Positions 1 through 64,000 of a stretch of 64,000 nucleotides of DNA are shown in pieces. Below the pieces are notes generated by a model. The model was given only the letters and a program-made list of their open reading frames with translations, searched no databases and was not told the DNA's origin. Origin of the DNA: Candidatus Azambacteria bacterium. GTDB taxonomy: Bacteria > Patescibacteriota > Minisyncoccia > GWC2-36-17 > WO2-46-25. The position numbers and the translations under genes are program-made. The DNA lies in contig JACRAK010000019.1 of NCBI GenBank assembly GCA_016234725.1, forward strand, positions 5,801 through 69,800, written 5' to 3'. Numbering within the stretch: the first letter of the stretch is position 1; the number at the start of each line of letters is the position of its first letter.

Positions 1-777
<777 letters not shown>

Positions 778-835
778 GCATAGTTCTCCTGTGCGCTCTT
801 CCATTTTCTTGCAAAAAGACGTATAATCAGTTGCT

Positions 836-3649
836 ATGAAAAGAAAGGACGTTTTCCAGTACGGGAAAATAGTCATCTCTGGTGCGCGGGCGCACAACCT
901 CAAGGATGTGCATTGCGAGCTTCCGCGCAACCGATTTGTCGTCATCACGGGGCTTTCCGGATCAGGGAAGTCTTCTCTTGCATTTGATACGCTCTACGCC
1001 GAAGGGCAGCGGCGGTATGTGGAATCGCTTTCCTCGTACGCGCGCCAGTTTCTGGGCGTTATGGATAAGCCCGACGTCGACAAGATCGAAGGGCTTTCGC
1101 CGGCGATCTCTATCGACCAAAAAAGCGTATCGCCGAACCCGCGCTCTACGGTGGGCACGATCACCGAGATCTACGATCATCTCCGGCTTTTATTTGCGCG
1201 TCTGGGCGTGCCGCATTGTCCCGAGTGCGGGAGGCCTGTGGCGCGCCAGACATCCACGCAGATCACCGATGCCATCATGAAGCTTGAAAAAGGAAGGGAG
1301 ATCGCCATACTTGCGGCGTTGGTGAAAGATAAAAAAGGGGAGCATAAGAATATCATCGAGAACGTCACGAAGGCGGGGTACCTGCGCGTGCGCATGAACG
1401 GCGATATCCTGCCGGTGGACGAAGCGGCGCGCGTGCAGTTGGATAAATACAAAAAACATACGATCGAAGTGGTGGTGGACCGGGTCGTCGTGGAGCCGCG
1501 CATGGACAGGGCGCGGTTAGCCGATTCGGTGGAAACCGCGTTGCGGCTCGGGGAGGGAATGATGCTGGCCTCGACCGCGGGCAAGGACGATCTCGTCTTT
1601 TCAGAGCGCTTTGCATGCGTGCATTGCGGCATTTCTATTCCCGATATCGAACCGCGAAGTTTTTCATTCAATAGCCCGCATGGCGCATGCGCGGCATGTG
1701 CGGGGCTGGGGAAAAAATTAAAAGTGGAGCCATCGCTCCTTATTCACAACCCGCGTCTCACGATCGCGGAAGGCGCTATCAAGCCGGTCCAGCCCTCGGT
1801 ATACAGTCCGCTGTGGGTCGCGCTTGAGGATCTTTCCCATCATCTCGGGTTTTCCGTTGAAGAAACGCCGATAGAAAAATTTCCAAAAGAAACGCTTCAT
1901 GCGGTGCTCTATGGAAGCGGTACGCCGTATTTTGAAGGGATCATTCCGCATCTCGAACGGCGCTGGCAGGAAACGGATTCCGATTGGGTACGGTCGGAAG
2001 TGGAAAAATACATGGTAGTGCATAAATGCGCCTCGTGCGGCGGCAAACGGTTGAAGAAAGAAGCGCTCGCGGTGCTGTTTCATGAGAAAAATATCGCGGA
2101 AGTCGCCGCGCTTTCCATTGTCGATTGCGGAAAATTCTTCCGGTCGCTGAAACTGGCGCATACGGAAGGAAAGATAGCCGTGCAGATCATCAAAGAAATA
2201 CTCAACCGGCTCACCTTTCTTGAAGACGTCGGGCTTTCGTATCTGTCACTCGATCGAGAATCGGAGACGCTGTCGGGCGGTGAAGCCCAGCGCATCCGCC
2301 TTGCGACGCAGATCGGGTCGCGGCTCGTCGGGGTGTTGTATATCCTTGATGAACCGTCCATCGGCCTTCATCCGCGCGATAACACGAAACTCATCGACAC
2401 GCTCAAAGGATTGCGCGATCTCGGCAACACGGTGATCGTGGTGGAGCATGACGAAGAAACGATCCTTTCTGCCGATTGGGTGGTGGAGATCGGGCCCGGC
2501 GCGGGCGCGGAAGGTGGGAAGATCGTGTTTGAAGGAACGCCCGCAGAAATGAAAAAAGCGCGCACAATCACCGGCGCATATCTTTCCGGGAAAAAAAGCG
2601 CGCCGTCAGAAAGCATAAAGATACGGAAAGACGCATTGCCGCGCAGCGAGGGGCCCCAGCAATTCGCCGAGATCAAAGGCGCGAAAGCAAATAATCTCAA
2701 AAATATCGATGCGAGCATCCCGCTTGAGAAGCTCGTGTGCGTGACCGGCGTGTCGGGGTCGGGTAAAAGCACGCTCGTGGACGACATTCTCGCCAAAGCG
2801 CTCGCGCAGAAGCTCTATCAGGCAAAAGCGGCGCCCGGCGCGCATGACGCGATACTCGGCATAGAGCGGCTGAATAAGGTCATTTATGTCGACCAGTCGC
2901 CGATCGGGAGAACGCCGCGCTCAAACCCCGCGACATACACCGGCGCGTTTACCATTATTCGCGATCTGTTCGCCTCCACGCAGGAGGCGAAAATACGCGG
3001 ATACAAGCCGGGGCGGTTCAGTTTTAACGTGAAAGGCGGGAGGTGCGAGGTGTGCGAAGGGCAGGGTCAGCGAAGGATAGAAATGCATTTCTTGCCTGAT
3101 GTGTATGTGGAGTGCGAAGAATGCCACGGCACGCGGTTCAATAAAGAAGCGCTTGAGATCGATTGGAAAGAAAAGAACATTGCGGAAGTGCTGCGTATGA
3201 GCATTGAAGAGGCATACGTGTTCTTCAAGAACGTGCCGCAACTGCGGAATATCCTTTCTACTTTGCGCGAAGTGGGGCTTGGGTACGTCCAGCTTGGCCA
3301 GAGCGCGACGACGTTGTCGGGCGGCGAGGCGCAGCGCATCAAACTCGCCGATGAGCTTGCGCGCCGCGACACCGGGTCAACGCTGTATATTTTAGACGAG
3401 CCCACGACGGGGCTTCATTTCGAAGACGTTTCCAAGCTGCTTATCGTGTTGCGGCGGCTGGTGAACAAGCGCAATACGGTCGTCGTGATCGAGCATAATC
3501 TCGACGTGATCGAGGCAAGCGATTGGATCATTGATCTTGGCCCCGACGGCGGCGATAAAGGCGGGTATGTCGTGGCGCAGGGCACGCCCAAAGACGTGGC
3601 AAAGACGGCAAAAAGCTACACAGGACAGTTTTTAAAGGATAGGGTATAA
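836..3649 (+). CDS. uvrA: excinuclease ABC subunit A
   Basis: 937 aa with two ABC ATPase halves ([20 protein letters not shown]), signature LSGGEAQRI twice and Zn-finger cysteines. Confidence 0.95.
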
Positions 3650-3670
3650 TAAAAACATACTATTTTTATT

Positions 3671-4231
3671 ATGGTCACCCGTAAAACACTGCTTATACTT
3701 CTCGCGCTTGCAGCAGTTCTTTTTGTGGCGGCATGTGTTGCGGTATTTTTCTTGTATCGCGCGGTAGTGCCCACGGCGCCGAAAGCAGGGGAGAAGGTGG
3801 TCGTAGCGCAAGCAAAATACATCAAAGGGAACGCCTCGTTTTTTTACCCGGCGCAGTGGCACGAGAACGATATCCCCGCTTCCCCCGGTATGATATCCGT
3901 ACAGGTGGTTGATACGGAGGATAGCATCGTGTTTGTCGCTTCATCGGCCGAGAAGTTGAACGATCCCAAAATGAGCGGCACGCTGGTGCGCGAAGAGAGT
4001 ATCACGGTGGGCGGCATTTTCGGCAAAGAGCGCCGGTGGGAAAATATGGAATCGCAAACGGTTGTCTTTCGCGCGGATGATGTGAGGTTCGAAAGGAAAT
4101 ATTATCGGTTTGAGATGTTCGGGACCTTAAGCAGAAAGGTGAAGATGGAGAGCGAATGGGAAAACATACTGAGATCGGTGCAATTCGAGAAGGGAAGCGA
4201 GGAAGGGATCACTGCAACACCTCAAGAATAA
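3671..4231 (+). CDS. hypothetical membrane-anchored protein
   Basis: N-terminal TM helix followed by a soluble domain. Codon usage is consistent with its neighbours. Confidence 0.5.
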   Translation: MVTRKTLLILLALAAVLFVAACVAVFFLYRAVVPTAPKAGEKVVVAQAKYIKGNASFFYPAQWHENDIPASPGMISVQVVDTEDSIVFVASSAEKLNDPKMSGTLVREESITVGGIFGKERRWENMESQTVVFRADDVRFERKYYRFEMFGTLSRKVKMESEWENILRSVQFEKGSEEGITATPQE

Positions 4232-4234
4232 ATT

Positions 4235-5437
4235 ATGAAGGACTTGAAGATCTTCTCCGTTTCCGAATACGTGGAGCGCTTGAACGCGCTTTTATATGAA
4301 CACGATGCAGTGGTTGAAGGCGAGGTCTCGGAATATCGGGTCAACCAGCAAAAGTGGATATTTTTTAAGATCAAGGACGAAGGAGCGGTGCTCGAATGTT
4401 TCAGCACCGTGTTTCGCATCCGTGCACCGCTTGAAGACGGGATGCGCGTACGCGTCTATGGCAGGCCGGGCATTTATGCAAAAAGCGGGCGCTTGAGCAT
4501 GAACGTCGAATGGGCAGAGCCCGCGGGCGAGGGCGCGCTGAAGCGCGCGTTCGAGCTGTTGAAAGCGGAGCTTGAAAAAGAGGGGTTGTTCGCACAAGGC
4601 CGTAAGCGCCCATTGCCGAGCATTCCGAGGACGATAGGGCTTATCGCGTCGAAAGAATCCGCGGCATACGGCGACTTTTTGAAAGTATTGGGCCAGCGCT
4701 TCGGCGGACTCACGATATATGTCATGCATGTGCAGGTGCAGGGCGCGGAAGCGGTTTCGAATATCGCAGATGCATTCGCGTATTTCAATGCGCATCACAA
4801 AGAGCTCGGGCTTGATTGTATCGCGCTCATCCGCGGCGGCGGGTCGCTTGAAGATCTTGCGGCGTTCAATTCGCGCGAGGTGGCGTATGCGGTTTTTGGG
4901 TCCGTGGTGCCGGTGGTGGTGGGCGTGGGGCATGAGCAGGATGTTTCGATCGCCGATTTCGTCGCGGATCTTCGCGCATCAACGCCGTCAAATGCGGCGG
5001 AGCTTATGGTGCCGCACCGTGCCGATATCGCGCGGTTCGTCGATGCAATGGCAAACACCATGACGTATCAAATGGATACGCTCCAGAGCGACGCGCGAAC
5101 GCGCATCGATGATGCGGTGGGCGCGCTCGACGGGGTGGTAACGGCGCGGTCCCACGAGATAGGCCGGATGCAGGAGCGCATTTTCCTTCGTTTGAATTTT
5201 TTTCACGAGCGGACTATAATGCAGCGGTCAAAAATCGACGGGTTGGTCCGCTTGATGCGGAGTTTCAGCCCTCACGCGGTGCTTGAGCGGGGGTATGCGA
5301 TCGTGAAGAAAGGGGGCGAGGTGGTGTCAAGCATCCGCAATCTCAAGCCGAAAGATTTAGTGTATGTGGAATTGAAAGATGGTGGATTTTCTGCTAACGT
5401 ATTGAATCAGGAATCCAGAATCAGGAATGAAGAATAA
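4235..5437 (+). CDS. xseA: exodeoxyribonuclease VII large subunit
   Basis: 400 aa with an N-terminal OB fold and an ExoVII_L core (GGGS.EDL, RASTPS). The small-subunit gene follows directly. Confidence 0.85.
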   Translation: MKDLKIFSVSEYVERLNALLYEHDAVVEGEVSEYRVNQQKWIFFKIKDEGAVLECFSTVFRIRAPLEDGMRVRVYGRPGIYAKSGRLSMNVEWAEPAGEGALKRAFELLKAELEKEGLFAQGRKRPLPSIPRTIGLIASKESAAYGDFLKVLGQRFGGLTIYVMHVQVQGAEAVSNIADAFAYFNAHHKELGLDCIALIRGGGSLEDLAAFNSREVAYAVFGSVVPVVVGVGHEQDVSIADFVADLRASTPSNAAELMVPHRADIARFVDAMANTMTYQMDTLQSDARTRIDDAVGALDGVVTARSHEIGRMQERIFLRLNFFHERTIMQRSKIDGLVRLMRSFSPHAVLERGYAIVKKGGEVVSSIRNLKPKDLVYVELKDGGFSANVLNQESRIRNEE

Positions 5438-5476
5438 TCTGTGGCACACATTCATAATTCCTTATTCATAATTCAT
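5403..5476. repeat. intergenic tandem-octamer palindrome (gaatcagg x3, then the reverse complement attcctta/attcata)
   Basis: Read directly: gaatcaggaatccagaatcaggaatgaagaat ... cattcataattccttattcataattcat. Confidence 0.7.
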
Positions 5477-5678
5477 GAGCAAAAAATTTGATTTTGCAAA
5501 AGCATATCAGCGGCTGGAAGAACTCACCAAGCAGTTTGAGTCCGGCGAGCTGTCGCTTGAAGAGGGGCTGAAGCGGTTTGAGGAAGGGCTTGCGCTCGCA
5601 TCAGAGTGCCGGCAATATCTCGCGCAGGTGGAGAATAAGATCGTCGAGATAAAAAAGAAATTCAACGTAAAAGAGTAG
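5475..5678 (+). CDS. xseB: exodeoxyribonuclease VII small subunit
   Basis: 67 aa; FE..LE.LE.IV..LE.GELSLEE...F..G motif; lies downstream of xseA. Confidence 0.8.
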   Translation: MSKKFDFAKAYQRLEELTKQFESGELSLEEGLKRFEEGLALASECRQYLAQVENKIVEIKKKFNVKE

Positions 5679-5680
5679 CC

Positions 5681-5760
5681 CATAAAGTCTCTAAAGTCGA
5701 AAGTCCATAAAGTGATGAATTTTACTTTTGACTTTAAGGACTTTACAGACTTTATTGACT
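5681..5760. repeat. intergenic tandem-octamer palindrome (cataaagt units, then actttaag/actttaca units)
   Basis: cataaagtctctaaagtcgaaagtccataaagt ... acttttgactttaaggactttacagactttatt. Confidence 0.7.
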
Positions 5761-5767
5761 TAATTCT

Positions 5768-6415
5768 ATGAAAGACCACATCGTTTTCGATCTGGAAACA
5801 CAGCATGAGTTTTCCGAAGTAGGAGGAAGGGACTATCCTCATTTATTGAAGGTGTCCGTGGTGGGGTGCTATTCATACGTGCAGGATAAATTTTTTACGT
5901 TCGAAGAGGCGGAGATCCCGGCATTTGAAGCGATGCTCAAAAACGCGGGGCTCGTCATCGGGTTCAATACGAAGTATTTTGATTACGCGGTTATCCAGCC
6001 GTATCTGAAAGAGGTGGTGATAAAAACATTGCCTGCATGCGACCTTATGGAGGATGTTACGAATGTGCTCGGCCATCGGCTTTCGCTTGATTCGATCGCG
6101 CAGGCGACGCTCGGTACGCAGAAAAGCGGGCACGGGCTTGATGCGATCCGCTATTTCCGGGAAGGGAACATGAAAAAGCTTAAAAGCTATTGTCTTGACG
6201 ATGTGCGCATTACCCGCGATATCTTCGAATACGGAAAAGAGCACGGCAATGTGAAATATAGCTCGAAATACAGCCCTGATCTGAATTCAGTTCCCGTGGA
6301 TTGGAAACAATACATTTCGCCTGCGGGCGAGCCTGTGTCTGCATCAGCATCCCTTTCCTCAGAAAAAGATGCGCCCTCGGTGAACCGCGAAACGGGAAAC
6401 TACTCTTTGTTTTGA
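5768..6415 (+). CDS. RNase H-like 3'-5' exonuclease family protein
   Basis: DEDD-like motifs (VFDLET, FN.KYFD, YCLDD) with a low-complexity C-terminal tail. Confidence 0.55.
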   Translation: MKDHIVFDLETQHEFSEVGGRDYPHLLKVSVVGCYSYVQDKFFTFEEAEIPAFEAMLKNAGLVIGFNTKYFDYAVIQPYLKEVVIKTLPACDLMEDVTNVLGHRLSLDSIAQATLGTQKSGHGLDAIRYFREGNMKKLKSYCLDDVRITRDIFEYGKEHGNVKYSSKYSPDLNSVPVDWKQYISPAGEPVSASASLSSEKDAPSVNRETGNYSLF

Positions 6416-6486
6416 GATCTTGAAACATGAATCTTGAAACTCGAATCTTATGTTTCGGGTTTCAGGTTTTACGTTTCAAGTTTTAA
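6415..6486. repeat. intergenic tandem-octamer palindrome (cttgaaac units, then gtttcagg/gtttcaag units)
   Basis: tcttgaaacatgaatcttgaaactcgaatc ... gtttcgggtttcaggttttacgtttcaagtt. Confidence 0.7.
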
Positions 6487-6491
6487 GCTTC

Positions 6492-7700
6492 ATGAAGCGA
6501 ATCTACCTCGATTATGCGGCGACAACGCCGGTCGATAAAAAAGTGCTTGCGGCCATAATGCCGTATTTTTCCGAGCGGTTCGGCAATCCATCATCGGTGC
6601 ACGGGTATGGGCAAGAGGCGCTCGTGGCGCTTGATCGCGCGCGCCACGCGGTGGCGGATATGCTCGGGTGTTTGAGCCAAGAAGTGATATTTACCGGTTC
6701 CGCGACAGAGGCAAATAATCTCGCGCTCGGCGGGGTTGTGCACCAAGCCCTGGAAAAGGGAAAGCCCGTGCACATCATCACCTCCTCGATAGAACACGAA
6801 TCGGTGGAAAACCCGCTCATGCAGCTTGCGCAGGGTCCGAATGTTTCGGTGACGCATATCCCTGTTTCTCGAGACGGGTTCATTGACTTGGATAAGTTTC
6901 AAAAAGCGCTTACCGGGCATACGGTGTTGGTTTCCGTTATCTATGCGAATAATGAGATCGGCACGACCCAGCCGATCTCCCGAATCGCGGATATCATACG
7001 AACGCATAATAAAAAGTTTCAGGTTTTCCCCCTGCGGGGGATCTCCCGAAGGGAGACAAGTTTCAAGTCCAAAGTTCTGTTCCACACCGATGCGGCACAG
7101 GCGGCATATTATCTGAACATGAAAACAGATGAGCTGGGCGTCGACCTGATGACGCTCTCCGGGCACAAGATGTACGCGCCCAAAGGCGTCGGAGTGTTGT
7201 ACGTGAAAAAAGGAACGCCGCTGACACCATTGATAGTGGGGAGCGGGCAGGAATACGGAAAACGGTCCGGTACGGAAAATATTCCCGGCATTGTGGGTAT
7301 GGGCGAGGCATGCGCGCAGATACAGGAAAATAAGGAAATAGTGGAAAAAATAAAAAAATTGCGCGACTATTTTATTGCAGAAGTGCTGGGGAAAATTAAT
7401 ATCGCCTCACTTAACGGCGCACAGGAAAATCGTTTACCGGGAAATGCGAACATGCTGTTTAAAGGCGTTCGTGCGCAGGATCTTATCGTGATGCTTGACG
7501 GCGAGGGGGTCGCGGTGTCTGCGGGGTCCGCGTGCCAGTCCAAGGCGCTTGCATTTTCGCACGTGCTTTCGGCGATCGGGCTTTCCGAGAAAGACGCGCG
7601 ATCGTCCATACGGTTCTCGTTCGGCAAATATACGACAAAAAAAGACATTGACTACACCGTTGCGGTCTTAGTAAAATTGATAAAAACATTATATAAATAA
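6492..7700 (+). CDS. cysteine desulfurase (IscS/NifS family, class V aminotransferase)
   Basis: RIYLDYAATTP, HTDAAQ, SGHKMY.PKG and the catalytic SAGSAC loop. Start chosen at MKRIYLDY; the upstream 14 codons lie in the repeat element. Confidence 0.85.
   Translation: MKRIYLDYAATTPVDKKVLAAIMPYFSERFGNPSSVHGYGQEALVALDRARHAVADMLGCLSQEVIFTGSATEANNLALGGVVHQALEKGKPVHIITSSIEHESVENPLMQLAQGPNVSVTHIPVSRDGFIDLDKFQKALTGHTVLVSVIYANNEIGTTQPISRIADIIRTHNKKFQVFPLRGISRRETSFKSKVLFHTDAAQAAYYLNMKTDELGVDLMTLSGHKMYAPKGVGVLYVKKGTPLTPLIVGSGQEYGKRSGTENIPGIVGMGEACAQIQENKEIVEKIKKLRDYFIAEVLGKINIASLNGAQENRLPGNANMLFKGVRAQDLIVMLDGEGVAVSAGSACQSKALAFSHVLSAIGLSEKDARSSIRFSFGKYTTKKDIDYTVAVLVKLIKTLYK
7016..7067 (+). repeat. 35-nt double-hairpin element (gttttccccctgcgggggatctcccgaagggagac) flanked by gtttcagg/gtttcaag, inserted in frame in the desulfurase CDS
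   Basis: Two hairpins, ccccc-tgc-ggggg and tctccc-gaa-gggaga. A near-identical copy (1 mismatch) lies at 16011-16045. It adds about 16 aa (FQVFPLRGISRRETSFK) before the conserved VLFHTDAAQ. Confidence 0.8.
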
Positions 7701-7714
7701 CCTTTTTATATACT

Positions 7715-8968
7715 ATGTCTCCTATTTTTAAAACCATTCTTGTTGCGTCATTGGCGTCGCTTGTTGTTTCCGTTCTTTTATTTGTCGGCCTTATCGGCAT
7801 TATGCAAACCGCCGGCATCGACTTTTTAGGTATGGGGTTTGGAAGATATCTTCCCGAGCGGGTGATCATAAAGGAAACGGTAAAAGAACCGCAGGTGGTT
7901 GAGAAATATATTCCCCAGACCACGCAGGAACAGATGATCGTGGACATCGTGAAGCGGTCGCAGGATGCGGTCGTGTCAGTGATCGCTACAAAGGATCTTC
8001 CGGTATTGGAACAGTCGTTCGTCGATCCGTTCCAGGGGTTCGGGTTTCCTAATGATTTTTTCGGCGGGTTGCAGGTCCCGCAATATCAGCAGAAAGGAAC
8101 GGAAAAGAGAGAGGTTTCTTCCGGTACGGGCTTCATCGTTTCGTCCGACGGCCTTGTGCTGACCAATAAGCATGTCGTGAGTGATGACAATGCGGAGTTC
8201 ACGGTGCTTATGAACAATGGCGACAAATACCCCGCGACAGTGCTTGCGCGCGACCCGGTGCAAGATATCGCCATTCTTAAGATAGAGAAAAAAGGCCTTT
8301 CGGTGCTTGCGCTCGGCGATTCGGATGCCATTGAAACAGGGCAGACGGTGATCGCGATCGGCAACGCGCTCGGGGAATTCCGTAACACGGTGTCGGTGGG
8401 CGTTATTTCGGGAATGTGGCGCACGATAACCGCGCAGGGCGGCGGCACGATGGAAACGCTTGAAGATCTCATTCAAACGGACGCGGCGATCAACCCGGGG
8501 AACTCCGGCGGGCCGCTGTTCAATCTTGCGGGCGAGGTGATCGGCATCAATACCGCGATGTCGCAAGCGGCGCAAAACATCGGGTTTGCGCTTCCGGTGA
8601 ATAAGGCAAAACGCGATATCGAGCAGGTAAAAAAGACAGGAAAGATAAGTTATCCGTTCCTCGGTGTGCGGTATGTGCTTATTGATGCCGATCTGCAAAA
8701 GAAAAATGATCTCCTGGTCGATTACGGCGCGCTGATCTCGCGCGGGGAAACGAGCGCCGATCTCGCGGTAACGCCCGGCTCTCCCGCCGACATCGCCGGT
8801 ATCGTTGAAAATGATATTATTCTTGAGGCAAACGGCAAGAAGATCACGAAAGATAATCCGCTCGCAAAGACAATTCAGGCGAGCAAAGTAGGGGACGCGA
8901 TTCGTTTGAAAGTGCTTCATAAAGGAACGGAAAAAACAGTCACCGCAACGCTCGCTGAGCGGAAGTAG
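7715..8968 (+). CDS. htrA: HtrA/DegP-family periplasmic serine protease (trypsin domain plus PDZ)
   Basis: N-terminal TM, catalytic H (TNKHVV), D (DIAILKI) and S (GNSGGPL), and a C-terminal PDZ. Confidence 0.85.
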   Translation: MSPIFKTILVASLASLVVSVLLFVGLIGIMQTAGIDFLGMGFGRYLPERVIIKETVKEPQVVEKYIPQTTQEQMIVDIVKRSQDAVVSVIATKDLPVLEQSFVDPFQGFGFPNDFFGGLQVPQYQQKGTEKREVSSGTGFIVSSDGLVLTNKHVVSDDNAEFTVLMNNGDKYPATVLARDPVQDIAILKIEKKGLSVLALGDSDAIETGQTVIAIGNALGEFRNTVSVGVISGMWRTITAQGGGTMETLEDLIQTDAAINPGNSGGPLFNLAGEVIGINTAMSQAAQNIGFALPVNKAKRDIEQVKKTGKISYPFLGVRYVLIDADLQKKNDLLVDYGALISRGETSADLAVTPGSPADIAGIVENDIILEANGKKITKDNPLAKTIQASKVGDAIRLKVLHKGTEKTVTATLAERK

Positions 8969-9180
8969 GAGCCGCGACTCGCTCCTCCCTTTCGATTCTT
9001 TCTTGCCCCGTCATTTGTTTATACATACACTGAATTACGTGTTTTATTAGCGATAGCATAATAAACGTGTAATTTAGAAAAAAGAGGAAGACGGGGCAAG
9101 AAAGAATCGAAAGGGAGGGGCTCGCTGGATTGCTGTTTGTTGCCAATCGTTTCACTCTTGGACAAACAGGGAACATCTCG
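8965..9180. repeat. composite intergenic repeat region
   Basis: A 31-bp inverted repeat (8982-9012 against 9090-9118, 29/31 bp) encloses an AT-rich loop. A copy of the dispersed 'cgattggcgacaaacagcagtccagcgag' family lies in reverse orientation at 9120-9170. Confidence 0.7.
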
Positions 9181-9193
9181 TACCCGCGAAGAA

Positions 9194-9224
9194 TTAGCAC
9201 TCTTGACCAAGGAGTGCTAATTTG
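9194..9224 (+). terminator. putative intrinsic terminator (ttagcactc-ttgaccaag-gagtgctaa, then ttt)
   Basis: 9-bp perfect stem followed by a T-rich run, downstream of htrA. Confidence 0.4.
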
Positions 9225-9243
9225 TATATACTGGAAATCATGG

Positions 9244-9310
9244 ATCTTGAACCCTGAACCTTGAAACCTGTTGTGTCAAATGTTTCAAGTTTCACGTTTC
9301 AAGTTTCAGG
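9244..9310. repeat. intergenic tandem-octamer palindrome (cttgaacc/cttgaaac, then gtttcaag x3)
   Basis: tcttgaaccctgaaccttgaaacctg ... gtttcaagtttcacgtttcaagtttcagg. It overlaps the first 15 codons of the annotated long ORF. Confidence 0.7.
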
Positions 9311-9315
9311 AATGT

Positions 9316-11937
9316 ATGCAATTCAACAAATTTACTACCAAAGCGCAGGAGGCTATCTTTAAAGCGCAGGAGATCGCGGGGGCGCATGCGCAATTTCAGG
9401 TGGATACGGTGCATCTGCTCGATGCGCTTATTCGGCAGGAGGATTCCGCGGTGCTCACGGTGCTTTACAAGCTCGGGGTGAATGTGGAGCTGCTCAAAGG
9501 GCAGGTGGATCGCGCGGTGGAAACGGGCGAAAAAAGCCAGGTGAATATCCCGTTCGGGCAGGTATATGTCACGGCGGAATTGGCTAAGGTGTTTGAAAAA
9601 TCGGTGCAGATCGCATCGGTCATGAAAGACGACTATATTTCCACCGAACATCTTTTCTTGTCGCTTCTTGAGATCGATTCGCGCGCGAAAACAGCGCTCA
9701 CCGGTTTTCATATCACGTCGGATGCGGTGCTCAAAACGCTGGCATCGGTGCGCGGCGCGCAGCGGGTGACCGATCCGGAACCGGAAGGCAAATATCAGGT
9801 GCTTGAAAAGTATGCGAAGAATCTTACGCAATTCGCGCGGGGAAAAAAGCTCGATCCGGTGATCGGCAGGGATGACGAGATACGGCGCATCATGCAGGTG
9901 CTTTCGCGCCGCACGAAGAACAACCCCGTACTCATCGGTGAGCCGGGAACCGGCAAGACCGCGATCGTGGAGGGGCTCGCCCAGCGCATCGTGAATGAAG
10001 ACGTTCCCGAGTCGCTCAAAGGCAAGGAGGTCATTTCGCTTGATCTCGGTTCGCTTGTCGCGGGCACGAAGTATCGCGGCGAATTCGAAGACCGGCTCAA
10101 AGCGGTGCTCAAAGAGATCACGCGCAATGCGGGGAAAATAATCCTTTTTATCGATGAACTGCATATGCTGGTGGGCGCGGGTGCGGCCGAGGGCGCGATC
10201 GACGCGGCGAATCTGTTAAAACCCGCGCTTGCGCGCGGCGAATTGCGCGCGGTCGGCGCGACCACGTTAAAGGAATATCAAAAGCACATCGAAAAAGATC
10301 AGGCGCTTGAGCGGCGCTTTCAGCCCATTGTGGTAAGCGAGCCGTCGGTGGAAGATACCATTGCGATCCTGCGCGGCATTAAGGAAAAATATGAAATGCA
10401 CCACGGCGTGCGCATCATGGACCCTGCGATCGTGGCGGCCGCGACCTTGTCGAGCCGGTACATTTCAGACAGGTTCCTCCCGGATAAAGCGGTGGACCTT
10501 ATCGACGAGGCGGCATCCGCTTTGCGCATGGAGATCGATTCAATGCCGCAAGACCTCGATCAGGCGAAGCGCGAAATGATGAAGCTTGAGATCGAACAGG
10601 AGGCATTGAAAAAGGAAACCGACCCCGTGTCAAAAGACCGGCTTAAGAACATCAAGCGCGCGCTTGCCGAATTGAAGGAAAAGACGAGCGACCTTGAGCT
10701 CCAGTGGAAAACGGAGCGAGATATCATTGCCGGAATTCGTGAATTCAAAAAAGAAGCGGATGCCTTGCGCCAACAAGCGGAAATAAAAGAGCGCGCCGCC
10801 GACCTGCAAAAGGTAGCGGAAATTCGATACGGAAAAATTCCCGACATAGAAAAAAAAATCGCGGCCCAAGAGACAAAGTTGAAACAAATGCAGAAATCGC
10901 GGCGTATTCTCAAAGAGGAGGTCTCTGAAGAAGATATTGCGAATGTGGTATCGAAATGGACGGGCATCCCGGTCTCAAAAATGCTCGCAGAAGAAGCGAA
11001 GCGCCTGCTTGATATGGAACAGGAACTGAAACGGCGCGTCGTGGGGCAAAGCGAAGCGATCACTGCGGTCGCGCATGCGATCCGCCGTTCGCGGGCGGGT
11101 ATTTCCGACAGGCGCAAACCGATCGGTACGTTCATGTTCCTTGGTCCCACGGGCGTGGGAAAAACCGAGCTTGCAAAAGCGATCGCGGAGTTTATGTTCC
11201 AGTCGGAAGGCGCGATGATACGGCTTGATATGTCCGAGTATATGGAGCGGCATTCCGCCGCGAAAATGATCGGGTCTCCGCCGGGGTATGTGGGGTATGA
11301 GGAAGGCGGCCAGCTTACGGAAATGGTGCGCCGCCGCCCGTATAGCGTGGTGCTGTTCGATGAGATAGAAAAAGCGCATCCCGAAACGTTCCATATGCTC
11401 CTGCAGATATTGGACGAGGGAACGCTGACCGACGCAAAAGGAAGGAAGGTGAATTTCAAAAACACGATCATCGTCATGACCTCCAATGTCGGTTCCGAGC
11501 TGATCGCGGAAGCGGGCACGCTCGGATTCACGGGTGAGAAAGGCGCGCGCGGGCTGACGTATGAGGAAATTTCAGACAGGGTGAAATCATCGCTCAAAGA
11601 GCATTTCCGCCCCGAGTTCCTGAATCGGCTCGATGAGATCGTGGTTTTTCACCAGCTTACGAAGGAGGATCTCATGGATATCGTGGATATCAATCTTGCA
11701 CGGGTTGCGGAAAATCTTGCCGAGCGGCAGATCAAAATAAAAGTAGGCAAAAAAGCGAAAGAGTTTTTGGTTGATGCGTGCAAGGACGTTCACTTTGGCG
11801 CGCGGCCTCTTCAGCGTCTTGTTGCGCAGTATGTGCTTGATCCTATTTCAGAAAAGATCCTCAAAGGAGAAATTATCGACGGCTCGTCTGTGCTCGTTGA
11901 CGCCAAGGATGGTACAATGGTGATAGAGGCGAAATAG
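9316..11937 (+). CDS. clpB: ATP-dependent chaperone ClpB
   Basis: Two AAA+ modules ([16 protein letters not shown]) and a middle coiled coil. Start chosen at MQFNKFT; the upstream in-frame codons are repeat sequence. Confidence 0.95.
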
Positions 11938-12812
11938 TGATCAAATGTTTTTGTGTTGCTCTTGCTTATGATCTTTTCTTGCCCCGTCTTTTATTTATAA
12001 ATATCAGGAAGACGGGATTGCGATTTGTGTCTGCGCACAATGCGCAGACAAATCGGGAATATCTTAATCCGCCAGTTGGTGGACATCCTTTCATTTCCGT
12101 TATGCTTATAGTTTTCTTTTCCTTTCTTTTCTGGCTCGTTGCAGAGCTTCGCATAACAGCGTTAAGCGAGAGTGTTTTTCCGCTCGTGATTTTGACATTG
12201 TTTGCATTTTCCGCAATGTGGTATCTTTCCGGGCGGTTCAATGTGTCCGTGCTCGCAGGCGTATACGGCGGTATTTCCGCGGCGCTTTTTTCGCTTGTCC
12301 CGAGCGGACTACCCGCGCACATCATCGCGGTGTGCGCTGCCGCAGGATGGTATGCGTTCATGCATGCCGTGGCTGAGCGCCGTCCTCGCGGCGCAGTGCT
12401 CGTTTCTTTTGTCGAGGTGTTTGTTCTTTATTTTGCGGTGCTCGCGTGGCACGCGTTTTCCCATATTTCCTTATTCCTTGCGCTTACCATGATAGCGCTT
12501 GGCACAGCGCTGATCTTTTTCAATTCGGTCACGGTCATGTGCGAGCTTGGCATGTGGCTGCGCGTGCGGTTGTTCATGTTTTCGCTTGGCGTCGGCGTGA
12601 TGATTGCCGAGCTGTTCGCGGTGCTCAGCAAGCTTCCGTTTCATATCGCGAACATCGACTTCCTCCTCTTTTTTGTCTATTATATAGTGTGGGACGTGAC
12701 CGTGCGGTATTTTTCCATCCGCTTTACCAAGCGCGCGCTTGCGGTCAATGTGCTGTTGCTTTTTTTGGGGTTTGGCACAGTGCTCGCTTCTGTGCGATGG
12801 CTCCCTGTTTGA
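11937..12812 (+). CDS. hypothetical integral membrane protein (more than 6 TM helices)
   Basis: Long hydrophobic ORF. The true start may be downstream, for example at MLIVFFSF near 12093. Confidence 0.45.
   Translation: MIKCFCVALAYDLFLPRLLFINIRKTGLRFVSAHNAQTNREYLNPPVGGHPFISVMLIVFFSFLFWLVAELRITALSESVFPLVILTLFAFSAMWYLSGRFNVSVLAGVYGGISAALFSLVPSGLPAHIIAVCAAAGWYAFMHAVAERRPRGAVLVSFVEVFVLYFAVLAWHAFSHISLFLALTMIALGTALIFFNSVTVMCELGMWLRVRLFMFSLGVGVMIAELFAVLSKLPFHIANIDFLLFFVYYIVWDVTVRYFSIRFTKRALAVNVLLLFLGFGTVLASVRWLPV
11982..12016. repeat. hairpin ccccgtctt-[tatttataaatatcagg]-aagacggg, member of the 'cttgccccgtc' family
   Basis: Shares cttttcttgccccgtc with 8995-9012. Confidence 0.6.
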
Positions 12813-12876
12813 CCAAGAGCAAAGCGATTGGCGACAAACAGCAGTCCAGCGAGGCGATAGCCGAGTCGCGGCTTCC
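12805..12876 (+). repeat. dispersed repeat (ccaagagcaaagcgattggcgacaaacagcagtccagcgaggcgatagccgagtcgcggc)
   Basis: Matches 9120-9170 (reverse complement, about 90%) and 15583-15629 (cagtccagcgaggc.ata.gccgagtcgcggc). It starts at the stop codon of the membrane protein. Confidence 0.7.
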
Positions 12877-12909
12877 ATAATCCTCGTGAACAACGCCATA
12901 TTTTTACGT

Positions 12910-13014
12910 CGCCATCGTCTCCATTTCTTCTTTTATCTTAACGGAAGCGCAGCCCTTCATTATATTTATAAAAAGGGCGTGAGAGGATTAAAGAAGAAAT
13001 GGAGACGATGGCGG
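12910..13014. repeat. 24-bp perfect inverted repeat (cgccatcgtctccatttcttcttt / aaagaagaaatggagacgatggcg) enclosing an AT-rich loop of about 55 nt
   Basis: Read directly. The loop contains 'tatatttataaaa', like the loops at 9013-9089 and 11991-12008. Confidence 0.75.
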
Positions 13015-13037
13015 CCATGCCAAATGGAAGGTAAATA

Positions 13038-13775
13038 ATGAAAAAAATAATTTTCTTTTTGTTTGTCTTTGTAGCAGCGAGTATGAGCGGGCTCGTGTCC
13101 GTATTATTCATTGCGCCGAAGCTTGCGGGAATCGCGCCATTTTCCAAAATGGCTTTTTTTAACGAGGGGCGCGATCAAACGGTTATCGTGAATAAGACGG
13201 AGCAGGTGGTGGTGGAACGAAACACCGCGTTTAAAAAAGCATATGAAAAAAACATTCCTGCGCTCGTGGCGGTCAAATTGATAAATAGCAGCGGCATTAC
13301 GCAAAGCATCGGCGCCGGTTTTATCGTGAGCGCGGACGGGCTGATACTTACGCGCCGCGAGTGGGTTGGCACGGGCCAGAAAACTACGATGATGGTAGTG
13401 CGCGGGAGTGAAGAAACGAAGGCGGAGATCGTAAGGGTCTCCGAAGAGAGCGGGCTTGCGTTGCTGAAAGTTAATGCGTCCGGTCTGCCGGTCGTGTCAT
13501 TTGCAAAAGATGTTGCAGGTCAATTGGGTGTTGAAGCGTTTCTTATCGGCACGAAACGCGGGAGTGCCGGTCAGATATCTTTTGTAAATACCGGTACGGT
13601 GAAAAGCGTGGACGGCAAAATGGTGGAAACGAATATCTACGAAGATTTCCGCATTGCGACTGGTACGCCGCTCGTGAACATCGAAGGGGATGTTATCGGC
13701 ATCAATTCCGTGAACTCTTCGGGGTATGTGTTTGCCATCGCTTCAGATGAGATCTCTCGTTTCTTGAGCATGTAG
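13038..13775 (+). CDS. secreted trypsin-like fold protein with degenerate catalytic triad (pseudo-protease)
   Basis: Signal peptide. Alignable to the HtrA protease domain (GAGFIVSADGLILT), but His, Asp and Ser are all replaced (TRREW; GLALLKV; ATGTPLVN). No PDZ domain. Confidence 0.55.
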   Translation: MKKIIFFLFVFVAASMSGLVSVLFIAPKLAGIAPFSKMAFFNEGRDQTVIVNKTEQVVVERNTAFKKAYEKNIPALVAVKLINSSGITQSIGAGFIVSADGLILTRREWVGTGQKTTMMVVRGSEETKAEIVRVSEESGLALLKVNASGLPVVSFAKDVAGQLGVEAFLIGTKRGSAGQISFVNTGTVKSVDGKMVETNIYEDFRIATGTPLVNIEGDVIGINSVNSSGYVFAIASDEISRFLSM

Positions 13776-13803
13776 TTTTGTTAATGTCCTAGGTACGCAC
13801 TTT

Positions 13804-14088
13804 TGGCGGTTTTGATCTCCCAAAGAAAACCGCGCGCAGGGCGAGCGAGCATGGTGCCGTTTCCTGTGTTTCATTCTTTAACCCGCTCGAGCATTCCAGC
13901 GATGCTCTCGCTTATGCTCGCCGCGTGATGGTGCGGTGGGCTACGCCATTATACCGCACCCTCCAAGCTCCACGCGGCTCCGCAGGTTAGCGAACAAAAC
14001 ACAGGAAACGGCGAGCGAGTCCGAGGTCGAGCGGCGCGTTCTCGCGGGGAACGCGAACGCGTGTTTTCTTTGGGAGATCAAAACCGCC
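13804..14088. repeat. MITE-like nested palindrome (26-bp perfect terminal inverted repeats, ggcggttttgatctcccaaagaaaac, about 230 bp apart)
   Basis: Outer inverted repeats at 13804-13829 and 14063-14088. Inner inverted repeats cgtttcctgtgtt / aacacaggaaacg and a central hairpin ggtgcggt...accgcacc. No ORF is credible across the palindromes. Confidence 0.65.
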
Positions 14089-14151
14089 ATATGTGCGCGC
14101 ATTATAGTAAGCACTTTCCGAGAGAAAATATTTCTGCCATAATAAAGACAT

Positions 14152-15018
14152 ATGATAAAAAAAGTCATCATTCCAGTCGCGGGGTTAGGCACGCGATTCC
14201 TTCCTGCCACAAAAGCACAGCCGAAAGAAATGCTGCCGATAGTGGACAAGCCCATCATTCAGTATCTGGTAGAGGAGGCGGTTGCCGCAGGGATCACCGA
14301 AGTGATCTTTGTGACGGGAAGAGGCAAGCGGGCGATCGAGGATCATTTCGATTATGCGTATGAGCTTGAGCAGGTATTGGCGCATCGGGGGAAAAAGGAA
14401 CTCATTCGAGCGATACGGGAAATTTCCAACCTTGCTTCTTTTGTATATGTGCGCCAAAAGGAACCGAAAGGGGACGGCGACGCATTGCTTGCCGCGGCGC
14501 ATATCGTGGGTGATGAGCCGTGCGCGGTGTTGTTTGGCGATGATATTGTCGACAGCAAAGTGCCGTGCTTGAAACAGATGATGGGAACGTTTGAAAAATA
14601 TAATGATCCGGTCGTAGCGCTTGAGGAAGTGAAGCAAGAGGAAACGTCGTTATACGGAATTGTGGGTACGACGAAAGTAGGCGAGCGCGTACATGAAATC
14701 AAGCACATCGTGGAAAAGCCGGCGCAAGGGAAAGCGCCATCTCGGCTCGCCATAGTAGGGAAATATATCATCACTAAAGATATCTTTCGCGAGCTTGAAA
14801 AGCTGAACCCAAAGAGTGGGGAGATCCGTCTTGCAGACGCGTTGAAGAATCATCTGACGCACGGCGCGGTGTACGGCTATCAATTCAAAGGTACGCGATA
14901 CGACTGCGGTTCAAAGATCGGCTTCTTAAAAGCGGTTGTTGACTTCGGTCTCAAGCACGAAGAGACCAAGCGCGAGTTCAAGCATTATCTCAATAAAAGA
15001 ATGCATCCGAACGGATAA
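14152..15018 (+). CDS. galU: UTP--glucose-1-phosphate uridylyltransferase
   Basis: KVIIPVAGLGTRFLPATKAQPKEMLPIVDKP N-terminal signature; 288 aa. Confidence 0.9.
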   Translation: MIKKVIIPVAGLGTRFLPATKAQPKEMLPIVDKPIIQYLVEEAVAAGITEVIFVTGRGKRAIEDHFDYAYELEQVLAHRGKKELIRAIREISNLASFVYVRQKEPKGDGDALLAAAHIVGDEPCAVLFGDDIVDSKVPCLKQMMGTFEKYNDPVVALEEVKQEETSLYGIVGTTKVGERVHEIKHIVEKPAQGKAPSRLAIVGKYIITKDIFRELEKLNPKSGEIRLADALKNHLTHGAVYGYQFKGTRYDCGSKIGFLKAVVDFGLKHEETKREFKHYLNKRMHPNG

Positions 15019-15134
15019 CGGAAATAGTCAAAACGTCGAGCCCTCGCTCGACTTTTTTGTTCTAGGTAAACCGTCATGTGTGTGTCATTTCCCAATGTTG
15101 ACTTTTCCTTTCCCTATCCATATACTCCTGCATA

Positions 15135-15916
15135 TGGATAATTTTGTTATTGCATCACTTAATGTTGGCGGGCATACGGAAGCGATGGACTTCGAGAAAA
15201 CCGACCAGTGGCATAAGCTCCTCGAGCTCACCTATGCGGCGTGGCGGGTGGCGGATATTGCCATCGAAAACGAGTTTCTCAAAAGCAAGGTAAAGCAAAC
15301 CGCAGCGGAGATCCTGGTGGAATATCCGAACGCGCTTGGTAATAGAATGAAAATGGAAGAGTTGTCTTCCCGCATCCGGTCCCAACGCGCACTTCTTTCG
15401 CTTGCGCAAAAGACAAGCAATTCACGCGAGCTCAATTTTACGATCTTAAAAAACGAATATCACAAAATTGGTACAGTGGTTACCCAGCTTATGCCTCCTG
15501 TGGCTACAGAACAGCACCATTATGGTGTTCCAAAAAAAGGAGCTCCCGTTTTGTCTGAATCCGCCGGCTGGCGGAGAAGTTACAAAACGCAGTCCAGCGA
15601 GGCCATAGGCCGAGTCGCGGCGGAGTCGCAAAAACAGCAAGAAAAGGTGGTTGATAATATGGTGGAAGTGCGCAGCGCAGAACGCCCGGAAACACATCGT
15701 GCTGAGCGCTCCGAGGTACTCACCGAACGCCAGAAAAAGATATTCCAGTTTTTCAGCAAAAGAAAGGGGGAAAAAATACGCTTAAAAGAGATCGCCCAGG
15801 TATTCCCGGATCTGACCGACAGGACGGTGCGCAATGATCTTCGAGACCTGTGTACGAAGAAACTCATAGTGCGATCGGATGGGCATGGGCAAGCAAGTTT
15901 CTACAAGTTGGTATAA
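15135..15916 (+). CDS. hypothetical protein with C-terminal winged-helix DNA-binding domain
   Basis: Start chosen at MDNFVIASL after the galU stop. The C-terminus (KIRLKEIAQVFPDLTDRTVRNDLRDL) is DeoR-like wHTH. A dispersed repeat copy at 15583-15629 is in frame. Confidence 0.45.
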
Positions 15917-15924
15917 AAAAATAA

Positions 15925-16110
15925 TAAGGAAGATAGGGAAGTTCCCTATGATAATAAGGAAATACCTTTTTTGAATAAGGAATTTCCTTTTTTATTCCCT
16001 ATCATTTCATGTTTTCCCCCTGCGGGGGATCTCCCGAAGAGAGACGGGTTCCATGTTTCATGATTCAAGTTCCATGATTCAGGTTCCCGGTTTTATGTTT
16101 CAGGGTCGTG
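15925..16110. repeat. compound intergenic repeat: aataagga palindrome, 35-nt double-hairpin element (16011-16045), then gttccatg/gtttcatg tandem units
   Basis: The copy of the element inserted in the desulfurase gene (7023-7057) differs by 1 nt. Confidence 0.75.
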
Positions 16111-16257
16111 TTTCCAGTTATCCACAATTGGTGATGTTGCGGTATTCCTGTGGGCACATGATTCCTGTATACTGGTAAGTAATGGCACAAATACTTTGTT
16201 TATTGATACGCTTTTAAGTCGGTTGTTTTAGCTATAGGTTTTGTGCGTTTGGAACGG

Positions 16258-16286
16258 TTGACCTTTATTTGTCTGTACTTTATAAT
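16258..16286 (+). promoter_or_regulatory. sigma70-type promoter (TTGACC, 17-nt spacer, TATAAT)
   Basis: Near-consensus -35 and -10 boxes with a 17-nt spacer, about 570 nt upstream of the 1154-aa surface protein start. Confidence 0.6.
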
Positions 16287-16292
16287 GGGGGA

Positions 16293-16857
16293 AAGTGAAT
16301 AGGGTGGTGCGAAGGCGCCATCCGTTCGTATTGGTTTGATGTCAGCTCTTATGCCGGCATCGCGTGGCGTGTGCCACGCGAGCCATGCTTGCATGAGAGG
16401 TGCCTTCAAATGAGACGATGGAAAAGCGATTGAAAAGGAAGAAACGCAAGATCATTGAAAAGTGAATAGGAAGAAAGGCAGAGTAACTTCCCTTTAAGTT
16501 TGTATATGATCTCGAAGAGAAAAGTCGGGTCGGTGTTATGCATCCTGAGCCTGTCCTGAGTTTATCGAAGGGCATGTCGAAGGGTTGCACAATAGAACTT
16601 GATTCTAATTTAAGATCATTCGGTCACGATGGTTATGGCTTGAACGAGAGCAGTCATTATTAATTTTTAAGTAACATAGGACTTACGCAGTTGGATGCAG
16701 TTCGAGGCGCAAGCGAGAAGCGACTGAGCCATACGCAGTAGTATGGTGATGGAGCTTCAAAGCGAAGCAACGAAGAAATGCACCGACTGCGTAAGTCCTA
16801 TAACAAAGCAGATTTCACTCACCGGAATGGTGGGCGGGTCTGCGTAAGCAAAGCATT
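16293..16857 (+). promoter_or_regulatory. long ORF-free 5' leader with structured elements, including a 15-bp perfect inverted repeat (16677-16691 / 16786-16800)
   Basis: About 565 nt with no credible ORF. taggacttacgcagt ... actgcgtaagtccta encloses about 95 nt. Candidate riboregulator or sRNA. Confidence 0.4.
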
Positions 16858-19800
16858 ATGAGTAATCAGCCTTTAGTAGGCCAGAATGCGAAAAAGAAAT
16901 TATCGCAATTTCTTTCCGCAACGCTTGCCTTCACAACGACTGTTTCATTGTCCGGCTTTGCCCTGATGTTCGCGTTCACCGCGAGCGCACAGGTTGCAAC
17001 GTTGTCAGACGGTGATGTGGTCAAGACCGCGGATAATCCCGATGTATACATCGTGAAGATGCATCCGCATGGTCAGTACGCGGGTTGGAAGCGTCTTATT
17101 CTCAACCCGGAAGTGTTCAATCTTTATGGACACCTCAAGTGGTCAAACATCAAGACGGTAAACCAGGCGACGGTTGATGCGTATCACACGTCTGCATTGG
17201 TACGAGGAGAGAATGATCCTAAGGTATATGTCTTGGCGCCAAACGGCGACGTAGGAACAAAAACCTGGATCACAAACGAAGCAGAGTTCCTCGCGGCAGG
17301 TTATGACTGGAGTCAGATCGCGCAGGTAAACAACAAAGAGCGCGACATGTACACGACTGCTGGTTCACAGCAGCAGGTACCGGCAGCGACAGGAACGGGC
17401 TTGATGGTATCGTTGGCGTCAAACACCGCGGCGGCAGGTTCTATCGTATCTGAGCTTACGGGCTCTGGTACTGGATTGACAGCAGACGGCGCACAGGCAC
17501 AGGTATCAATGCTCACCGCGAATTTCGCTGCGGGTTCAGATGGCGATGTAGCGGTAACGACATTGAAGGTAAAGAGAATGGGCATTTCAGCGGACGCTGA
17601 CATCGCGAATGCGTACTTGTACGATGGCGCGACCCGCGTTGCGGAAATGACCAACATCTCTTCAACCTACATTTCATTCGTGAATGCATCTGGTTTGTTC
17701 ACGGTTTCTCGTGGTACAAGCAAAGCGATCACGGTGAAGATGGATGTGGCAAATGGCACTTCAGCAGGCAAGACAATGGCGTTCGCGATCAACGTGGCAT
17801 CTGATGTTGTGGCTGGCACAGCTACGGTTTCAGGTTCATTCCCGATCGTGGGTAATGGCATGACGACCGCGAATGTTGGCGACCTTGGTAAGATCACGAT
17901 CGCAGACGTTTCGAGCTCAACTACCGTTGATCCGGGTCAGACCGGCTACGAAGTATGGAAGTTCAGCGTTGCGGCAGCGGACCAGAAAGTGAGTGTCTCC
18001 CATATTAAATTGACGAACGTCGGTTCAGTTGCGACAACTGACCTTACGAACATCAAATTGATGGACGGCGCGACACAGCTTGGCGCGACAGCGGCAACCC
18101 TTGCGGTTGACGGCACAGTGACATTCGACCTTTCTTCAAACCCGTTGGTTATCACCGCGGGCCAGACGAAAAACCTGAGCGTGAAAGCAGACATCGTCGG
18201 TGGTACGACTCGCACATTCCGCTTCTCTGTACAGAGATCAGCGGATATCGTAGCGATGGACACCAACTACGGTGTTTACCTTAAGCCAAACCAGACCGAC
18301 TCATTCTTGGTTATCCAACCGGCAGCAGCGACAACGATCAATTCAGGAACATTGACGATTTCAATTGATCCTGCATCGCCGACAGGCAATGTGGCGGCTG
18401 GTTACACCGACCAGGAATTGGCGCGGTTCGCTTTCAAAGCGTCCGGCGAGGCAGTGAAGGTTTCATCCCTCACCGCAACTTCAACCACGACTGGCACAGG
18501 AGGTTTGAACAACGCGAAGTTGTACTTGGATGGTACGCAGGTTGGCGCGACCGCTGACATTGCAACCACTCCGAACACGACATTCACTTTCGGCAATTCA
18601 TTCATCATTCCTGCGGGCGCGACCAAGACCTTGGTCATCAAAGCAGAGGTGAAGACAGCTGCAGGTGTTGCGTACAATGCGGGCGAAACTATTCAGGCGA
18701 AATTGGTTGCGGGTTCATTGAACGCGCAGGGCCAAACCTCAATGACTTCGATCAGTACGTCAGCGGCAAACGGCAACACCTTGACGGTGCAGACCGGCTT
18801 GTTGACGACATCAGCAAACACTGGATTGGCAAATGCAACTACTGCGTTGCCGACTGGTGTTAAGGGCTCAACAAACGTGAAGATTGCATCATTCGTGATC
18901 ACCGCAGGCTCGGGTGAAGGCGCTGATGTAAGCCAGATCGTAGTCAAAAACGGTGCGACAGAAGTGGCGCTTGGCCGCGACTTCCAGAACTTGACATTGA
19001 AGAGCGGTTCAAGCCAGATCGGCACGACCGTTGGTACATTGTCAACAACTGCAGCTAATACCTACACGTTCAATCCGTCTCCTGCGATCAGCATCAACGC
19101 TGGCCAGCAGTACGTAGTTGATGTGTACGCAGATGTGTTAAGCAGCGCGTCAAACGCGTATGCGGTGGGCACCGGTGTTGTGCACACGCCGGTTATTCTT
19201 GACAGCGTGACCGCAACTAGCAAATCAACCAATAGCGACGCAAGCGACGCGACCGACCGGAACGGTCAGAGCGTGTTCATTGCGCTCGCAGGTTCGTTGA
19301 CGGTAGCGGCGGCGTCCGACATGCCGATCGCACAGAACCGCGCAATGGGCCAGACAGGCCAGACCTTGGCAACCTTCAAGTTGACCACAGGCACTCCTGA
19401 AGCGGTGAACATCTCAAGCATCACGGTAACTGACCTGTTGTCGGCGACCGCGACTGCGGCGACCGGTTCGGTAACGAATCTTTCGTTGTGGAATTCTGCA
19501 GGCGTACAGGTTGGCTCAACGGTTGCTTCTATGAGCAGCTCGGCAGTCGGCTTGAACGTGCTCGCGACCTTCAATGGTCTTACGCTGAACGTTGCAAAAG
19601 ATAAGTCAGAAGTGTTGACCTTGAAAGGCGACATGAACACCTATCCGAACGCAGTGTCAGGTAGCGCGCACATGTTCAAAGTGCAGGGCAATGGCGATGT
19701 AACGGCAGTTGGCGCGACGTCAGGCCAGACCATCGCAATGACCGGCGCGGCGATCTCGGGTAATAACCAGAGAGTGTATCGCGCAGAGCTCACCGTCGCA

Positions 19801-20322
19801 AGCGCGATGTCGAACTTCTCGGGTGGTGCAAGCACCGATCAGAACATTGGTAAATACAGATTTACCAACACGTCTCCGGGCAACTACTCCATCACGGTGT
19901 CAGATATTGACCTTGGTTTGAGTACGTCCAAAGCGGCAGCTGCATTTACCGCGACGCGGTATGTCACATTGAAGAGGGATTCGGTAAGTGGCGCGACGGT
20001 TGCAAAGACGCAACTTCGTCCGGGTGTGTTGTACACCGCTTCCGCGCTTCACTTCTCTGACATTACGAGCTGGACAGTGACCGCGGGCAATGTGGGTGAG
20101 CAGATATTCACGCCGTTCACCATTGACGCCTCAAACGGCACCGGTTATGTAGATATTTATGTCTTGGCTGACACGACTGATACAGGCGCGTCAACAATAA
20201 CAATATCTAATAGCCTCGGTTCCGGAAACAATGTTGTCACATGGGGTGATGGCGTATCCGCAAGCACAAGCGTCACATCGGTAGACGGCATGCCGGCCAT
20301 CGGTGCGACGGTTACCTACTAG
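16858..20322 (+). CDS. giant secreted Ser/Thr/Ala/Gly-rich repeat surface protein (putative S-layer or adhesin-like)
   Basis: Signal peptide (…FAFTASA|QVA), no Cys, and repeated beta-rich units of about 100 aa sharing LxDGxTQLGAT…AGQTKxLxVKADI. 1154 aa. Confidence 0.8.
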   Translation: MSNQPLVGQNAKKKLSQFLSATLAFTTTVSLSGFALMFAFTASAQVATLSDGDVVKTADNPDVYIVKMHPHGQYAGWKRLILNPEVFNLYGHLKWSNIKTVNQATVDAYHTSALVRGENDPKVYVLAPNGDVGTKTWITNEAEFLAAGYDWSQIAQVNNKERDMYTTAGSQQQVPAATGTGLMVSLASNTAAAGSIVSELTGSGTGLTADGAQAQVSMLTANFAAGSDGDVAVTTLKVKRMGISADADIANAYLYDGATRVAEMTNISSTYISFVNASGLFTVSRGTSKAITVKMDVANGTSAGKTMAFAINVASDVVAGTATVSGSFPIVGNGMTTANVGDLGKITIADVSSSTTVDPGQTGYEVWKFSVAAADQKVSVSHIKLTNVGSVATTDLTNIKLMDGATQLGATAATLAVDGTVTFDLSSNPLVITAGQTKNLSVKADIVGGTTRTFRFSVQRSADIVAMDTNYGVYLKPNQTDSFLVIQPAAATTINSGTLTISIDPASPTGNVAAGYTDQELARFAFKASGEAVKVSSLTATSTTTGTGGLNNAKLYLDGTQVGATADIATTPNTTFTFGNSFIIPAGATKTLVIKAEVKTAAGVAYNAGETIQAKLVAGSLNAQGQTSMTSISTSAANGNTLTVQTGLLTTSANTGLANATTALPTGVKGSTNVKIASFVITAGSGEGADVSQIVVKNGATEVALGRDFQNLTLKSGSSQIGTTVGTLSTTAANTYTFNPSPAISINAGQQYVVDVYADVLSSASNAYAVGTGVVHTPVILDSVTATSKSTNSDASDATDRNGQSVFIALAGSLTVAAASDMPIAQNRAMGQTGQTLATFKLTTGTPEAVNISSITVTDLLSATATAATGSVTNLSLWNSAGVQVGSTVASMSSSAVGLNVLATFNGLTLNVAKDKSEVLTLKGDMNTYPNAVSGSAHMFKVQGNGDVTAVGATSGQTIAMTGAAISGNNQRVYRAELTVASAMSNFSGGASTDQNIGKYRFTNTSPGNYSITVSDIDLGLSTSKAAAAFTATRYVTLKRDSVSGATVAKTQLRPGVLYTASALHFSDITSWTVTAGNVGEQIFTPFTIDASNGTGYVDIYVLADTTDTGASTITISNSLGSGNNVVTWGDGVSASTSVTSVDGMPAIGATVTY

Positions 20323-20325
20323 TAG

Positions 20326-20856
20326 ATCTCAAAACTCGCATACTGCTTGTGACAGTATGATGAGTTTACCCGCCTAAGTTTCTTTAAAGAAATTTTGGCA
20401 GGGACCGCAAAGAGCCCCGAATTTCGGGGCTCTTTGCATTTCTGCTTTCGCGTTTTTGTTTTCGTTATTACTCAATCTTACGAGGTGCGACCTCGTAAGA
20501 TTGAGAGATACTCAAGCAAACACCTCCCCCATTTCGGGGGAGGTGTTTTGCGTTTGCGGAGGCGTTTTGTTTTACCCGCAATCGCCTTGGCGACGGCGGG
20601 TGTTTAGGGATGTTTTGCGTTTGCAGATGTATTTTGCGTTTTTGTTGTTATGCCAATATTCGATGTCATTCTACTCCGATCGGAGTAGAATGACATGGTG
20701 TGTGGAATTGGCGTTAATAATTCTTATGAGACTAAGTCTCGTAAGAATCAAACATCTCCCCAGAAATAGGGAGATGTTTTGTTTTAGTGGATGTGTTTTG
20801 TGTTTTTGTGATTTTTTATATTCGGTCGTCCGACGACCGAATATTGTTTTACCTCG
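20326..20856 (+). repeat. array of at least 8 different perfect GC-rich hairpins, each followed by a T-rich tract (tgttttgcgttt-like)
   Basis: Hairpins at about 20332-20367, 20408-20436, 20473-20505, 20521-20543, 20664-20699, 20721-20743, 20752-20773 and 20818-20844. Spacing is irregular and the motif gttttg[ct]gttt recurs. Confidence 0.75.
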
Positions 20857-20871
20857 ATACTTTAAGCATTT

Positions 20872-20899
20872 TTGACTTGCGATATGCGCATGGTATAAT
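20872..20899 (+). promoter_or_regulatory. sigma70-type promoter (TTGACT, 16-nt spacer, TATAAT)
   Basis: Lies 7 nt upstream of the ATG at 20907. Confidence 0.55.
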
Positions 20900-20906
20900 T
20901 GCTGGT

Positions 20907-21086
20907 ATGAAAAAGCTCTCACCAAAGAAGAAAAAAATCATATCCCAAAATCAATTTGGCGTTATTTTGGAAGATATCAACGGAAAATTTGATCTGATGA
21001 TAGAAGGACAAAAAGCGTCTGATAAAAAGAATGAAAGTAATTTCAAGGTTGTTTTCAGTATCTTTCCAGATTTGAAGATGAATTGA
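20907..21086 (+). CDS. small Lys-rich protein (MKKLSPKKKK…), N-terminal-module paralog of the 21244 protein
   Basis: 59 aa. Its 5' region (gtatgaaaaagc.ctc.ccaaagaagaaaaaa) is duplicated at 21240. Confidence 0.5.
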   Translation: MKKLSPKKKKIISQNQFGVILEDINGKFDLMIEGQKASDKKNESNFKVVFSIFPDLKMN

Positions 21087-21214
21087 TGTTTATTAAAGCG
21101 GAAATCGCCGATATCAAAAAGACATTGACGCAGAAAGAGGATAAAGACAGGGTCGCTCTTTTGGAAAAGCGCGTAGAAAAATTGGAACGACAGCTTGCGC
21201 AAACGACACGGTAA
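21086..21214 (+). CDS. small coiled-coil peptide (42 aa), C-terminal-module paralog of the 21244 protein
   Basis: TGATG overlap with the previous ORF. Similar to the C-terminal coil of the fused paralog. Confidence 0.35.
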   Translation: MFIKAEIADIKKTLTQKEDKDRVALLEKRVEKLERQLAQTTR

Positions 21215-21243
21215 AATTTGAAAGGAATGATATAATTATTAGT

Positions 21244-21558
21244 ATGAAAAAGCCCTCGCCAAAGAAGAAAAAAGATGTTACCCTCAACGATCTCGCCCTT
21301 ATGATGGGAAGGGGTTTTAACGAAGTCCATGAAAAAATGGACAGGGGATTTGCCGGTGTGGATGTACGATTCGAGCAAGTGGATGTGCGTTTTGAGCAAG
21401 TTGACGAACGACTTGATCATTTGGATCATCAAGTAGCGGGGCTAAAAAAAGATTTTAATGATCTTCAAACTGCTGTTGACGGCTATGCAAAGAAAGCTGA
21501 TACCTATTTTCAGGAAATGGTAATGTTGGCGCATAAGGTCGATAGAATGGAGCGCTGA
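21244..21558 (+). CDS. small Lys-rich plus coiled-coil protein (fused form of the two preceding ORFs)
   Basis: Starts MKKPSPKKKKD and has an internal VDVRFEQ tandem duplication. Extended -10 (TGaTATAAT) at about 21226-21234. Confidence 0.55.
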   Translation: MKKPSPKKKKDVTLNDLALMMGRGFNEVHEKMDRGFAGVDVRFEQVDVRFEQVDERLDHLDHQVAGLKKDFNDLQTAVDGYAKKADTYFQEMVMLAHKVDRMER

Positions 21559-21621
21559 ATTTTACAGCTCGCAGAAAAGATGGGGGTTCAGCTTAAGGCC
21601 TAAGCATTCTCTATTTAACCG

Positions 21622-23907
21622 ATGGTTTTCCGAGAAAGCACTATCGTTTCCATTATAAAAGCCGGCGTATACGCCGCTCTTTTTTTACCGTTTATAGTCG
21701 TTCCGCTGTTTCTTTTTCCCTTTGCCACTTCGCGCGGCTTTTTGTTTCAGATCATCGTTGAGTTCGTTTTTGCGCTCTGGGCGGTGCTTGCGTTGAAAAA
21801 CCCTGTGTATCGCCCCAAAAAGACAGCGCTTTTTCTCGCGCTGTCTTTTTATTTTTTAGCAGTACTGCTTTCTACGATCTTCGGGCTTGACCCGTACCGG
21901 AGCTTTTTTGGCAACTACGAACGCATGTGGGGGTTCTTTTCGCTTGTACATTTCTTTTTGTTTTTTGTGGTGTGCGCGGGAATGTTCAAAACAAAAGAAG
22001 AATGGGCAAGGATCATCAAGATCACGCTTATTGTCGGCGCGCTTTCCGTTGCTTTTGGCATGTTCCAATTCGTCGGTTCGCTTGTGATGAGCGGCAGTGC
22101 GCCGCGCATTATGAGTACCATCGGCAATCCGGCGTTTTTTGCAAGTTATCTTTTCTTTGTATGTTTTTTTGCATTCCTTTTTTATGTGCGCGCCAAACTG
22201 CAGGGAAGTTCGGAATACTCACTTCGTTTTTTGTATAGCGCGCTTTCGCTTGTGGCGGTGTTTGCAATTTTAGCTACCGCAACGCGCGGCGCGGCGGTAG
22301 GGCTTGCGGCGGTATTTTTTGTTGGCGCGGCGTTGCTCGCGGTATTTTCCAAGAAACGCGCGTTGAAGATCGGCGCGATATCGTTTGTTGTTCTTTCGCT
22401 TCTTGGGGTAGTGGTGCTTGTCTCGCAGGGGGCGTTGTTTGAAAAGCCGGAGCGCATCACGCAAGAACAGTTTTATGGTATAGATCATTTCGACGCGCCG
22501 GTCGGGGAAGCGCAGAGCGTGCCGTTCCTTTCGCGTATTGCAAATATCTCGCTTTATGACGTAACGGTGCAAACGCGCCTTATCGCGTGGAAGTCGGCAC
22601 TCGGAGGAATGAAGGAGTCGTCTTTGCTTGGCGTAGGGCCGGAGAATTTTATTCTCGCGTTCAACAAACAGTTTGACCCGGCATTTTATTCCTATGAGCG
22701 TTCAGAAGTATGGTTTGACCGCGCGCATGATATCTATATCGACATGCTCGTAACGCACGGGTGGGTAGGGTTGATTGCGTATCTGGCTCTTTTTGCCGCG
22801 GCATTGTATACGATCATCTCGCTGTATAAAAAAGGTAAGCTCGATGCCTCGCACGCATTCGTATTTGCGCTGTTTTTTGTCGCGTACGCGGCGCAAAACA
22901 TTTTCTTGTTTGATTCGTTCTCGGCGTTTCTGATGTTTATCGTTGCGCTTGCGTATCTCAATAGTTTTTCTCAAGAACAAAATGCACCAGCGCCTCGCGG
23001 GGGATTTGTGAGCGTATCGATGCTTGCCGTGCCGCTCATTGGTGTGCTTTTGGTGAGTTATTTTTTTACTGCACGACCGGCCGCGGAAGCGTATTTTATC
23101 TCAAAGGCAGAAAGCGGAAGATACGATATCCATCAAACGATGGAATATTACCGGCAGGCGACCGCATATCATACATATGGCGACAACGAAGCACACAGTC
23201 GTATGGCGCTTGCGGTGGCAAAGTACATTCAGGGCGTTGAAACAAAAGAATTGCCGTCAGGCGTTGAAGCGTATCTCGATGAAGCGATCGCCGCATTGAA
23301 GCAAAACATCGACCAGACCAATCAATATCTCTTACTCTATCGGCTTCAGCTTTCCGATCTGTATAATTTGAAGCTCTCCCGTACAGGAATGGCGTCGCCC
23401 GAGATAGAAGACATTATTCGCACATCTATCGCGATAAGCCCGGGAAGAATGGAGTTTGAATTCGCGCTTGCGCAAACTGAATTTTTGAAGGGGGATTATC
23501 AGAAATCCATTGATATTCTGCTGGGAGCGTCAGCGAAAAACTCAGACCACCCTATGCCATATTGGAAGATCGCGCAAGCGTATCATTTCATGGGAAGCGA
23601 TGAGAAAGGCATCCCGTATCTTGAAAAGGCGTTATATCTCGGGCAAGGCGTTCGTACTGCGAAAGAGGTGCTGTGGGCGGAGAAGTATTATGTAGAGCAC
23701 GAAGACCTCGTGAAAATCATCTATATTGACCAGCGGATGCTGCAGGCAGGAGTGGATGATGCGGAGGCAATACGCCTTCATATGAACATGGCGGTTGTCT
23801 ACGCAAAGCTTGGCAAGAAAGAAAAAGCCATTGAGCACGCGCAAGCAATCGCGCAGCTCGACCCCTCCCAACGTGAAGCCGTGGATAACTTTATTAAAGA
23901 GTTATAA
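21622..23907 (+). CDS. polytopic membrane protein, O-antigen ligase/Wzy_C-like, with C-terminal TPR domain (paralog 1 of 3)
   Basis: About 12 TM helices followed by about 280 aa of TPR-like helices. Paralogous to the 28719 and 30808 proteins. Confidence 0.7.
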   Translation: MVFRESTIVSIIKAGVYAALFLPFIVVPLFLFPFATSRGFLFQIIVEFVFALWAVLALKNPVYRPKKTALFLALSFYFLAVLLSTIFGLDPYRSFFGNYERMWGFFSLVHFFLFFVVCAGMFKTKEEWARIIKITLIVGALSVAFGMFQFVGSLVMSGSAPRIMSTIGNPAFFASYLFFVCFFAFLFYVRAKLQGSSEYSLRFLYSALSLVAVFAILATATRGAAVGLAAVFFVGAALLAVFSKKRALKIGAISFVVLSLLGVVVLVSQGALFEKPERITQEQFYGIDHFDAPVGEAQSVPFLSRIANISLYDVTVQTRLIAWKSALGGMKESSLLGVGPENFILAFNKQFDPAFYSYERSEVWFDRAHDIYIDMLVTHGWVGLIAYLALFAAALYTIISLYKKGKLDASHAFVFALFFVAYAAQNIFLFDSFSAFLMFIVALAYLNSFSQEQNAPAPRGGFVSVSMLAVPLIGVLLVSYFFTARPAAEAYFISKAESGRYDIHQTMEYYRQATAYHTYGDNEAHSRMALAVAKYIQGVETKELPSGVEAYLDEAIAALKQNIDQTNQYLLLYRLQLSDLYNLKLSRTGMASPEIEDIIRTSIAISPGRMEFEFALAQTEFLKGDYQKSIDILLGASAKNSDHPMPYWKIAQAYHFMGSDEKGIPYLEKALYLGQGVRTAKEVLWAEKYYVEHEDLVKIIYIDQRMLQAGVDDAEAIRLHMNMAVVYAKLGKKEKAIEHAQAIAQLDPSQREAVDNFIKEL

Positions 23908-23948
23908 TACTTTATACTTTTAAACCCTTAAACATTTAAACTTTTCCC

Positions 23949-24419
23949 ATGAGCACTGCAAAATCATTTGAAGATCTGTTTGTGTGGCAAAAATCCCGGG
24001 AACTGGTAAACTGCATTTATTCGTTTACACGGAAACCGCTATTTGCCAATGATCGGGGACTTGCCGATCAGATCACTCGCGCCGCCGCATCGGTTTTATC
24101 CAATATCGCAGAAGGATTTGAGCGGGGAAGCAGGGAGGAGACGGTATATTTTCTGTACATCGCAAAGGCATCGTGCGGCGAAGTACGCGCGCAATTATAC
24201 GTCGCACTCGACCAAAAATACATCACGAAGACAGAGTTCGAAAAAGCTGCTGATCTGTGTCGTTTCACATCGTCGCTTATTTCTAAATTCATCGAAAGTT
24301 TAAAAGTATCACCGCATAAAGGCATAAAGTTCAAAAAGCCGATCGACAAGGAAAGAGAAGAATTTGAAAAGCAACTCCTCAGCTATCTCCCTACCGACCA
24401 CCCACTTCGCAATACGTAA
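23949..24419 (+). CDS. four-helix-bundle protein (TIGR02436 / Avd-like, 23S rRNA intervening-sequence protein family)
   Basis: FEDLFVWQKSRELV…ITRAAASVLSNIAEGFERGS…FLYIAKASCGEVRAQL matches the family consensus. Confidence 0.85.
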   Translation: MSTAKSFEDLFVWQKSRELVNCIYSFTRKPLFANDRGLADQITRAAASVLSNIAEGFERGSREETVYFLYIAKASCGEVRAQLYVALDQKYITKTEFEKAADLCRFTSSLISKFIESLKVSPHKGIKFKKPIDKEREEFEKQLLSYLPTDHPLRNT

Positions 24420-24482
24420 CCACTAATTTTTTAAACCCTTATACTGTTAGACATTTGAACTTTATATCTTTAAACTAAATCT

Positions 24483-24986
24483 ATGGAATCACAAGAGCAA
24501 GCACAACAAAACAAAAAAAGAGTCCCAAAAGCGCTAAAGATCGCGGGGATTGCAATTGGTGCACTTGCCGTTTTTCTAATAACAGCGTTTTACGGCCTTT
24601 CGTGGTATGGAGAGTGGAGCTTGAGGCAAGACGTTGCACGGATCATTGAGCAGCAAAACCGGCCATATCTTGAAGACACCTATGGAGGAAAAACGCCAAA
24701 AGAAACACTTGAGCTTTTCATTGCTGCAGTCGAAAAAGAGGACTTTACTCTCGCAAGCAAATACTTTGTTTTGAGCAAACAAAGAGAATGGGAGAGCGGA
24801 TTGGGAAAGATAAAGGAAAGGAATAATTTGAATTTACTGCTCGAAAAGATGTATAAAATGGAAGACAGGGGATTTTTAGGCCCCGATTCATTTCAAATGG
24901 CGGCAAAAGATGAAAAAGGCGTTTTTATGACTTTCATATCATTTATTAAATATCCATCTGGTATCTGGAAAATTCAAGAACTCTAA
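24483..24986 (+). CDS. hypothetical membrane-anchored protein
   Basis: N-terminal TM followed by a soluble domain. Confidence 0.45.
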   Translation: MESQEQAQQNKKRVPKALKIAGIAIGALAVFLITAFYGLSWYGEWSLRQDVARIIEQQNRPYLEDTYGGKTPKETLELFIAAVEKEDFTLASKYFVLSKQREWESGLGKIKERNNLNLLLEKMYKMEDRGFLGPDSFQMAAKDEKGVFMTFISFIKYPSGIWKIQEL

Positions 24987-24987
24987 A

Positions 24988-27900
24988 ATGACAAAAAAAA
25001 TCTCATTTTTTCTCATAGTTTTTGCATTCATTTCCCTTGTTTTTTTTCAGCAGGGCAGGGGATACGATGACAAAACCACCCACCCAGGTCTTACTGACGA
25101 GATGGTTGATTTTTATAATGCTTCATTTGATGCAAAATTAACCAGCGAAGAAAAAGAGTGGATAGTTCAGGGAGCGATAGATGAAGATATTCCGCCTCGG
25201 TGGATAAACCATTTTTATGATCCAATTTATAACGAAGGATGGAAAGCAGAAAATCTCGGCACCGTACCGCCCTCAACACTTCGCTTTCTTTCCGGCATAT
25301 TTTTTAACATCAATACAGAAATTGTTTCTTCAAAGCAGTGGGTTCATGATGAGGTTTTACAGGCGCGCTATACAAGTTATGGTGGAAATAACACGTGGGA
25401 AAATGCTATTCGCCAATATGCAAACGGCAATAAAAAAGATGCATATTATATTTTAGGTCATGTTTTGCATTTGCTTGAAGACAAGACAGTTCCTGATCAC
25501 ACAAGGAACGATACTCATGCTCATGAAGGATCATTTATTAGTGGCGATGGAGGTAGTCCATATGAAGATTATGGCAGGAATTTTAATCGGCAGAATTTAA
25601 CGACAGCGCAAGAGTTGCGCCAGTTGAATAAACAACCATTTTTTCTACCTTCAATTGATGAATATTTTGATTATCTTGCAAAGTATTCAAACGGCTATTT
25701 TTTTAGCGAACATACAATAAATTTAAAAAAATATACGAATCCTAAAATTATAAAAGAAAGGATCTACAATAATGATCTTTTTTTAGGTTACAGCAAGGAT
25801 AAGGATGGAATAGAATTTCCATTGGTAAAAATAAAAGAAACGTTTGATACAGGAAGTGGGGGCGTATTGCGAGAATATTCTGTAAATGAAAAATATATCT
25901 TAGAGAATTATTTCTCCCGGCTTACTCAAGAGGCGGTTCTATCTGGTGCCGGTGTTATTAAGTTATTTCACGAGGAAGCGGAAAGGGCTAAACAAAACAA
26001 AGCATCTATTTCTCCTGTACCACAAATAAGCTGGTGGCAACAAATGAGATCTCCTTTATATGGTGGCATTGCCTTGTATAATAACGTAAACGAAACAGTG
26101 GTAAGCGCATATAGTTTTGTTACCTCTTTTACCGCTAATACCATCTCTTTTTTTGGTAATTACTCAAATCTATTTGCCGCGCAGCTGAGCGGGTTGATCA
26201 GTACAAACGCACAGCCAGCGCCTGCGCCGGCGGTGGTTGTCGTGCAAGAACCCGCTTTGGTGCCTGTTGAAATCAATGCGGGTTCGCCCATCCCTCCGCA
26301 ATCGATAGATGTCCCCGCAGAGACAGCCGCCGCTCCCACGATAGCTGCTCCGCAAGTAACACCCGCGGCAGAGATGATTACTGTGCCGCCGCCCGCTAAT
26401 GTAGTAGAAATTCCCGCGATAATATCCGAAGCGATCGTAGATGTTCTGCCTTTACCCGCGCCGGTATATCGCGGCAGCGCTTCCGTGACGGGTGTTTCGC
26501 CGGATGCATTGGTGGCACAAAATAATACCCCATTAACCGCAGCAGAGACACAGACAACAAATACAACGACAGCCACAACTTCTACAAATGATACGCTTGC
26601 GACAACGACCGACAGCACTTTTGCAACCACGACCGATGCGACGAAAGGCGATACGGCAACATCAACGGAAGAAGTGATCGTGTCAGCGACACCGACCGAG
26701 CCGGTGATCGCAGAGACACCAGAGGTCATTGATGGGCCGCCGGTCGTCATCAACGAAATTGCCTGGATGGGCACGAAAGCGCAGGCAAATGACGAATGGA
26801 TAGAGCTGTATAACAAAACAAACAGCGACATCGACCTTTCCGGCTGGATGCTTGAAAGCAGGAATCAGCGATTTTCCGTCGCATTGCAGGGCGTGATTCT
26901 TGCGAAGGGATATTTTTTGCTTGAACGTACTGCAAGCACGACGACAGATCAAGCGGAGAACATGACATACTCTTCGCACAAAGGCGTGTTGGTGGACTCC
27001 GGACCGGATGCAAATGTGTATCTCAAAAACGGCACGACAACAGTTGACAATGTTGATTTTAACAACCGTTGGATCGCAGGAGAGAACGGGGTGAAGCGCA
27101 CCATGGAGCGGGTGAGTCCATATGCGACGAGCACGCTCTCATACAATTGGAAAACATATTCCGAAGCGCTTACACCGCCATTTGCAAAAGCCGCAATCGT
27201 AGATGGTATTGCAAACGACATCCTCGGTACGCCGGGCGCGAAAAACAGCGTGACCGGATACTATACGCCAACGGGGGGTGTCACCGAGAATACCGTATGG
27301 CGTAAGGCGTACAGCCCGTATTATGTGCCGGCCTCCACCGCCATTCTGCAAAATGCGACGCTTACGATAGAGCCGGGAACAGTGGTTAAATTTGCTAAAG
27401 GAGGATACTCTTATCCCGGTGGGCTGGAGGTGCATGGTGTTTTAAAGGCGGAGGGCACGCAAGCCGATCAGATCATTTTTACTTCATTTCTGGACGATGC
27501 GGTAGATGGTATCGATTCCAATCAAGATGGAAAATCCACAAGTCCTGCGCCCGCAGATTGGATGCGCATTGATTTTTTCAACACGACGAAGCCATCGGTG
27601 ATCCGTTACGCAAAAATATACTATGGCGGACAGGGGTACACCAATGCTAACGGTTATCCCATGTATTCCGGCGCAGTTAATATTCAAAATGCAAGCCCTG
27701 TTATTTCTGATTCCCTGTTTGACGGCAATAAAGCGATATCTCTCTATGTCAAAGGAGATTCGCATCCGATCATTACAGGAAACACTATTAAAAACACCGT
27801 GACGCCATACGGATACGGCATCCAACTTGCCAATGCCAGCTCCACAGCGGACATTATTGGGAATATTTTTGAGGACAATGGCGTCGGTATCAGCTCTGAA

Positions 27901-28722
27901 TCCGCGACAAGTACGCCGCTTATTGTGAGGGACAATACATTCGCGCGCAATCAGAAAAACGGCGAGTTTAAGGGCGGCACCGACTTCAACCTTGATAACG
28001 CGAATAATCAGGACAGCGAGCGTAAAGGAGGGTTTTATATTCGGCTTGTTGTGAGCGAGGGACAGACAAAAACGCTGAAACAAGATACGATGCCGTATAT
28101 TCTCGAAAGCGGGTTTACCGTAGCGGAAGGAGGCACGCTCACCATTGAGCCGGGCGCGGTCATTAAAAGCAAAAATTTAAACGATTTCGGTTCTTTTGCG
28201 GTGCCGTTTATCATAGAAGGAACGCTGCGCGCACAAGGAACAGCGGCCGCACCGATCGTATTCACCGCATTTGCAGATGATAGCGACGGATATGACAGTG
28301 ATGGTTCGGCAGCCGCCCCCACTCCCGGCGCATGGAAAAACATCCAATTTATCGGCGCAACATCGTCCGATTCTATTTTAGAATATGTGAGTGTTCGTTA
28401 CGGAGGACGCGGTACGAATGTATGTCCCTATGCGTACTTCAGTGGTCCGTGCATGGAATATAAAGGCGCGGTACTTGTGCAGGATGCAAGCCCGACCATT
28501 TCGCACGCGGCATTTAACCGCAATCTCGCGATAGCTATTTTCGTAGAAGGGGATGCGCAACCGATCATCGAATACTCTGATATTCGCGATACACAAGTAG
28601 GAGTGAAAAGTCCGCGGGAAACTATCGGCGGCATCGGTATCAGCATTGGCGCGCAGTCAACGCCGACGCTTACCGATAATACTTTCTCAAACAATCTCGA
28701 GGATGTAATAGATAGGCCATGA
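24988..28722 (+). CDS. giant secreted protein: N-terminal His-rich putative metallohydrolase domain, Pro/Thr-rich linker, lamin-tail domain, right-handed beta-helix repeats
   Basis: Signal peptide; HVLHLLEDKTVPDHT / HAHEG; lamin-tail domain motif VVINEIAWMG…EWIELYN…DLSGW; repeated NxxxxN/GxGI beta-helix rungs. 1244 aa. Confidence 0.8.
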   Translation: MTKKISFFLIVFAFISLVFFQQGRGYDDKTTHPGLTDEMVDFYNASFDAKLTSEEKEWIVQGAIDEDIPPRWINHFYDPIYNEGWKAENLGTVPPSTLRFLSGIFFNINTEIVSSKQWVHDEVLQARYTSYGGNNTWENAIRQYANGNKKDAYYILGHVLHLLEDKTVPDHTRNDTHAHEGSFISGDGGSPYEDYGRNFNRQNLTTAQELRQLNKQPFFLPSIDEYFDYLAKYSNGYFFSEHTINLKKYTNPKIIKERIYNNDLFLGYSKDKDGIEFPLVKIKETFDTGSGGVLREYSVNEKYILENYFSRLTQEAVLSGAGVIKLFHEEAERAKQNKASISPVPQISWWQQMRSPLYGGIALYNNVNETVVSAYSFVTSFTANTISFFGNYSNLFAAQLSGLISTNAQPAPAPAVVVVQEPALVPVEINAGSPIPPQSIDVPAETAAAPTIAAPQVTPAAEMITVPPPANVVEIPAIISEAIVDVLPLPAPVYRGSASVTGVSPDALVAQNNTPLTAAETQTTNTTTATTSTNDTLATTTDSTFATTTDATKGDTATSTEEVIVSATPTEPVIAETPEVIDGPPVVINEIAWMGTKAQANDEWIELYNKTNSDIDLSGWMLESRNQRFSVALQGVILAKGYFLLERTASTTTDQAENMTYSSHKGVLVDSGPDANVYLKNGTTTVDNVDFNNRWIAGENGVKRTMERVSPYATSTLSYNWKTYSEALTPPFAKAAIVDGIANDILGTPGAKNSVTGYYTPTGGVTENTVWRKAYSPYYVPASTAILQNATLTIEPGTVVKFAKGGYSYPGGLEVHGVLKAEGTQADQIIFTSFLDDAVDGIDSNQDGKSTSPAPADWMRIDFFNTTKPSVIRYAKIYYGGQGYTNANGYPMYSGAVNIQNASPVISDSLFDGNKAISLYVKGDSHPIITGNTIKNTVTPYGYGIQLANASSTADIIGNIFEDNGVGISSESATSTPLIVRDNTFARNQKNGEFKGGTDFNLDNANNQDSERKGGFYIRLVVSEGQTKTLKQDTMPYILESGFTVAEGGTLTIEPGAVIKSKNLNDFGSFAVPFIIEGTLRAQGTAAAPIVFTAFADDSDGYDSDGSAAAPTPGAWKNIQFIGATSSDSILEYVSVRYGGRGTNVCPYAYFSGPCMEYKGAVLVQDASPTISHAAFNRNLAIAIFVEGDAQPIIEYSDIRDTQVGVKSPRETIGGIGISIGAQSTPTLTDNTFSNNLEDVIDRP

Positions 28723-30806
28723 GCGACAATATTCTTGTAAACATCATCAAGTGGCTCACGGGCGCGGCATTGTGCGTGCCGCTTGTGTTTTCGGTGTATT
28801 TTTACCCGTCACACATTGCGCCCCAGACATTTCTTTTTCGTCTGATCGTGGAGGCGATGCTGTTTGCGTATCTTGTATTGGTGTTGCGAAACAGCGCGTA
28901 TGCGCCAAAGTTTTCCCCGATGCTGTGGGCAGTTGCTGTATTTATCGGGGCGCAGGCGCTTGCGGGCGCGTTCGGGGTTGACCCAATACAGAGTTTTTTT
29001 TCCGATTTTGAGCGGCATTGGGGATTTGTAACCATTATCCATTTTTTCGCATTTTTTGTGATCGTGAGCGCGGTGGTGCGCGAGGAGCGCTCGTGGCGCT
29101 GGCTCCTTGCGGTGTCGGTAGGAGCAAGTTTTCTTTCTGCAGGATATGGTGTGTACCAATTCTTCTTTGAAGATATCGGGCGCATCTATAGCACCATCGG
29201 TAATGCCGGATTTTTTGCGACGTATCTGTTACTCAATGCGGCACTTGCGCTATGGCTTGCGCTCGGCGCGTTTTTTGCGCGTCCGTGGCGGTTTGCGTTC
29301 GGAGGCATTGCCCTTGTGAATGCAGTGGTCGCCATGCTCACCAGCACGCGTGCGGCGATGCTTGCGCTTGCGGCGGGAATATTCGTGATAGGGTGCGGAT
29401 ATATTTTTTGGTACGAGTATAAGACAAAGCGGTTGAAGATGGTCCTTGCGACGCTTCTTGTTGTTTTTGTGCTGGTGGGAGGTGCGGTGCTTGCGCTTGC
29501 GCATACCGGCTTTGGTGCAAAAATAGGGATCAGCCGGCTTGCTATTTTTTCGCTTTCCGACGTTACGACGCGCACGCGCCTTTTTGCGTGGCAGGCGGGG
29601 TGGAAAGGATTTTTGGATGCGCCGCTTCTTGGCGCGGGCCCTGAAAATTTCAAAGTCGTGTTCAACAAATATTTTGACTCCGGGTTTTACGCGTATGAAA
29701 TAGGAGAGACCGAGTTTGACCGCGCGCATAACATATTCATCGAACAGCTCTCTACGGGCGGCGCTATCGGCTTTATCGCGTATGGTACTCTGTTTGCGGT
29801 GTTTTTGTATCTTGTATGGAGCGGACAGCGCACGGGTGCATTGAGCGCGCACGCTTCAATTATCCTTGCCGCGTTTGCGGTGGCGTATGGCGTGCAAGGG
29901 TTTTTCAACATGGACACATTCACATCCTTTTTGCCGCTCTTTTTGGTGTTTGGATATGTCGCGGCACGCACCACGCATACGAGCGAAGAACATCCTCATG
30001 TGCCAAATGCCGCGCAAGGATCGCTCACATTTTCTTTTGCGGCGGTTGCGCTTATAGTATTTTTTGCGCTTGCGTATGTGGGGTGGGCGGTGAATATACA
30101 TCCTGCCCGAGCCGATCGCGCGCTTTCCGATGCGGACGATCTGCGCCAGCGCATAGGGGAGATGGATCAAAGCGATGTGCTTGGTGCGGCAACGGCAGCA
30201 TACCGGCGCGCACTTGACCTTTCTACGTACGGAAAAGGAACGGTTCAAAAATCGCTTGCCGCATACGCGCTCGGTTTCTATCAAACATTCGGGAGGCGAT
30301 CACCGCAAGCATTCAGCGACGAATTTCTTCCATTTTCCATGCGTGAGCTTGAAATATATATCCAACAGCATCCTCGTGATTATCTCGCGCATAGCACACT
30401 CGGGAAACTGTATAATGTTCAACTCCTGCTTACTGCAAAAAAAGATGAGCAGATCGAACGCATGCTCGCGCAGGCACAGACGCTTGCGCCGGAACGGCTT
30501 GAGATGCCGTTGGTGTTCGCACAGCGCGCGTTGATCGAGGGCGATTACAATGCCGCGGCCGCGCACGCAGACGAAGGGATAGCAAAAAGCAAAAAATTTC
30601 TCGATTTTTATCGTGTCGCGTTTATCGCGTATAGCTTACAAGGAAATGAAGACAAGGCGTTTCGCGCGCTCGATGAGGGCGTACACAATGGACTTTCTCT
30701 GGTAAGCGAGAAAGAAATGGGGTGGCTTGCACAGCAATACGAGCGGCGCGGCATGGAGGAGGAAGCAGAAAAGTGGTATGCGCGCGCGGCAGAGGTGGCT
30801 CAATGA
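28719..30806 (+). CDS. Wzy_C-like polytopic membrane protein with C-terminal TPR domain (paralog 2)
   Basis: ATGA start/stop overlap with the upstream giant gene. Same architecture as the 21622 protein. Confidence 0.75.
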   Translation: MSDNILVNIIKWLTGAALCVPLVFSVYFYPSHIAPQTFLFRLIVEAMLFAYLVLVLRNSAYAPKFSPMLWAVAVFIGAQALAGAFGVDPIQSFFSDFERHWGFVTIIHFFAFFVIVSAVVREERSWRWLLAVSVGASFLSAGYGVYQFFFEDIGRIYSTIGNAGFFATYLLLNAALALWLALGAFFARPWRFAFGGIALVNAVVAMLTSTRAAMLALAAGIFVIGCGYIFWYEYKTKRLKMVLATLLVVFVLVGGAVLALAHTGFGAKIGISRLAIFSLSDVTTRTRLFAWQAGWKGFLDAPLLGAGPENFKVVFNKYFDSGFYAYEIGETEFDRAHNIFIEQLSTGGAIGFIAYGTLFAVFLYLVWSGQRTGALSAHASIILAAFAVAYGVQGFFNMDTFTSFLPLFLVFGYVAARTTHTSEEHPHVPNAAQGSLTFSFAAVALIVFFALAYVGWAVNIHPARADRALSDADDLRQRIGEMDQSDVLGAATAAYRRALDLSTYGKGTVQKSLAAYALGFYQTFGRRSPQAFSDEFLPFSMRELEIYIQQHPRDYLAHSTLGKLYNVQLLLTAKKDEQIERMLAQAQTLAPERLEMPLVFAQRALIEGDYNAAAAHADEGIAKSKKFLDFYRVAFIAYSLQGNEDKAFRALDEGVHNGLSLVSEKEMGWLAQQYERRGMEEEAEKWYARAAEVAQ

Positions 30807-30807
30807 T

Positions 30808-32958
30808 ATGAACAGAGAAGAAGCGAAAAAACTGTATATAAATATTGCGAAAGGAGGAGTATTTGCCTCCCTGCTTTCGCCCGTGGTGCTTTCGGCGCCG
30901 TTCTTTTTTCCGTTTATCGTACCAAAGACATTGTTTTTTCAAGTGGCGGTTACGGTCGCATTGTTCTTTTATATCGTGGTGGTGGCGCTTGATAAAAGAT
31001 ACGCGCCGAAATTCGATACGCTTACCAAGCTCGTGTTCGCGTTTTTTGGCGTCTATGTGCTTGCCGCGGCATTGGGGGAAAACCCCGCACGGAGTTTTTT
31101 TGGCACCTATGAGCGGATGCTTTCGGTGGTGAATATGGCGCATTTCGTGGCGCTGTATCTGATAGTGAGGTCGGTGTTCGTGTCTCAAAAGGACTGGTTG
31201 TGGCTTTTGCGCGCATCGGTGGGCGCGAGCGTGCTGGTAAGTTTATACGGTGTGGGCCAAAAAGTTGGCATTGATTGGTTTTATCATGCGGGCATCGATC
31301 GTATCGATTCCACTATCGGCAATGCGGCGTTTGTTGCGGGGTATCTCATATTTGCCGTATTTTTTGCATGTATGGTGCTGGTGAAGGACGGCAACCCCGT
31401 ATTTCGCGCGTGTGCGGCAAGTTCGCTCGCGCTGAACGCGGTCATTATCTACTTCACCGGCACGCGCGGTGCGGCAGTTGCGCTTGCGGCGGCGAGCATT
31501 GTGCTTCTTGCCGCATATTTTTTCAGACCGGTCCGCGCGCCGCTCATAAAAAAGGAACACATGAAATGGGCGCTGACCGTGATCGCACTCGCGCTGCTTG
31601 CGGTGGTGGCGCTTGAAGGGAAGGGCGTGTACCGGTCGTTTCAGCGCTTCTCATCGATCTCGCTTGCCGATGCCACGGTGCAGACACGCCTGCTTTCCGT
31701 TTCCACGGGTTGGGACGGGTTTTTGGCTCGGCCGGCGCTTGGATGGGGCCCGGAGAATTACAACCTTGTATTCGATAAATACTATAATCCCAAACTGTAC
31801 CCCACCGAGAATTGGTTTGATCACGCGCACAATATTTTTTTTGATATCGCGACGACCATGGGCATTGCGGGGCTTATCGCATATGCGGCGCTTCTTTTGT
31901 ATCTTGTGTTCCGCACGATCTCGTTCGCGCGAGCCGCTCCTGAGAATTATTGGGTTGGGGTATTTGCATGCGCGCTCGTCGTTGCGTATTTTATGCAGAA
32001 CGTATTTGTGTTCGACAGTTTGGCGACCTACCTTCCGTTCTTTATCTTGCTTGCATTCGCAAGCAGCGGATTTAAGTTGGGCAACGCAGATGAGCGCGCC
32101 CCAGAAGACAAGGCGAGAAAATTTTATAACCCATCGCTCACGATCATCGCGGTGCTTTTGCCGGTTTTTGCGGTTGTGGTGTATTGGGTTGATGTGCGGC
32201 CGGCGCTTGGCGCGTATCATACGGTGGCGGCATTGCAGATCCCGGTATCCTATGCGGGCGATGCGCTCGAGCGTTTCAAACAGGCGCTTGCGTACAGCAA
32301 TTTCGGGCGCGAAGAGATCCGCGGAAAGCTCGCCGATTACACGAGCGATGTATTATATGAAAAAGACATTACGGACAGCGAATTGAAGCGCCGCATCGCA
32401 GAGTTTACGATACAAGAAATGGAAGACAGCATCGTGCATGAACCGCTCAATTTCAGGAATTATCTCTATTATGCGAATTTTTTAAGCGGCAATCACGAGG
32501 TGCTCGCGGCAGTTGGCATTTCTGACGCGCTTGCGCGTGCGGATGAAACACTCGCGCGCGCACAGGAGCTCGCACCGCAGAAACCGATACTGTATCTCCA
32601 GTGGGGAAAGGTGAAATCGCTGGAAGGGGATGTCCGGGGAGCGGTGCTGTTGTTTGAAAAGGCGGTCGCGCTGAACCCCGCCGCTATCGACTCTCAGGTG
32701 CGCCTTGCGTTCGCATACCGAATGGCCGGTGCGCGCGAGCGGTCGCTTGAAGTTTCCCGCGCTGTTCTCGGCACCGGCGCACAGCTGGATATTCGCACCT
32801 ATATCGAGTTTGCCGAAAATTTTGCGGCGCTTGGCGCATATGATGAAGCGGCGGCTATGGCGCGCAAAGCGGCCGAGCTCGACCCTTCGCTTGCAGAGCA
32901 GGCAGAGGCGTTCATGCGGACGCTTGATGCGAAAAAAAGCGCACCGGCCAAACAGTAA
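30808..32958 (+). CDS. Wzy_C-like polytopic membrane protein with C-terminal TPR domain (paralog 3)
   Basis: Start chosen at MNREEAKKLY immediately after the previous stop. The list ORF from 30727 overlaps the upstream gene. Confidence 0.75.
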   Translation: MNREEAKKLYINIAKGGVFASLLSPVVLSAPFFFPFIVPKTLFFQVAVTVALFFYIVVVALDKRYAPKFDTLTKLVFAFFGVYVLAAALGENPARSFFGTYERMLSVVNMAHFVALYLIVRSVFVSQKDWLWLLRASVGASVLVSLYGVGQKVGIDWFYHAGIDRIDSTIGNAAFVAGYLIFAVFFACMVLVKDGNPVFRACAASSLALNAVIIYFTGTRGAAVALAAASIVLLAAYFFRPVRAPLIKKEHMKWALTVIALALLAVVALEGKGVYRSFQRFSSISLADATVQTRLLSVSTGWDGFLARPALGWGPENYNLVFDKYYNPKLYPTENWFDHAHNIFFDIATTMGIAGLIAYAALLLYLVFRTISFARAAPENYWVGVFACALVVAYFMQNVFVFDSLATYLPFFILLAFASSGFKLGNADERAPEDKARKFYNPSLTIIAVLLPVFAVVVYWVDVRPALGAYHTVAALQIPVSYAGDALERFKQALAYSNFGREEIRGKLADYTSDVLYEKDITDSELKRRIAEFTIQEMEDSIVHEPLNFRNYLYYANFLSGNHEVLAAVGISDALARADETLARAQELAPQKPILYLQWGKVKSLEGDVRGAVLLFEKAVALNPAAIDSQVRLAFAYRMAGARERSLEVSRAVLGTGAQLDIRTYIEFAENFAALGAYDEAAAMARKAAELDPSLAEQAEAFMRTLDAKKSAPAKQ

Positions 32959-32972
32959 TACACAGAAGTGCG

Positions 32973-34178
32973 TTGTACCCTGAACGCAAGAAGGTGTATA
33001 ATAGAAGGGAAATGCCATTTCAACCGGTACAATCAGATCCTGAGTACCATAGTTTTCAAAGGCGGCAATCTTTTCTGTGGGTTGCGCTGTTGGGCGTTGT
33101 TTTGCTTATCGGCGGCGTAGTGTTCTTGATCGCGTATCAGCTCATGCGCGGCGGAGGGGGAAACGGCGGCGCGCCGTCTGCGGTGGTGATGCCTGCGGTG
33201 AATGCGGTGGCATCGATCATACGCGGAGAAGCTGTTTCACAGGGCGATTATTTCCTGATGAGTGAAGTATCCTCGACCGATAAGCGCCTGAGAATTTTCA
33301 AAGTGTATTATGCGCCATTTTCAAAAGAAGAGATCTTTGCGATCCCGTGGCGCGATGGCGCGGCAGCTCCCGTGGTCGCGGAGTACGGCGAAAATCTTGC
33401 GGTATTCCTTGATTCCGGGCGGAGCATAGTGATCACGCGGGAAGGGAAAACGGTGTCGCTTTCCAATTCTTTTTTTGTGCCGGAAGATCCTCACTTCACT
33501 ATTTCTCCCGATGGGAAGAAAATGGTGTATTTCAAGCAATTCTCTTCGCTCGGTACGAAAAGCCTCACGATCCGTGATCTTGAAAAGAACGAAGATGTGT
33601 TCGGTTGGCCGATAAACTCTCCCGCTTCCGAGACGTGCGATTTTAGCGGATGGTCGGCAGATGGAGGAAAAGCGTATTGCACGAGCGTAAAAAACGGCAG
33701 GGTGATGGTGAAAGCGGTTGATGTGCGGCGATATTCATATGCCGTTGCCGCATCATTTTCCGGCGTGCGGGATGCGCAATTCTATCCCGCGCATGCGCTT
33801 GTTGTCGCGGCAGACAAACAAAGCATATTCACGTTCGATATCACCACAAAAGAAAAAAAGGATGTCCTTGCGCTTGCGGGCGAAGCAGTGGAAAGCGTTT
33901 TTCTTGCGCCCGACAGATCAAAGATAGTGTTTACCGCGGGCGGTGCCGTGCATGCGGTGGGGCTTGATGGCAGTGGTAAAAAGGAGATCGATCATGCAAC
34001 CCGCATACTTTCATTATTGCCTGACGGCGCTCGCGCGCTGGTAGAGGTGTCTGAAGACGGAGGAGCGCATTATGCCATCATCGGTATAGACGAAGAGAGC
34101 CATGCGGAGTTGGGCGGCATTACCAAGGATATCGTGCATGCCCAGTTCATCGGCTGGTTCTCAGGAGGCGTGAAGTAG
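32973..34178 (+). CDS. hypothetical membrane-anchored beta-propeller-like protein
   Basis: TM helix near the N-terminus and a repetitive beta-rich C-terminal region. Start uncertain; the alternative is MPFQ at 33012. Confidence 0.5.
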   Translation: MYPERKKVYNRREMPFQPVQSDPEYHSFQRRQSFLWVALLGVVLLIGGVVFLIAYQLMRGGGGNGGAPSAVVMPAVNAVASIIRGEAVSQGDYFLMSEVSSTDKRLRIFKVYYAPFSKEEIFAIPWRDGAAAPVVAEYGENLAVFLDSGRSIVITREGKTVSLSNSFFVPEDPHFTISPDGKKMVYFKQFSSLGTKSLTIRDLEKNEDVFGWPINSPASETCDFSGWSADGGKAYCTSVKNGRVMVKAVDVRRYSYAVAASFSGVRDAQFYPAHALVVAADKQSIFTFDITTKEKKDVLALAGEAVESVFLAPDRSKIVFTAGGAVHAVGLDGSGKKEIDHATRILSLLPDGARALVEVSEDGGAHYAIIGIDEESHAELGGITKDIVHAQFIGWFSGGVK

Positions 34179-34260
34179 GAATCATGAATCAGGAATTATG
34201 AATAAAAAGCAGGATGTGCTATCCTTGATTCTTGATCCGCTATTCCTAATTCTTGACCAA
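34178..34260. repeat. intergenic tandem-octamer palindrome (gaatcatgaatcaggaat … attcttgatccgctattcctaattcttga)
   Basis: Same gaatcagg unit family as 5403-5476. Confidence 0.7.
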
Positions 34261-36104
34261 TGGCCGGCCTTCCTTCTGAAGAGATCAAATCGCGGCTCGA
34301 CGTCCACGAGGTGCTGTCGGGCTATATTCGCTTGCAAAAAGCGGGGGCGAATTGGCGCGCATTGTGCCCATTCCATAACGAAAAAACGCCGTCATTCCAT
34401 GTGTCTTCGGCCCGCCAGATATGGCATTGTTTCGGGTGCGGGGAGGGCGGCGACATCTTTAAATTCGTCATGAAAATGGAGGGGGTGGAATTCGTTGATG
34501 CGTTGCGCATCTTGGCAAAAAAAGCGGGGGTGACCCTTCGCGCCCAGGATCCGAAGCTTGCAAGCGAGCGCACCCAACTGCTCGAGATCTGTACTGCCGC
34601 TGCGCGGTATTTCCAGAACAATTTTGAGAGCGAAGCGGGCGCAGAGGCGCGCACGTATCTCGCAAAACGCGGCATGACGGAAGAAACGATGCGTGAGTTC
34701 CGCATCGGCTATGCGCTTGATTCATGGGACGGGCTGTATCAGTTCTTGACGTTGAAAGGATACAAAAGTGACATGATCGAAAAGGCGGGGCTTGCGATCG
34801 TGAGTGAGAAATCGGGAAAGAAAAGATATTACGATCGTTTCCGCGGCAGGATCATGTTTCCGATCGCAGACCAGAATGGCGACGTCATCGCGTTCACCGG
34901 CCGCTACATCAAAGAACGGGAGGGGGAGGGGAAATATGTGAACAGCCCGCAAACGATACTCTACAACAAAAGCACTGTGCTGTACGGGCTTGATAAAGCG
35001 AAGATGGATATCCGCAAAGCGGAAACGGCGGTGCTTGTAGAAGGGCAGATGGATATGATCATGGCGTATCAGGACGGCGTCAAAAATATCGTCGCGGTGT
35101 CGGGCACGGCATTCACGCCGTATCAGCTTGCGACCCTAAAGCGCTACGCTTCCAAGCTGTGTATTCTTTTTGATGCCGACCCTGCCGGCGACGCGGCAAC
35201 GCGCAAGAGCATCGCGCTCGCGTGGGACCAGGGGTTTGCCGTGAGCGTCGCGAAAGTCCCCGGAGAAAAAGACCCGGCCGATTTCGTGATCGACCACCCT
35301 AAAAAGCTCGCCGAAGAGATCGCGCGCGCGGTATCGGTGATGGACTACTATTTTGACTCCGTATTTTCAAAATACGACCCTAAAAAAGTGGAAGACAAAA
35401 AGATCATTGCAGCAACTTTGCTTCCGCAGATCAAGAAACTTCAGAGTAAAGTAGAAACGCATCATTGGCTCGAGCAGCTTTCGTTGCGGCTCGGCACGAA
35501 AGTGGAGTATCTCGAAGAAGAAATGAAACGCATCAAGCCGGAAGAAAGTTTTCTTGAGCATGCCGCTGTGCCAAAAGAAGAAGAGGAAAAAACAGTGATA
35601 GAACGCACGATAGTGGATAAGTTCTTGGAGCATCTTATGGCGCTTGTCTATGCGCAGAAAGAAGAAAAGGCGTTTGCCGCGTCATGCGACGTTCTTTCCG
35701 GGTTTGAGTTCCTTAATCGTATCCGAGAAGACGAAAACATAGGAAAAGACATGATCTCTGCCCCCATGCGCGAAGTATTTGACTTATTTATGAAATATGG
35801 TAAAATCAAGGGACATTCAGGCAAATTCGATGAGCCAATGACCGCAGACGCACAGGACATACTCAACGAAGTTCTGCTGATGTCCGAGATCTCCGCATAC
35901 GAGAACATCGAGCAAGAGATCCTTTTTTCCGCCTCTCGCGTAGAGCGCGAACTCATCGAAAGCGAGCTCAGGTGGCGCGAATTCGCATTACGGGAAGCGG
36001 AGGCAAAAAACGATGCGGCGCTTTCCGATCGTTTGTTTCAAGAAGTAAGCGCGTTGAGCGCAAAGAAGTCAAAATTAATGCCGCAAACCGCGGCGGTAAA
36101 ATAA
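34260..36104 (+). CDS. dnaG: DNA primase
   Basis: CHC2 zinc finger (CPFHNEKTPSFHV…WHCFGCGEGGD), TOPRIM domain (EGQMD, DAD.AG), 614 aa. Confidence 0.9.
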   Translation: MAGLPSEEIKSRLDVHEVLSGYIRLQKAGANWRALCPFHNEKTPSFHVSSARQIWHCFGCGEGGDIFKFVMKMEGVEFVDALRILAKKAGVTLRAQDPKLASERTQLLEICTAAARYFQNNFESEAGAEARTYLAKRGMTEETMREFRIGYALDSWDGLYQFLTLKGYKSDMIEKAGLAIVSEKSGKKRYYDRFRGRIMFPIADQNGDVIAFTGRYIKEREGEGKYVNSPQTILYNKSTVLYGLDKAKMDIRKAETAVLVEGQMDMIMAYQDGVKNIVAVSGTAFTPYQLATLKRYASKLCILFDADPAGDAATRKSIALAWDQGFAVSVAKVPGEKDPADFVIDHPKKLAEEIARAVSVMDYYFDSVFSKYDPKKVEDKKIIAATLLPQIKKLQSKVETHHWLEQLSLRLGTKVEYLEEEMKRIKPEESFLEHAAVPKEEEEKTVIERTIVDKFLEHLMALVYAQKEEKAFAASCDVLSGFEFLNRIREDENIGKDMISAPMREVFDLFMKYGKIKGHSGKFDEPMTADAQDILNEVLLMSEISAYENIEQEILFSASRVERELIESELRWREFALREAEAKNDAALSDRLFQEVSALSAKKSKLMPQTAAVK

Positions 36105-36116
36105 TTGTGAAATAGC

Positions 36117-37409
36117 ATGGCAAAACCCGCAAAAAAAGCGTCAAAGAAGCCGCAGAAGCAAAAAAAACATAAACCCGCGCCGAAAAAACGCGAAATAAAA
36201 AAACGCGCGCCGAAAAAAGCGGAAGTGAAAAAACCGCTGACAAAATCGTTCCATAAGCAAGAAGGGTTCATTTCAAGCCCGAAGAAAAAGAAGGTGGCGG
36301 AAGCTGATGCACAGGAAAAGGCGATGAACGAATTGCTTACGAAGGGGCGGCTCCGCGGATTCGTGACCTACACGGAAATTTTGCATATGATGCCGCACAT
36401 CGAGCAGGATGTTTCGGCGCTCGAAACGCTCTACGAGCACTTAAGCGACGCGAATATCAAGCTCATGGATGCGCGCGACCTTCTTGAAATACCGGAAGAA
36501 GAAGAGGGAGAGAAAAAAGAAGGGAAGAAAGAAAAGAAAAAGAAGAAGGCGAAGGAAAAAGCCGATGACGCGGATGACGCCGCGCAGGATTCCGTGCAGA
36601 TGTATCTGCGCGAGATCGGCAAAATATCGCTGTTGACCGGCGATGAAGAAAAAGAGCTCGCCAGAAAGATCGAGCAGGGGAACGAAGAAGCAAAACGCAA
36701 GCTCACCGAAGCGAACCTGCGGCTTGTGGTCAGTATCGCCAAGAAGTACGCGGGAAGAAGCCCGCATCTCACGCTTCTTGATCTTATCCAAGAGGGGAAC
36801 ATGGGCTTGTTCAAAGCGGTGGAGAAGTTCGATTACCGGAAAGGATATAAATTCTCAACGTACGCGACGTGGTGGATACGGCAGGCGATCACGCGCGCGC
36901 TGGCAGACCAGGCGCGCACCATCCGCATTCCCGTGCATATGGTAGAAACGATCTCGCGGTTCACGCAGGTGAAGCGCCGTCTCCTGCAGGACCTGGGCAG
37001 AGAGCCGCTCGCGGAGGAAATCGCGGCAGAAATGGAGCTTGAAGTGGAAAAAGTGCGCCATATCATGAAGATCTCGCAAGAGACCATCTCGCTTGAAACG
37101 CCGCTCGGAGACGACAGCGAGGATTCAACGCTTGGCGAATTCATCGAAGACGAAAAAGAGATCGTGCCGTCGCAAAGCGCGGCGCGCGGCTTACTGCGTG
37201 ATCAGCTCAAAGAGATCATGTCCGACCTCAGTCCGAGAGAACAAAAGATCCTTCACATGCGGTTTGGCATTGAAGATGGCATCACACATACGCTCGAAGA
37301 GGTGGGAAAAGAGTTCGGGGTCACCAGAGAGCGCATCCGCCAGATCGAAGCGAAAGCGCTTGAAAAGATTCGCGCGCATAAGAAGCTTCATAAGCTGGAA
37401 GGATATTAA
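36117..37409 (+). CDS. rpoD: RNA polymerase sigma factor (sigma-70, primary)
   Basis: Lys-rich N-terminus, region 2 ([13 protein letters not shown]) and region 4 HTH. Lies next to dnaG, the classic arrangement. Confidence 0.9.
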
Positions 37410-37682
37410 AACCGGTTTTAGTTGCGCGGGGTTACAAAAAAAGTATATAATTGATACGCTTTGTTCTTTCCATTTTATTTCGTCAAGCGAGGAGCAAAAT
37501 AAAAACTTGTTTTCATTTTGTCCGAGCGTCGGCGAAACAAAGGGCTTACACCCTTTTATTTTTTCGGCAGCCGATCGGCCGCAATGTCGGCCGGCACCGG
37601 TGCCGGAATTACCGTAAAGCACTCCGCTGGCGTACGCGCAAGCGCATGCCGGTGGAGATGCGATGCGGGAGATATTTTATAT

Positions 37683-37757
37683 TCCGCGGTGGCGCAGTGG
37701 TAGCGCAGGCGACTGTTAATCGCTTGGTCGTAGGTTCGAATCCTACCCGCGGAGCCA
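37683..37757 (+). tRNA. tRNA-Asn (anticodon GTT)
   Basis: Acceptor stem tccgcgg/ccgcgga, D-arm gcgcagtggtagcgc, anticodon loop cuGUUaa, T-arm gtaggttcgaatcctac, 3' CCA encoded. Confidence 0.85.
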
Positions 37758-37765
37758 GATAGGAC

Positions 37766-37795
37766 AAAAACACCCATATGGGTGTTTTTCGTTTT
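37766..37795 (+). terminator. intrinsic terminator (aaaaacaccca-tat-gggtgttttt)
   Basis: Perfect hairpin plus U-tract right after the tRNA. Confidence 0.7.
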
Positions 37796-37833
37796 CTACG
37801 GATTTTTTGTTGCCGGTGTGGTAAAATGAGTTT

Positions 37834-38379
37834 ATGAGAGTAACCAATTTTTTCAAATTGGTTATTGCGATTGTTGTGTCGGAATTAGCCGGAGTGATCG
37901 GTTCGGTTTTTACTATCTCCGCGATTCCGACTTGGTATGCCGGGCTGGTGAAGCCGGCGCTGAATCCTCCCGCATGGGTGTTTAGTCCTGTGTGGACAGC
38001 GCTGTACGCGCTGATAGGCATTTCTTTGTATCTTGTCTGGAAGAACAACTGGGAAGTCAAAAATCGCTTTTTGGAAGTCAGACGAAAAGCGTGGAACAGA
38101 TGGTCCGAACGTTTGTGGACCGGCGACCTGCAGAAAATGAACGCGGTGGCGATCTTTGGGGTGCAATATATTTTAAATATCGCATGGCCGTATCTGTTTT
38201 TCGGCCTGCACCTTCCCAGCTTTGCTTTTTTTGAACTCTGTGCGCTGTGGTTTTCGATCGTCTGGACGGTCGTTGTTTTTTACCGGATCTCGCGGCCGGC
38301 GGCGTATCTGCTTGTGCCATATCTTGTATGGGTGAGTTTTGCTTTGTACTTGAATTACTCGATCTGGATGCTTAACTGA
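37834..38379 (+). CDS. tspO: TspO/MBR family tryptophan-rich sensory protein
   Basis: WYAGLVKPALNPPAWVFSPVWTALYALIG plus 5 TM helices and many Trp. Confidence 0.8.
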   Translation: MRVTNFFKLVIAIVVSELAGVIGSVFTISAIPTWYAGLVKPALNPPAWVFSPVWTALYALIGISLYLVWKNNWEVKNRFLEVRRKAWNRWSERLWTGDLQKMNAVAIFGVQYILNIAWPYLFFGLHLPSFAFFELCALWFSIVWTVVVFYRISRPAAYLLVPYLVWVSFALYLNYSIWMLN

Positions 38380-38412
38380 GCTGATGTATTACTCGCGGTT
38401 CACGATCGTGTG

Positions 38413-38901
38413 TCAGAGCTTTTTCAGTAAAAATTTTGCTGAATAATAGCCCACGATAAATGCAAGGGCGTGGACGACGCCAAACGCAAGGCCTGTTCCC
38501 ACAAGTCCCATACCTAAAAAAGTCAACCCGCGCAAGGGGATGCCAAAGGGCTGGTAATAGAATATCGCCGGGAGGATATTGTAATAGAAGCCAAAGATCG
38601 ATGAAATGATAACGCCGGCGGATGCTACTGTGATAAACGTATTTCCTTTAAGGTCAAACACCGACAGGAATATGAGTGAAAAGATAAAATAAAAAGCCAT
38701 CTTGGCCATAAAATAGGCCGGGGTTTCCATCGGATCTGAAAATAACAAGTGAGAAAAATAATCAATGACAAAGACGCCGATGGCGGATATTAAAAGAGAA
38801 CCAAGTACTATTTTTATATAATTTTTCTTATCAGCCATTTTCTTATTGTAAAAATTATCGCCGTTAGAACAACAGCCCCGGATACGGAATACAGTGACCA
38901 A
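38413..38901 (-). CDS. hypothetical small membrane protein
   Basis: 4 predicted TM helices. The start is probably MADKK at 38838. Confidence 0.4.
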   Translation of the reverse strand: MVTVFRIRGCCSNGDNFYNKKMADKKNYIKIVLGSLLISAIGVFVIDYFSHLLFSDPMETPAYFMAKMAFYFIFSLIFLSVFDLKGNTFITVASAGVIISSIFGFYYNILPAIFYYQPFGIPLRGLTFLGMGLVGTGLAFGVVHALAFIVGYYSAKFLLKKL

Positions 38902-39167
38902 TATTCGCTGACCGTTCTGCCCCCGAGAACAATGTACATTAATTCATCTGCAGCTAAGCCAGAGCCCACAGAAAAGATGCCTATTCTCAATCCAGTATAT
39001 CTTTTAGGTACTAGTAAAGCAAAGAAAATAAACAGTACCCCGATCCAGAAATGATGAATGATCGCCCCGCTCACGATGAGTTTTCTCTGGGGAAAAAGAA
39101 AAACCTCCATCCTCATCGCAAGAACAGTTACAACAAAGATACTATAAAAAACAGTATCGCTTTTCAT
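38814..39167 (-). CDS. hypothetical small membrane protein
   Basis: Hydrophobic; 3-4 TM helices. Confidence 0.4.
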   Translation of the reverse strand: MKSDTVFYSIFVVTVLAMRMEVFLFPQRKLIVSGAIIHHFWIGVLFIFFALLVPKRYTGLRIGIFSVGSGLAADELMYIVLGGRTVSEYWSLYSVSGAVVLTAIIFTIRKWLIRKII

Positions 39168-39268
39168 GATAGCATATTACCATCTTGAACGCGGGCCCTC
39201 CAAGACATATACTATACATATCATCAACCCGTTATACCAAGTAAGAAAAAGCAATAAAATATAAGCAT

Positions 39269-40029
39269 ATGTTCGAATTAACAAAAAAAGTGGCATTCGT
39301 GACGGGCGGTCGACGCGGCATGGGCAGAACCCATGCGCTCGCGCTGGCAGAACAGGGGGCAAGAGTCGTTGTTGCCGATATTGACCAAAACGAATGTATG
39401 GCGGTGGTCGAGGAAATAAGATCAAAGGGCGGCGAAGCCATTTGCTTTCAGATGGATGTTTCGAATAAGGCCGAAATTGAGCACGTATTTGATGAAGTTA
39501 TCAAGCAATATGGCCGTCTGGATATTTTGGTCAATAATGCCGGTATCTATATCCCAAAACCAGCGCTTGAACTCACAGAAGAAGAGTGGGATAAAACGAT
39601 AGATATCAATCTCAAGGGACAGTTCCTTTGCGCCCAACGAGCCGCGAAAGAAATGGCAAAAATAAATGGGGGCGGATCATCAATATATCCTCGGTTGCTT
39701 CCGGTCAGGTTGGCGTGGGAATCGCCGGCGGCGCGCATTATACCGCGTCAAAAGGCGGGGTTATCGGCATGTCAGAGACCTTAGCGATCGAGCGGGCTCC
39801 TTTGGGGGTCAATGTGAATGTCATTGCTCCCGGCGCGATCGACACTCCGATGGTGCAAGCCGCGCAAATACCAAAAGAGGCAATGGACGCAATGCTCGGG
39901 CGTGTGCCGCTTAAGCGGATCGGGAAACCGGAGGAAGTATCCGCCATGGTTGTTTTTCTCGCGTCTGAAGAAGCAAGCTATGTCACTGGCGCAACATTCT
40001 ATGTGGATGGCGGCTGGCTTGCCGTGTAA
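39269..40029 (+). pseudogene. short-chain dehydrogenase/reductase (FabG-like) disrupted by a frameshift in a G-run near 39660
   Basis: N-terminal TGGRRGMG…NNAG is in frame 1. Catalytic S…YxxxK (NISSVASGQ…YTASKGG) is in the +1 frame. Inserting one G in 'atgggggcgg' restores the frame. Confidence 0.7.
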
Positions 40030-40170
40030 CGACCAGGATAGGCAAGGATGTTGCCGGGAATTTGCCAAATTGCGGTGCGGAATGCGTGAAGTGCGCGGAG
40101 CAAAGGAGAACTCTTTCTTTTATTAGTATTTGTTGCTATACTCACAGAACGGTTAATTAATCACATATAT

Positions 40171-40290
40171 ATGGGAAGAAAAACAGGCATTGTAAAGGGG
40201 CGAGCATCTCATTCTCACAAAACAAAGAAGCGATTGGAGATCAAGCGTCTTATGCTTGAGGCAAAGAAGAAAAAAGGAAAGAAGAAATAA
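40171..40290 (+). CDS. small Lys-rich peptide (39 aa), not in the supplied ORF track
   Basis: ATG to TAA read directly (MGRKTGIVKGRASHSHKTKKRLEIKRLMLEAKKKKGKKK). Ribosomal-protein-like composition, but unrecognised. Confidence 0.25.
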   Translation: MGRKTGIVKGRASHSHKTKKRLEIKRLMLEAKKKKGKKK

Positions 40291-40323
40291 GAGCCGTAGC
40301 GCGTATATCGTTATATTTTCTTT

Positions 40324-40698
40324 ATGAACGAAGCACCGCCAGATCAAGAAGAAAAGGAGCGGAAAAAGGGAGAAATAATCACTTTAGCTAGAGAGCTTAG
40401 CGAGAGCCAGGAGAGTTTTCCGTTTCCCGGCATTGAATCGGGGTCGTACGAAAAACTGAAGGCCGCCGATGAGGAATTTCCCGGTTTTGTTACCCCCATA
40501 GATGAATTGATCGTAAGATTTGAGAGTGAGGGAATGAAGGTTGCATTAGGAGAGTATCCTGATAGCGGAAATGTTTTTATCCTGCCATCACAAAGCAATG
40601 ACATTGAAATGGATAGCATTCTGCCGAGACATTTGCGTCCCGAGGCGACGGATGAGAAACTTAATGAATTGATCTTGCTAAGCAAGGAACAGAAATAA
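40324..40698 (+). CDS. hypothetical acidic protein
   Basis: ORF with coding-like composition. Confidence 0.4.
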   Translation: MNEAPPDQEEKERKKGEIITLARELSESQESFPFPGIESGSYEKLKAADEEFPGFVTPIDELIVRFESEGMKVALGEYPDSGNVFILPSQSNDIEMDSILPRHLRPEATDEKLNELILLSKEQK

Positions 40699-40857
40699 AA
40701 AGACGTATTCTTTTGAGCACAGGTCTCACAGCGTTCGCGATGTATAGTATTTGACGGATACAATAAATTATGATATAGAAAGCACACAGCGAACGCTGTG
40801 TGCTTTCTTTAACAATCGAGTATAACGCAATAGAGCTCACCATAAAGGAGGGGTATA

Positions 40858-42096
40858 ATGAGAAGAAGAAAAAGAATGGATGATGTGATAGCTTTTTTGC
40901 TTGCAGGAGGAAGCGGGAATCGTTTAAGGCCGCTGACCTCTGATCGGGCGAAGCCGGCTGTGCCGTTTGGCGGGAAATGGTTCATCATTGACCCGGCCTT
41001 GTACAGTCTGTATCATTCCGGACTAAACACGATAAAGGTGCTGACGCAATACAACAGTCAGCCGCTCATCCAGCATATATCCCGGTGTTGGCCGCGAAGA
41101 CCAAATGCCGAGGATTATGTTGAGGTCATTCCCGCGCAGCAGCAGACGGGAGGCGACTGGTATACGGGTACCGCAAACGCAGTTTTCCAGAACATCGATG
41201 TTTTGTCTCAAGGGCAGGATTTCGAGATCGTTGCGATCTTTGCCGGCGACCACATCTTTAAATTCGATGCGAGCCAGATGCGGGAGTTCCATGATGCGAA
41301 AAAAGCTGATTTTACCATCTGCGGTATGGAACTTCCCGTGCACGAGGCCGCCGGAAGATTCGGCGTTATCGTCGTGGACGAAAACAGCAAGGTGCTCGAC
41401 TTTCAGGAAAAGCCGAAGCACCCCGCCGAGATCCCGGGGAAACCGGGATTCTGTTATGCGAGCATGGGCAACTATATCGCTCACGCGAAAATTCTTCGCG
41501 AGGTTCTTACGGAAGATGCAAAGAATACTACGTCTTCGCACGATTTCGGGAACGACGTGATCCCCACGATGATCCGGGGCGGACTTGGCGTCTACGTGTA
41601 TAACTTTGCCGAGAATAAAGTGCCGGATCAGGAAAGGCCGTATTGGGTCGATGTGGGAACTATAAGCTCCTATCACCAGGCCAATATGGACCTGGCGGGA
41701 GAAAACCCCGCGTTGAATTTGTATTCTCAAGAGTGGCCGATCATGACCCCTCCGGACAAGGAGCCGCCCGCAAAACCCGCGAGGCGGTCGACCGTGGAAT
41801 ATTCTCTTTTCAGCGGAGGAGATATTCTCGATGGAACATCCGTTTTTCATTCAGTGCTTGGGAGAAGAGTGATCGCAAGCTTCTGTTCAAAAATAACAGA
41901 ATGCATTCTCTTTGACCGGGTGATCGTTGGCGAAGGGGCGGAGGTGTCTCGTACCATTGTGTGCGAGGACGTTATCATTCCTCCTCGTACTAAAGTGGGC
42001 TTTTCAAAAGAGGCAGACCGGAAGCTCGGCATTGTCATTGACCATGACAGCGGCATTCGGGTCATACCTCGGGGATTTAAATTCCCCAATAAGTAA
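40858..42096 (+). CDS. glgC: glucose-1-phosphate adenylyltransferase (ADP-glucose pyrophosphorylase)
   Basis: LAGGSGNRLRPLTSDRAKPAVPFGG…LTQYNSQPL signature. C-terminal left-handed beta-helix. RBS aaggagg. Confidence 0.8.
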   Translation: MRRRKRMDDVIAFLLAGGSGNRLRPLTSDRAKPAVPFGGKWFIIDPALYSLYHSGLNTIKVLTQYNSQPLIQHISRCWPRRPNAEDYVEVIPAQQQTGGDWYTGTANAVFQNIDVLSQGQDFEIVAIFAGDHIFKFDASQMREFHDAKKADFTICGMELPVHEAAGRFGVIVVDENSKVLDFQEKPKHPAEIPGKPGFCYASMGNYIAHAKILREVLTEDAKNTTSSHDFGNDVIPTMIRGGLGVYVYNFAENKVPDQERPYWVDVGTISSYHQANMDLAGENPALNLYSQEWPIMTPPDKEPPAKPARRSTVEYSLFSGGDILDGTSVFHSVLGRRVIASFCSKITECILFDRVIVGEGAEVSRTIVCEDVIIPPRTKVGFSKEADRKLGIVIDHDSGIRVIPRGFKFPNK

Positions 42097-42114
42097 TTGC
42101 ACAAGAAATAAATT

Positions 42115-42146
42115 AAAAAACCAGGGATAATACTCCCTGGTTTTTT
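42115..42146 (+). terminator. intrinsic terminator (aaaaaaccagggataatactccctggtttttt)
   Basis: Perfect hairpin plus U-tract after glgC. Confidence 0.7.
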
Positions 42147-42305
42147 AATTTTAAACACCTGTGAATAATGCGCGCGTGAAATAATTGACAAAACAGATCT
42201 TTTGGTATACCGTGTTACACAAAGAATGTCCGTTTAAAGAGGTACAAGCCCATTGAAAACATATGATACGATCCCGCCGCCGAGGATATCGGGGAAGGAG
42301 GAGAA

Positions 42306-42908
42306 ATGGAAAGAAAAATGAAGAGTGGAGACAGGATAATGCTGGAGTTCTTCGTGCAGAACGGTCTTCTGTATGAGGCGCAACAGGCAGTAAAAGCATC
42401 CGGAAGGAATATGTTTCCGGAGGAGCTGGAAATGATCATAAGGGCCTGCTTTAAGAAGGGGTTGCTGTTTGTCGCTAAAGAGGCGATCGGGTTTCTTCCC
42501 GGAGAAAGTGAAAAAAACTTTTATCTCAGGATGCTCAGCATCTCTTGCTTAAAGAAAGATCTTTTGGACGTTGCAAGAGAGGTGATCGAGCTTCTTCCTC
42601 AGGGAAAGAAGAAAACCCTCTATCACGCCAAACTCCTCATCAATACCTGTATTAAAAATGGCAAGCTGGATGAGGCCGCGCAGGCGGCAAAGCTTCTTGG
42701 CAGGGATCTCGCGCAAGAGGAGGTGGAAAAAATCATCATGATCTGCCTCAAAAACCGCTGGCCGAGTGAAGCGAGTAACGCAATTAAGCTCCTTCACGAT
42801 AAAGAAGCCAGGATCTGCTACTACGAGAAAATCCTGACTGTGTATCTTGAGGAAGGGCTATTTGAAAGTGCTAGAACCGTAGCGCAGGAGTTAAATTGCG
42901 CAGAATAA
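42306..42908 (+). CDS. hypothetical alpha-helical repeat protein
   Basis: Helical repeats of about 35 aa (…LL.VA.EAI…). Confidence 0.4.
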   Translation: MERKMKSGDRIMLEFFVQNGLLYEAQQAVKASGRNMFPEELEMIIRACFKKGLLFVAKEAIGFLPGESEKNFYLRMLSISCLKKDLLDVAREVIELLPQGKKKTLYHAKLLINTCIKNGKLDEAAQAAKLLGRDLAQEEVEKIIMICLKNRWPSEASNAIKLLHDKEARICYYEKILTVYLEEGLFESARTVAQELNCAE

Positions 42909-42927
42909 ATCAAGAAGGAGGAGTTGT

Positions 42928-43167
42928 ATGAAAGAGAAGAAATGTAAGCATTGCGGGAAGAAGGTGAAAGGCGATCATTACTGCTTGCCTCTCGGAAGAA
43001 CTGTCTTCTACGAGAGTACGGATGATTTTACGCCATCATTCTTGGCGGGTCTCACGGGGGATTATACGAGTGGCAATGCCGACTCCGGCACGGGCGATTG
43101 CGGGCCGGGCGACAGCTCTGGCGGCGGTGGTTCCGATTCGGGCGGATGCGGCGGCGGAGGAGATTAA
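42928..43167 (+). CDS. small Cys-containing protein with Gly/Ser/Asp-rich tail
   Basis: CKHCGKK…HYC N-terminus; CGPGDSSGGGGSDSGGCGGGGD tail. Confidence 0.4.
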   Translation: MKEKKCKHCGKKVKGDHYCLPLGRTVFYESTDDFTPSFLAGLTGDYTSGNADSGTGDCGPGDSSGGGGSDSGGCGGGGD

Positions 43168-43171
43168 CGCT

Positions 43172-43543
43172 ATGAATAAAGATCGTAAGCTAAGGACTGT
43201 TGAGGCGAACAAAAACGCTACATGCGAAAAGCAGTTTGGAAGGGTGGGCGAGTACCTTGTTAAATATGTACGAGTACACAATGCTCCAGATCACGCGCAG
43301 CACGTTGTCGCTCAGGTAGCCGTGAATAACAAGGTCATTTGGAATTTCAGAGATGAACATTCCAAAGACCTTGCGTATTTTCTTGAATTGGACGGGACCT
43401 GTTGCATCTGTCTCGTTTCCAAAAAGAAAGAGTTAAGGAGGGTCATTTGGCTTGATGCTCTCCACGCGAAAATCGAGCAGGAGGAAAGGATAAAAGAGCT
43501 GGAAGTTCTTGCAAAAAAGAAGCTAAAAACCCTCTTGGGATAG
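43172..43543 (+). CDS. hypothetical protein
   Basis: Start chosen at MNKDRK 4 nt after the previous stop. The list ORF from 43022 overlaps the upstream gene. Confidence 0.4.
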   Translation: MNKDRKLRTVEANKNATCEKQFGRVGEYLVKYVRVHNAPDHAQHVVAQVAVNNKVIWNFRDEHSKDLAYFLELDGTCCICLVSKKKELRRVIWLDALHAKIEQEERIKELEVLAKKKLKTLLG

Positions 43544-43554
43544 AGGGAATACAG

Positions 43555-43597
43555 AAAAAACCAAACCGCCAAAGCGAAAGCTGAGGCGGTTTTTTTA
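43555..43597. terminator. bidirectional intrinsic terminator (aaaaaaccaaaccgcc…ggcggttttttt)
   Basis: Lies between convergent genes. A- and T-tracts flank the hairpin. Confidence 0.65.
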
Positions 43598-43614
43598 TTG
43601 CGCGAAACGACGGG

Positions 43615-44022
43615 TTATTTCTTCTTTGAGGCCTTTTTCGCGCTGTGGGCTTTGGAGTGGGGAGCGGCGGTGGCACGCGCGATCTCTTTTGCAATACCTT
43701 TCCAGTGGTCTTTTAATTCGCCGACGAACTCAACAACATCTTTCGGGTCAAGGCGTTCGAGTGTTTTATATTTACCCGCGACTTCCTTGATGATCTTGTG
43801 ATAGGTTGCCTCGTCTACTTTGGAAAGCTTTTCGAGTTGTTCGAGCACTTCGCCTCGCGCTTTGAGCGACCACGCTTTGACCTGTTTGCGCCGTTTCGAC
43901 GCATTCTTTGAGCCGTAGAGGAAATATGTGCCGGCAATAGCGGCGGCCGCAACCGCGGCAAGCCCTGCGCCTACTGCTGCCTTATTGATCGTGGAGCCCG
44001 CTTTTTTTGCCCGTTTTGCCAT
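43615..44022 (-). CDS. hypothetical membrane-anchored Lys-rich protein
   Basis: N-terminal TM (AAVGAGLAAVAAAAIAG). Confidence 0.45.
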   Translation of the reverse strand: MAKRAKKAGSTINKAAVGAGLAAVAAAAIAGTYFLYGSKNASKRRKQVKAWSLKARGEVLEQLEKLSKVDEATYHKIIKEVAGKYKTLERLDPKDVVEFVGELKDHWKGIAKEIARATAAPHSKAHSAKKASKKK

Positions 44023-44042
44023 AGTATGAATTATTAATTACA

Positions 44043-44369
44043 TTATTTAAGCTCCTTTTTCTTTCGCTCTATTTTCTGCCGCCGCATGAACAAGGCAAGG
44101 AAATAGTCGAGGATCGATTTGGCCTTCACCCCTTCTTCTTTTACCGCACTGCGCAGTTCATCAATGTCCTGTGCAAGCTTATTTCCCTCTTCTCTCGCCA
44201 ACTTCGAGAGGTGGCGCATATCTTTTAATATCGGAATGATATAGATAAGCGCGACCCCGAAGCTCACCGTAAGAAAGATGACGAAAATACTGGTGATGAA
44301 AAAAAAGATGTCCGCCTTAATAAGTGTTCCCATGTGTTTTATTGTAACATATGGAATAAAAATATCCAC
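44043..44369 (-). CDS. hypothetical small membrane protein
   Basis: N-terminal TM helix followed by a charged helical tail. Confidence 0.4.
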   Translation of the reverse strand: MDIFIPYVTIKHMGTLIKADIFFFITSIFVIFLTVSFGVALIYIIPILKDMRHLSKLAREEGNKLAQDIDELRSAVKEEGVKAKSILDYFLALFMRRQKIERKKKELK

Positions 44370-44447
44370 TTTTTATGCTTGACGCAGGGGGTTTCAGGAG
44401 TATGCTTAATGGTAGAGCGGTTTATTATTAACGGAGTATATATACCT

Positions 44448-44801
44448 ATGGATGTTCAAAATACTAATGCCCCGGCGGAAGGAAGCGCCCCGCAGAAAAC
44501 AGCGGAGAAGAACGTGCTTATGGCGGTGCTTGCATATATCGGGCCGTTGATCATTGTTTCATATGTCACCGCAAAAGACGACGCTTTTGTAAAATTCCAT
44601 ATCAAACAAGGGCTTGTGTTGTTTGTTATCGAGCTTGGGGTGTGGGTCCTTGGCATGATGCTGTGGCAATTATGGCCGCTTCTTAGCATAGTGAATCTCG
44701 CCACCATCGTGCTTTCTATCATCGGGATCATCAATGCCGTAAAAGGCAAAGAAGAACAGCTTCCTTTGGTAGGGAAGTTTTCCCAATATTTTCCTTTATA
44801 A
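44448..44801 (+). CDS. hypothetical small membrane protein
   Basis: Start chosen at MDVQNTNAP; 3 TM helices. Confidence 0.4.
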   Translation: MDVQNTNAPAEGSAPQKTAEKNVLMAVLAYIGPLIIVSYVTAKDDAFVKFHIKQGLVLFVIELGVWVLGMMLWQLWPLLSIVNLATIVLSIIGIINAVKGKEEQLPLVGKFSQYFPL

Positions 44802-44934
44802 ATATCCAAGACATAATTGTTTGGTTTGGCGTGTGTGTTGTATTGAGATAGTTCGAAAAAATCCACCCGATGAGGGCGGATTTTTAGCAGGGAACCACCT
44901 AGAGTATCATATAAAAAGCTGGTAAGATGGCCTT

Positions 44935-46593
44935 ATGACCCAAGAGCAAGCGCTCTCTATTTTGAAAACCGGGGCGAATGTTTTTTTGACCGGCGCTCCC
45001 GGGTCCGGCAAGACGCATACGGTGAACGAGTATGTGGCATATTTGCGCGCACGGGGCGTTGAGCCGGCGATCACCGCTTCCACCGGCATCGCGGCGACGC
45101 ACATCGGCGGGATGACGATTCACTCGTGGAGCGGCATCGGTATCAGAACAAAATTAAGCAATCTCGGATCGATCGCGACAAGCGACTATATCGCAAAGCG
45201 CGTCCGGCGCGCTAAAGTTCTTATTATAGACGAAGTGTCCATGCTTGCTCCCGGAACGCTCGCGATGGTTGATGCGGTCTGTCGAGAGATCAAGCAGAGC
45301 GAGGACCCGTTTGGGGGCATTCAAATCGTTATGGTGGGCGACTTTTTTCAATTACCGCCGATCGTGAAAGTGGAAACAGAAGGAAGCGTACAGGGCGTGC
45401 TGATCGAAGAAACGGCGGCTCGTTTCGCGTATGATTCTTCCGCATGGGTGCGGGCGCGTCCGATCGTCTGTTATCTCACTGAACAGCACCGGCAGGACGA
45501 CACCATTTTCCTTAATTTGCTTTCCGCGATCCGGTGCAACGCTTTTAGCGGTGATCACCTTGGACATCTTGAAACGAGAAGAGTTTACCCATTCGACTTC
45601 GCTCATGGTCAATCCCGAGCTTGTCGAGGGGTCGAGCGTCACACCGCGCCACAGAGCGCTCCCAAGCTTTTTTCTCACAACATTGATGTGGATCGCGTGA
45701 ACGATGAAATGCTCGCAACGCTTTCCGGTAAGTCGCATGCGTTTGGCATGTCGTCACAGGGCCCACATGCCCTTGCCACAGCGCTTCAAAGAGGGTGTCT
45801 TTCGCCCGAGACGCTGTATCTTAAAATAGGCGCATCGGTGATGTTCACCAAAAACAACCCCAAAGAGGGTTTTGCAAACGGCATGCTCGGCGTCGTTGAG
45901 GCGTTTGACGCAATAAGCGGGTATCCGATCATCGTCGCGCGCAACGGAGTACGGATCACGGTTGAGCCAATGGATTGGACCGTGGAGGAGAACGGCAAAG
46001 TCCGTGCGCGCATTGCCCAGCTACCGCTTCGCCTTGCGTGGGCCATCACGGTGCACAAAAGCCAAGGGATGAGTTTGGATGCGGCGGTGATGGATCTGAG
46101 TGCGGTATTCGAATTCGGGCAGGGATATGTCGCGCTCTCTCGAGTGCGGCGGCTTTCGGGTTTATATCTTTTGGGCTGGAATGAGCGTGCGTTTTTGGTG
46201 CACCCCGATGTAGTAAAGAAAGACGAGTCATTTCGAGCGGCTTCCTTCGGCGCTGAAGCGGAGTTTTCTGATATCTCGCCGACAAAACTGCAAAAGATGC
46301 AGGAGGATTTCATTATCGCGTGCGGCGGGAAGAAGCGCGCGAAACGACGGACGTCGGACGTCCGTCATCGGGTATCCGGTGTTCAGGAGGGCAAAAACGG
46401 AGGAGGCGGAAGGTTCGATAAGTTGAGAGAAAAACATCCGAACGCCTATCGTCCGTGGGACAAAGCGCAGGATAAGAAATTGGAGGAGCTCTTTGCCGAA
46501 GGCGTTGCTACGGCTGATCTCGTAAAGACATTTGGCAGAAAAGGAGGAGCTATTAGGTCGCGTCTTATCAAGCTTGGTCTTGTGGAAGAATGA
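44935..46593 (+). CDS. Pif1/RecD-like ATP-dependent DNA helicase
   Basis: Walker A LTGAPGSGKTHTV, motif II IIDEVSML, and a C-terminal helix-hairpin-like tail. 552 aa. Confidence 0.75.
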   Translation: MTQEQALSILKTGANVFLTGAPGSGKTHTVNEYVAYLRARGVEPAITASTGIAATHIGGMTIHSWSGIGIRTKLSNLGSIATSDYIAKRVRRAKVLIIDEVSMLAPGTLAMVDAVCREIKQSEDPFGGIQIVMVGDFFQLPPIVKVETEGSVQGVLIEETAARFAYDSSAWVRARPIVCYLTEQHRQDDTIFLNLLSAIRCNAFSGDHLGHLETRRVYPFDFAHGQSRACRGVERHTAPQSAPKLFSHNIDVDRVNDEMLATLSGKSHAFGMSSQGPHALATALQRGCLSPETLYLKIGASVMFTKNNPKEGFANGMLGVVEAFDAISGYPIIVARNGVRITVEPMDWTVEENGKVRARIAQLPLRLAWAITVHKSQGMSLDAAVMDLSAVFEFGQGYVALSRVRRLSGLYLLGWNERAFLVHPDVVKKDESFRAASFGAEAEFSDISPTKLQKMQEDFIIACGGKKRAKRRTSDVRHRVSGVQEGKNGGGGRFDKLREKHPNAYRPWDKAQDKKLEELFAEGVATADLVKTFGRKGGAIRSRLIKLGLVEE

Positions 46594-46642
46594 CCGGGGT
46601 GGTATGTGGTATAATGGAGGCATTGATAATTAACGAAAAACC

Positions 46643-47044
46643 ATGAAAAAAGGATATAAGGACAGCATCGAAAAGCTCACGCTTGAGAACGAAAACTTCC
46701 GCAAAGTGCTCTATACCGCCGCGTATTGCCAGCTGGTACTGATGTCGCTCAGGCCGCTCGAAGAGATCGGCTCCGAAGTGCATGAAGGCGGAGACCAATT
46801 CTTCCGCTTTGAGAAGGGGGAGGGGAAGGTGGTCATTAACGAGACCGAATACACCGTCGGCGACGGCGATACCGTTATCGTGCCTGCGGGCGCGACGCAT
46901 AATGTTATCAATACGTCGGAAACCGATGCCCTGAAGCTCTACACCATTTACGCGCCGCCGCATCATCGCGACAGCATTATCAGGATCACCAAAGAAGAAG
47001 CGGAAGCCGACGGGCCGGAATTTGACGGCACCACAACGGAGTAA
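46643..47044 (+). CDS. cupin-domain protein
   Basis: Cupin motifs around EVHEGGDQFFRFEKGEG…DGDTVIVPAGATHNVIN. Confidence 0.6.
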   Translation: MKKGYKDSIEKLTLENENFRKVLYTAAYCQLVLMSLRPLEEIGSEVHEGGDQFFRFEKGEGKVVINETEYTVGDGDTVIVPAGATHNVINTSETDALKLYTIYAPPHHRDSIIRITKEEAEADGPEFDGTTTE

Positions 47045-47147
47045 GAGGGCTTTACAGAGTCGTATTTATCTGATATACTAGCAAACGTGTCAAAGCACTA
47101 AGAGGCATAGTCGAGTTTCTAGGCAAAAATAACAAATTTATAATCAC

Positions 47148-47345
47148 ATGGAAGGAACAATCAAGACACTTACGGACAGAGGATTTGGTTTCATTGCTCG
47201 CGAAGGCGAAGCGAAAGACCTTTTCTTTCATTCCAAGGAATTGAATGGCGTGACATTTGATGAGCTTAAAGTAGGCGATGTCGTCTCTTTTGAGGTCGCA
47301 GATGGTCCGAAAGGCCCGAGCGCAGTAGGCGTATCGCGCGCATAA
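47148..47345 (+). CDS. cspA: cold-shock protein
   Basis: 65 aa; GTIKTLTDRGFGFIAREGEAKDLFFH (RNP1/RNP2 motifs). Confidence 0.85.
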   Translation: MEGTIKTLTDRGFGFIAREGEAKDLFFHSKELNGVTFDELKVGDVVSFEVADGPKGPSAVGVSRA

Positions 47346-47360
47346 TACCGCCGATTCTCA

Positions 47361-47396
47361 AAAAACCACCGTGTCAGACGCGGTGGTTTTGTTTTT
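47361..47396 (+). terminator. intrinsic terminator (aaaaaccaccgtgtcagacgcggtggttttgttttt)
   Basis: Hairpin plus U-tract after cspA. Confidence 0.7.
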
Positions 47397-47488
47397 CTGA
47401 CAGTGTAACGATTTTGCGCGCTCTGCGTCTGGAATTATGCACCGAAGCTGGGCGTTTTGTCGTAGTAGTATTATAAGCATGGAGATCC

Positions 47489-47920
47489 ATGGGCTTCCAT
47501 TATAAAAATTTCATAGCAGCGGTAATGGTGTGCATTGCGGCGTTCGGCAGCTTTTTTTCGTTCGTGTATTCTGCGGAACAAAAGAAAAGCGCGGCAAAGA
47601 AAGAGGATGTGATCGTAGCTGAACCGGAAAAGCAGTACGACAAAGAGGAGGTAACGCGCATACATGAAGCGATCGTTGCCGGGAGAAAAAAATTGCTCGT
47701 CGATGAAAAGAAACGTGCCGCCGCGGCAAAGCAAAACACACCGGTCGCGTATGCGCAGGGCGCAATAACCCCGCCGCTTCCCGCGGTTGCGCCGGCCGCG
47801 TTACCGTCGGTGAGCGTTGTTACCATTCCTCCGTTGCCTGTGGCGCCCACTCTCGCACCGATTGTGACTGCACCCACGCGGACCGCGAAGGCAACACAGC
47901 CGCGCACTACGGTCTCATAA
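47489..47920 (+). CDS. hypothetical secreted Pro/Ala-rich protein
   Basis: Signal peptide and a low-complexity P/A/V tail. Confidence 0.4.
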   Translation: MGFHYKNFIAAVMVCIAAFGSFFSFVYSAEQKKSAAKKEDVIVAEPEKQYDKEEVTRIHEAIVAGRKKLLVDEKKRAAAAKQNTPVAYAQGAITPPLPAVAPAALPSVSVVTIPPLPVAPTLAPIVTAPTRTAKATQPRTTVS

Positions 47921-47928
47921 TAAAAAAT

Positions 47929-48465
47929 ATGAAAAAAATAATGTTTCTTTTGATGGCGGTAAGCATGATTTTTTTGCAGGGGATCATATCGCTTCCGTTT
48001 CAAACCAGCACCGTTCAAGCGAAAGAAGCAAAAAAATACTACGAAGAGGAAGAAGATGATGATGCATGGGAGCGGCAGGCGAAGGAACAGTATGCGCCAT
48101 CTTTTGAAGAACAGAGCGCAGAGGATGCGGCGCTTCTTGAGCGCCAGCAAGCGCTGGAACAACAGCGCCAACAGCAGCAGATGATTGACCAGCAAGCGTT
48201 ATTCGAACAGCAGCTTATCGCTCAACGCGCGGCAATAGAAGCGCGTCAGAAACAGCTTCAGGAACAGCAGGCGCTTCTTGCGGCGCAGACAGGCACGGAA
48301 CAGGCGGGCGCCGCCCTTGCGTATTTTTCAGATGCCGACCACGATGGCATTGATGATGCGAATGACCCGCACCCGGGCGAGCACGAAATGATATACGCGA
48401 TAAAAGATGATAATAGAAACGGCATCAGCGATGAACTCGAATACATCTACGACGCGGGATACTGA
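47929..48465 (+). CDS. hypothetical secreted Gln-rich coiled-coil protein with C-terminal Asp-rich Ca-binding-like motif
   Basis: Signal peptide, a Q/E-rich coil, and DADHDGIDDANDPHPGE (thrombospondin-type-3-like). Confidence 0.4.
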   Translation: MKKIMFLLMAVSMIFLQGIISLPFQTSTVQAKEAKKYYEEEEDDDAWERQAKEQYAPSFEEQSAEDAALLERQQALEQQRQQQQMIDQQALFEQQLIAQRAAIEARQKQLQEQQALLAAQTGTEQAGAALAYFSDADHDGIDDANDPHPGEHEMIYAIKDDNRNGISDELEYIYDAGY

Positions 48466-48499
48466 TCGGCTCGCCATTATTGAAAAGAAATTCCGCGCA

Positions 48500-49444
48500 A
48501 TGGGTACGGATGTTATTGTTGCTATCGTAAGCGCCGATGCGTGCGCCGCGCACGATGACGCGGACGATGCGGAGCGTGCGGTCGTGGATTTTGAAAAGCG
48601 GTTCAGCAGGTTTCTTCCCGCAAGCGAGCTATGCTCGCTGAATAAAAGCGGGGGCAAGGTGTGCCGCCCGAGCGCAGACATGATCGTTATGCTTGCGGCC
48701 GCGCAGCGCTGGCACGAGGATACCGGCGGCGTGTTTGACCCTTCGGTGTGCGAAGCGCTCGAAGAGCTCGGATATGACAAAAGCATTGATTTTGAGCATG
48801 GGTCGGTGCGCGAAGAGACAGATCAGGTTTTTGATGCGGATGCGCATCGACGAAGTTTTCAAACATGCCCGCGGTTTGCCGATATGCGCATCGTAATAGA
48901 AGAGGGAACGGTTGCGGTCCCGCGGGGGATGAAGCTTGATCTTGGCGGCATAGGAAAAGGGTATATCGTGGACGCGATGGCACAGCTCCTTCGAAAAAAA
49001 TACCGTGATTTTTGGATATCGGCGGGGGGAGATATGTTTCTTTCCGGGTACAATAGTGAAAACAAGCCGTGGGAGATCATGGTGCAAAACCCGCTCGACC
49101 TGAATAATGATATCGGGCGTATCACGATGGGCGACAAAAAAGAAATGGCGGTGGCGACATCGGGCGTGATGAAGCGCAAAGGAGTGAAAGGAGGGTTTGC
49201 GTGGCATCATATCATCGATCCGCGGACAGGCCTTCCCGCATCAAATACTATTGCCGCAGTAACGGTACTAGCGCCTACCGTGACCGCCGCTGATGTGTGC
49301 GCAAAGGTCGTGCTGATACTCGGAGAGAAAGAAGGCATTGATTTTATAGACCGCCGCGCCGATTGCGCATGTCTTACGGTTGATATGGAGGGGAAGATCT
49401 CATATTCCCGTACAATGAAAGAATATTTTGTGCCGGTTTCATGA
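48500..49444 (+). CDS. apbE: FAD:protein FMN transferase (ApbE family)
   Basis: FRAMGTDV start and LDLGGIGKGY motif. Start chosen at MGTD; the list ORF from 48407 overlaps the upstream gene. Confidence 0.8.
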   Translation: MGTDVIVAIVSADACAAHDDADDAERAVVDFEKRFSRFLPASELCSLNKSGGKVCRPSADMIVMLAAAQRWHEDTGGVFDPSVCEALEELGYDKSIDFEHGSVREETDQVFDADAHRRSFQTCPRFADMRIVIEEGTVAVPRGMKLDLGGIGKGYIVDAMAQLLRKKYRDFWISAGGDMFLSGYNSENKPWEIMVQNPLDLNNDIGRITMGDKKEMAVATSGVMKRKGVKGGFAWHHIIDPRTGLPASNTIAAVTVLAPTVTAADVCAKVVLILGEKEGIDFIDRRADCACLTVDMEGKISYSRTMKEYFVPVS

Positions 49445-51000
49445 AGAAAATTGTTTTTGTAAGTATCGCGTTGTTTCTTTTATCCGCATCATATGCGGCG
49501 CCTTTTTTTGTATTCGCGCAGGCAGGTAATGGCGCCGTGGAATACGGCATATCGGAACCAAAAGACAGCGACCTTGATGGACTTACGGATCAGGGAGAGA
49601 TACAGGTATTTAAAACAGATCCTCTAGACCAAGATACTGATGGTGACGGATATTTGGATGGCGAAGAGGTGATGCTCGGGAGCGACCCGCTTGATCGGCA
49701 CGATCCGGAACGCTTTTTGATGTCGCGTACGGCAGAAGGGGATGTGGTAAAAGACGCGACCGCCTTGCCGTGGTATGTCGCCCGCGCGGCGGGGCTTGAA
49801 GCGTATCTGTTGTTGTTTGTGATCACCGTACTCGGTATCGGCCTATATACGCAGTTTATCTTCCGTGTCATGCGTTCGGAAAATGCGCTGATGTTCCATA
49901 AATATCTTTCCGTGCTCACGGGAGCGGTGCTTGCCGTACATGTGGGCGCGCTGTTGTTCGATGCGTTCATGAATTTCAGCGTGTATGAAGTGCTTGTGCC
50001 TTTTTTGTCGCATTATCAAAATATATATGCGAGTATGGGCATTTTTGCGATGTATCTTTTCATCATTATCGTCGCAACTTCGCTGGTTATCCGCACTCTC
50101 TACCCGCGGTTTTGGCGACTGACGCATTATCTCGTGTATCCGCTGTTTGTGCTGTCGTTCGCGCACGGCGTGCTTATCGGTACCGATACGTCCTTTGCGC
50201 TGATGCAGGCGATGTATTGGGCGACCGGCATCATCGGCGTTGCGCTCATCGCGTACCGTATCGCATATCCGTATTTGCAGAAAAAATATCCCTGCCGCAT
50301 CGTGCATATCGGCATGATGACAAAAGATATCGTGGCAGTAGAGCTCGCGAGAGAAGACGGAAATGAATTTCCGGCATTCGTCCCGGGCCAATATGCCGCG
50401 CTCACGTATCGCGACGCGCGCGGGACAATGACGCACAAACATTATTTTTCATTTGCGAGTTCTCCGGCAAACAGAAGGACGGTGCGTTTCGGCATCAAGG
50501 TGATGGGCAATTTCACGCAAGGGCTTGTCCGTATGAAAACGGGGGATAAGATAGTATTGCAAGGGCCGTACGGTGATTTTATATTCAAAGAAAAGCAGAT
50601 GCATCGCGCGGTGTTTATCGCGGGCGGTATCGGTATCACGCCGTTTATGAGCGCGCTTTGCTATGCGCGCGACACAGGCATCGCAAACGACCTTACGCTT
50701 ATATTCAACAACCGTTCGCGTGAAGCGGCTCCATTTGTTGAGGAGATCGGCTCCATCGCGCGACAGAACCCTAAGAGCAAATGTTTTTTCTCGGTGAGCG
50801 ACGACCCGGAAGCGCCCGAAGGATTTTTGAAAGGAAGAGTTGATGAGAAAATGATACGCGCGTGCGTGAACAATGATCTTCACGATACCTATTTTCTCGT
50901 GTGCGGCTCGCCTCCGTTCATGGATGCGGTGATACGCACTCTGCGCCGATGCGGCGTGCGCCAGCAGTATATTCGCAAAGAATACTTTACCGCGTATTAA
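49441..51000 (+). CDS. ferric-reductase/NOX-like flavocytochrome (bis-heme TM domain plus FAD/NAD(P)-binding) with N-terminal Asp-rich TSP3-like repeats
   Basis: Signal peptide; DSDLDGLTD…DQDTDGDGYLDGEE; paired His in TM helices; FNR-like PGQYAALTY and GGIGITP. ATGA overlap with apbE. Confidence 0.75.
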   Translation: MKKIVFVSIALFLLSASYAAPFFVFAQAGNGAVEYGISEPKDSDLDGLTDQGEIQVFKTDPLDQDTDGDGYLDGEEVMLGSDPLDRHDPERFLMSRTAEGDVVKDATALPWYVARAAGLEAYLLLFVITVLGIGLYTQFIFRVMRSENALMFHKYLSVLTGAVLAVHVGALLFDAFMNFSVYEVLVPFLSHYQNIYASMGIFAMYLFIIIVATSLVIRTLYPRFWRLTHYLVYPLFVLSFAHGVLIGTDTSFALMQAMYWATGIIGVALIAYRIAYPYLQKKYPCRIVHIGMMTKDIVAVELAREDGNEFPAFVPGQYAALTYRDARGTMTHKHYFSFASSPANRRTVRFGIKVMGNFTQGLVRMKTGDKIVLQGPYGDFIFKEKQMHRAVFIAGGIGITPFMSALCYARDTGIANDLTLIFNNRSREAAPFVEEIGSIARQNPKSKCFFSVSDDPEAPEGFLKGRVDEKMIRACVNNDLHDTYFLVCGSPPFMDAVIRTLRRCGVRQQYIRKEYFTAY

Positions 51001-51086
51001 TAACGTTTTGCGTTCAGAGTAACAACCCGCTTTGCTTACTGTCATCAGGTGTAGTATTATTATTTGTTATTGTTTATCACATTCAC

Positions 51087-52220
51087 ATGGACATCGTCAC
51101 TGACCATAAAAAAGATCCTGTTGGGCCCGAATACATTATCAAAGCGCACAATCCGAAACTTGGTGTTTGGGGGTTTTTGGTCATCGACAATACGGTGCTT
51201 GGTCCCGGGAAAGGCGGTATCCGCATGACCCCAACTGTCACCGAAGAGGAAGTATTCCGGCTCGCGCGCGCCATGACGTTCAAAAATGCCATTGCGGGCA
51301 TTCCGTTTGGCGGGGCGAAATCGGGCATAGTATTTGATCCGAAATCGGCGGACAAAAAAACAAAAAAAGAAATCATACAGTGGTTTGCGCGCGCGATGCG
51401 CCCTTTTATTCCTTCTGCATATATCGCGGGGCCTGATGTTAATACGACGGAGACCGAGATGAAGTGGTTTGTGGAAGCGATCCGAAATAAAAAAGGAGCG
51501 ACAGGAAAACCGAAATCGATCGGTGGTCTTCCCCACGAACTTGGCAGTACCGGCTTTGGTGTTGCGTGCGCGGCGAAGATCGCGCTTGAATACGCGGATA
51601 TTCCAGTGCGCGGCGCAACGGTTGCTATTGAAGGATATGGCAATGTCGGTACATTTGCGCACAAGTTTCTTGAAGAGATGGGCGCGAGGATCGTTGCGGT
51701 CTCCGATTCAAAAGGGACGGCATATCACATCGACGGGCTTTCTCATACGGCGCTTATGCGAGTGAAAAAAGAAAACGGATCAGTTGTGTATTATCCGGAG
51801 GCGCGACAGCTGGGCAAAGAAGAAATTTTTTCGCTCGATATAGATGTTCTTATTCCCGCGGCTCTTCCCGACGTTATCCATGAAAAAAATAGTGATGCCG
51901 TGCGCGCAAAAGTGATCGTAGAGGGCGCGAATATCCCGATGCAGCACGATGTTGAAGACGCGCTACATGCGCGAGGTGTACTCATCGTGCCGGACATCGT
52001 TGCGAATGCAGGCGGTGTCATTTCTTCATATGCGGAACATAAAGGATATACTGAAAAACGCATGTTTACGCTTGTTGAGGAAAAGATCAGTGCGAGTACG
52101 CGGGAGATAATGGGGATAATGAAAAAAACAGGGAAAAATCCGCGCGCGATCGCAATGGAGATTGCACATAGACGAATAACGAAAAACGCCCGGGGCCATC
52201 GGATGGCATCGACACAGTAA
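51087..52220 (+). CDS. gdh: glutamate dehydrogenase (Glu/Leu/Phe/Val dehydrogenase family)
   Basis: Catalytic GGxK motif (LGPGKGGIRM); Rossmann GYGNVG. Start chosen at MDIVTD. Confidence 0.85.
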   Translation: MDIVTDHKKDPVGPEYIIKAHNPKLGVWGFLVIDNTVLGPGKGGIRMTPTVTEEEVFRLARAMTFKNAIAGIPFGGAKSGIVFDPKSADKKTKKEIIQWFARAMRPFIPSAYIAGPDVNTTETEMKWFVEAIRNKKGATGKPKSIGGLPHELGSTGFGVACAAKIALEYADIPVRGATVAIEGYGNVGTFAHKFLEEMGARIVAVSDSKGTAYHIDGLSHTALMRVKKENGSVVYYPEARQLGKEEIFSLDIDVLIPAALPDVIHEKNSDAVRAKVIVEGANIPMQHDVEDALHARGVLIVPDIVANAGGVISSYAEHKGYTEKRMFTLVEEKISASTREIMGIMKKTGKNPRAIAMEIAHRRITKNARGHRMASTQ

Positions 52221-52248
52221 AAGGAGGTATTTTATAGATATAAGTACA

Positions 52249-52283
52249 ACAAAACAGCCACGAGAGCGGCTGTTTTGTATTTC
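52249..52283 (+). terminator. intrinsic terminator (aaaacagccacgagagcggctgttttgtattt)
   Basis: Hairpin plus U-tract after gdh. Confidence 0.65.
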
Positions 52284-52338
52284 CCTATTCTTAAAATTGC
52301 TGATATATTGATTTGAGAATTCATTCTGTCGGAAAAAT

Positions 52339-53025
52339 ATGAAAAGCGCCGGAATACGCATCAATAAATATATTCGCGACCAGGGGCTTGCGTCGCGCCG
52401 CGAGGCCGATGAGCTTATTGCCAAAGGCAAAGTGCTGGTGAACGGCAAGCGCGCGAAAGAAGGCATGCTGATAACCGATGCCGACGAAGTGACGTTCGCA
52501 GAAGAGTACGCTTCGCCCGATCATCAGTATTATGCGTACTACAAGCCGCAAGGGCTTGCGACGCAGGCGCCGGAGGGGCAACGAAGCGTGATCACCGATT
52601 GGAAAAAACGGGGCATGTTTCCCGTGGGGCGGCTTGATAAAGAATCGGAAGGGCTTTTGCTTATGACCAATGATCGGCGGTTCACGACGCAGATAGTCGG
52701 TGCGGCATCGGACGTGGAAAAAGAATATCTGGTCCATGTGCGGGAGCCGATACGCCAAGGCATCCCCGCGATCCTCAAAAAAGGAATGGATACCGAAGCG
52801 TTCGGCAAACTTCTTCCTGCGGATGCGCATATCGCAGGCAAGAACGCGATACATATCACTTTGAAAGAAGGGAAGCGGCACCAGATACGCGTGATGCTTT
52901 CCGAGCTCGGGTTTACCGTCACATCGCTCAAGCGCATCCGGGTCGGGCACGTGCAGATCGGCGGGTTGCGCGCAGGGGAGGCGCGCGCTTTAACCAAGGG
53001 CGAGGTAAAGAAATTTTTCCAATAG
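52339..53025 (+). CDS. RsuA/RluB-family rRNA pseudouridine synthase (S4 domain plus catalytic domain)
   Basis: S4 motif (IRINKYIRDQGLASRREADELI) and catalytic GRLDKESEGLLLMTND. Confidence 0.8.
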   Translation: MKSAGIRINKYIRDQGLASRREADELIAKGKVLVNGKRAKEGMLITDADEVTFAEEYASPDHQYYAYYKPQGLATQAPEGQRSVITDWKKRGMFPVGRLDKESEGLLLMTNDRRFTTQIVGAASDVEKEYLVHVREPIRQGIPAILKKGMDTEAFGKLLPADAHIAGKNAIHITLKEGKRHQIRVMLSELGFTVTSLKRIRVGHVQIGGLRAGEARALTKGEVKKFFQ

Positions 53026-53039
53026 CTTTTCACTACAAA

Positions 53040-53152
53040 ACATCATCTGCTTCGTTCCGCCTCCGTGTCTTGCCTTGCTGTACTTATAGTACAGCTTCGG
53101 CTTCGATACTCGGCGCGCCTCGCATCTGACGTTTTGTAATGAAAAGCGTGAT
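53040..53152. repeat. 16-bp inverted repeat (cttttcactacaaaac / gttttgtaatgaaaag) enclosing about 80 nt with a central palindrome gctgtacttatagtacagc
   Basis: Read directly, upstream of xfp. A -10 box (ggtataat) follows at about 53166-53173. Confidence 0.55.
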
Positions 53153-53196
53153 AATAACTTTTAAGGTATAATAGAAAGAATGTATAAGCAACACAC

Positions 53197-55530
53197 ATGA
53201 CGCCTATCGAGCAGATAAAAAAATACGTGCGGGCGGCGAATTATCTCGCCGTTGCGCAGTTGTATTTACAAGACAACTTTTTACTCGAGCGGCCGCTGTC
53301 GTTTGACGACATCAAGCCGCGGCTGTTGGGCCACTGGGGAACGTGCCCCGGCATCAATTTCGTCTATGCGAATCTGAACTACCTCATTAAAAAGCATAAC
53401 GCGTCGATGCTTTTTTTGCTCGGGCCGGGGCATGGGTTTCCCGCATTGCAGGCAAATCTTTTTTTGGAGGGCACGCTGAAAAATTATTATCCCGAAGCGA
53501 CGCATGACGAGAAAGGCGTCGGCTATGTCGTAAAGAATTTCAGCTGGCCGCGCGGGTTCCCGAGTCACAGCAACCCGGGCGCGCCGGGCGTTATTGTGGA
53601 AGGCGGCGAGCTCGGCTATTCGCTGTCGACCGCATACGGCGCTATTTTGGACAATCCCGACTTGATCGCGGCGTGCCTCGTGGGGGACGGCGAAGCGGAA
53701 ACGGGGGCAACGGCGACCGCGTGGCATTTGAATAAATTCATCGATCCGGCCTCAAACGGCGCGGTGTTGCCGATCTTGCATGTGAACGGATATAAGATAT
53801 CCGGCCCGACGATATTCGGGAGAATGTCCAACAAAGAACTCAAGGCGCTGTTTGTCGGCTACGGGTATCAGCCGATCATCGTTGAAGGCAAAGACCCGTA
53901 TGAAAAAATGGCCGGCGCGCTTGAAGAAGCGTACCAGCTTATTCGTTCTATCCAACAGCGCGCGCGCGGAGGGGAAATGGTTGTGGCGCCGCATTTTCCA
54001 ATGATCGTTCTCAAAACGCTCAAAGGATGGACAGGTATTAAAAAACTCGGCAAGGATAAAATAGAGGGCAACTGCCTGGCGCACCAGGTCGTCGCCACGG
54101 AAGCAAAGACCGACCGCGCGCAATTGAAGGCGGTTGAAAAATGGATGCGCTCATACGCATTTCACGAACTTTTCGATAAGCAGAACGGATTTATCGGCGA
54201 CATACAAGGACTCATACCCGAGGGCGACCTGAGAATGGGGGAGAGCAAGCATGCGTTCCCTGATCGGGTGCGTAAAGACCTTATCTTGCCGGACATGCAC
54301 GCGTTCTCCGAGGATACGTCCGTTCCCGGCACGGTGGGGTCAAGCAGTATGCGCGCCACCGGGACGTATTTGAAAAAACTTTTTGAACTGAACAGCGACG
54401 CTAAGAATTTTCGTTTGATGTCACCGGATGAAACGTATTCCAACAAGCTCGATGACGTATTCGGGGCGACCGCGCGGCCGTTCGTATGGCCGACGGAAAG
54501 GTGGGACAAAGATATTTCGCGCGACGGCAGGGTGATGGAAATGCTAAGCGAACATTCTTTGATGGGGCTGACGCAGGGGTATATCCTCACCGGCAGGCAC
54601 GCCATCTTTTCTTCATACGAGGCGTTCGTGCAGGTGATCGCGAGCATGGCTGATCAGTATGCGAAATTCCTGCGCGTTGCACGGAGAACGCCGTGGCGGG
54701 GAAGCGTGTCCTCGATGAACTTCATTCTTACGTCGTCGGGGTGGCGGCAGGAGCATAACGGCTTTTCGCATCAGAACCCCGGCTTCATCGACAACATGCT
54801 TGAAAAACACGGGTGCTTCATCAACGTGTATTTCCCGCCCGATGCCAACAGCACGCTCACGGTTCTGGATAAATGCCTTCGTTCAAAAAATGAGATCAAC
54901 ATCATCGTCGCCGGAAAGACCGTTGAGCCGCGGTGGCTGACGATCGAACGGGCGAAGACCGAGCTGACGCGCGGGCTGATGGTGTGGGATTTCGCGAGCG
55001 ACGAGAACCCCGACATCGTATTTTCTTCAGCGGGCGATTATATCACCAAAGAAACGCTTGCGGCGGTCGATATCTTGAAGCGGGAGGCGCCCGAAGTGAA
55101 GGTGCGGTTCGTGAATATTTTAGAGCTTACCGCGCTTGGCATCGGCAACCAGGAGTGCCGTTTGCCGCTCCATGATTTCGACGATTATTTCACCGCGGAC
55201 AAGCCGGTGATCTTTAATTTCCACGGGTATCCCGAAGCATTGAAACAAATGCTGTTTGGGAGGGAGAACACCGCGCGGTTTTTCGTGCACGGGTATATCG
55301 AGCACGGCTCGACCACGACGACATTCGATATGCAGGTGCGGAATAAAACAAGCCGGTGGCACTTGGTGATGGAAGCGATGGGTATTTTGGCGGGGCGGGG
55401 CGTGGTCGCGCGGGAAAAGGCGGACAGCGTGATACAGGCATACGAACAGAAATTAAAAGACCATGGCGAGTACATCATACAATACGGCACCGATATGGAT
55501 GAAATAAAAAATTGGGAATGGTCCCGTTAG
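53197..55530 (+). CDS. xfp: xylulose-5-phosphate/fructose-6-phosphate phosphoketolase
   Basis: 777 aa; GHWGTCPG and the TPP-binding GDGE motif. The overall XFP architecture is unmistakable. Confidence 0.9.
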   Translation: MTPIEQIKKYVRAANYLAVAQLYLQDNFLLERPLSFDDIKPRLLGHWGTCPGINFVYANLNYLIKKHNASMLFLLGPGHGFPALQANLFLEGTLKNYYPEATHDEKGVGYVVKNFSWPRGFPSHSNPGAPGVIVEGGELGYSLSTAYGAILDNPDLIAACLVGDGEAETGATATAWHLNKFIDPASNGAVLPILHVNGYKISGPTIFGRMSNKELKALFVGYGYQPIIVEGKDPYEKMAGALEEAYQLIRSIQQRARGGEMVVAPHFPMIVLKTLKGWTGIKKLGKDKIEGNCLAHQVVATEAKTDRAQLKAVEKWMRSYAFHELFDKQNGFIGDIQGLIPEGDLRMGESKHAFPDRVRKDLILPDMHAFSEDTSVPGTVGSSSMRATGTYLKKLFELNSDAKNFRLMSPDETYSNKLDDVFGATARPFVWPTERWDKDISRDGRVMEMLSEHSLMGLTQGYILTGRHAIFSSYEAFVQVIASMADQYAKFLRVARRTPWRGSVSSMNFILTSSGWRQEHNGFSHQNPGFIDNMLEKHGCFINVYFPPDANSTLTVLDKCLRSKNEINIIVAGKTVEPRWLTIERAKTELTRGLMVWDFASDENPDIVFSSAGDYITKETLAAVDILKREAPEVKVRFVNILELTALGIGNQECRLPLHDFDDYFTADKPVIFNFHGYPEALKQMLFGRENTARFFVHGYIEHGSTTTTFDMQVRNKTSRWHLVMEAMGILAGRGVVAREKADSVIQAYEQKLKDHGEYIIQYGTDMDEIKNWEWSR

Positions 55531-56729
55531 AAATTTATGCAGTGGAAAAGAAATATTTAGTCGTTAATTTAGGCAGTGCGTCAAAAAAATACGCGCTGTA
55601 TGAGGGCGGCAAGGAGCTTTTTTCCGCGCATTACGAGAAAGAGGGAAGCAGGGTCATCGTCACCGAAGGAAAAAGCGGCGCGCGGATAAAAAGCGTGATC
55701 ACGCCGCAGGATTATGAGGCGAGCGCGAAACGGCTTGCCGATCTTTGTATCGCTTCCGGGTGCATCGCTACGCTCAAAGATATCAGCGCGGTGGGCTTTC
55801 GCGTCGTTGCATCGAGTGAGTATTTCAATGCGACAAAGCACATTGACGGCGAGTATCGTGCAAAGCTCGCAGAGGAGTACGAAATCGCGCCTTTGCATGT
55901 TGCGGTGGTTTCAAAAGGCATCGAAGAGGTGTATGCACTGTTTCCTGAAACGCCGCTTGTCGCGGTGTCAGACAGTGCGTTTCACGCGGAGCTTCCCGAT
56001 CACGCGCGGACATACGCATTGCCCATGGAGGACTCACAGAAGCTTTCGCTGTACCGGTACGGGTATCACGGCATATCCATACGCTCGGTGCTTCATACGA
56101 TACAGGGGCTGGCGGGCGCGGTGCCTGCGCGGGTCATTGTGTGCCACTTGGGCGGCGGCGCAAGCGTGACGGCGGTGAAAAACGGGAAAAGCGTTGATAC
56201 GTCCATGGGGTTCACGCCGCTTGAGGGGCTCGTGATGGCAACAAGGGTGGGGGATATCGACAGTGGCGCGCTTATCTATCTTGCCCGGAAGCTCGGGCTG
56301 TCTTTGGAAGCACTTGATGAATATCTCAATCACCAATGCGGCCTGCTGGGGTTGTCGGGCGGGAAGGAGAGCGGCGTGCGCGAACTTATCGAACTTGAGA
56401 AGGCGGGTGATGCGCATGCGAAGCTCGCGCTTGCGGTATTCGTGTACCGCATCAAAAAATATATCGGCGCGTATACGGCCGCGCTCGGCGGTTTGGATAT
56501 GCTTGTTTTTACCGCTACCATCGGCGAGCGCTCGAGCATCACCCGCGCGCGCATATGCGAGGGGCTTGAGTGTTTGGGCATAACAATCGATGAACTGAAA
56601 AATAACCTTATTATCGGCGCTACATCTGATTTCATAGACGACGGCAAGCACTCGGCGAAAGTGGCGGTCATCAGGACCGATGAGATGGGCCAGATCCTTG
56701 CCGATATGACGGCGTTTCTCGAGAGTTAA
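55512..56729 (+). CDS. ackA: acetate kinase
   Basis: LVVNLGSASKKYALY N-terminus and HLGGGASV. Overlaps the xfp stop. Confidence 0.9.
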   Translation: MGMVPLEIYAVEKKYLVVNLGSASKKYALYEGGKELFSAHYEKEGSRVIVTEGKSGARIKSVITPQDYEASAKRLADLCIASGCIATLKDISAVGFRVVASSEYFNATKHIDGEYRAKLAEEYEIAPLHVAVVSKGIEEVYALFPETPLVAVSDSAFHAELPDHARTYALPMEDSQKLSLYRYGYHGISIRSVLHTIQGLAGAVPARVIVCHLGGGASVTAVKNGKSVDTSMGFTPLEGLVMATRVGDIDSGALIYLARKLGLSLEALDEYLNHQCGLLGLSGGKESGVRELIELEKAGDAHAKLALAVFVYRIKKYIGAYTAALGGLDMLVFTATIGERSSITRARICEGLECLGITIDELKNNLIIGATSDFIDDGKHSAKVAVIRTDEMGQILADMTAFLES

Positions 56730-56756
56730 AGCCGGTAACCGCCTTTGAGACATAAT

Positions 56757-56786
56757 AAAACCCTCTGCTGTGGCGGAGGGTTTTTT
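56757..56786 (+). terminator. intrinsic terminator (aaaaccctctgctgtggcggagggtttttt)
   Basis: Hairpin plus U-tract after ackA. Confidence 0.7.
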
Positions 56787-57097
56787 ATTCAGGCGTCATT
56801 TTCTGAAGGAAAAAGAAAAGCTCTAACATTGTTAGAGCTTTTATATAGGGAGGGTCGAAAAATCCGACCCGATATTTGCATGATGGTTAATACCATCAAT
56901 GTGCTATATGAAACTAATGTCTCATATGACTCAAGTATAGCAAACCTAAAAGTGTCGTCAATAATGCGCCTGTGGATAACTTTTACCTCACCACTCAGAG
57001 GGTATTGACCCCGTTACAGCATCGCAGTTACATTGTTGTTTTCATATCATCATAAGGCGAAGCCGCTTTACGGCTTTTAGCAGGGAATACATGGCGG

Positions 57098-58090
57098 CAC
57101 GTATAATGCTGTAACGGGGTGTTTTCTAATCAATAGCTTGGAATAGTTTTAATGACTTCATGTGGCGTCTTCATGCCGAGCCCCATATGTGGTCGTTCGG
57201 TGTTGTAATAGCGTAAATACTCAGGTATCTCTTTCTCCCAGCTTCGCAATGTTCGGGGAATCCTGCGCAGGCATTCCTGCTGGATCGTACGGTTGAACCG
57301 TTCCAGGTGCCCGTTGTCGGTGGGTGTGCGCACCCTTGAGTGCCGGTGATCCATATCCCGCTCACTCGCACGAAGCGTGAGCCACTTGGAGAATTCCGGT
57401 CCGTGGTCTGACTGCAGTGTTTGAAACGGAAATGGTGCATATCCCTGCGCTTCTTCCACGAACCGAAGACTCCGGTGCGTATTGATGCGCGGCACAGGCA
57501 TGGCATGCGCCCACCGCGAGCACACATCCAGAAGTGTGTAGACATACAATTTCCGATCAGACGCCCCACTATGGATTGTATCGATTTCTACCAGTATTCC
57601 TGGCTTTTCGGGCAGGGGCCGCTCCGGATACTGATGCCATTTCTTCCACTTGGAGAAACGGGTGAGCCCGCACCGCTTCAGTACCCGTTTCACCGATGAA
57701 AGACTGACAAATACACCTTCCTGTGTCAGTCGCCAATGGAGGATCTCGGCGCATTGGTTCCGTTCCGCCCGGAGCGCGAGAATGCGATCGATCACATCCT
57801 GAGACAGCTCATCCGGATGATGGTGCGGACGGGATGAACGGGTGGGGATGCAATGCGCATTGGAAGGAAGTCGCTGTGCACGCTGCACCCATTTCACTAT
57901 GGTGCTCTGCGAGAAGCCGAAATGACGGGCGACCTGCACGGTGCTTGTGCCTTGAAGCACCATCCGTACGGCTTCCATACGAACTCGCTCGATATGCGGA
58001 TTTGTTGTATATGCCATGCTCATAGTGTACCAGGGGTATTCCAAGGTATTGAACCATTACACGGGGTTGACAAGATTCACGTGGTGTGCT
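57098..58090 (-). mobile_element. IS481-family insertion sequence with imperfect terminal inverted repeats
   Basis: A DDE/rve transposase gene is flanked by inverted repeats of about 28 bp (about 22/28 matching): gtgttttctaatcaatagcttggaatag (57109-57136) against the reverse complement of 58040-58067. Confidence 0.6.
57130..58044 (-). CDS. IS481-family transposase (HTH plus rve integrase core, DDE)
   Basis: N-terminal HTH (VQVARHFGFSQSTIVKW), DDE core (…DTIHS…, …QSDHGPEF…, …TDNGHLERFNRT…). Confidence 0.85.
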   Translation of the reverse strand: MEYPWYTMSMAYTTNPHIERVRMEAVRMVLQGTSTVQVARHFGFSQSTIVKWVQRAQRLPSNAHCIPTRSSRPHHHPDELSQDVIDRILALRAERNQCAEILHWRLTQEGVFVSLSSVKRVLKRCGLTRFSKWKKWHQYPERPLPEKPGILVEIDTIHSGASDRKLYVYTLLDVCSRWAHAMPVPRINTHRSLRFVEEAQGYAPFPFQTLQSDHGPEFSKWLTLRASERDMDHRHSRVRTPTDNGHLERFNRTIQQECLRRIPRTLRSWEKEIPEYLRYYNTERPHMGLGMKTPHEVIKTIPSY

Positions 58091-58168
58091 AATATGTTGC
58101 CCAGCATGAAGAAACCACGTAGTCGCGTGGTTTTTAGTTGAAAAGTAGCTAATCGTGAATATACAGAT

Positions 58169-58612
58169 ATGATCATCGCATTTTTAGCATTAGTGGGGGC
58201 GTTTTTGCAGCCGGGAACTCCGGTGTTGGCCGTTGCTCCGGAACAGGCGGAGATATCCGTTGCCGAAGAGGAGCGGGGAATTGAAGAACTTGAGAAAAAC
58301 GAACGCATTGCCCGGGTAATGAAGGGTGTCACGATGACCGCATACTCAAGCACGCCCGATCAGACCGACGATTCGCCATTTATTATGGCGAACGGAAAAC
58401 GGGTGTATGACGGCGCAGTGGCGGCAAACTTCTTGCCGTTTGGCGCGAAGGTACGATTCCCCGAACTGTACGGCGACAAGGTGTTTGTCGTAGAGGACAG
58501 GATGAACAGACGGTTCAATGACCGGATGGACATCTGGATGGAAACGAGAGGCGAGGCGATCAACTTCGGCATCCGCAAAACTACCGTAGAGATCTTGGAA
58601 GACGGCGTATAA
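58169..58612 (+). CDS. 3D (MltA-like) domain protein
   Basis: Signal peptide; TMTAYSS…DDSP…ANG…VAAN.LPFG…V…D…D…W motif of 3D domains. Confidence 0.7.
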   Translation: MIIAFLALVGAFLQPGTPVLAVAPEQAEISVAEEERGIEELEKNERIARVMKGVTMTAYSSTPDQTDDSPFIMANGKRVYDGAVAANFLPFGAKVRFPELYGDKVFVVEDRMNRRFNDRMDIWMETRGEAINFGIRKTTVEILEDGV

Positions 58613-58630
58613 AAAGAATTTTCAGCAAGC

Positions 58631-58665
58631 AAAAAAACCGCCGCGTTAGACGCGGCGGTTTTTTG
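58631..58665 (+). terminator. intrinsic terminator (aaaaaaaccgccgcgttagacgcggcggttttttg)
   Basis: Perfect 11-bp stem plus U-tract. Confidence 0.75.
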
Positions 58666-58730
58666 TAACAAATATGCGGCGGTGCGTCTTCTCTTGTACG
58701 GCGGTGCGCCGCGCCCTATAATACCTACCT

Positions 58731-61073
58731 ATGGATAGCAGACTCAATTTCCCGACCGTCTTTGTGATATTCGGCGCTACGGGCGATCTTGCGCGGCGGA
58801 AGATATTTCCCGCGCTTTTTGAATTAAAAAAGAAAGGAGCGCTCCCTGACCGGTTCGCGGTCGTGGCGTTCAGCCGGCGTGAATGGGATGATGCCATGTT
58901 TCGGGACTATGTGAAAGGAATGCTCGGCGCAGAAAATACCGATAGCGAGGTCGCCGCTTTTTTGAAGCTCATTCATTTTCAGCATGGTACATTCGAGGAT
59001 AAAGGATCGTACGACGATCTTCATGGAGCGCTTGCGCGCATCGATGAAGAATGGAAATTATGCACCAATAAGCTTTTTTATCTGGCGACCCCGCCGGAAA
59101 ATTACAAAAACATCCTTGCGCATCTGCATCGTTCGGGGTTGACCGCGCCGTGCTCGCCCGAAGAGGGGTTCACGCGCGTACTTGTGGAGAAGCCGTTCGG
59201 CAAGGACCTTGCCACCGCGGAAGCGCTTGATGCGCTTTTGGGGAAACTGTTCAAAGAAGAGCAGATCTATCGCATCGACCATTATCTGGGAAAGGAGATG
59301 CTGCAAAACATCCTTCATTTTCGTTTTTCGAACAACCTTTTGGAAGACGTATGGAGCAATAAATACATCAAACGGGTAGAGGTCAGGCTGTGGGAGCAAA
59401 AGGGGGTGGAAACGCGCGGCGCGTTCTATGACGGGCTTGGCGCGTTGCGTGATGTCGGACAGAACCATGTATTACAAATGGCGGCATTGGTGGCGATGGA
59501 GCAGCCCGCCGCGTTCACCGCGGAAGCGGTGCGGGTAAACCGCGCGGCGATCCTTGAAACAGTGAAAATATTCACTACGGAGGAGATCAAACGGCACACC
59601 TTCCGGGCGCAATATCTCGGGTATCGAGATATTGCGGGCGTGAAGAGCGATTCTACGACCGAGACGTATTTTAAAACGCAGCTTTTTTTCGATCACCCGC
59701 GGTGGCAGGGAGTCGAGTTTACGCTCGAAAGCGGGAAGCGGATGAAGGAACAAAGGAAAGAGGTCATTGTGTATTTTCGCCATCCACGGCCGTGCTTGTG
59801 CCCCGACGGGGGGCATGTGCAGAATACGGTCCATTTCACGCTCGAGCCGAAAGAAGAGATACGGATGAACATTTGGGCGAAAAAGCCGGGGCTCACCAAC
59901 GAGCTTGCCGAGCGTGCGCTTACGTTCACGTATCGCGAAGCGTCGGAGCGCGTGCAGTACATAGAAGAATATGAACGGTTGCTTGTCGACGCTATTGCGG
60001 GCGACCAAATGCTCTTTTTGAGCACAAATGAAGTGAGAGCGATGTGGAAATTCATCGACCCCATCGTGCATGCGTGGGACAAAAAAGCGGTCGTGCTCGC
60101 CTCATATGCTCCCGATACATCCGAAGCGGCTACGCAGGCGCAATACGCGGAGCGTGTCGCGATGATGCCGAAAGCGATCGGCATGGTCGGCTTAGGGAAG
60201 ATGGGCGGAGGCATCGCCATGCAGCTTTTGGAAAAAGGGTGGGAGGTCGCGGGAACGACGCGGGATGCCGAGAAAGCGGAGAAATTCAAAAAAAACGGAA
60301 TGAAGATAGCGGCGGACTATGCCGACATGGTGCGCCGGCTGCCGAGCCCTAGAGTGGTGTGGGTGATGGTACCGGCGGGAGAGGCGACCGAAGAAACGAT
60401 CTTTGGCAAAGAAGGGTTGGCAAAGCATCTTGAGAAAGGGGACATTCTTATCGATGGCGGGAACAGTTTTTATAAGGACTCTATCCGCCGCGCGAAACAG
60501 CTGAAGAAAAAGGGCATTCGCTTTGTCGATGTGGGGGTGTCAGGCGGCCCCGGGGGCGCGCGGCGCGGCGCATGCATCATGGTGGGGGGAGAGCGTGCGT
60601 CGTACGAATATCTCCACCAGCTCTTTGCGGACTTCACGGTTTCAGGCGGCATCGGATTCTTTGACGGACACGGTGCCGGCCATTTCGTGAAGATGGTGCA
60701 CAACGGCATCGAGTATGGGATGATGCAGGCGATCGCGGAAGGGTTTCTTATTCTCAAAAAATCGAAGCTGAAGCTCGACCTTGCGCGCGTCGCGGATATT
60801 TATAATAGCGGAAGCGTTATCGAATCAAAGCTGATCAACTGGCTCACGGAGGCGTTTGACGTATACGGGCAGGACCTGAAAACGATCTCGGGAAGCGTGA
60901 AGCGGACGGGCGAGGGCGATTGGACGGTCAAGACCGCAAAAGAATTAAAGGTGCGGGCAAAAGTGATCGAGGAGTCGGTGAAATTCAGGAAGCTTTCGGC
61001 AAAAAATCCCGATTACGCGGGAAAGGTGCTTTCCGCGCTTCGCAACCGCTTCGGCGGGCATGCGATACAGTAG
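58731..61073 (+). CDS. zwf: bifunctional fusion: glucose-6-phosphate dehydrogenase (N-terminal, about 480 aa) plus short-form 6-phosphogluconate dehydrogenase (C-terminal, about 300 aa)
   Basis: Zwf motifs GATGDLARRK and RIDHYLGKE. The C-terminal half has the GLGKMGGGIAMQL Rossmann fold and 6PGDH-like (YqeC-type) core. One continuous 780-aa ORF. Confidence 0.8.
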   Translation: MDSRLNFPTVFVIFGATGDLARRKIFPALFELKKKGALPDRFAVVAFSRREWDDAMFRDYVKGMLGAENTDSEVAAFLKLIHFQHGTFEDKGSYDDLHGALARIDEEWKLCTNKLFYLATPPENYKNILAHLHRSGLTAPCSPEEGFTRVLVEKPFGKDLATAEALDALLGKLFKEEQIYRIDHYLGKEMLQNILHFRFSNNLLEDVWSNKYIKRVEVRLWEQKGVETRGAFYDGLGALRDVGQNHVLQMAALVAMEQPAAFTAEAVRVNRAAILETVKIFTTEEIKRHTFRAQYLGYRDIAGVKSDSTTETYFKTQLFFDHPRWQGVEFTLESGKRMKEQRKEVIVYFRHPRPCLCPDGGHVQNTVHFTLEPKEEIRMNIWAKKPGLTNELAERALTFTYREASERVQYIEEYERLLVDAIAGDQMLFLSTNEVRAMWKFIDPIVHAWDKKAVVLASYAPDTSEAATQAQYAERVAMMPKAIGMVGLGKMGGGIAMQLLEKGWEVAGTTRDAEKAEKFKKNGMKIAADYADMVRRLPSPRVVWVMVPAGEATEETIFGKEGLAKHLEKGDILIDGGNSFYKDSIRRAKQLKKKGIRFVDVGVSGGPGGARRGACIMVGGERASYEYLHQLFADFTVSGGIGFFDGHGAGHFVKMVHNGIEYGMMQAIAEGFLILKKSKLKLDLARVADIYNSGSVIESKLINWLTEAFDVYGQDLKTISGSVKRTGEGDWTVKTAKELKVRAKVIEESVKFRKLSAKNPDYAGKVLSALRNRFGGHAIQ

Positions 61074-61107
61074 GTGTTTTCCGCGCATTCATGAAGGTGT
61101 ATAATAC

Positions 61108-62505
61108 GTGCATTCATTAATAAGCAATAACACTATGGTGAAAAATTTCGTTTTTGTGGCGTGTGCGGTGATGATCGCCGTCATGGCACAGGTGTCATTT
61201 GTTGCGGCGCAAACCGATAGCGATGGCATCGCACGCGCTCCGCAAGCGTTTTCATCTGCGGATTTCGGGGTAGCGAGGATCGGTATTTTGCCGACGAGCA
61301 ATTTATATTTCTTGAAAGAATTACAGCGGAACATCCAGCGGGTGTTCGCATTCAGCGCAGCAAACAAGGCAAAGCTTGAAATGAAGATCGCGAATGAAAA
61401 AGCGGCGGAGATCGCAAAGATGCAGGAAATGGGTGTGACAGAAAGAGATGTCATGGACCGCGCGCTTGAAGGATATGAGAAGGTGCAGGAACGGCTCGGC
61501 AAAGCGCTTACGAAGGTAAAAGAAGGCAAAGAAAGCAGAGCGCGTGATGAGGTCTTGATGCGCGCGACAGAGCAGAGCGAAAAACACGGAGAATTTTTGC
61601 AAGGGCTTGCCCGAACGGTCGGCGACAAAGGACGGGCGCGAGAGATCATTATGAAAGCGGAAGAGGCGGTGCGCGGTACGGCGGAAGCGTCGCTTGAGAA
61701 AGCGACCGATGAGATCGATCGCGCGCAGGAATTTATCGCGGAGGTGGAAATAATGTTCGAAGAAGAAGCGGTGTCGCAGGAAGGAGCGACGACAACCGCC
61801 CCGGTCCTCGGTCAGCCGCAACAGCTTCTTGCGCAAGCACAGGAGCGTTTAGACAAGGCGACGGCCGCGTTTGATGCAGAAAAATACGGTGAAGCATACG
61901 GCCAGGCGCGCGCGGCGATAGCGATAGCATCTCATGCGAAACGGATATTGGATATGAACGCAGAGGCATCATCGGCGGAGGGAGACGAGGAGAACACGAA
62001 TGAGGACGGAGGCGCCGCGGCGGACGAGAGCGGAAGAAACGAAGGATGTCTGTGCGCACAGGTGTATAGCCCGGTGTGCGGTGTGGACGGCAAAACATAT
62101 GGCAATGCGTGCGAAGCAAACTGCCAGAAGAAGGCGGTAGCGCGTGCGGGGGAGTGTACGGAAGGCGAAACGAAGAGATCGGGATCATCAGCGCAAGAAA
62201 ATGACAAAGCATCATCTCAGAATATCATTACGGAAACACGCATGGTTTCGATCGAAGGGTTTGCGTTCTCGCCCAAAGAGATAACCATCAAAAAGGGGAC
62301 AAAGGTAACGTGGATGAACAAAGATGCCGCAGCGCATCAGATCGCGTCCAACCCGCATCCGTTGCACACGTCATTGCCCGAGCTTGCGTCGCCGGTTCTC
62401 GCGCGCGGAGAATCGTACAGTTTTACGTTCCAAAAAACAGGAACGATCGGGTATCATTGCCATCTGCATCCATCGATGCAGGGGAAGATAACCGTGATCG
62501 AGTAG
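61108..62505 (+). CDS. secreted protein with helical N-terminal region, Kazal-type domain and C-terminal cupredoxin (type-1 copper) domain
   Basis: Signal peptide; Kazal CLCAQVYSPVCGVDGKTYGNACEANC…C; cupredoxin ligands H…C-H-x-H-x-x-M (GYHCHLHPSMQG). Confidence 0.7.
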   Translation: MHSLISNNTMVKNFVFVACAVMIAVMAQVSFVAAQTDSDGIARAPQAFSSADFGVARIGILPTSNLYFLKELQRNIQRVFAFSAANKAKLEMKIANEKAAEIAKMQEMGVTERDVMDRALEGYEKVQERLGKALTKVKEGKESRARDEVLMRATEQSEKHGEFLQGLARTVGDKGRAREIIMKAEEAVRGTAEASLEKATDEIDRAQEFIAEVEIMFEEEAVSQEGATTTAPVLGQPQQLLAQAQERLDKATAAFDAEKYGEAYGQARAAIAIASHAKRILDMNAEASSAEGDEENTNEDGGAAADESGRNEGCLCAQVYSPVCGVDGKTYGNACEANCQKKAVARAGECTEGETKRSGSSAQENDKASSQNIITETRMVSIEGFAFSPKEITIKKGTKVTWMNKDAAAHQIASNPHPLHTSLPELASPVLARGESYSFTFQKTGTIGYHCHLHPSMQGKITVIE

Positions 62506-62565
62506 AAAGATAGCGTGAATAATAAAAGCGCCGGTGGTATAAAACCAACGGCGCTTTTTCGCGCG

Positions 62566-62916
62566 TTAATGAGCAGGCGGGGAGATGATACGGAGGCGTC
62601 CTTTCATTGGCGCATCGCGGTAGCGCCGAAGCGGGACCTTTCGTTCCTTACCGTCTTCTTTGATGAAGCGGAAAGAATACGTGGAGTAAATGGAGTCAAA
62701 TTCTGCTTTTGCTCCGCACCCGGCACAGGTAATGGTACTTTGCCGTATGGCGTGATCGGTCGTGTGCGTCACGATACCGCCCCCGCAGTCCTGGTGCGTC
62801 AGATGGCCCGGGTTTCTCGTTGAAACAATGGTCATGTGCGTTACTTTCTGGTACTGGATCACCGTCAGCACCAGGGCCAGTACTGCCAATAGTATCACTG
62901 CCGATGAAAAGGTCAT
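62566..62916 (-). CDS. hypothetical membrane-anchored Cys/His-rich protein
   Basis: N-terminal TM; HQDCGGG…H…CAGCG motifs. Convergent with the upstream gene, with a hairpin (62524-62559) between them. Confidence 0.35.
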   Translation of the reverse strand: MTFSSAVILLAVLALVLTVIQYQKVTHMTIVSTRNPGHLTHQDCGGGIVTHTTDHAIRQSTITCAGCGAKAEFDSIYSTYSFRFIKEDGKERKVPLRRYRDAPMKGRLRIISPPAH

Positions 62917-63059
62917 GATATCACCCCCTTTGGTTGTATTGTGAAAGAACGCCCGATAAAAGATAGATGCATATATTAAACCATATATTTTTTATTTTAC
63001 AAGACGAGTAATGCACAGGCGGGTGTGTGCGGTGCGCACAGGTGTATTATAATGTAAGT

Positions 63060-64000
63060 ATGAACTGGAAAAAGATCTTCACATCGCTTGCGATATTTGC
63101 CGTAGGAGCGGCGGCGCTTGCGGTGGCCGCATTCTACATGATCGATACGCTGCGTATCGCGCGCGGGCTGAAGCCGGTACTGCTGAAAGCGCCGCAAGAC
63201 ATCACAGAGATCATCCCGCTTGTAGGAAGTGAGATACCGGAAGGAAAAGAAGAAGGAAAAAATGAAACGGATATGCCGCTGAAACTTCCGGAAGGATTTT
63301 CCATTTCCATTTTTGCAAAAGATCTTGGCGGTCCCCGGGTGATGATGTGGGGCCCCGATGGTAATGTATGGACAAGCATCCCTTCGCAGGGAAAAGTGGT
63401 GGCGCTCAAAGATGCGAACGGCGACGGTTTTGCGGAAGGGTCCGTGACGGTGCTCGACGGGCTCAACCGGCCGCACGGCATGGCGTCGCGATGCAATGGA
63501 GCACGATGTACCATATATATTGCCGAGTCGCATCAGGTCGCGGCGTTCGAGTATGAGCAGGGGGTGTTGCTCAAAAGTAAAAAGAAGGTCGCCGATCTTC
63601 CCGACGGCGGGAGGCATTTTACGCGCACGCTCATGTTCATGCCATACCCCAATGAGAATAAATTATTGATATCTGTCGGTTCGTCATGCGACGTGTGCGA
63701 GGAAAAGGACGAGCGCCGCGCGAAAATATTAGCACTTAATGTTGTAAGCGGTGAGATGAAAGAATTTGCGCGGGGATTGCGCAATTCCGTCTTTATGGCG
63801 ACACATCCCGTGACCGGAAAAATATGGGCCACGGAGATGGGACGCGATATGCTGGGCGATGATCTCCCGCCGGATGAGATAAATATCATTGCAGAAGGAA
63901 AGAATTACGGATGGCCGATATGTTACGGCAAGAACGTGCATGATGCCGCGTTCGATAAAAACACCTATATCCGCAACCCATGCATGGAGCCGTTCGAGAC
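63060..64000 (+). CDS. PQQ-dependent sugar dehydrogenase-like beta-propeller protein (3' end outside window); not in supplied ORF track
   Basis: Translated directly: signal/TM, then PEGFSISIFAKDLGGPRVMMWGPDGNVW…NRPHGMA…NYGWP, typical of the soluble glucose/sorbosone dehydrogenase family. Open to the window end. Confidence 0.65.
   Translation, partial: MNWKKIFTSLAIFAVGAAALAVAAFYMIDTLRIARGLKPVLLKAPQDITEIIPLVGSEIPEGKEEGKNETDMPLKLPEGFSISIFAKDLGGPRVMMWGPDGNVWTSIPSQGKVVALKDANGDGFAEGSVTVLDGLNRPHGMASRCNGARCTIYIAESHQVAAFEYEQGVLLKSKKKVADLPDGGRHFTRTLMFMPYPNENKLLISVGSSCDVCEEKDERRAKILALNVVSGEMKEFARGLRNSVFMATHPVTGKIWATEMGRDMLGDDLPPDEINIIAEGKNYGWPICYGKNVHDAAFDKNTYIRNPCMEPFE

Follow-up and report, generated by a model that had tools for sequence, protein, structure and literature searches.

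Three ancient Wzy_C-TPR paralogs linked to a giant surface protein in Candidatus Azambacteria: candidate protein O-oligosaccharyltransferases of a monoderm cell surface

Wzy_C enzymes can be polymerases, and TPR domains are also found in polysaccharide-export scaffolds. In the S-layer O-oligosaccharyltransferase (OTase) WsfB of Paenibacillus alvei, a Wzy_C domain is combined with a C-terminal TPR domain (PMC2943079). Monoderm Wzy_C enzymes can also ligate polymers to glycolipids, as TacL does (PMC5727136). An Arg/Arg/His triad of PglL/WaaL-type enzymes has been named as functionally important, residues G316, G318 and Q178 have been given as PglL-specific, and pglL genes usually adjoin their target gene (PMC3643930). 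The envelope of CPR cells includes an S-layer but lacks an outer membrane (bioRxiv 10.1101/2020.05.14.094862), and lipid A-core is therefore excluded as an acceptor.

We analysed a 64-kb window of DNA from Candidatus Azambacteria (Patescibacteria), an ultra-small CPR bacterium, for which an initial annotation had proposed that three paralogous membrane proteins transfer glycans onto giant secreted proteins. As the annotation had remarked, LPS genes are not evident: none is seen in the 64-kb window, and the host is monoderm, without an LPS acceptor. The Wzy_C-TPR family to which the paralogs belong is large and carries no annotation beyond "O-antigen ligase family"; a literature search found no study of, and no experiment on, any of its members.

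Architecture, fold and conserved residues of the paralogs

Paralog 1 (21622..23907, 761 aa), paralog 2 (28719..30806, 695 aa) and paralog 3 (30808..32958, 716 aa) lie on the + strand, exactly where they had first been placed. The mechanical ORF of paralog 3 opens at TTG 30727, but its true start is ATG 30808, because the N-termini of all three proteins then align and because an identical 716-aa NCBI protein (P0001) exists, an "O-antigen ligase family protein" of Candidatus Azambacteria. The start codon of paralog 2 (ATG, 28719-28721) overlaps the stop codon of the upstream gene, giantB (TGA, 28720-28722), as ATGA, and the TGA of paralog 2 is separated by a 1-nt spacer from the ATG of paralog 3; both junctions, pointed out earlier, are real as read in the sequence.

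All three proteins contain a Wzy_C core (Pfam PF04932; E 3e-17, 1.3e-18 and 2.2e-21 for paralogs 1, 2 and 3, each above the gathering score), followed by a predicted external TPR domain in paralogs 1 and 3 and by a divergent TPR-like domain in paralog 2. Pfam TPR models match paralog 1 (TPR_8, TPR_2 and TPR_1) and paralog 3; the C-terminal domain of paralog 2, too divergent for a Pfam TPR match, aligns over its full length with paralogs 1 and 3 and is recognised by the HMM of the family TPR domain. Aligned in pairs over their full length, the proteins are 27-30% identical (E 4e-55 to 3e-87), which puts the paralogy, judged by these alignments, far above chance level. The common architecture described in the initial annotation, a Wzy_C-type core and then TPR, is thus borne out by Pfam, the family HMM and full-length alignments.

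The AF2 model of paralog 3 (pLDDT 92.5, pTM 0.90) comprises 13 TM helices and a TPR domain at residues 480-711. The earlier count of about 12 helices holds for the WaaL-like 12-helix core, to which one extra helix is added. With this model, Foldseek returns WaaL 7tpg_B as the top solved-structure match (E 4e-6, TM 0.63), and a profile search with the TM domain finds WaaL 7TPG (E 2e-14) and 9RMK (E 9e-11), a 610-aa "Oligosaccharyltransferase" whose residue numbering agrees with Neisseria PglL. Because the model has 13 TM helices, it predicts an extracellular TPR domain beside the active-site face; hydropathy and the positive-inside rule, together with the model, likewise place the large loop and the TPR domain outside. 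Furthermore, stand-alone TPR-domain homologs carry an N-terminal KKKH-TM anchor and would therefore be oriented N-in, TPR-out. Of the two locations first considered for the TPR domain, cytoplasmic or periplasmic, these predictions favour the outside-facing one and argue against the cytoplasmic one.

In the profile alignment, R220, R294 and H341 of paralog 3 correspond to R191, R265 and H313 of CmWaaL and to R224, R298 and H349 of PglL. The alignment to PglL and WaaL, suggested earlier as a way to locate the Arg and His residues, finds this triad in all three paralogs, and it is invariant in 45-60 homologs. Specifically, the conserved residues of paralog 1 are R101, R162, N169, R222, R319, D366, H369 and D431, and paralog 2 retains R99, R155, N162, R211, R287, D334, H337 and D399. 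In addition, the glycines of the family motif LGWGPEN align with PglL G316 and G318, and paralog 3 N172 aligns with PglL Q178. At six positions that are otherwise conserved, paralog 2 differs from the family consensus, and it is the most derived of the three. By alignment, all three are genuine enzymes of the WaaL/PglL superfamily, their catalytic Arg/Arg/His intact.

Giant surface proteins and the surrounding genes

The gene giantA (16858..20322, + strand) encodes a 1154-aa multi-Ig surface protein that is enriched in Thr, Ala, Ser and Gly and lacks Cys. It starts with a hydrophobic segment, an anchor or signal, followed at about residues 50-165 by two small alpha/beta domains, which probably bind the wall, and by a chain of about eight beta-sandwich (Ig-like) domains. 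Its AF2 model is all-beta (pLDDT 85.2), and its Foldseek matches are limited to generic Ig-chain adhesins, PrgB among them. The 218 homologs are all from Patescibacteria, none has a protein name, and several carry PG_binding_1 (PF01471) in place of the N-terminal domain. We consider giantA a candidate major envelope or S-layer-type protein.

The second giant gene, giantB (24988..28722, + strand), encodes a 1244-aa LTD/beta-helix protein. Its signal peptide is followed by a domain that weakly resembles Zn-dependent phospholipase C (Zn_dep_PLPC at E 0.0039, which is below cutoff), by a linker rich in Pro, Ala and Thr (residues 400-585 or so, one segment of it with 46% S+T), by LTD (PF00932, E 2.5e-12) and by two right-handed beta-helix regions (Beta_helix, E 1.5e-14; NosD). 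The description of two huge Ser/Thr-rich secreted proteins is accurate: S+T amounts to 23.7% in giantA and 16.8% overall in giantB, where the ORFs of the window average 11.3% (sd 3.2), and both proteins have an N-terminal hydrophobic segment.

A survey of co-occurrence with giant S/T-rich proteins, also suggested earlier, reveals a strong, phylum-wide linkage between Wzy_C-TPR and giant surface protein genes, in which giantA, not the bracketed giantB, is the conserved partner. The giantA family has 54 loci that could be assessed: in 29 of them the ORF immediately after giantA is a Wzy_C-TPR gene, and in 38 such a gene is among the first three ORFs, whereas chance adjacency is about 1%, given one to three copies per genome of about 800 genes; six further loci have a TM-anchored TPR protein only. 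Most single-copy Wzy_C-TPR genes, which are of the paralog 3 type, do not adjoin a full-length giantA.

The position of giantB differs between lineages: in one relative (L002) the three paralogs are in tandem with no LTD protein between them, and in another (L004) the LTD protein is placed after all three. The initial focus on giantB as the bracketed partner is therefore not upheld. A small single-TM protein, p167 (24483..24986, + strand; TM residues 18-36), always precedes giantB, its homologs lying directly 5' of giantB homologs in L001, L004, L006, L035, L073, L095, L096, L105, L131 and L134; the two form a movable pair, accessory to the module. A 23S rRNA-intervening-sequence-type four-helix-bundle protein (23949..24419, + strand; PF05635, E 4e-31) occupies the same site in L001, is close to giantA in L085, and moves together with the insert that lies between the first two paralogs.

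Orthologs of paralog 1 share 83% (L001) and 53% (L002) identity with it, and those of paralog 2 share 80% (L001) and 42% (L002), so that orthologs at 42-53% compare with 27-30% between paralogs. The phylogeny of the paralogs, an NJ tree, contains a paralog 1 clade of ten members, eight of them first after giantA; the paralog 1 orthogroup is always the first gene after giantA. The paralog 2 clade is its sister, and paralog 3 groups with widespread single-copy genes beside a Bac_transf phosphoglycosyl transferase (PGT) and a Wzx flippase. Rather than a local event, the triplication is ancient, with three old orthogroups in conserved gene order.

Upstream of giantA, GalU, UTP-glucose-1-phosphate uridylyltransferase (14152..15018, + strand; TIGR01099 galU, 354.5 bits, cutoff 326.8), is a conserved neighbour, with homologs 5' of giantA in L002, L009, L088, L089, L094-L096 and L108. 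It is followed by p326 (14936..15916, + strand, start codon uncertain), a small protein, probably a regulator, whose C-terminal part weakly matches a DeoR-type HTH (HTH_DeoR, E 1.4e-4); its homologs, of 185-290 aa, lie directly 5' of giantA in more than 20 loci. A near-consensus sigma-70-type sequence, TTGACC-17-TATAAT (16258..16286, + strand; 11/12 positions), is the only strong + strand match within 15800-16900 and may function as a promoter; lying about 570 nt 5' of the giantA start, it would therefore produce a long 5' leader. Directly 3' of giantA is a battery of about eight different hairpins (20369..20844, + strand; inverted repeats I1-I7 and I9, direct repeat family D1) with T-rich GTTTTGCGTTT-type repeats between them. 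Several score as intrinsic terminators, and the battery probably represents stacked terminators insulating giantA from downstream genes. With this battery and a distance of 1.3 kb between giantA and paralog 1, co-transcription of the two is doubtful here. Downstream of paralog 3, p401 (32973..34178, + strand, start codon uncertain) encodes a single-TM protein (35-53) with a beta-propeller-like (PD40/TolB-like) external domain (weak matches: PD40, E 1.2e-4; TolB-propeller, E 6.5e-4). It is a conserved neighbour in the Azambacteria-related clade (71% identity in L001, 37% in L002) and is followed by dnaG and rpoD.

Candidate functions of the paralogs

Our best explanation, for which we see about even prospects, is that the three paralogs, membrane glycosyltransferases of the GT-C-like Wzy_C (WaaL/PglL) superfamily, are protein O-OTases for the monoderm cell surface. 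A glycan would be assembled on undecaprenyl (polyprenyl) pyrophosphate, initiated by a Bac_transf PGT and extended by cytoplasmic glycosyltransferases, with UDP-glucose from the neighbouring GalU as a possible precursor, and a Wzx-type flippase would carry the glycan, still lipid-linked, across the membrane to its outer face. Against this reading, the 64-kb window contains no PGT, flippase or glycosyltransferase gene; in its favour, among 81 family loci, 27 have a Bac_transf PGT (20 within two genes) and 20 a Wzx flippase, and GT4 glycosyltransferases, an epimerase and PMT_2 follow directly in distant lineages. In paralog 3, R220 and R294, plus R103 and R165, would hold the pyrophosphate, and His341, with Asp338 and Asp403 nearby, would transfer the glycan en bloc to an acceptor hydroxyl. 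The 13th TM helix would put the TPR domain of about 250 aa outside, where it could hold the acceptor protein. The main acceptor would be the Thr/Ser-rich, wall-anchored giantA, encoded just upstream, a second acceptor may be the Thr-rich linker of giantB, and each paralog would have its own preference as to glycan or acceptor site. Flexible regions are usually preferred by PglL-type enzymes, and the Thr/Ser of giantA lie mostly within folded beta domains, not disordered linkers, which counts against a PglL-like acceptor role. Of the original proposal, then, the enzyme family, the linkage and the LPS-free host stand, and giantB gives way to giantA as the conserved partner. The analysis shows family membership, fold, conserved residues and linkage of the genes; topology is predicted, and donor, acceptor and the separate tasks of the paralogs are inferred.

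Alternatively, though we think it unlikely, the paralogs could be glycopolymer ligases or polymerases, a lipid-linked repeat being polymerised (Wzy-like) or ligated, as by TacL or WaaL, to a glycolipid of the membrane or a component of the wall. The product would be a secondary cell-wall polymer or lipoglycan bound by the N-terminal domain of giantA, and the gene linkage would then be that of an anchor with the protein it holds, not that of enzyme with substrate; in Firmicutes, S-layer genes adjoin wall-polymer genes. The superfamily includes Wzy polymerases and TacL, the monoderm lipoteichoic-acid ligase (PMC5727136); single-copy members with PGT, Wzx, NeuB and MurB have a classic Wzx/Wzy polysaccharide context; the putative wall-binding domain of giantA is interchangeable with PG_binding_1; and the PglL-specific PglL_A model (PF15864) has no match in the paralogs even at E up to 10. 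However, neither TacL and WaaL nor the known Wzy proteins, all of about 400 aa, have a 250-aa external TPR domain. TPR and glycosyltransferase domains are combined in protein-modifying enzymes, such as TMTC/PMT-type enzymes and OGT. Fusion of TPR to a membrane glycosyltransferase, as in WsfB (PMC2943079), is of the same protein-modifying design, and the profile-PglL alignment reaches further N-terminal than that with WaaL (HMM start 129 vs 183), the family sharing the PglL-specific glycines. Moreover, the tight directional linkage, first after giantA in 29/54, is typical of OTase-target pairs (PMC3643930). Transfer onto protein rather than onto lipid or wall polymer is putative, being suggested by architecture and synteny.

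An improbable variant divides labour within one pathway, with one paralog type a Wzy polymerase, another an OTase and the third a general housekeeping ligase. Such a division would fit the two deeply split clades, paralogs 1 and 2 being giantA-linked and paralog 3 grouping with PGT/Wzx-linked single-copy genes, the gene order kept across lineages at only 42-53% identity, the exactly two copies, with a TPR protein between them, kept after giantA in distant lineages also, and a Wzy_C domain common to polymerases and ligases. Yet all three paralogs keep the full invariant residue set, including the equivalent of the WaaL/PglL catalytic His, and a TPR domain for which a polymerase has no obvious need, and no polymerase-specific sequence feature was identified in them. 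That the paralogs are instead IctB-like transporters, or TPR scaffolds for assembly or secretion of the giant proteins, is highly improbable: assembly scaffolding is common for TPR domains and the best NCBIfam matches are to IctB, a family named "putative bicarbonate transporter", but no NCBIfam equivalog is reached (weak matches only, to PEP_O_lig_1 and to IctB at 40-61 bits vs a cutoff of 366), IctB itself has the Wzy_C fold and an only putative transporter role, and the triad and a dozen external-face residues are invariant over thousands of homologs, hence pointing to a conserved enzymatic site.

Protein O-glycosylation, the reading we prefer, has a precedent in WsfB, whose Wzy_C-plus-TPR organisation the paralogs share; WsaB is without TPR but has the TPR protein WsaA adjacent to it (PMC2943079).

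The Wzy_C-TPR genes and the giant genes beside them

Three ORFs on the plus strand, paralog 1 (21622-23907, 761 aa), paralog 2 (28719-30806, 695 aa) and paralog 3 (30808-32958, 716 aa), encode membrane proteins of one common architecture, as the initial annotation had proposed. All three exceed the gathering threshold of the Pfam Wzy_C model PF04932 (cutoff 31.7 bits), scoring 63.2, 67.7 and 76.6 bits with E values of 3e-17, 1.3e-18 and 2.2e-21 for paralogs 1, 2 and 3, respectively. They can be aligned end to end with 27-30% identity (E 4e-55 to 3e-87), and are therefore true paralogs, homologous in the C-terminal domain as well as in the membrane core. The TPR assignment of the C-terminal domain likewise holds: Pfam TPR models match paralogs 1 and 3, and the corresponding domain of paralog 2 is divergent but homologous. 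The true start of paralog 3 is the ATG at 30808 and not an upstream TTG, because the N-termini then align and NCBI lists an identical 716-aa protein from Candidatus Azambacteria (Patescibacteria/CPR), which is encoded on a 105-kb contig and labelled "O-antigen ligase family protein".

Between paralogs 1 and 2 lies giantB (24988-28722), which encodes a 1244-aa protein with the LTD and right-handed beta-helix domains originally described. Its stop codon shares an ATGA overlap with the start of paralog 2, and paralog 3 follows paralog 2 after a spacer of a single base, both as annotated. The second giant gene, giantA (16858-20322), encodes a 1154-aa multi-Ig protein whose recorded Ser/Thr richness is genuine, with a Ser+Thr content of 23.7%, about four standard deviations above the window mean. 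The genes around the module are housekeeping genes (uvrA, xseA, clpB, htrA, dnaG, rpoD and tRNA-Asn), and the 64-kb window contains no LPS genes, in agreement with the first reading of the sequence. Cryo-TEM of CPR cells has revealed an S-layer and no outer membrane (bioRxiv 10.1101/2020.05.14.094862). Elsewhere, the window carries a phosphoketolase gene followed by an acetate kinase gene (within 53197-62505), an rve-type integrase gene on the minus strand (57130-58044), a fused glucose-6-phosphate dehydrogenase/6-phosphogluconate dehydrogenase gene (58731-61073) and a gene for a secreted DUF5667-Kazal-cupredoxin protein (61108-62505).

A search with giantA gave 218 homologs, the named sources of which are nearly all Patescibacteria, with two partial matches labelled Omnitrophota and Subteraquimicrobiales. 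All are annotated as "hypothetical" save one "peptidoglycan-binding domain-containing protein", and the only Pfam domain found in the homologs is an occasional PG_binding_1. In several of them the N-terminal domain is exchanged for PG_binding_1, suggesting wall binding by this part of the protein. In the AF2 model of giantA (pLDDT 85), a hydrophobic helix at the N-terminus leads into two small alpha/beta domains and about eight beta-sandwich domains. A fold search with this model returned generic Ig-domain chains (integrins, PrgB and macroglobulins) and no S-layer protein, so that the S-layer identity of giantA is a guess.

A promoter close to consensus lies about 570 nt ahead of giantA. Directly after its stop codon, at 20369-20844, about eight different near-perfect hairpins stand in a row, spaced by T-rich direct repeats that include three copies of a 37-nt unit (GxTGTTTTGCGTTT...); several of the hairpins score as intrinsic terminators, and the battery is unusually dense. 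A near-consensus promoter combined with such a hairpin battery fits a highly expressed structural gene, and giantA would be one by these two features.

Several smaller genes accompany the module. A near-consensus promoter with a TG element (20872-20899, TTGACT-16-TATAAT, 11/12) precedes two paralogous small ORFs, at about 20907-21214 (apparently interrupted) and 21244-21558, both of which start with MKK(L/P)SPKKKK and are coiled-coil-like. A four-helix-bundle protein of the 23S-rRNA-intervening-sequence type (PF05635) is encoded at 23949-24419, between paralog 1 and the p167/giantB pair; its gene occupies the same place in another Azambacterium (L001, 3126-3596) and lies near giantA in a distant lineage (L085, 17556-17939). 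Between paralog 3 and dnaG, p401 (32973-34178) encodes a protein with one TM segment and a weak beta-propeller signature of the PD40/TolB type, and its position is kept in the Azambacteria-related clade (L001, L002, L006 and L010).

Fold and conserved residues of the membrane enzymes

The AF2 model of paralog 3, built from 60 homologs, is confident (pLDDT 92.5, pTM 0.90). Its core consists of 12 helices and bears an external loop (residues 275-342) that is partly helical, with three short helices, and H341 opens helix H343-376. Residues 418-442 form a poorly ordered loop rich in Lys and Arg, which is followed by a long 13th TM helix (443-477) and an all-helical TPR solenoid (480-711). The N-in orientation derived from hydropathy and the positive-inside rule agrees with the model, and both the large loop and the TPR domain are predicted to lie outside the cell. 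Stand-alone TPR homologs in relatives start with KKKH and one TM helix, implying that the TPR domain is external there too.

The best solved Foldseek match of the paralog 3 model is the O-antigen ligase WaaL (7tpg_B, E 4e-6, TM 0.63 over the 12-TM core), and the remaining top matches are TPR proteins, OGT included. A full-length profile (A1, 60 sequences) searched against the PDB was swamped by TPR proteins, whereas the alignment restricted to the TM domain (A2, 45 sequences) recovered exactly two solved proteins, WaaL (7TPG, E 2e-14) and 9RMK (E 9e-11). The latter (solved chain 9RMK_A) is a 610-aa "Oligosaccharyltransferase" of the PglL/PglS/TfpO type whose residue numbering agrees with Neisseria PglL. 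Single-sequence phmmer reached WaaL at E 0.066 only.

In the TM-domain profile alignment, R220, R294 and H341 of paralog 3 align with R191, R265 and H313 of CmWaaL and with R224, R298 and H349 of PglL; the equivalents are R211, R287 and H337 in paralog 2 and R222, R319 and H369 in paralog 1. The PglL triad has been equated with the functionally important R215, R288 and H338 of E. coli WaaL (PMC3643930). Within the family alignments the Arg/Arg/His triad is invariant or present in 59/60 sequences. Specifically, R103, N172, R294, G312, G314, D338, H341, G352 and D403 are invariant in A1, with D338 and D403 at ≥90% in A2, while G171, R220, G355 and Y359 are at ≥90% in A1 and invariant in A2. All three paralogs keep the conserved residues of the family, the triad among them, and paralog 2 departs from the consensus at six other conserved positions. 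With PF04932 matches, a 12-TM core bearing a big extracytoplasmic loop before the His helix, and the Arg/Arg/His triad, paralogs 1-3 are clearly members of the Wzy_C superfamily.

Within that superfamily, the PglL_A motif (PF15864), which covers PglL residues 395-420 including H400, E404 and P406, has no match in the paralogs even at E up to 10, and they are therefore not to be filed as PglL orthologs. The invariant D403 lies at a distance after the catalytic His comparable to that of the PglL_A acidic residue, in a region beyond the end of the 9RMK profile alignment at residue 390. Outside PglL_A, positions Q178, N180, G316 and G318 are given as PglL-specific (PMC3643930), and the match here is partial: the LGWGPEN glycines G312/G314 align with G316/G318, N172 aligns with Q178, and N180 faces Ala. 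The paralogs reach no NCBIfam equivalog. The Wzy_C-TPR family comprises about 2,170 clusters (50% identity) at E ≤ 1e-30, nearly all of 700-800 aa.

Linkage to giantA and age of the triplication

Searching one-genome-per-species contigs from the enzyme side, we retrieved at least 591 stretches with relatives, the best 80 of which are mostly from Patescibacteria. Across 81 enzyme loci, the gene is present in one copy in 69, two in eight and three in four. A Bac_transf phosphoglycosyl transferase is encoded in 27 of these 81 loci (no more than two genes away in 20), a Wzx flippase in 20, NeuB in 13, MurB in 21 and SecA in 26; the phosphoglycosyl transferase and Wzx neighbours assign the family to a glycan pathway that is lipid-linked and depends on Wzx.

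For the reciprocal survey, metagenomes were scanned with a narrow giantA alignment (A4), the broader one (A3) having proved too diverse. Downstream sequence sufficed for the count in 54 giantA loci. A Wzy_C-TPR gene is among the first three ORFs downstream in 38 of them, and in 29 it follows giantA immediately; a further six have only a TM-anchored TPR protein, and 10 have neither. The ORFs were called by a simple script and the loci are phylogenetically non-independent, but the linkage is nonetheless very strongly enriched over a chance expectation of about 1%.

In loci of the Magasanikbacteria type, giantA is preceded by genes for, in this order, an ECF sigma factor and a membrane protein of about 430 aa, and is followed by two Wzy_C-TPR genes that enclose the gene for a TM-anchored TPR protein; next come GT4 glycosyltransferases, an epimerase and PMT_2. 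More distant Patescibacteria (L086, 7729-9827; L087, 7917-9748; and many metagenome loci, for example L119-L128, L143, L151 and L161) have an ECF-type sigma factor (about 183 aa) before giantA, together with a protein of about 430 aa that has a single TM segment and, in L086, carries DUF5667. These two look like a sigma/anti-sigma pair, and in the Azambacteria group their place is occupied by a small HTH protein of the p326 family. Stand-alone TPR proteins of 217-250 aa with one TM anchor, homologous to the TPR domain of the enzymes, are encoded in L085 (14159-14812), L086 (16532-17218) and L087 (16183-16875) and also in L106, L140, L142, L144 and L153. Two Wzy_C genes enclose their genes in some loci, and in others, where no Wzy_C gene is nearby, they follow giantA on their own; the arrangement parallels that of WsaA/WsaB. 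Directly downstream of single-copy Wzy_C-TPR genes are genes for proteins of 577-670 aa (L021, 12170-13903; also L013, L023, L026, L032, L062 and L074), which have in common with giantA only its putative wall-binding double motif, VYxIxxGxKRWI...W, placed at the C-terminus in these proteins; the protein in L021 also has an HExxH metalloprotease-like motif.

The gene order of the window recurs in L001. A more distant relative (L002) has giantA, paralogs 1-2-3 in direct tandem, p401, dnaG and rpoD, and in the Parcubacteria contig L004 two genes of the paralog 3 type come after giantA, with a small TM partner and an LTD/beta-helix gene behind them. The L002 orthologs of each paralog are 42-53% identical, compared with 27-30% among the paralogs themselves, so the triplication is old and a recent local event is rejected. 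In a rough NJ tree of 140 TM domains, paralog 1 belongs to a clade of genes that come first after giantA, paralog 2 to its sister clade, whose genes are mostly second after giantA, and paralog 3 to a separate clade with single-copy genes of many Parcubacteria.

The central part that the initial annotation gave to giantB, bracketed by the paralogs, is not borne out by the relatives: the LTD/beta-helix gene is absent from the L002 stretch, including the space between the paralogs, and is sited elsewhere in L004, L035, L073 and L162-L165, and we reject it as a core partner. The giantB-type gene always has a small single-TM protein just upstream (24483-28722 in the window, with p167 at 24483-24986; 15207-20584 in L004; also L035, L073, L095, L096, L105 and L134), and its place relative to the Wzy_C genes shifts between lineages. 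The N-terminal 340 aa of its product bear a weak likeness to zinc-dependent phospholipase C (E 0.0039) and are joined to the LTD domain by a Pro/Ala/Thr linker. Two Y1-type (IS200-like) transposase genes (9197-9901 and 14362-15057) flank the Wzy_C-TPR gene pair in L004, and another lies near giantA in L088; the flanking transposases hint at rearrangement of the module.

Candidate function and comparison with known systems

We propose, with middling confidence, that the Wzy_C-TPR paralogs are protein O-oligosaccharyltransferases, for which en bloc transfer of an Und-PP-linked glycan to protein Ser/Thr is predicted. In such a mechanism, a glycan would be built on polyprenyl pyrophosphate and turned outward by Wzx, the pyrophosphate would be bound by the Arg cluster of the Wzy_C core, and His341 would assist transfer of the glycan to surface-protein hydroxyls while the external TPR domain holds the acceptor protein. 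A larger and distinctly more tentative picture is that the giantA family could represent the major envelope glycoprotein, of S-layer type, that has long been sought in Parcubacteria-type CPR, and the Wzy_C-TPR genes that follow it the first described protein O-glycosylation system of the phylum; the TPR solenoid might then select acceptors, the two or three ancient paralogs might serve different glycans or sites, and the paralog 3 type might be a general glycosylation enzyme common to nearly all Parcubacteria.

Patescibacteria make up a large share of bacterial diversity and live attached to other cells, and their surface biochemistry is almost unknown. The candidate gene pair described here, which recurs across the phylum and couples a giant Ig-repeat protein anchored in the wall to a dedicated enzyme of the WaaL/PglL kind whose TPR domain is external, may make the glycoprotein coat behind host contact. 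The database label "O-antigen ligase family protein" is misleading for organisms without LPS, and TPR-guided O-oligosaccharyltransferases with new acceptor preferences could be of interest for glycoengineering. In the literature on CPR/Patescibacteria O-antigen ligases, S-layers and oligosaccharyltransferases, we found no paper treating the Wzy_C-TPR family.

WaaL of Cupriavidus metallidurans (PDB 7TPG/7TPJ) is the best structural match and has an identical Arg/Arg/His triad, and an Und-PP-linked donor is expected for the paralogs by homology with it. WaaL function as a lipid A-core ligase is rejected, because the 64-kb window has no LPS genes and CPR cells lack an outer membrane, so that the monoderm Candidatus Azambacteria would offer no LPS acceptor; furthermore, unlike the paralogs, WaaL has about 400 aa and no TPR domain, and its genes lie in LPS core clusters. 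A ligase or polymerase of the TacL, WaaL or Wzy kind, acting on a wall polymer or lipoglycan that anchors giantA, is a reading we consider doubtful but the strongest of the alternatives. TacL of Streptococcus pneumoniae is a lipoteichoic-acid ligase of the Wzy_C family that uses an Und-PP-linked polymer donor in a monoderm host (PMC5727136). Its architecture differs from that of the paralogs, as TacL has 397 aa, no TPR domain, a glycolipid acceptor and no linkage to a surface-protein gene, whereas the paralogs are 695-761 aa long and possess both a TPR domain of 250 aa and a 13th TM helix. Polymerase and transferase roles divided among the paralogs, which fall into different clades and all keep the triad, would be another arrangement, and an improbable one. 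A non-enzymatic or transporter role is unlikely, the IctB transporter (TIGR00947) being rejected at 40.5-60.7 bits against an equivalog cutoff of 366.4.

Returning to protein O-oligosaccharyltransferases, PglL resembles the paralogs in its triad and in its C-terminal domain, which is periplasmic in PglL and predicted to be external here. In addition, pglL usually adjoins its target gene (PMC3643930), a trait that the paralogs would have in common with it if giantA, the putative target, is indeed glycosylated. Unlike PglL, the paralogs lack a detectable PglL_A motif, have low identity to it and carry a long canonical TPR solenoid after an extra TM helix; moreover, PglL hosts are diderm Proteobacteria, and its targets are pilins and periplasmic proteins.

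A glycosyltransferase joined to a TPR solenoid that chooses protein acceptors is familiar from eukaryotic TMTC1-4, bacterial PMT_2-TPR enzymes and OGT. In structural comparisons, the C-terminal domain of the paralogs has some of its best matches in the TPR domains of OGT, but the catalytic folds, families and donors (dolichol-P-mannose or UDP-GlcNAc) are unrelated, making the likeness one of analogy and not of homology.

Closest by described architecture are the S-layer O-oligosaccharyltransferases WsfB of Paenibacillus alvei and WsaB, with WsaA, of Geobacillus stearothermophilus, whose hosts are monoderms with a glycosylated surface-layer protein, a host type that Candidatus Azambacteria would match. 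WsfB combines Wzy_C with a C-terminal TPR domain, and WsaB has a neighbouring separate TPR protein, WsaA (PMC2943079). Both layouts occur in the Patescibacterial family, as a fused TPR domain, found in all three paralogs, and as a stand-alone TM-anchored TPR protein, and in both systems the enzyme genes lie in the neighbourhood of a structural surface-protein gene. Unlike WsfB and WsaB, the Patescibacterial enzymes occur as two or three paralogs in fixed order, the proposed acceptor belongs to an unrelated multi-Ig protein family, and the glycan-synthesis genes are not clustered with the paralogs in this window. The chemistry of the paralogs is probably a familiar one, a variation on PglL and WsfB; the novelty lies in the association with a giant envelope protein throughout the phylum, in the additional helix that carries a long external TPR domain, and in the ancient, ordered paralogs.

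What the first reader, a model, noticed from the sequence alone, without database searches (positions are those of the whole stretch)
47489..51000. ApbE flavin transferase coupled to a NOX/ferric-reductase-like flavocytochrome and secreted Asp-rich (TSP3-like) proteins
apbE (48500-49444) overlaps the start of a 519-aa protein by ATGA. That protein has a bis-heme ferric-reductase TM domain, an FNR-like FAD/NAD(P) module, and an extracytosolic N-terminus carrying DxDxDG calcium-binding-like repeats. The same Asp-rich motif occurs in the C-terminal tail of the preceding Gln-rich protein. ApbE-linked gene clusters are associated with extracytosolic flavinylated redox proteins. This pairing suggests a transmembrane electron-transfer system, using extracellular electron transfer or periplasmic reductases, in an organism that otherwise appears fermentative (phosphoketolase/acetate kinase).
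Basis: partly seen in the sequence, partly recalled or inferred. Interest (0 to 1): 0.55.

Follow-up and report, generated by a model that had tools for sequence, protein, structure and literature searches.

The report
NOX-type electron exporter with tethered-flavin tail
A tiny-genome groundwater bacterium carries a four-gene operon for a membrane enzyme that moves electrons from NAD(P)H out of the cell, and the linked flavin-attaching enzyme most likely loads its flavin onto the last residue of a floppy membrane-anchored tail, a kind of target not described before.

Summary
Window 47489-51000 is one tight operon in a Candidatus Azambacteria (Patescibacteria/CPR) genome. It encodes:
- p143, a membrane-anchored Pro/Ala-rich tail protein;
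- p178, a secreted acidic protein with calcium-loop motifs;
- ApbE;
- a 519-aa NOX-type flavocytochrome with six TM helices, four invariant heme histidines, an FAD/NAD(P)H module, and TSP3 calcium loops between TM1 and TM2.

ApbE here has no signal peptide, and neither do its 120 closest relatives. The cluster holds no FMN-binding domain and no canonical D-x-x-[ST]-G-A-[ST] site.

The new result concerns the gene just upstream of apbE. In 32 of 43 related apbE+ferric-reductase loci it encodes a membrane-anchored tail ending in [ST]-x-x-Ser-COOH (consensus P-R/x-T-R/S-V-S; here PRTTVS). Among 62 NOX-like loci without apbE, only three short chance ORFs show this ending. The spacing matches the canonical flavinylation motif.

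My best reading is: NAD(P)H, then FAD, then two hemes, then an FMN tethered on the tail, then an outside acceptor. Flavinylation of the tail is inferred, not shown. How a cytoplasmic ApbE reaches a tail predicted to lie outside is unresolved. I rate this a new variant of the "MsrQ-like" flavinylation systems.

The parts
47362..47390 (+). Terminator-like hairpin (13-bp stem plus T run) after the upstream cold-shock gene. It marks the 5' boundary of the operon.
   Evidence: GGAG lies 7 nt upstream of the ATG at 47489.
47489..47920 (+). p143: a small membrane-anchored protein with a Lys-rich segment and a Pro/Ala/Val/Thr-rich low-complexity tail. It is the proposed flavinylation substrate (tether).
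   Evidence: Orthologues sit in the same position in L001, L003, L164 and L165. In other CPR lineages the same TM+tail is fused to the C-terminus of the FNR domain.
47507..47575 (+). Single TM helix of p143 (aa 7-29).
   Evidence: Hydropathy score 2.38 over 19 aa; sequence.
47900..47917 (+). C-terminal motif P-R-T-T-V-S followed by the stop codon. Thr(-3) and the terminal Ser(0) have the spacing of the canonical [ST]-G-A-[ST].
   Evidence: The motif is found in 32/43 apbE+FRD loci, against three short chance ORFs in 62 apbE-less NOX-like loci. Ten of 14 independent FNR-TM-tail proteins also carry it.
47929..48465 (+). p178: signal peptide, acidic stretch (EEEEDDD), Gln-rich coiled region, and a C-terminal pair of Ca-binding-type loops.
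   Evidence: NCBI names it a hypothetical protein, MBI5913349.
48331..48441 (+). TSP3-like loop DADHDGIDDAND (48331-48366) and EF-hand-like loop DDNRNGISDELE (48406-48441) of p178.
   Evidence: Alignment A3 has invariant D/N/G positions. The profile hits TSP3 repeats in PDB 5wtl at E 4e-4; EF-hand proteins match only weakly.
48431..49444 (+). ApbE, an FAD:protein FMN transferase without a signal peptide. The ORF opens at 48407 and NCBI's start is 48431.
   Evidence: Pfam ApbE 6e-55. Best PDB match is Listeria FmnB 7esa, 1e-23. GGIGKGY, GGD, ATSG and HHIIDPRTG are conserved. There is no N-terminal hydrophobic segment here or in 120 homologues.
49441..51000 (+). NOX-type flavocytochrome b (519 aa): TM1/signal, TSP3 loop, five further TM helices carrying two heme sites, and a cytoplasmic FAD/NAD(P)H dehydrogenase domain.
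49564..49668 (+). Two Ca-binding-type loops, DSDLDGLTDQGE and DTDGDGYLDGEE (TSP3_bac), in the extracytosolic TM1-TM2 loop.
   Evidence: Pfam TSP3_bac 1e-10. Nearly invariant D/G/T positions. Coordinates.
49756..50277 (+). Ferric-reductase domain core (TM2-TM6, aa 106-279). His153/His167 are encoded at 49897-49941 and His229/His242 at 50125-50166.
   Evidence: Invariant His in alignment A1. AF2 helices. Full-length Foldseek hits to SpNOX, DUOX1 and NOX5.
50284..50997 (+). FNR-like dehydrogenase domain (aa 282-519) with H-Y-F-S (50440-50451, flavin site) and GGIGITP (50623-50643, NAD(P)H site).
   Evidence: pLDDT is about 90.
51087..52220 (+). Glu/Leu/Phe/Val-type dehydrogenase, a context gene and possible NAD(P)H source. 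It also adjoins the module in two related contigs.
   Evidence: Pfam ELFV_dehydrog. The same neighbour is seen in L164 and L165.

Best explanation
The operon encodes an NAD(P)H-driven electron exporter.

Shown by sequence and structure comparison:
- The 519-aa protein is a NOX-type flavocytochrome. A cytoplasmic FNR-like domain (FAD, NAD(P)H) is fused to a six-helix ferric-reductase domain with two bis-His heme b sites. This is the standard route for one-electron transfer from the cytoplasm to the outer face.
- The co-translated ApbE has all the catalytic motifs of FAD:protein FMN transferases but no export signal.

Inferred:
- ApbE's substrate is the C-terminal P-R-T-T-V-S of p143. p143 is a single-pass membrane protein whose long disordered tail is predicted to lie outside the cell.
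- FMN is attached by phosphoester to the terminal Ser (less likely to Thr-3). This makes a flavin on a flexible leash that takes electrons from the exposed outer heme and passes them to an external acceptor (O2, Fe(III), a cupredoxin or a partner-cell component; not resolved).
- Because ApbE is cytoplasmic, the modification probably happens on the unfolded C-terminus before or during export of the tail. That would also remove the need to export FAD.
- p178 and the TSP3 loop of the flavocytochrome are a co-inherited pair of Ca2+-binding modules on the outer face. They probably form a docking or stabilising structure around the outer heme.
- Physiologically the system would re-oxidise the NAD(P)H made by the neighbouring G6PD-6PGD, GDH and phosphoketolase pathway, letting acetyl-phosphate go to acetate plus ATP.
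For: Operon structure:
- It is tight: an 8-nt gap, a gene overlap, and the ATGA overlap. A strong terminator lies just upstream.

NOX membership:
- Pfam domains.
- SpNOX is the best PDB sequence hit, 4e-18, and a full-length Foldseek hit, 6e-20, alongside DUOX1 and NOX5.
- Four invariant His with 14/13 spacing and six predicted TM helices.

ApbE:
- Pfam 187 bits, FmnB 1e-23 with HHIIDPRTG aligned, and motifs invariant across seven lineages.
- No signal peptide in any of 120 closest homologues or in the related loci.

Tail motif:
- 22 of the 27 ORFs (among 8508) that end in P-x-[ST]-x-[VMTI]-S lie directly upstream of this apbE clade.
- With the relaxed pattern, 32 of 43 apbE+FRD loci have a TM protein ending in [ST]-x-x-S. 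Only three short spurious ORFs do so in 62 apbE-less NOX-like loci.
- Ten of 14 FNR-TM-tail proteins from the independent protein database end the same way.
- Some tails carry several internal copies: P-[IV]-T-S-V-S four times in L004 and P-V-T-S-A-S in L161.
- The Thr(-3)...Ser(0) spacing equals the canonical S-G-A-T. Published mutagenesis shows that A-to-V and G-to-A still give about 50% flavinylation and that the Asp is dispensable (PMC12052999).

Fusion and topology evidence:
- In other CPR lineages the tail is fused to the FNR domain while the FRD is separate. This ties the tail to the electron-transfer complex.
- Small tail proteins in L116, L110, L104 and L135 have strongly basic N-termini, which predicts N-in and tail-out.
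- A variant tail end is bracketed by two Cys (C-T-T-S-x-S-G-V-T-T-C), suggesting an extracytosolic disulfide.

Other support:
- p178-like proteins co-occur 11/11 with TSP3-bearing FRDs and 0/45 with TSP3-less ones.
- The SpNOX structure paper states that a protein acceptor may exist for bacterial NOX homologues (PMC11564096).
Against: - No experiment or structure prediction here shows that the tail is flavinylated. The motif lacks the canonical Gly-Ala and Asp.
- ApbE without a signal peptide and a tail predicted to be outside are on opposite sides of the membrane. Pre-export modification of a Sec/YidC substrate by ApbE has no precedent that I know of. The internal repeats in L004 and L161 are harder to modify 'at the last moment' than a C-terminal site.
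- Eleven of 43 loci lack the strict C-terminal pattern, although several of these have internal or near-terminal versions.
- Only 64 kb of the genome was available, so a canonical FMN_bind target elsewhere cannot be excluded. One D-S-V-S-G-A-T occurs in a 1154-aa surface protein 28 kb upstream.
- The TM-domain model has only moderate confidence (pLDDT 55-75).
- The external acceptor is unknown.
Confidence: 0.5

Rival explanations
1. The NOX-type protein and ApbE do work together, but ApbE's substrate is a conventional flavinylation site encoded elsewhere: an FMN_bind-type protein outside the 64-kb window, or the D-S-V-S-G-A-T site in the 1154-aa surface protein. On this view the conserved tail end of p143 has another role, such as a docking ligand for the acidic Ca-binding modules, a processing signal or a glycosylation signal.
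For: - A canonical D-x-x-S-G-A-T occurs at aa 1041-1047 of the product of 16858-20322.
- Basic tail ends (PRTRVS, KPKTKTS, TRTRTS) often accompany acidic partner proteins, which fits an electrostatic docking role.
- Only part of the genome was seen.
Against: - The 1154-aa protein has no FMN_bind or related domain. About 0.1 chance matches to this motif are expected in a window of this size.
- An ApbE without a signal peptide is a poor fit for a folded secreted Ig-like protein.
- The tail motif tracks apbE, not the NOX-like gene. It also occurs in lineages that have no acidic partner, such as the Saccharibacteria-type Y-x-x-P-x-T-S-V-S.
- ApbE is the only enzyme universally adjacent to the tail gene.
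Confidence: 0.17
2. ApbE acts wholly in the cytoplasm. It either flavinylates a cytoplasmic part of the flavocytochrome or FNR protein, or it serves as a flavin-trafficking enzyme or FAD pyrophosphatase that loads or maintains the flavin of the dehydrogenase domain. The outer face works like SpNOX with no flavin.
For: - ApbE has no signal peptide across the whole clade.
- Cytoplasmic ApbEs that modify cytoplasmic fumarate reductases are known (PMC12052999).
- Some ApbE/Ftp proteins hydrolyse FAD (from my own knowledge of T. pallidum Ftp).
- SpNOX binds FAD weakly and has an exposed outer heme that reduces several acceptors directly.
Against: - No conserved [ST]-x-x-[ST] site specific to apbE-linked FNR or FRD proteins was found in cytoplasmic regions. 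The conserved FS-x-AS-SP segment is the general NOX flavin-site motif.
- This explanation leaves unexplained why a tail with a conserved [ST]-x-x-S end is always encoded next to apbE.
- The catalytic His and Asp of transferases are retained.
Confidence: 0.15
3. The same hardware, but dedicated to assimilatory iron reduction. It would be a ferric reductase in the strict sense, with the acidic Ca-loop proteins binding Fe(III)/Fe(II) at the surface, rather than a redox-balancing electron sink.
For: - The FRD superfamily includes the FRE/FRO ferric reductases.
- Some published MsrQ-like and PepSY-like flavinylation clusters sit next to VIT1 iron transporters (PMC8238504).
- Acidic, Asp-rich proteins and D-rich C-termini recur in the modules.
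- A Bifidobacterium apbE mutant is sensitive to ferrous chelators (PMC5449479).
Against: - No iron transporter (VIT1, Feo, FTR1/P19) was seen next to the module in the window or in the loci inspected.
- The conserved neighbours are NAD(P)H-producing dehydrogenases.
- This rival concerns the acceptor only and is compatible with a flavinylated tail.
Confidence: 0.12

Closest known systems
'MsrQ-like' flavinylation-associated gene clusters (Meheust et al. 2021, eLife, PMC8238504)
   Same: apbE sits next to a PF01794 ferric-reductase-domain protein that carries a C-terminal PF00175 NAD-binding domain. The proposed route is NAD(P)H, then hemes, then an extracytosolic covalently bound flavin.
   Different: - Published clusters contain an FMN-binding-domain protein with an [S/T]GA[S/T] site and a secreted or lipidated ApbE, and are mostly actinobacterial.
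- Here ApbE has no signal peptide and there is no FMN_bind domain.
- The candidate acceptor is a domain-less C-terminal [ST]-x-x-Ser on a disordered membrane-anchored tail, and the lineage is CPR. That study found extracytosolic flavinylation 'strikingly underrepresented' in CPR after filtering for signal peptides.
Streptococcus pneumoniae NOX (SpNOX; PDB 8qq7, 8qt6) and eukaryotic NOX5/DUOX
   Same: A six-TM ferric-reductase domain with two bis-His hemes (His spacing 14 and 13) fused to an FAD/NAD(P)H dehydrogenase domain. SpNOX is the best sequence and fold match.
   Different: - Sequence identity is only about 19%.
- A 75-residue TSP3 calcium-loop insert lies between TM1 and TM2.
- The gene is embedded in an operon with ApbE, a tail protein and an acidic Ca-loop protein, whereas SpNOX has no known partner and its physiological acceptor is unknown.
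- In many relatives the FRD and FNR parts are separate genes.
Listeria monocytogenes flavin-based extracellular electron transfer (FmnB/PplA)
   Same: A fermentative monoderm uses an ApbE-family enzyme (FmnB is the best PDB match to this ApbE) to make a surface-tethered flavoprotein that carries electrons from NADH to outside acceptors.
   Different: - Listeria uses Ndh2, a quinone, EetA/B and the lipoprotein PplA with two folded FMN_bind domains.
- FmnB is an extracytosolic lipoprotein supplied with FAD by an ECF exporter.
- None of those parts is present here.
ApbE-associated FMN_red proteins with flavinylation-like motifs on an unstructured C-terminal extension (Huang et al. 2024, mSystems, PMC11334425)
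   Same: The predicted flavinylation site lies on a disordered C-terminal extension rather than inside an FMN_bind fold.
   Different: There the extension folds back onto a conventional flavin-binding domain of the same protein and uses canonical-like motifs. Here the tail is 100-250 residues long, follows a TM helix, and has no flavin-binding domain of its own.
Cytoplasmic ApbE of Klebsiella pneumoniae, and the ApbE domains of trypanosomatid fumarate reductases
   Same: An ApbE without a signal peptide.
   Different: Their substrates are soluble cytoplasmic fumarate reductases with a folded FMN_bind domain and the canonical motif.

Membership tests
ApbE / FAD:protein FMN transferase (PF02424) | Match to the family profile above the curated cut-off | tested here: met
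   187 bits against a cut-off of 25.6. NCBI names the protein FAD:protein FMN transferase.
ApbE / FAD:protein FMN transferase (PF02424) | Conserved FAD/Mg2+/catalytic motifs (GGxGKG, GGD, ATSG, H-x-x-D-P-x-T-G with the catalytic His) | tested here: met
   These are invariant in seven lineages. HHIIDPRTG aligns with YHHILDPKTG of Listeria FmnB, PDB 7esa.
ApbE / FAD:protein FMN transferase (PF02424) | N-terminal signal peptide or lipobox, typical of the extracytosolic ApbEs | tested here: not met
   At most 26 residues, none hydrophobic, precede the A-[ML]-G-[TS] motif in this protein and in 120 homologues.
ApbE / FAD:protein FMN transferase (PF02424) | Transfers FMN from FAD to a Ser/Thr of a target protein | not testable with these tools
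   Needs co-expression and mass spectrometry.
NOX-type members of the ferric-reductase-domain superfamily | Ferric_reduct TM domain with two His pairs in TM3 and TM5, with 13 and 12 intervening residues | tested here: met
   Pfam PF01794 scores 34.8 bits against a cut-off of 28. His153/167 and His229/242 are invariant in 16 sequences. The spacing equals that of SpNOX H69/H83 and H129/H142.
NOX-type members of the ferric-reductase-domain superfamily | C-terminal dehydrogenase domain with a flavin site (H-P-F-T-like) and an NAD(P)H site (G-G-x-G-x-x-P) | tested here: met
   FAD_binding_6 and NAD_binding_1 match. H334-Y-F-S337 and G395-GIGITP401 are conserved and align to the SpNOX HPFS and GGIGITPF segments.
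NOX-type members of the ferric-reductase-domain superfamily | Six TM helices with N- and C-termini in the cytoplasm; overall NOX fold | tested here: inconclusive
   AF2 gives six helices, and Foldseek finds SpNOX, DUOX1 and NOX5 over about 430 columns. However, TM-domain pLDDT is only 55-75, and helix 1 could be a cleaved signal peptide (AQA/G).
NOX-type members of the ferric-reductase-domain superfamily | Reduces O2 to superoxide/H2O2 as its physiological reaction | not testable with these tools
   This is unsettled even for SpNOX (PMC11564096).
'MsrQ-like' flavinylation-associated system (Meheust 2021, operational definition) | PF01794 gene within five genes of apbE | tested here: met
   The genes are adjacent and overlap by ATGA.
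'MsrQ-like' flavinylation-associated system (Meheust 2021, operational definition) | At least one of ApbE, FMN_bind, DUF2271 or DUF3570 carries a signal peptide or lipidation site | tested here: not met
   ApbE has none, and the other three domains are absent.
'MsrQ-like' flavinylation-associated system (Meheust 2021, operational definition) | FMN-binding-domain protein with an [S/T]GA[S/T] site in the cluster | tested here: not met
   p143, p178 and the 519-aa protein give no Pfam or NCBIfam hit of this kind, and the cluster holds no such motif.
Canonical ApbE substrate motif D-x-x-[ST]-G-A-[ST] | Motif present in a cluster protein | tested here: not met
   It is absent from the four cluster proteins. 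A related pattern, P-x-T-x-V-S-COOH with the same Thr/Ser spacing, is present and conserved.
Bacterial TSP3 repeat (PF18884) | Profile match above cut-off; D-x-D-x-D-G-x-x-D loops | tested here: met
   The 519-aa protein scores 41.6 bits against a cut-off of 25. p178 itself is below Pfam detection, but its family profile matches TSP3 repeats of PDB 5wtl at E 4e-4.
Listeria-type flavin-based EET locus | Ndh2, EetA/EetB, DmkA/B, PplA (FMN_bind x2), FmnA and a lipoprotein FmnB | tested here: not met
   Only an ApbE homologue is present. The neighbouring genes are unrelated.

The most novel reading that the evidence does not exclude
CPR bacteria, and some other lineages seen in the metagenome loci, use a previously unrecognised class of ApbE substrate. 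It is a domain-less [ST]-x-x-Ser site at or near the C-terminus of a long disordered, membrane-anchored tail. A signal-peptide-less ApbE flavinylates it in the cytoplasm, and the tail is then exported. The result is a 'flavin on a leash' that serves as the dedicated extracytosolic electron acceptor of a bacterial NOX homologue. If so, two things follow. The reported scarcity of extracytosolic flavinylation in CPR would be an artefact of filtering for signal peptides and known domains. And bacterial NOX homologues would have a physiological protein acceptor.
Probability: 0.35. Interest if true: 0.8.

Novelty: new variant of a known kind. Interest (0 to 1): 0.62.

Why it matters
- It proposes a concrete, easily testable new substrate class for the flavin transferase ApbE: a bare C-terminal peptide instead of a folded FMN-binding domain. 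It also suggests an answer to what the remaining 'orphan' apbE genes modify (PMC8238504).
- It suggests that CPR/Patescibacteria, usually described as purely fermentative and lacking electron-transport chains, widely carry a compact NAD(P)H-to-outside electron conduit. Earlier surveys missed it because the ApbE has no signal peptide and gene callers often skip the tail gene.
- It bears on an open question raised by the SpNOX structures, namely whether bacterial NOX homologues have a protein acceptor rather than O2 (PMC11564096).
- A seven-residue or shorter C-terminal flavinylation tag with its own cytoplasmic transferase could be a useful protein-engineering tool.

Tried and rejected
- Canonical flavinylation motif or FMN_bind domain in p143, p178 or the 519-aa protein: none found.
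- The D-S-V-S-G-A-T site in the 1154-aa surface protein (16858-20322): it has no flavin-related domain. I judge it probably a chance match and keep it only as a minor rival.
- A hidden signal peptide for ApbE through an upstream start: impossible, because the ORFs are already maximal.
- A frameshift or read-through fusion of ApbE to the secreted p178: rejected. The relative frames differ between loci (same frame in L002/L003, +1 in L010, a 59-nt overlap in the window, a 3-nt gap in L165), and many modules lack p178 altogether.
- Pfam on tail proteins and acidic partners from nine loci: nothing significant.
- A cupredoxin or multicopper oxidase as the conserved acceptor: found only in the window (61108-62505) and next to the module in L164, not in the other loci.
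- Iron transporters next to the module: none seen.
- Literature searches combining ApbE with Saccharibacteria, Patescibacteria, CPR, NOX or disordered C-terminal sites found no description of this arrangement.

Full report
**What is there**

Between a strong terminator-like hairpin (47362-47390) and 51000 lie four closely packed + strand genes:
- p143 (47489-47920)
- p178 (47929-48465)
- apbE (ORF from 48407; NCBI start 48431; ends 49444)
- a 519-aa gene (49441-51000)

p143 and p178 are separated by 8 nt. p178 and apbE overlap. apbE and the last gene overlap by ATGA. The 519-aa protein is identical to MBI5913351 of a Candidatus Azambacteria MAG, and p178 to MBI5913349, a 'hypothetical protein'. 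The organism is therefore a member of the Patescibacteria/CPR.

**The flavocytochrome**

- Pfam finds Ferric_reduct, FAD_binding_6, NAD_binding_1 and TSP3_bac, all above their cut-offs.
- The best solved relative by sequence is Streptococcus pneumoniae NOX, at 4e-18.
- An AF2 model (mean pLDDT 70; about 90 in the dehydrogenase domain and 55-75 in the membrane domain) has six long helices: 2-27, 106-137, 146-172, 195-220, 222-246 and 252-279.
- Over its full length the model matches SpNOX, DUOX1 and NOX5.
- In 16 homologues His153, His167, His229 and His242 are invariant. Their spacings of 14 and 13 are those of the SpNOX heme ligands.
- The flavin-site HYFS and the GGIGITP nucleotide loop are also conserved.
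- The two D-x-D-x-D-G loops (aa 42-76) lie between helix 1 and helix 2. That places them on the outer face, whether or not helix 1 is cleaved as a signal peptide.

**ApbE**

- The Pfam match is strong, at 187 bits.
- The closest solved protein is Listeria FmnB, at 1e-23. The catalytic H-x-x-D-P-x-T-G, GGxGKG, GGD and ATSG segments are all kept.
- The N-terminus has no hydrophobic stretch. The ORF cannot be extended upstream.
- All 120 closest homologues in the protein database (298-340 aa, many named from Azam-, Falkow-, Wolfe- and Paceibacteria) have at most 26 non-hydrophobic residues before the conserved A-[ML]-G-[TS].
- The same holds for the related genomic and metagenomic loci.

This ApbE clade is therefore predicted to be cytoplasmic. 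No FMN_bind, DUF2271 or DUF3570 domain and no D-x-x-[ST]-G-A-[ST] site occurs in the four cluster proteins. By the operational definition of the published 'MsrQ-like' flavinylation systems, which requires a signal peptide on ApbE or on a known target domain, this cluster would have been filtered out. That study reported extracytosolic flavinylation as strikingly under-represented in CPR and noted that orphan apbE genes imply unidentified substrates.

**Comparative anatomy**

I fetched 80 loci around NOX-like genes from species-representative genomes. I fetched another 80 around relatives of this ApbE from metagenomes, plus five through exact protein look-ups.

- apbE lies next to a ferric-reductase-domain gene in more than 45 of these loci.
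- The parts are shuffled between lineages. In Azambacteria the FNR domain is fused to the FRD and the tail is a separate small protein (window, L001, L164, L165).
- In many other CPR lineages the order is FNR-TM-tail, then sometimes an acidic protein, then apbE, then the FRD (L002, L010, L004, L078, L081, L083, L086 and others).
- The FNR-to-tail fusion is gene-fusion evidence that the tail protein belongs to the same complex.

**The tail motif**

- p143 ends in P-R-T-T-V-S. Its counterparts end in PRTTVS, PRTRVS, PKTKVS, P[IVMT]TSVS, PVSSVS, PTTQVS, PRTRTS, PRTRMS or KPKTKTS. In more distant, GC-rich loci the endings are TRTRTS, TRTRAS, RSRGS and ASTAS.
- Of 8508 ORFs in all fetched DNA, 27 end in P-x-[ST]-x-[VMTI]-S. 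Twenty-two of these (23 counting L117, whose apbE is only a fragment) lie immediately upstream of this apbE clade.
- With the relaxed rule (a TM protein ending in [ST]-x-x-S within 1.5 kb upstream), 32 of 43 informative apbE+FRD loci qualify.
- Among 62 NOX-like loci without apbE, only three short spurious ORFs qualify, even in a wider search window.
- Position-specific counts in the 32 loci are: Ser at 0 in 32/32; Thr or Ser at -3 in 32/32; Val or Thr at -1 in 24/32; Pro at -5 in 21/32.
- Independently, 10 of 14 FNR-TM-tail proteins returned by the protein-database search end in Y-x-x-P-x-[TS]-x-x-S. Four of the rest end in a Cys-bracketed C-x-T-[ST]-x-S-G…C loop with the same T-x-x-S core.
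- Some tails carry several internal copies: four P-[IV]-T-S-V-S in L004/L082, and P-V-T-S-A-S repeats in L161.
- Gene callers miss these genes. In L164 the tail gene was not called, and the exact p143 sequence is not in the protein collection.

**Why I read the motif as a flavinylation site**

This is inference. The grounds are:
- ApbE is the only enzyme that always accompanies the motif.
- The motif tracks apbE, not the NOX-like gene.
- The hydroxyl residues at -3 and 0 have the spacing of [S/T]-G-A-[S/T], in which the last residue receives FMN.
- Variants form a graded series towards the canonical sequence: S-T-A-S, T-S-A-S, T-S-V-S, T-T-V-S.
- Published mutagenesis of a canonical site shows that Ala-to-Val and Gly-to-Ala retain about half of flavinylation, that the upstream Asp is nearly dispensable, and that seven residues suffice.
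- A disordered C-terminal extension bearing flavinylation-like motifs has been predicted for ApbE-associated FMN_red proteins, so a site outside an FMN_bind fold is not without precedent.

**Where the tail is**

- In the fusion proteins the FNR domain must be cytoplasmic, and a 19-23-residue hydrophobic helix follows it. The tail should therefore be outside.
- Small tail proteins in L116, L110, L104 and L135 have strongly basic N-termini and neutral or acidic sequence after the helix, predicting N-in and tail-out.
- The tails are Pro/Thr/Ser/Ala-rich, like wall-spanning linkers.
- One variant end is bracketed by two cysteines.

An outside tail and a cytoplasmic ApbE are in conflict. The simplest reconciliation is modification of the unfolded C-terminal end in the cytoplasm, where FAD is available, before that end is exported. 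This is speculative. It fits a C-terminal site better than the internal repeats.

**The calcium-loop partner**

- p178-like proteins have a signal peptide, an acidic run and a conserved D-x-D-x-D-G-I-x-D-x-x-D…D-x-N-x-N-G-I-x-D-x-L-E pair.
- They occur in 11 of 11 loci whose FRD carries the TSP3 insert and in 0 of 45 apbE+FRD loci whose FRD lacks it.
- The profile matches TSP3 repeats of an OmpA-family structure at E 4e-4, and matches EF-hand loops only weakly.
- I infer a Ca2+-dependent outer-face assembly of p178 with the TSP3 loop. It is an accessory, because many modules work without both.

**Physiology**

This too is inference.
- Directly downstream lies a Glu/Leu/Phe/Val-type dehydrogenase, also adjacent in L164 and L165.
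- Within 10 kb lie phosphoketolase, acetate kinase and a fused G6PD-6PGD.
- That pathway yields excess NAD(P)H. An outward electron sink would allow acetyl-phosphate to be used for ATP.
- The acceptor is unknown. O2, Fe(III) and a secreted cupredoxin protein (61108-62505) are candidates, but the cupredoxin link is not general and no iron transporter is adjacent.
- The SpNOX authors themselves state that O2 may not be the physiological acceptor of bacterial NOX homologues and that a protein acceptor may exist.

**Verdict**

ApbE is not extracytosolic by prediction, and there is no FMN-binding-domain target.
- I consider the system a new variant of the ApbE/MsrQ-like kind, widespread in CPR, with a candidate new substrate class.
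- Confidence by claim:
  - about 0.85 that this is a NOX-type electron-transfer module functionally tied to ApbE;
  - about 0.55 that the tail end is the ApbE substrate;
  - about 0.35 for cytoplasmic modification before export.

Noticed in passing
window 19978-19998 (within ORF 16858-20322, + strand): A perfect canonical ApbE motif, D-S-V-S-G-A-T, lies at aa 1041-1047 of a 1154-aa secreted protein. That protein gives only weak Ig-like Pfam hints and no FMN_bind domain. About 0.1 chance matches are expected in a window of this size.
   Followed up: partly
L136 6976-7698 (FRD), aa 30-36: One FRD of the same module family carries a canonical D-A-A-S-G-A-S in its TM1-TM2 outer loop, the position where the window protein has its TSP3 insert. 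The neighbouring ApbE lacks a signal peptide. The motif is not conserved in its nearest relative, L122.
   Followed up: partly
window 58731-61073: A single 780-aa ORF fuses glucose-6-phosphate dehydrogenase (G6PD_N/C) to 6-phosphogluconate dehydrogenase (NAD_binding_2/6PGD). It combines both NADPH-producing steps in one protein and lies next to phosphoketolase and acetate kinase.
   Followed up: no
window 61108-62505; L164 396-1811 (- strand): The window encodes a secreted 465-aa protein with DUF5667, a Kazal-type domain and a C-terminal plastocyanin/azurin-type copper domain. In L164 a multicopper oxidase or nitrite-reductase-like protein with a cupredoxin domain lies right next to the ApbE/NOX module. 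Either could be an external electron acceptor, but the link is not seen in other loci.
   Followed up: partly
window 51087-52220; L164 5618-6727; L165 1-1119: A Glu/Leu/Phe/Val-type dehydrogenase adjoins the module in three of four Azambacteria-like contigs. It is replaced by a small membrane protein in L001.
   Followed up: partly
L164 1921-2439; window 47489-47920: Gene callers tend to miss the tail-protein gene. In L164 a spurious 60-aa ORF on the opposite strand was called instead. The exact p143 sequence is absent from the 15-billion-protein collection. This may be why the family has gone unnoticed.
   Followed up: yes
L004 8022-9587, L161 4960-6510, L084 3735-5528, L136 7623-8372, L104 5326-5691, L110 1071-1418: Several module proteins end in runs of Asp/Glu: YYSDDDGGYDD, SNDDDDD, DNDRDDD, EEEEYEDD, GSDDD and EHEHEDD. 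These acidic C-termini often occur in loci whose tail ends are basic (…RTRTS, …RSRGS), which hints at electrostatic pairing or metal binding.
   Followed up: no
L122 7747-8355 and L136 7623-8372: A further conserved secreted protein follows the FRD in some loci. The shared segment is …GE(K/P)ITF(S/T)(I/V)(K/T)N…NC P(S/R)EPL(A/S)VYR…, and the C-terminus is acidic. It has no Pfam match.
   Followed up: no
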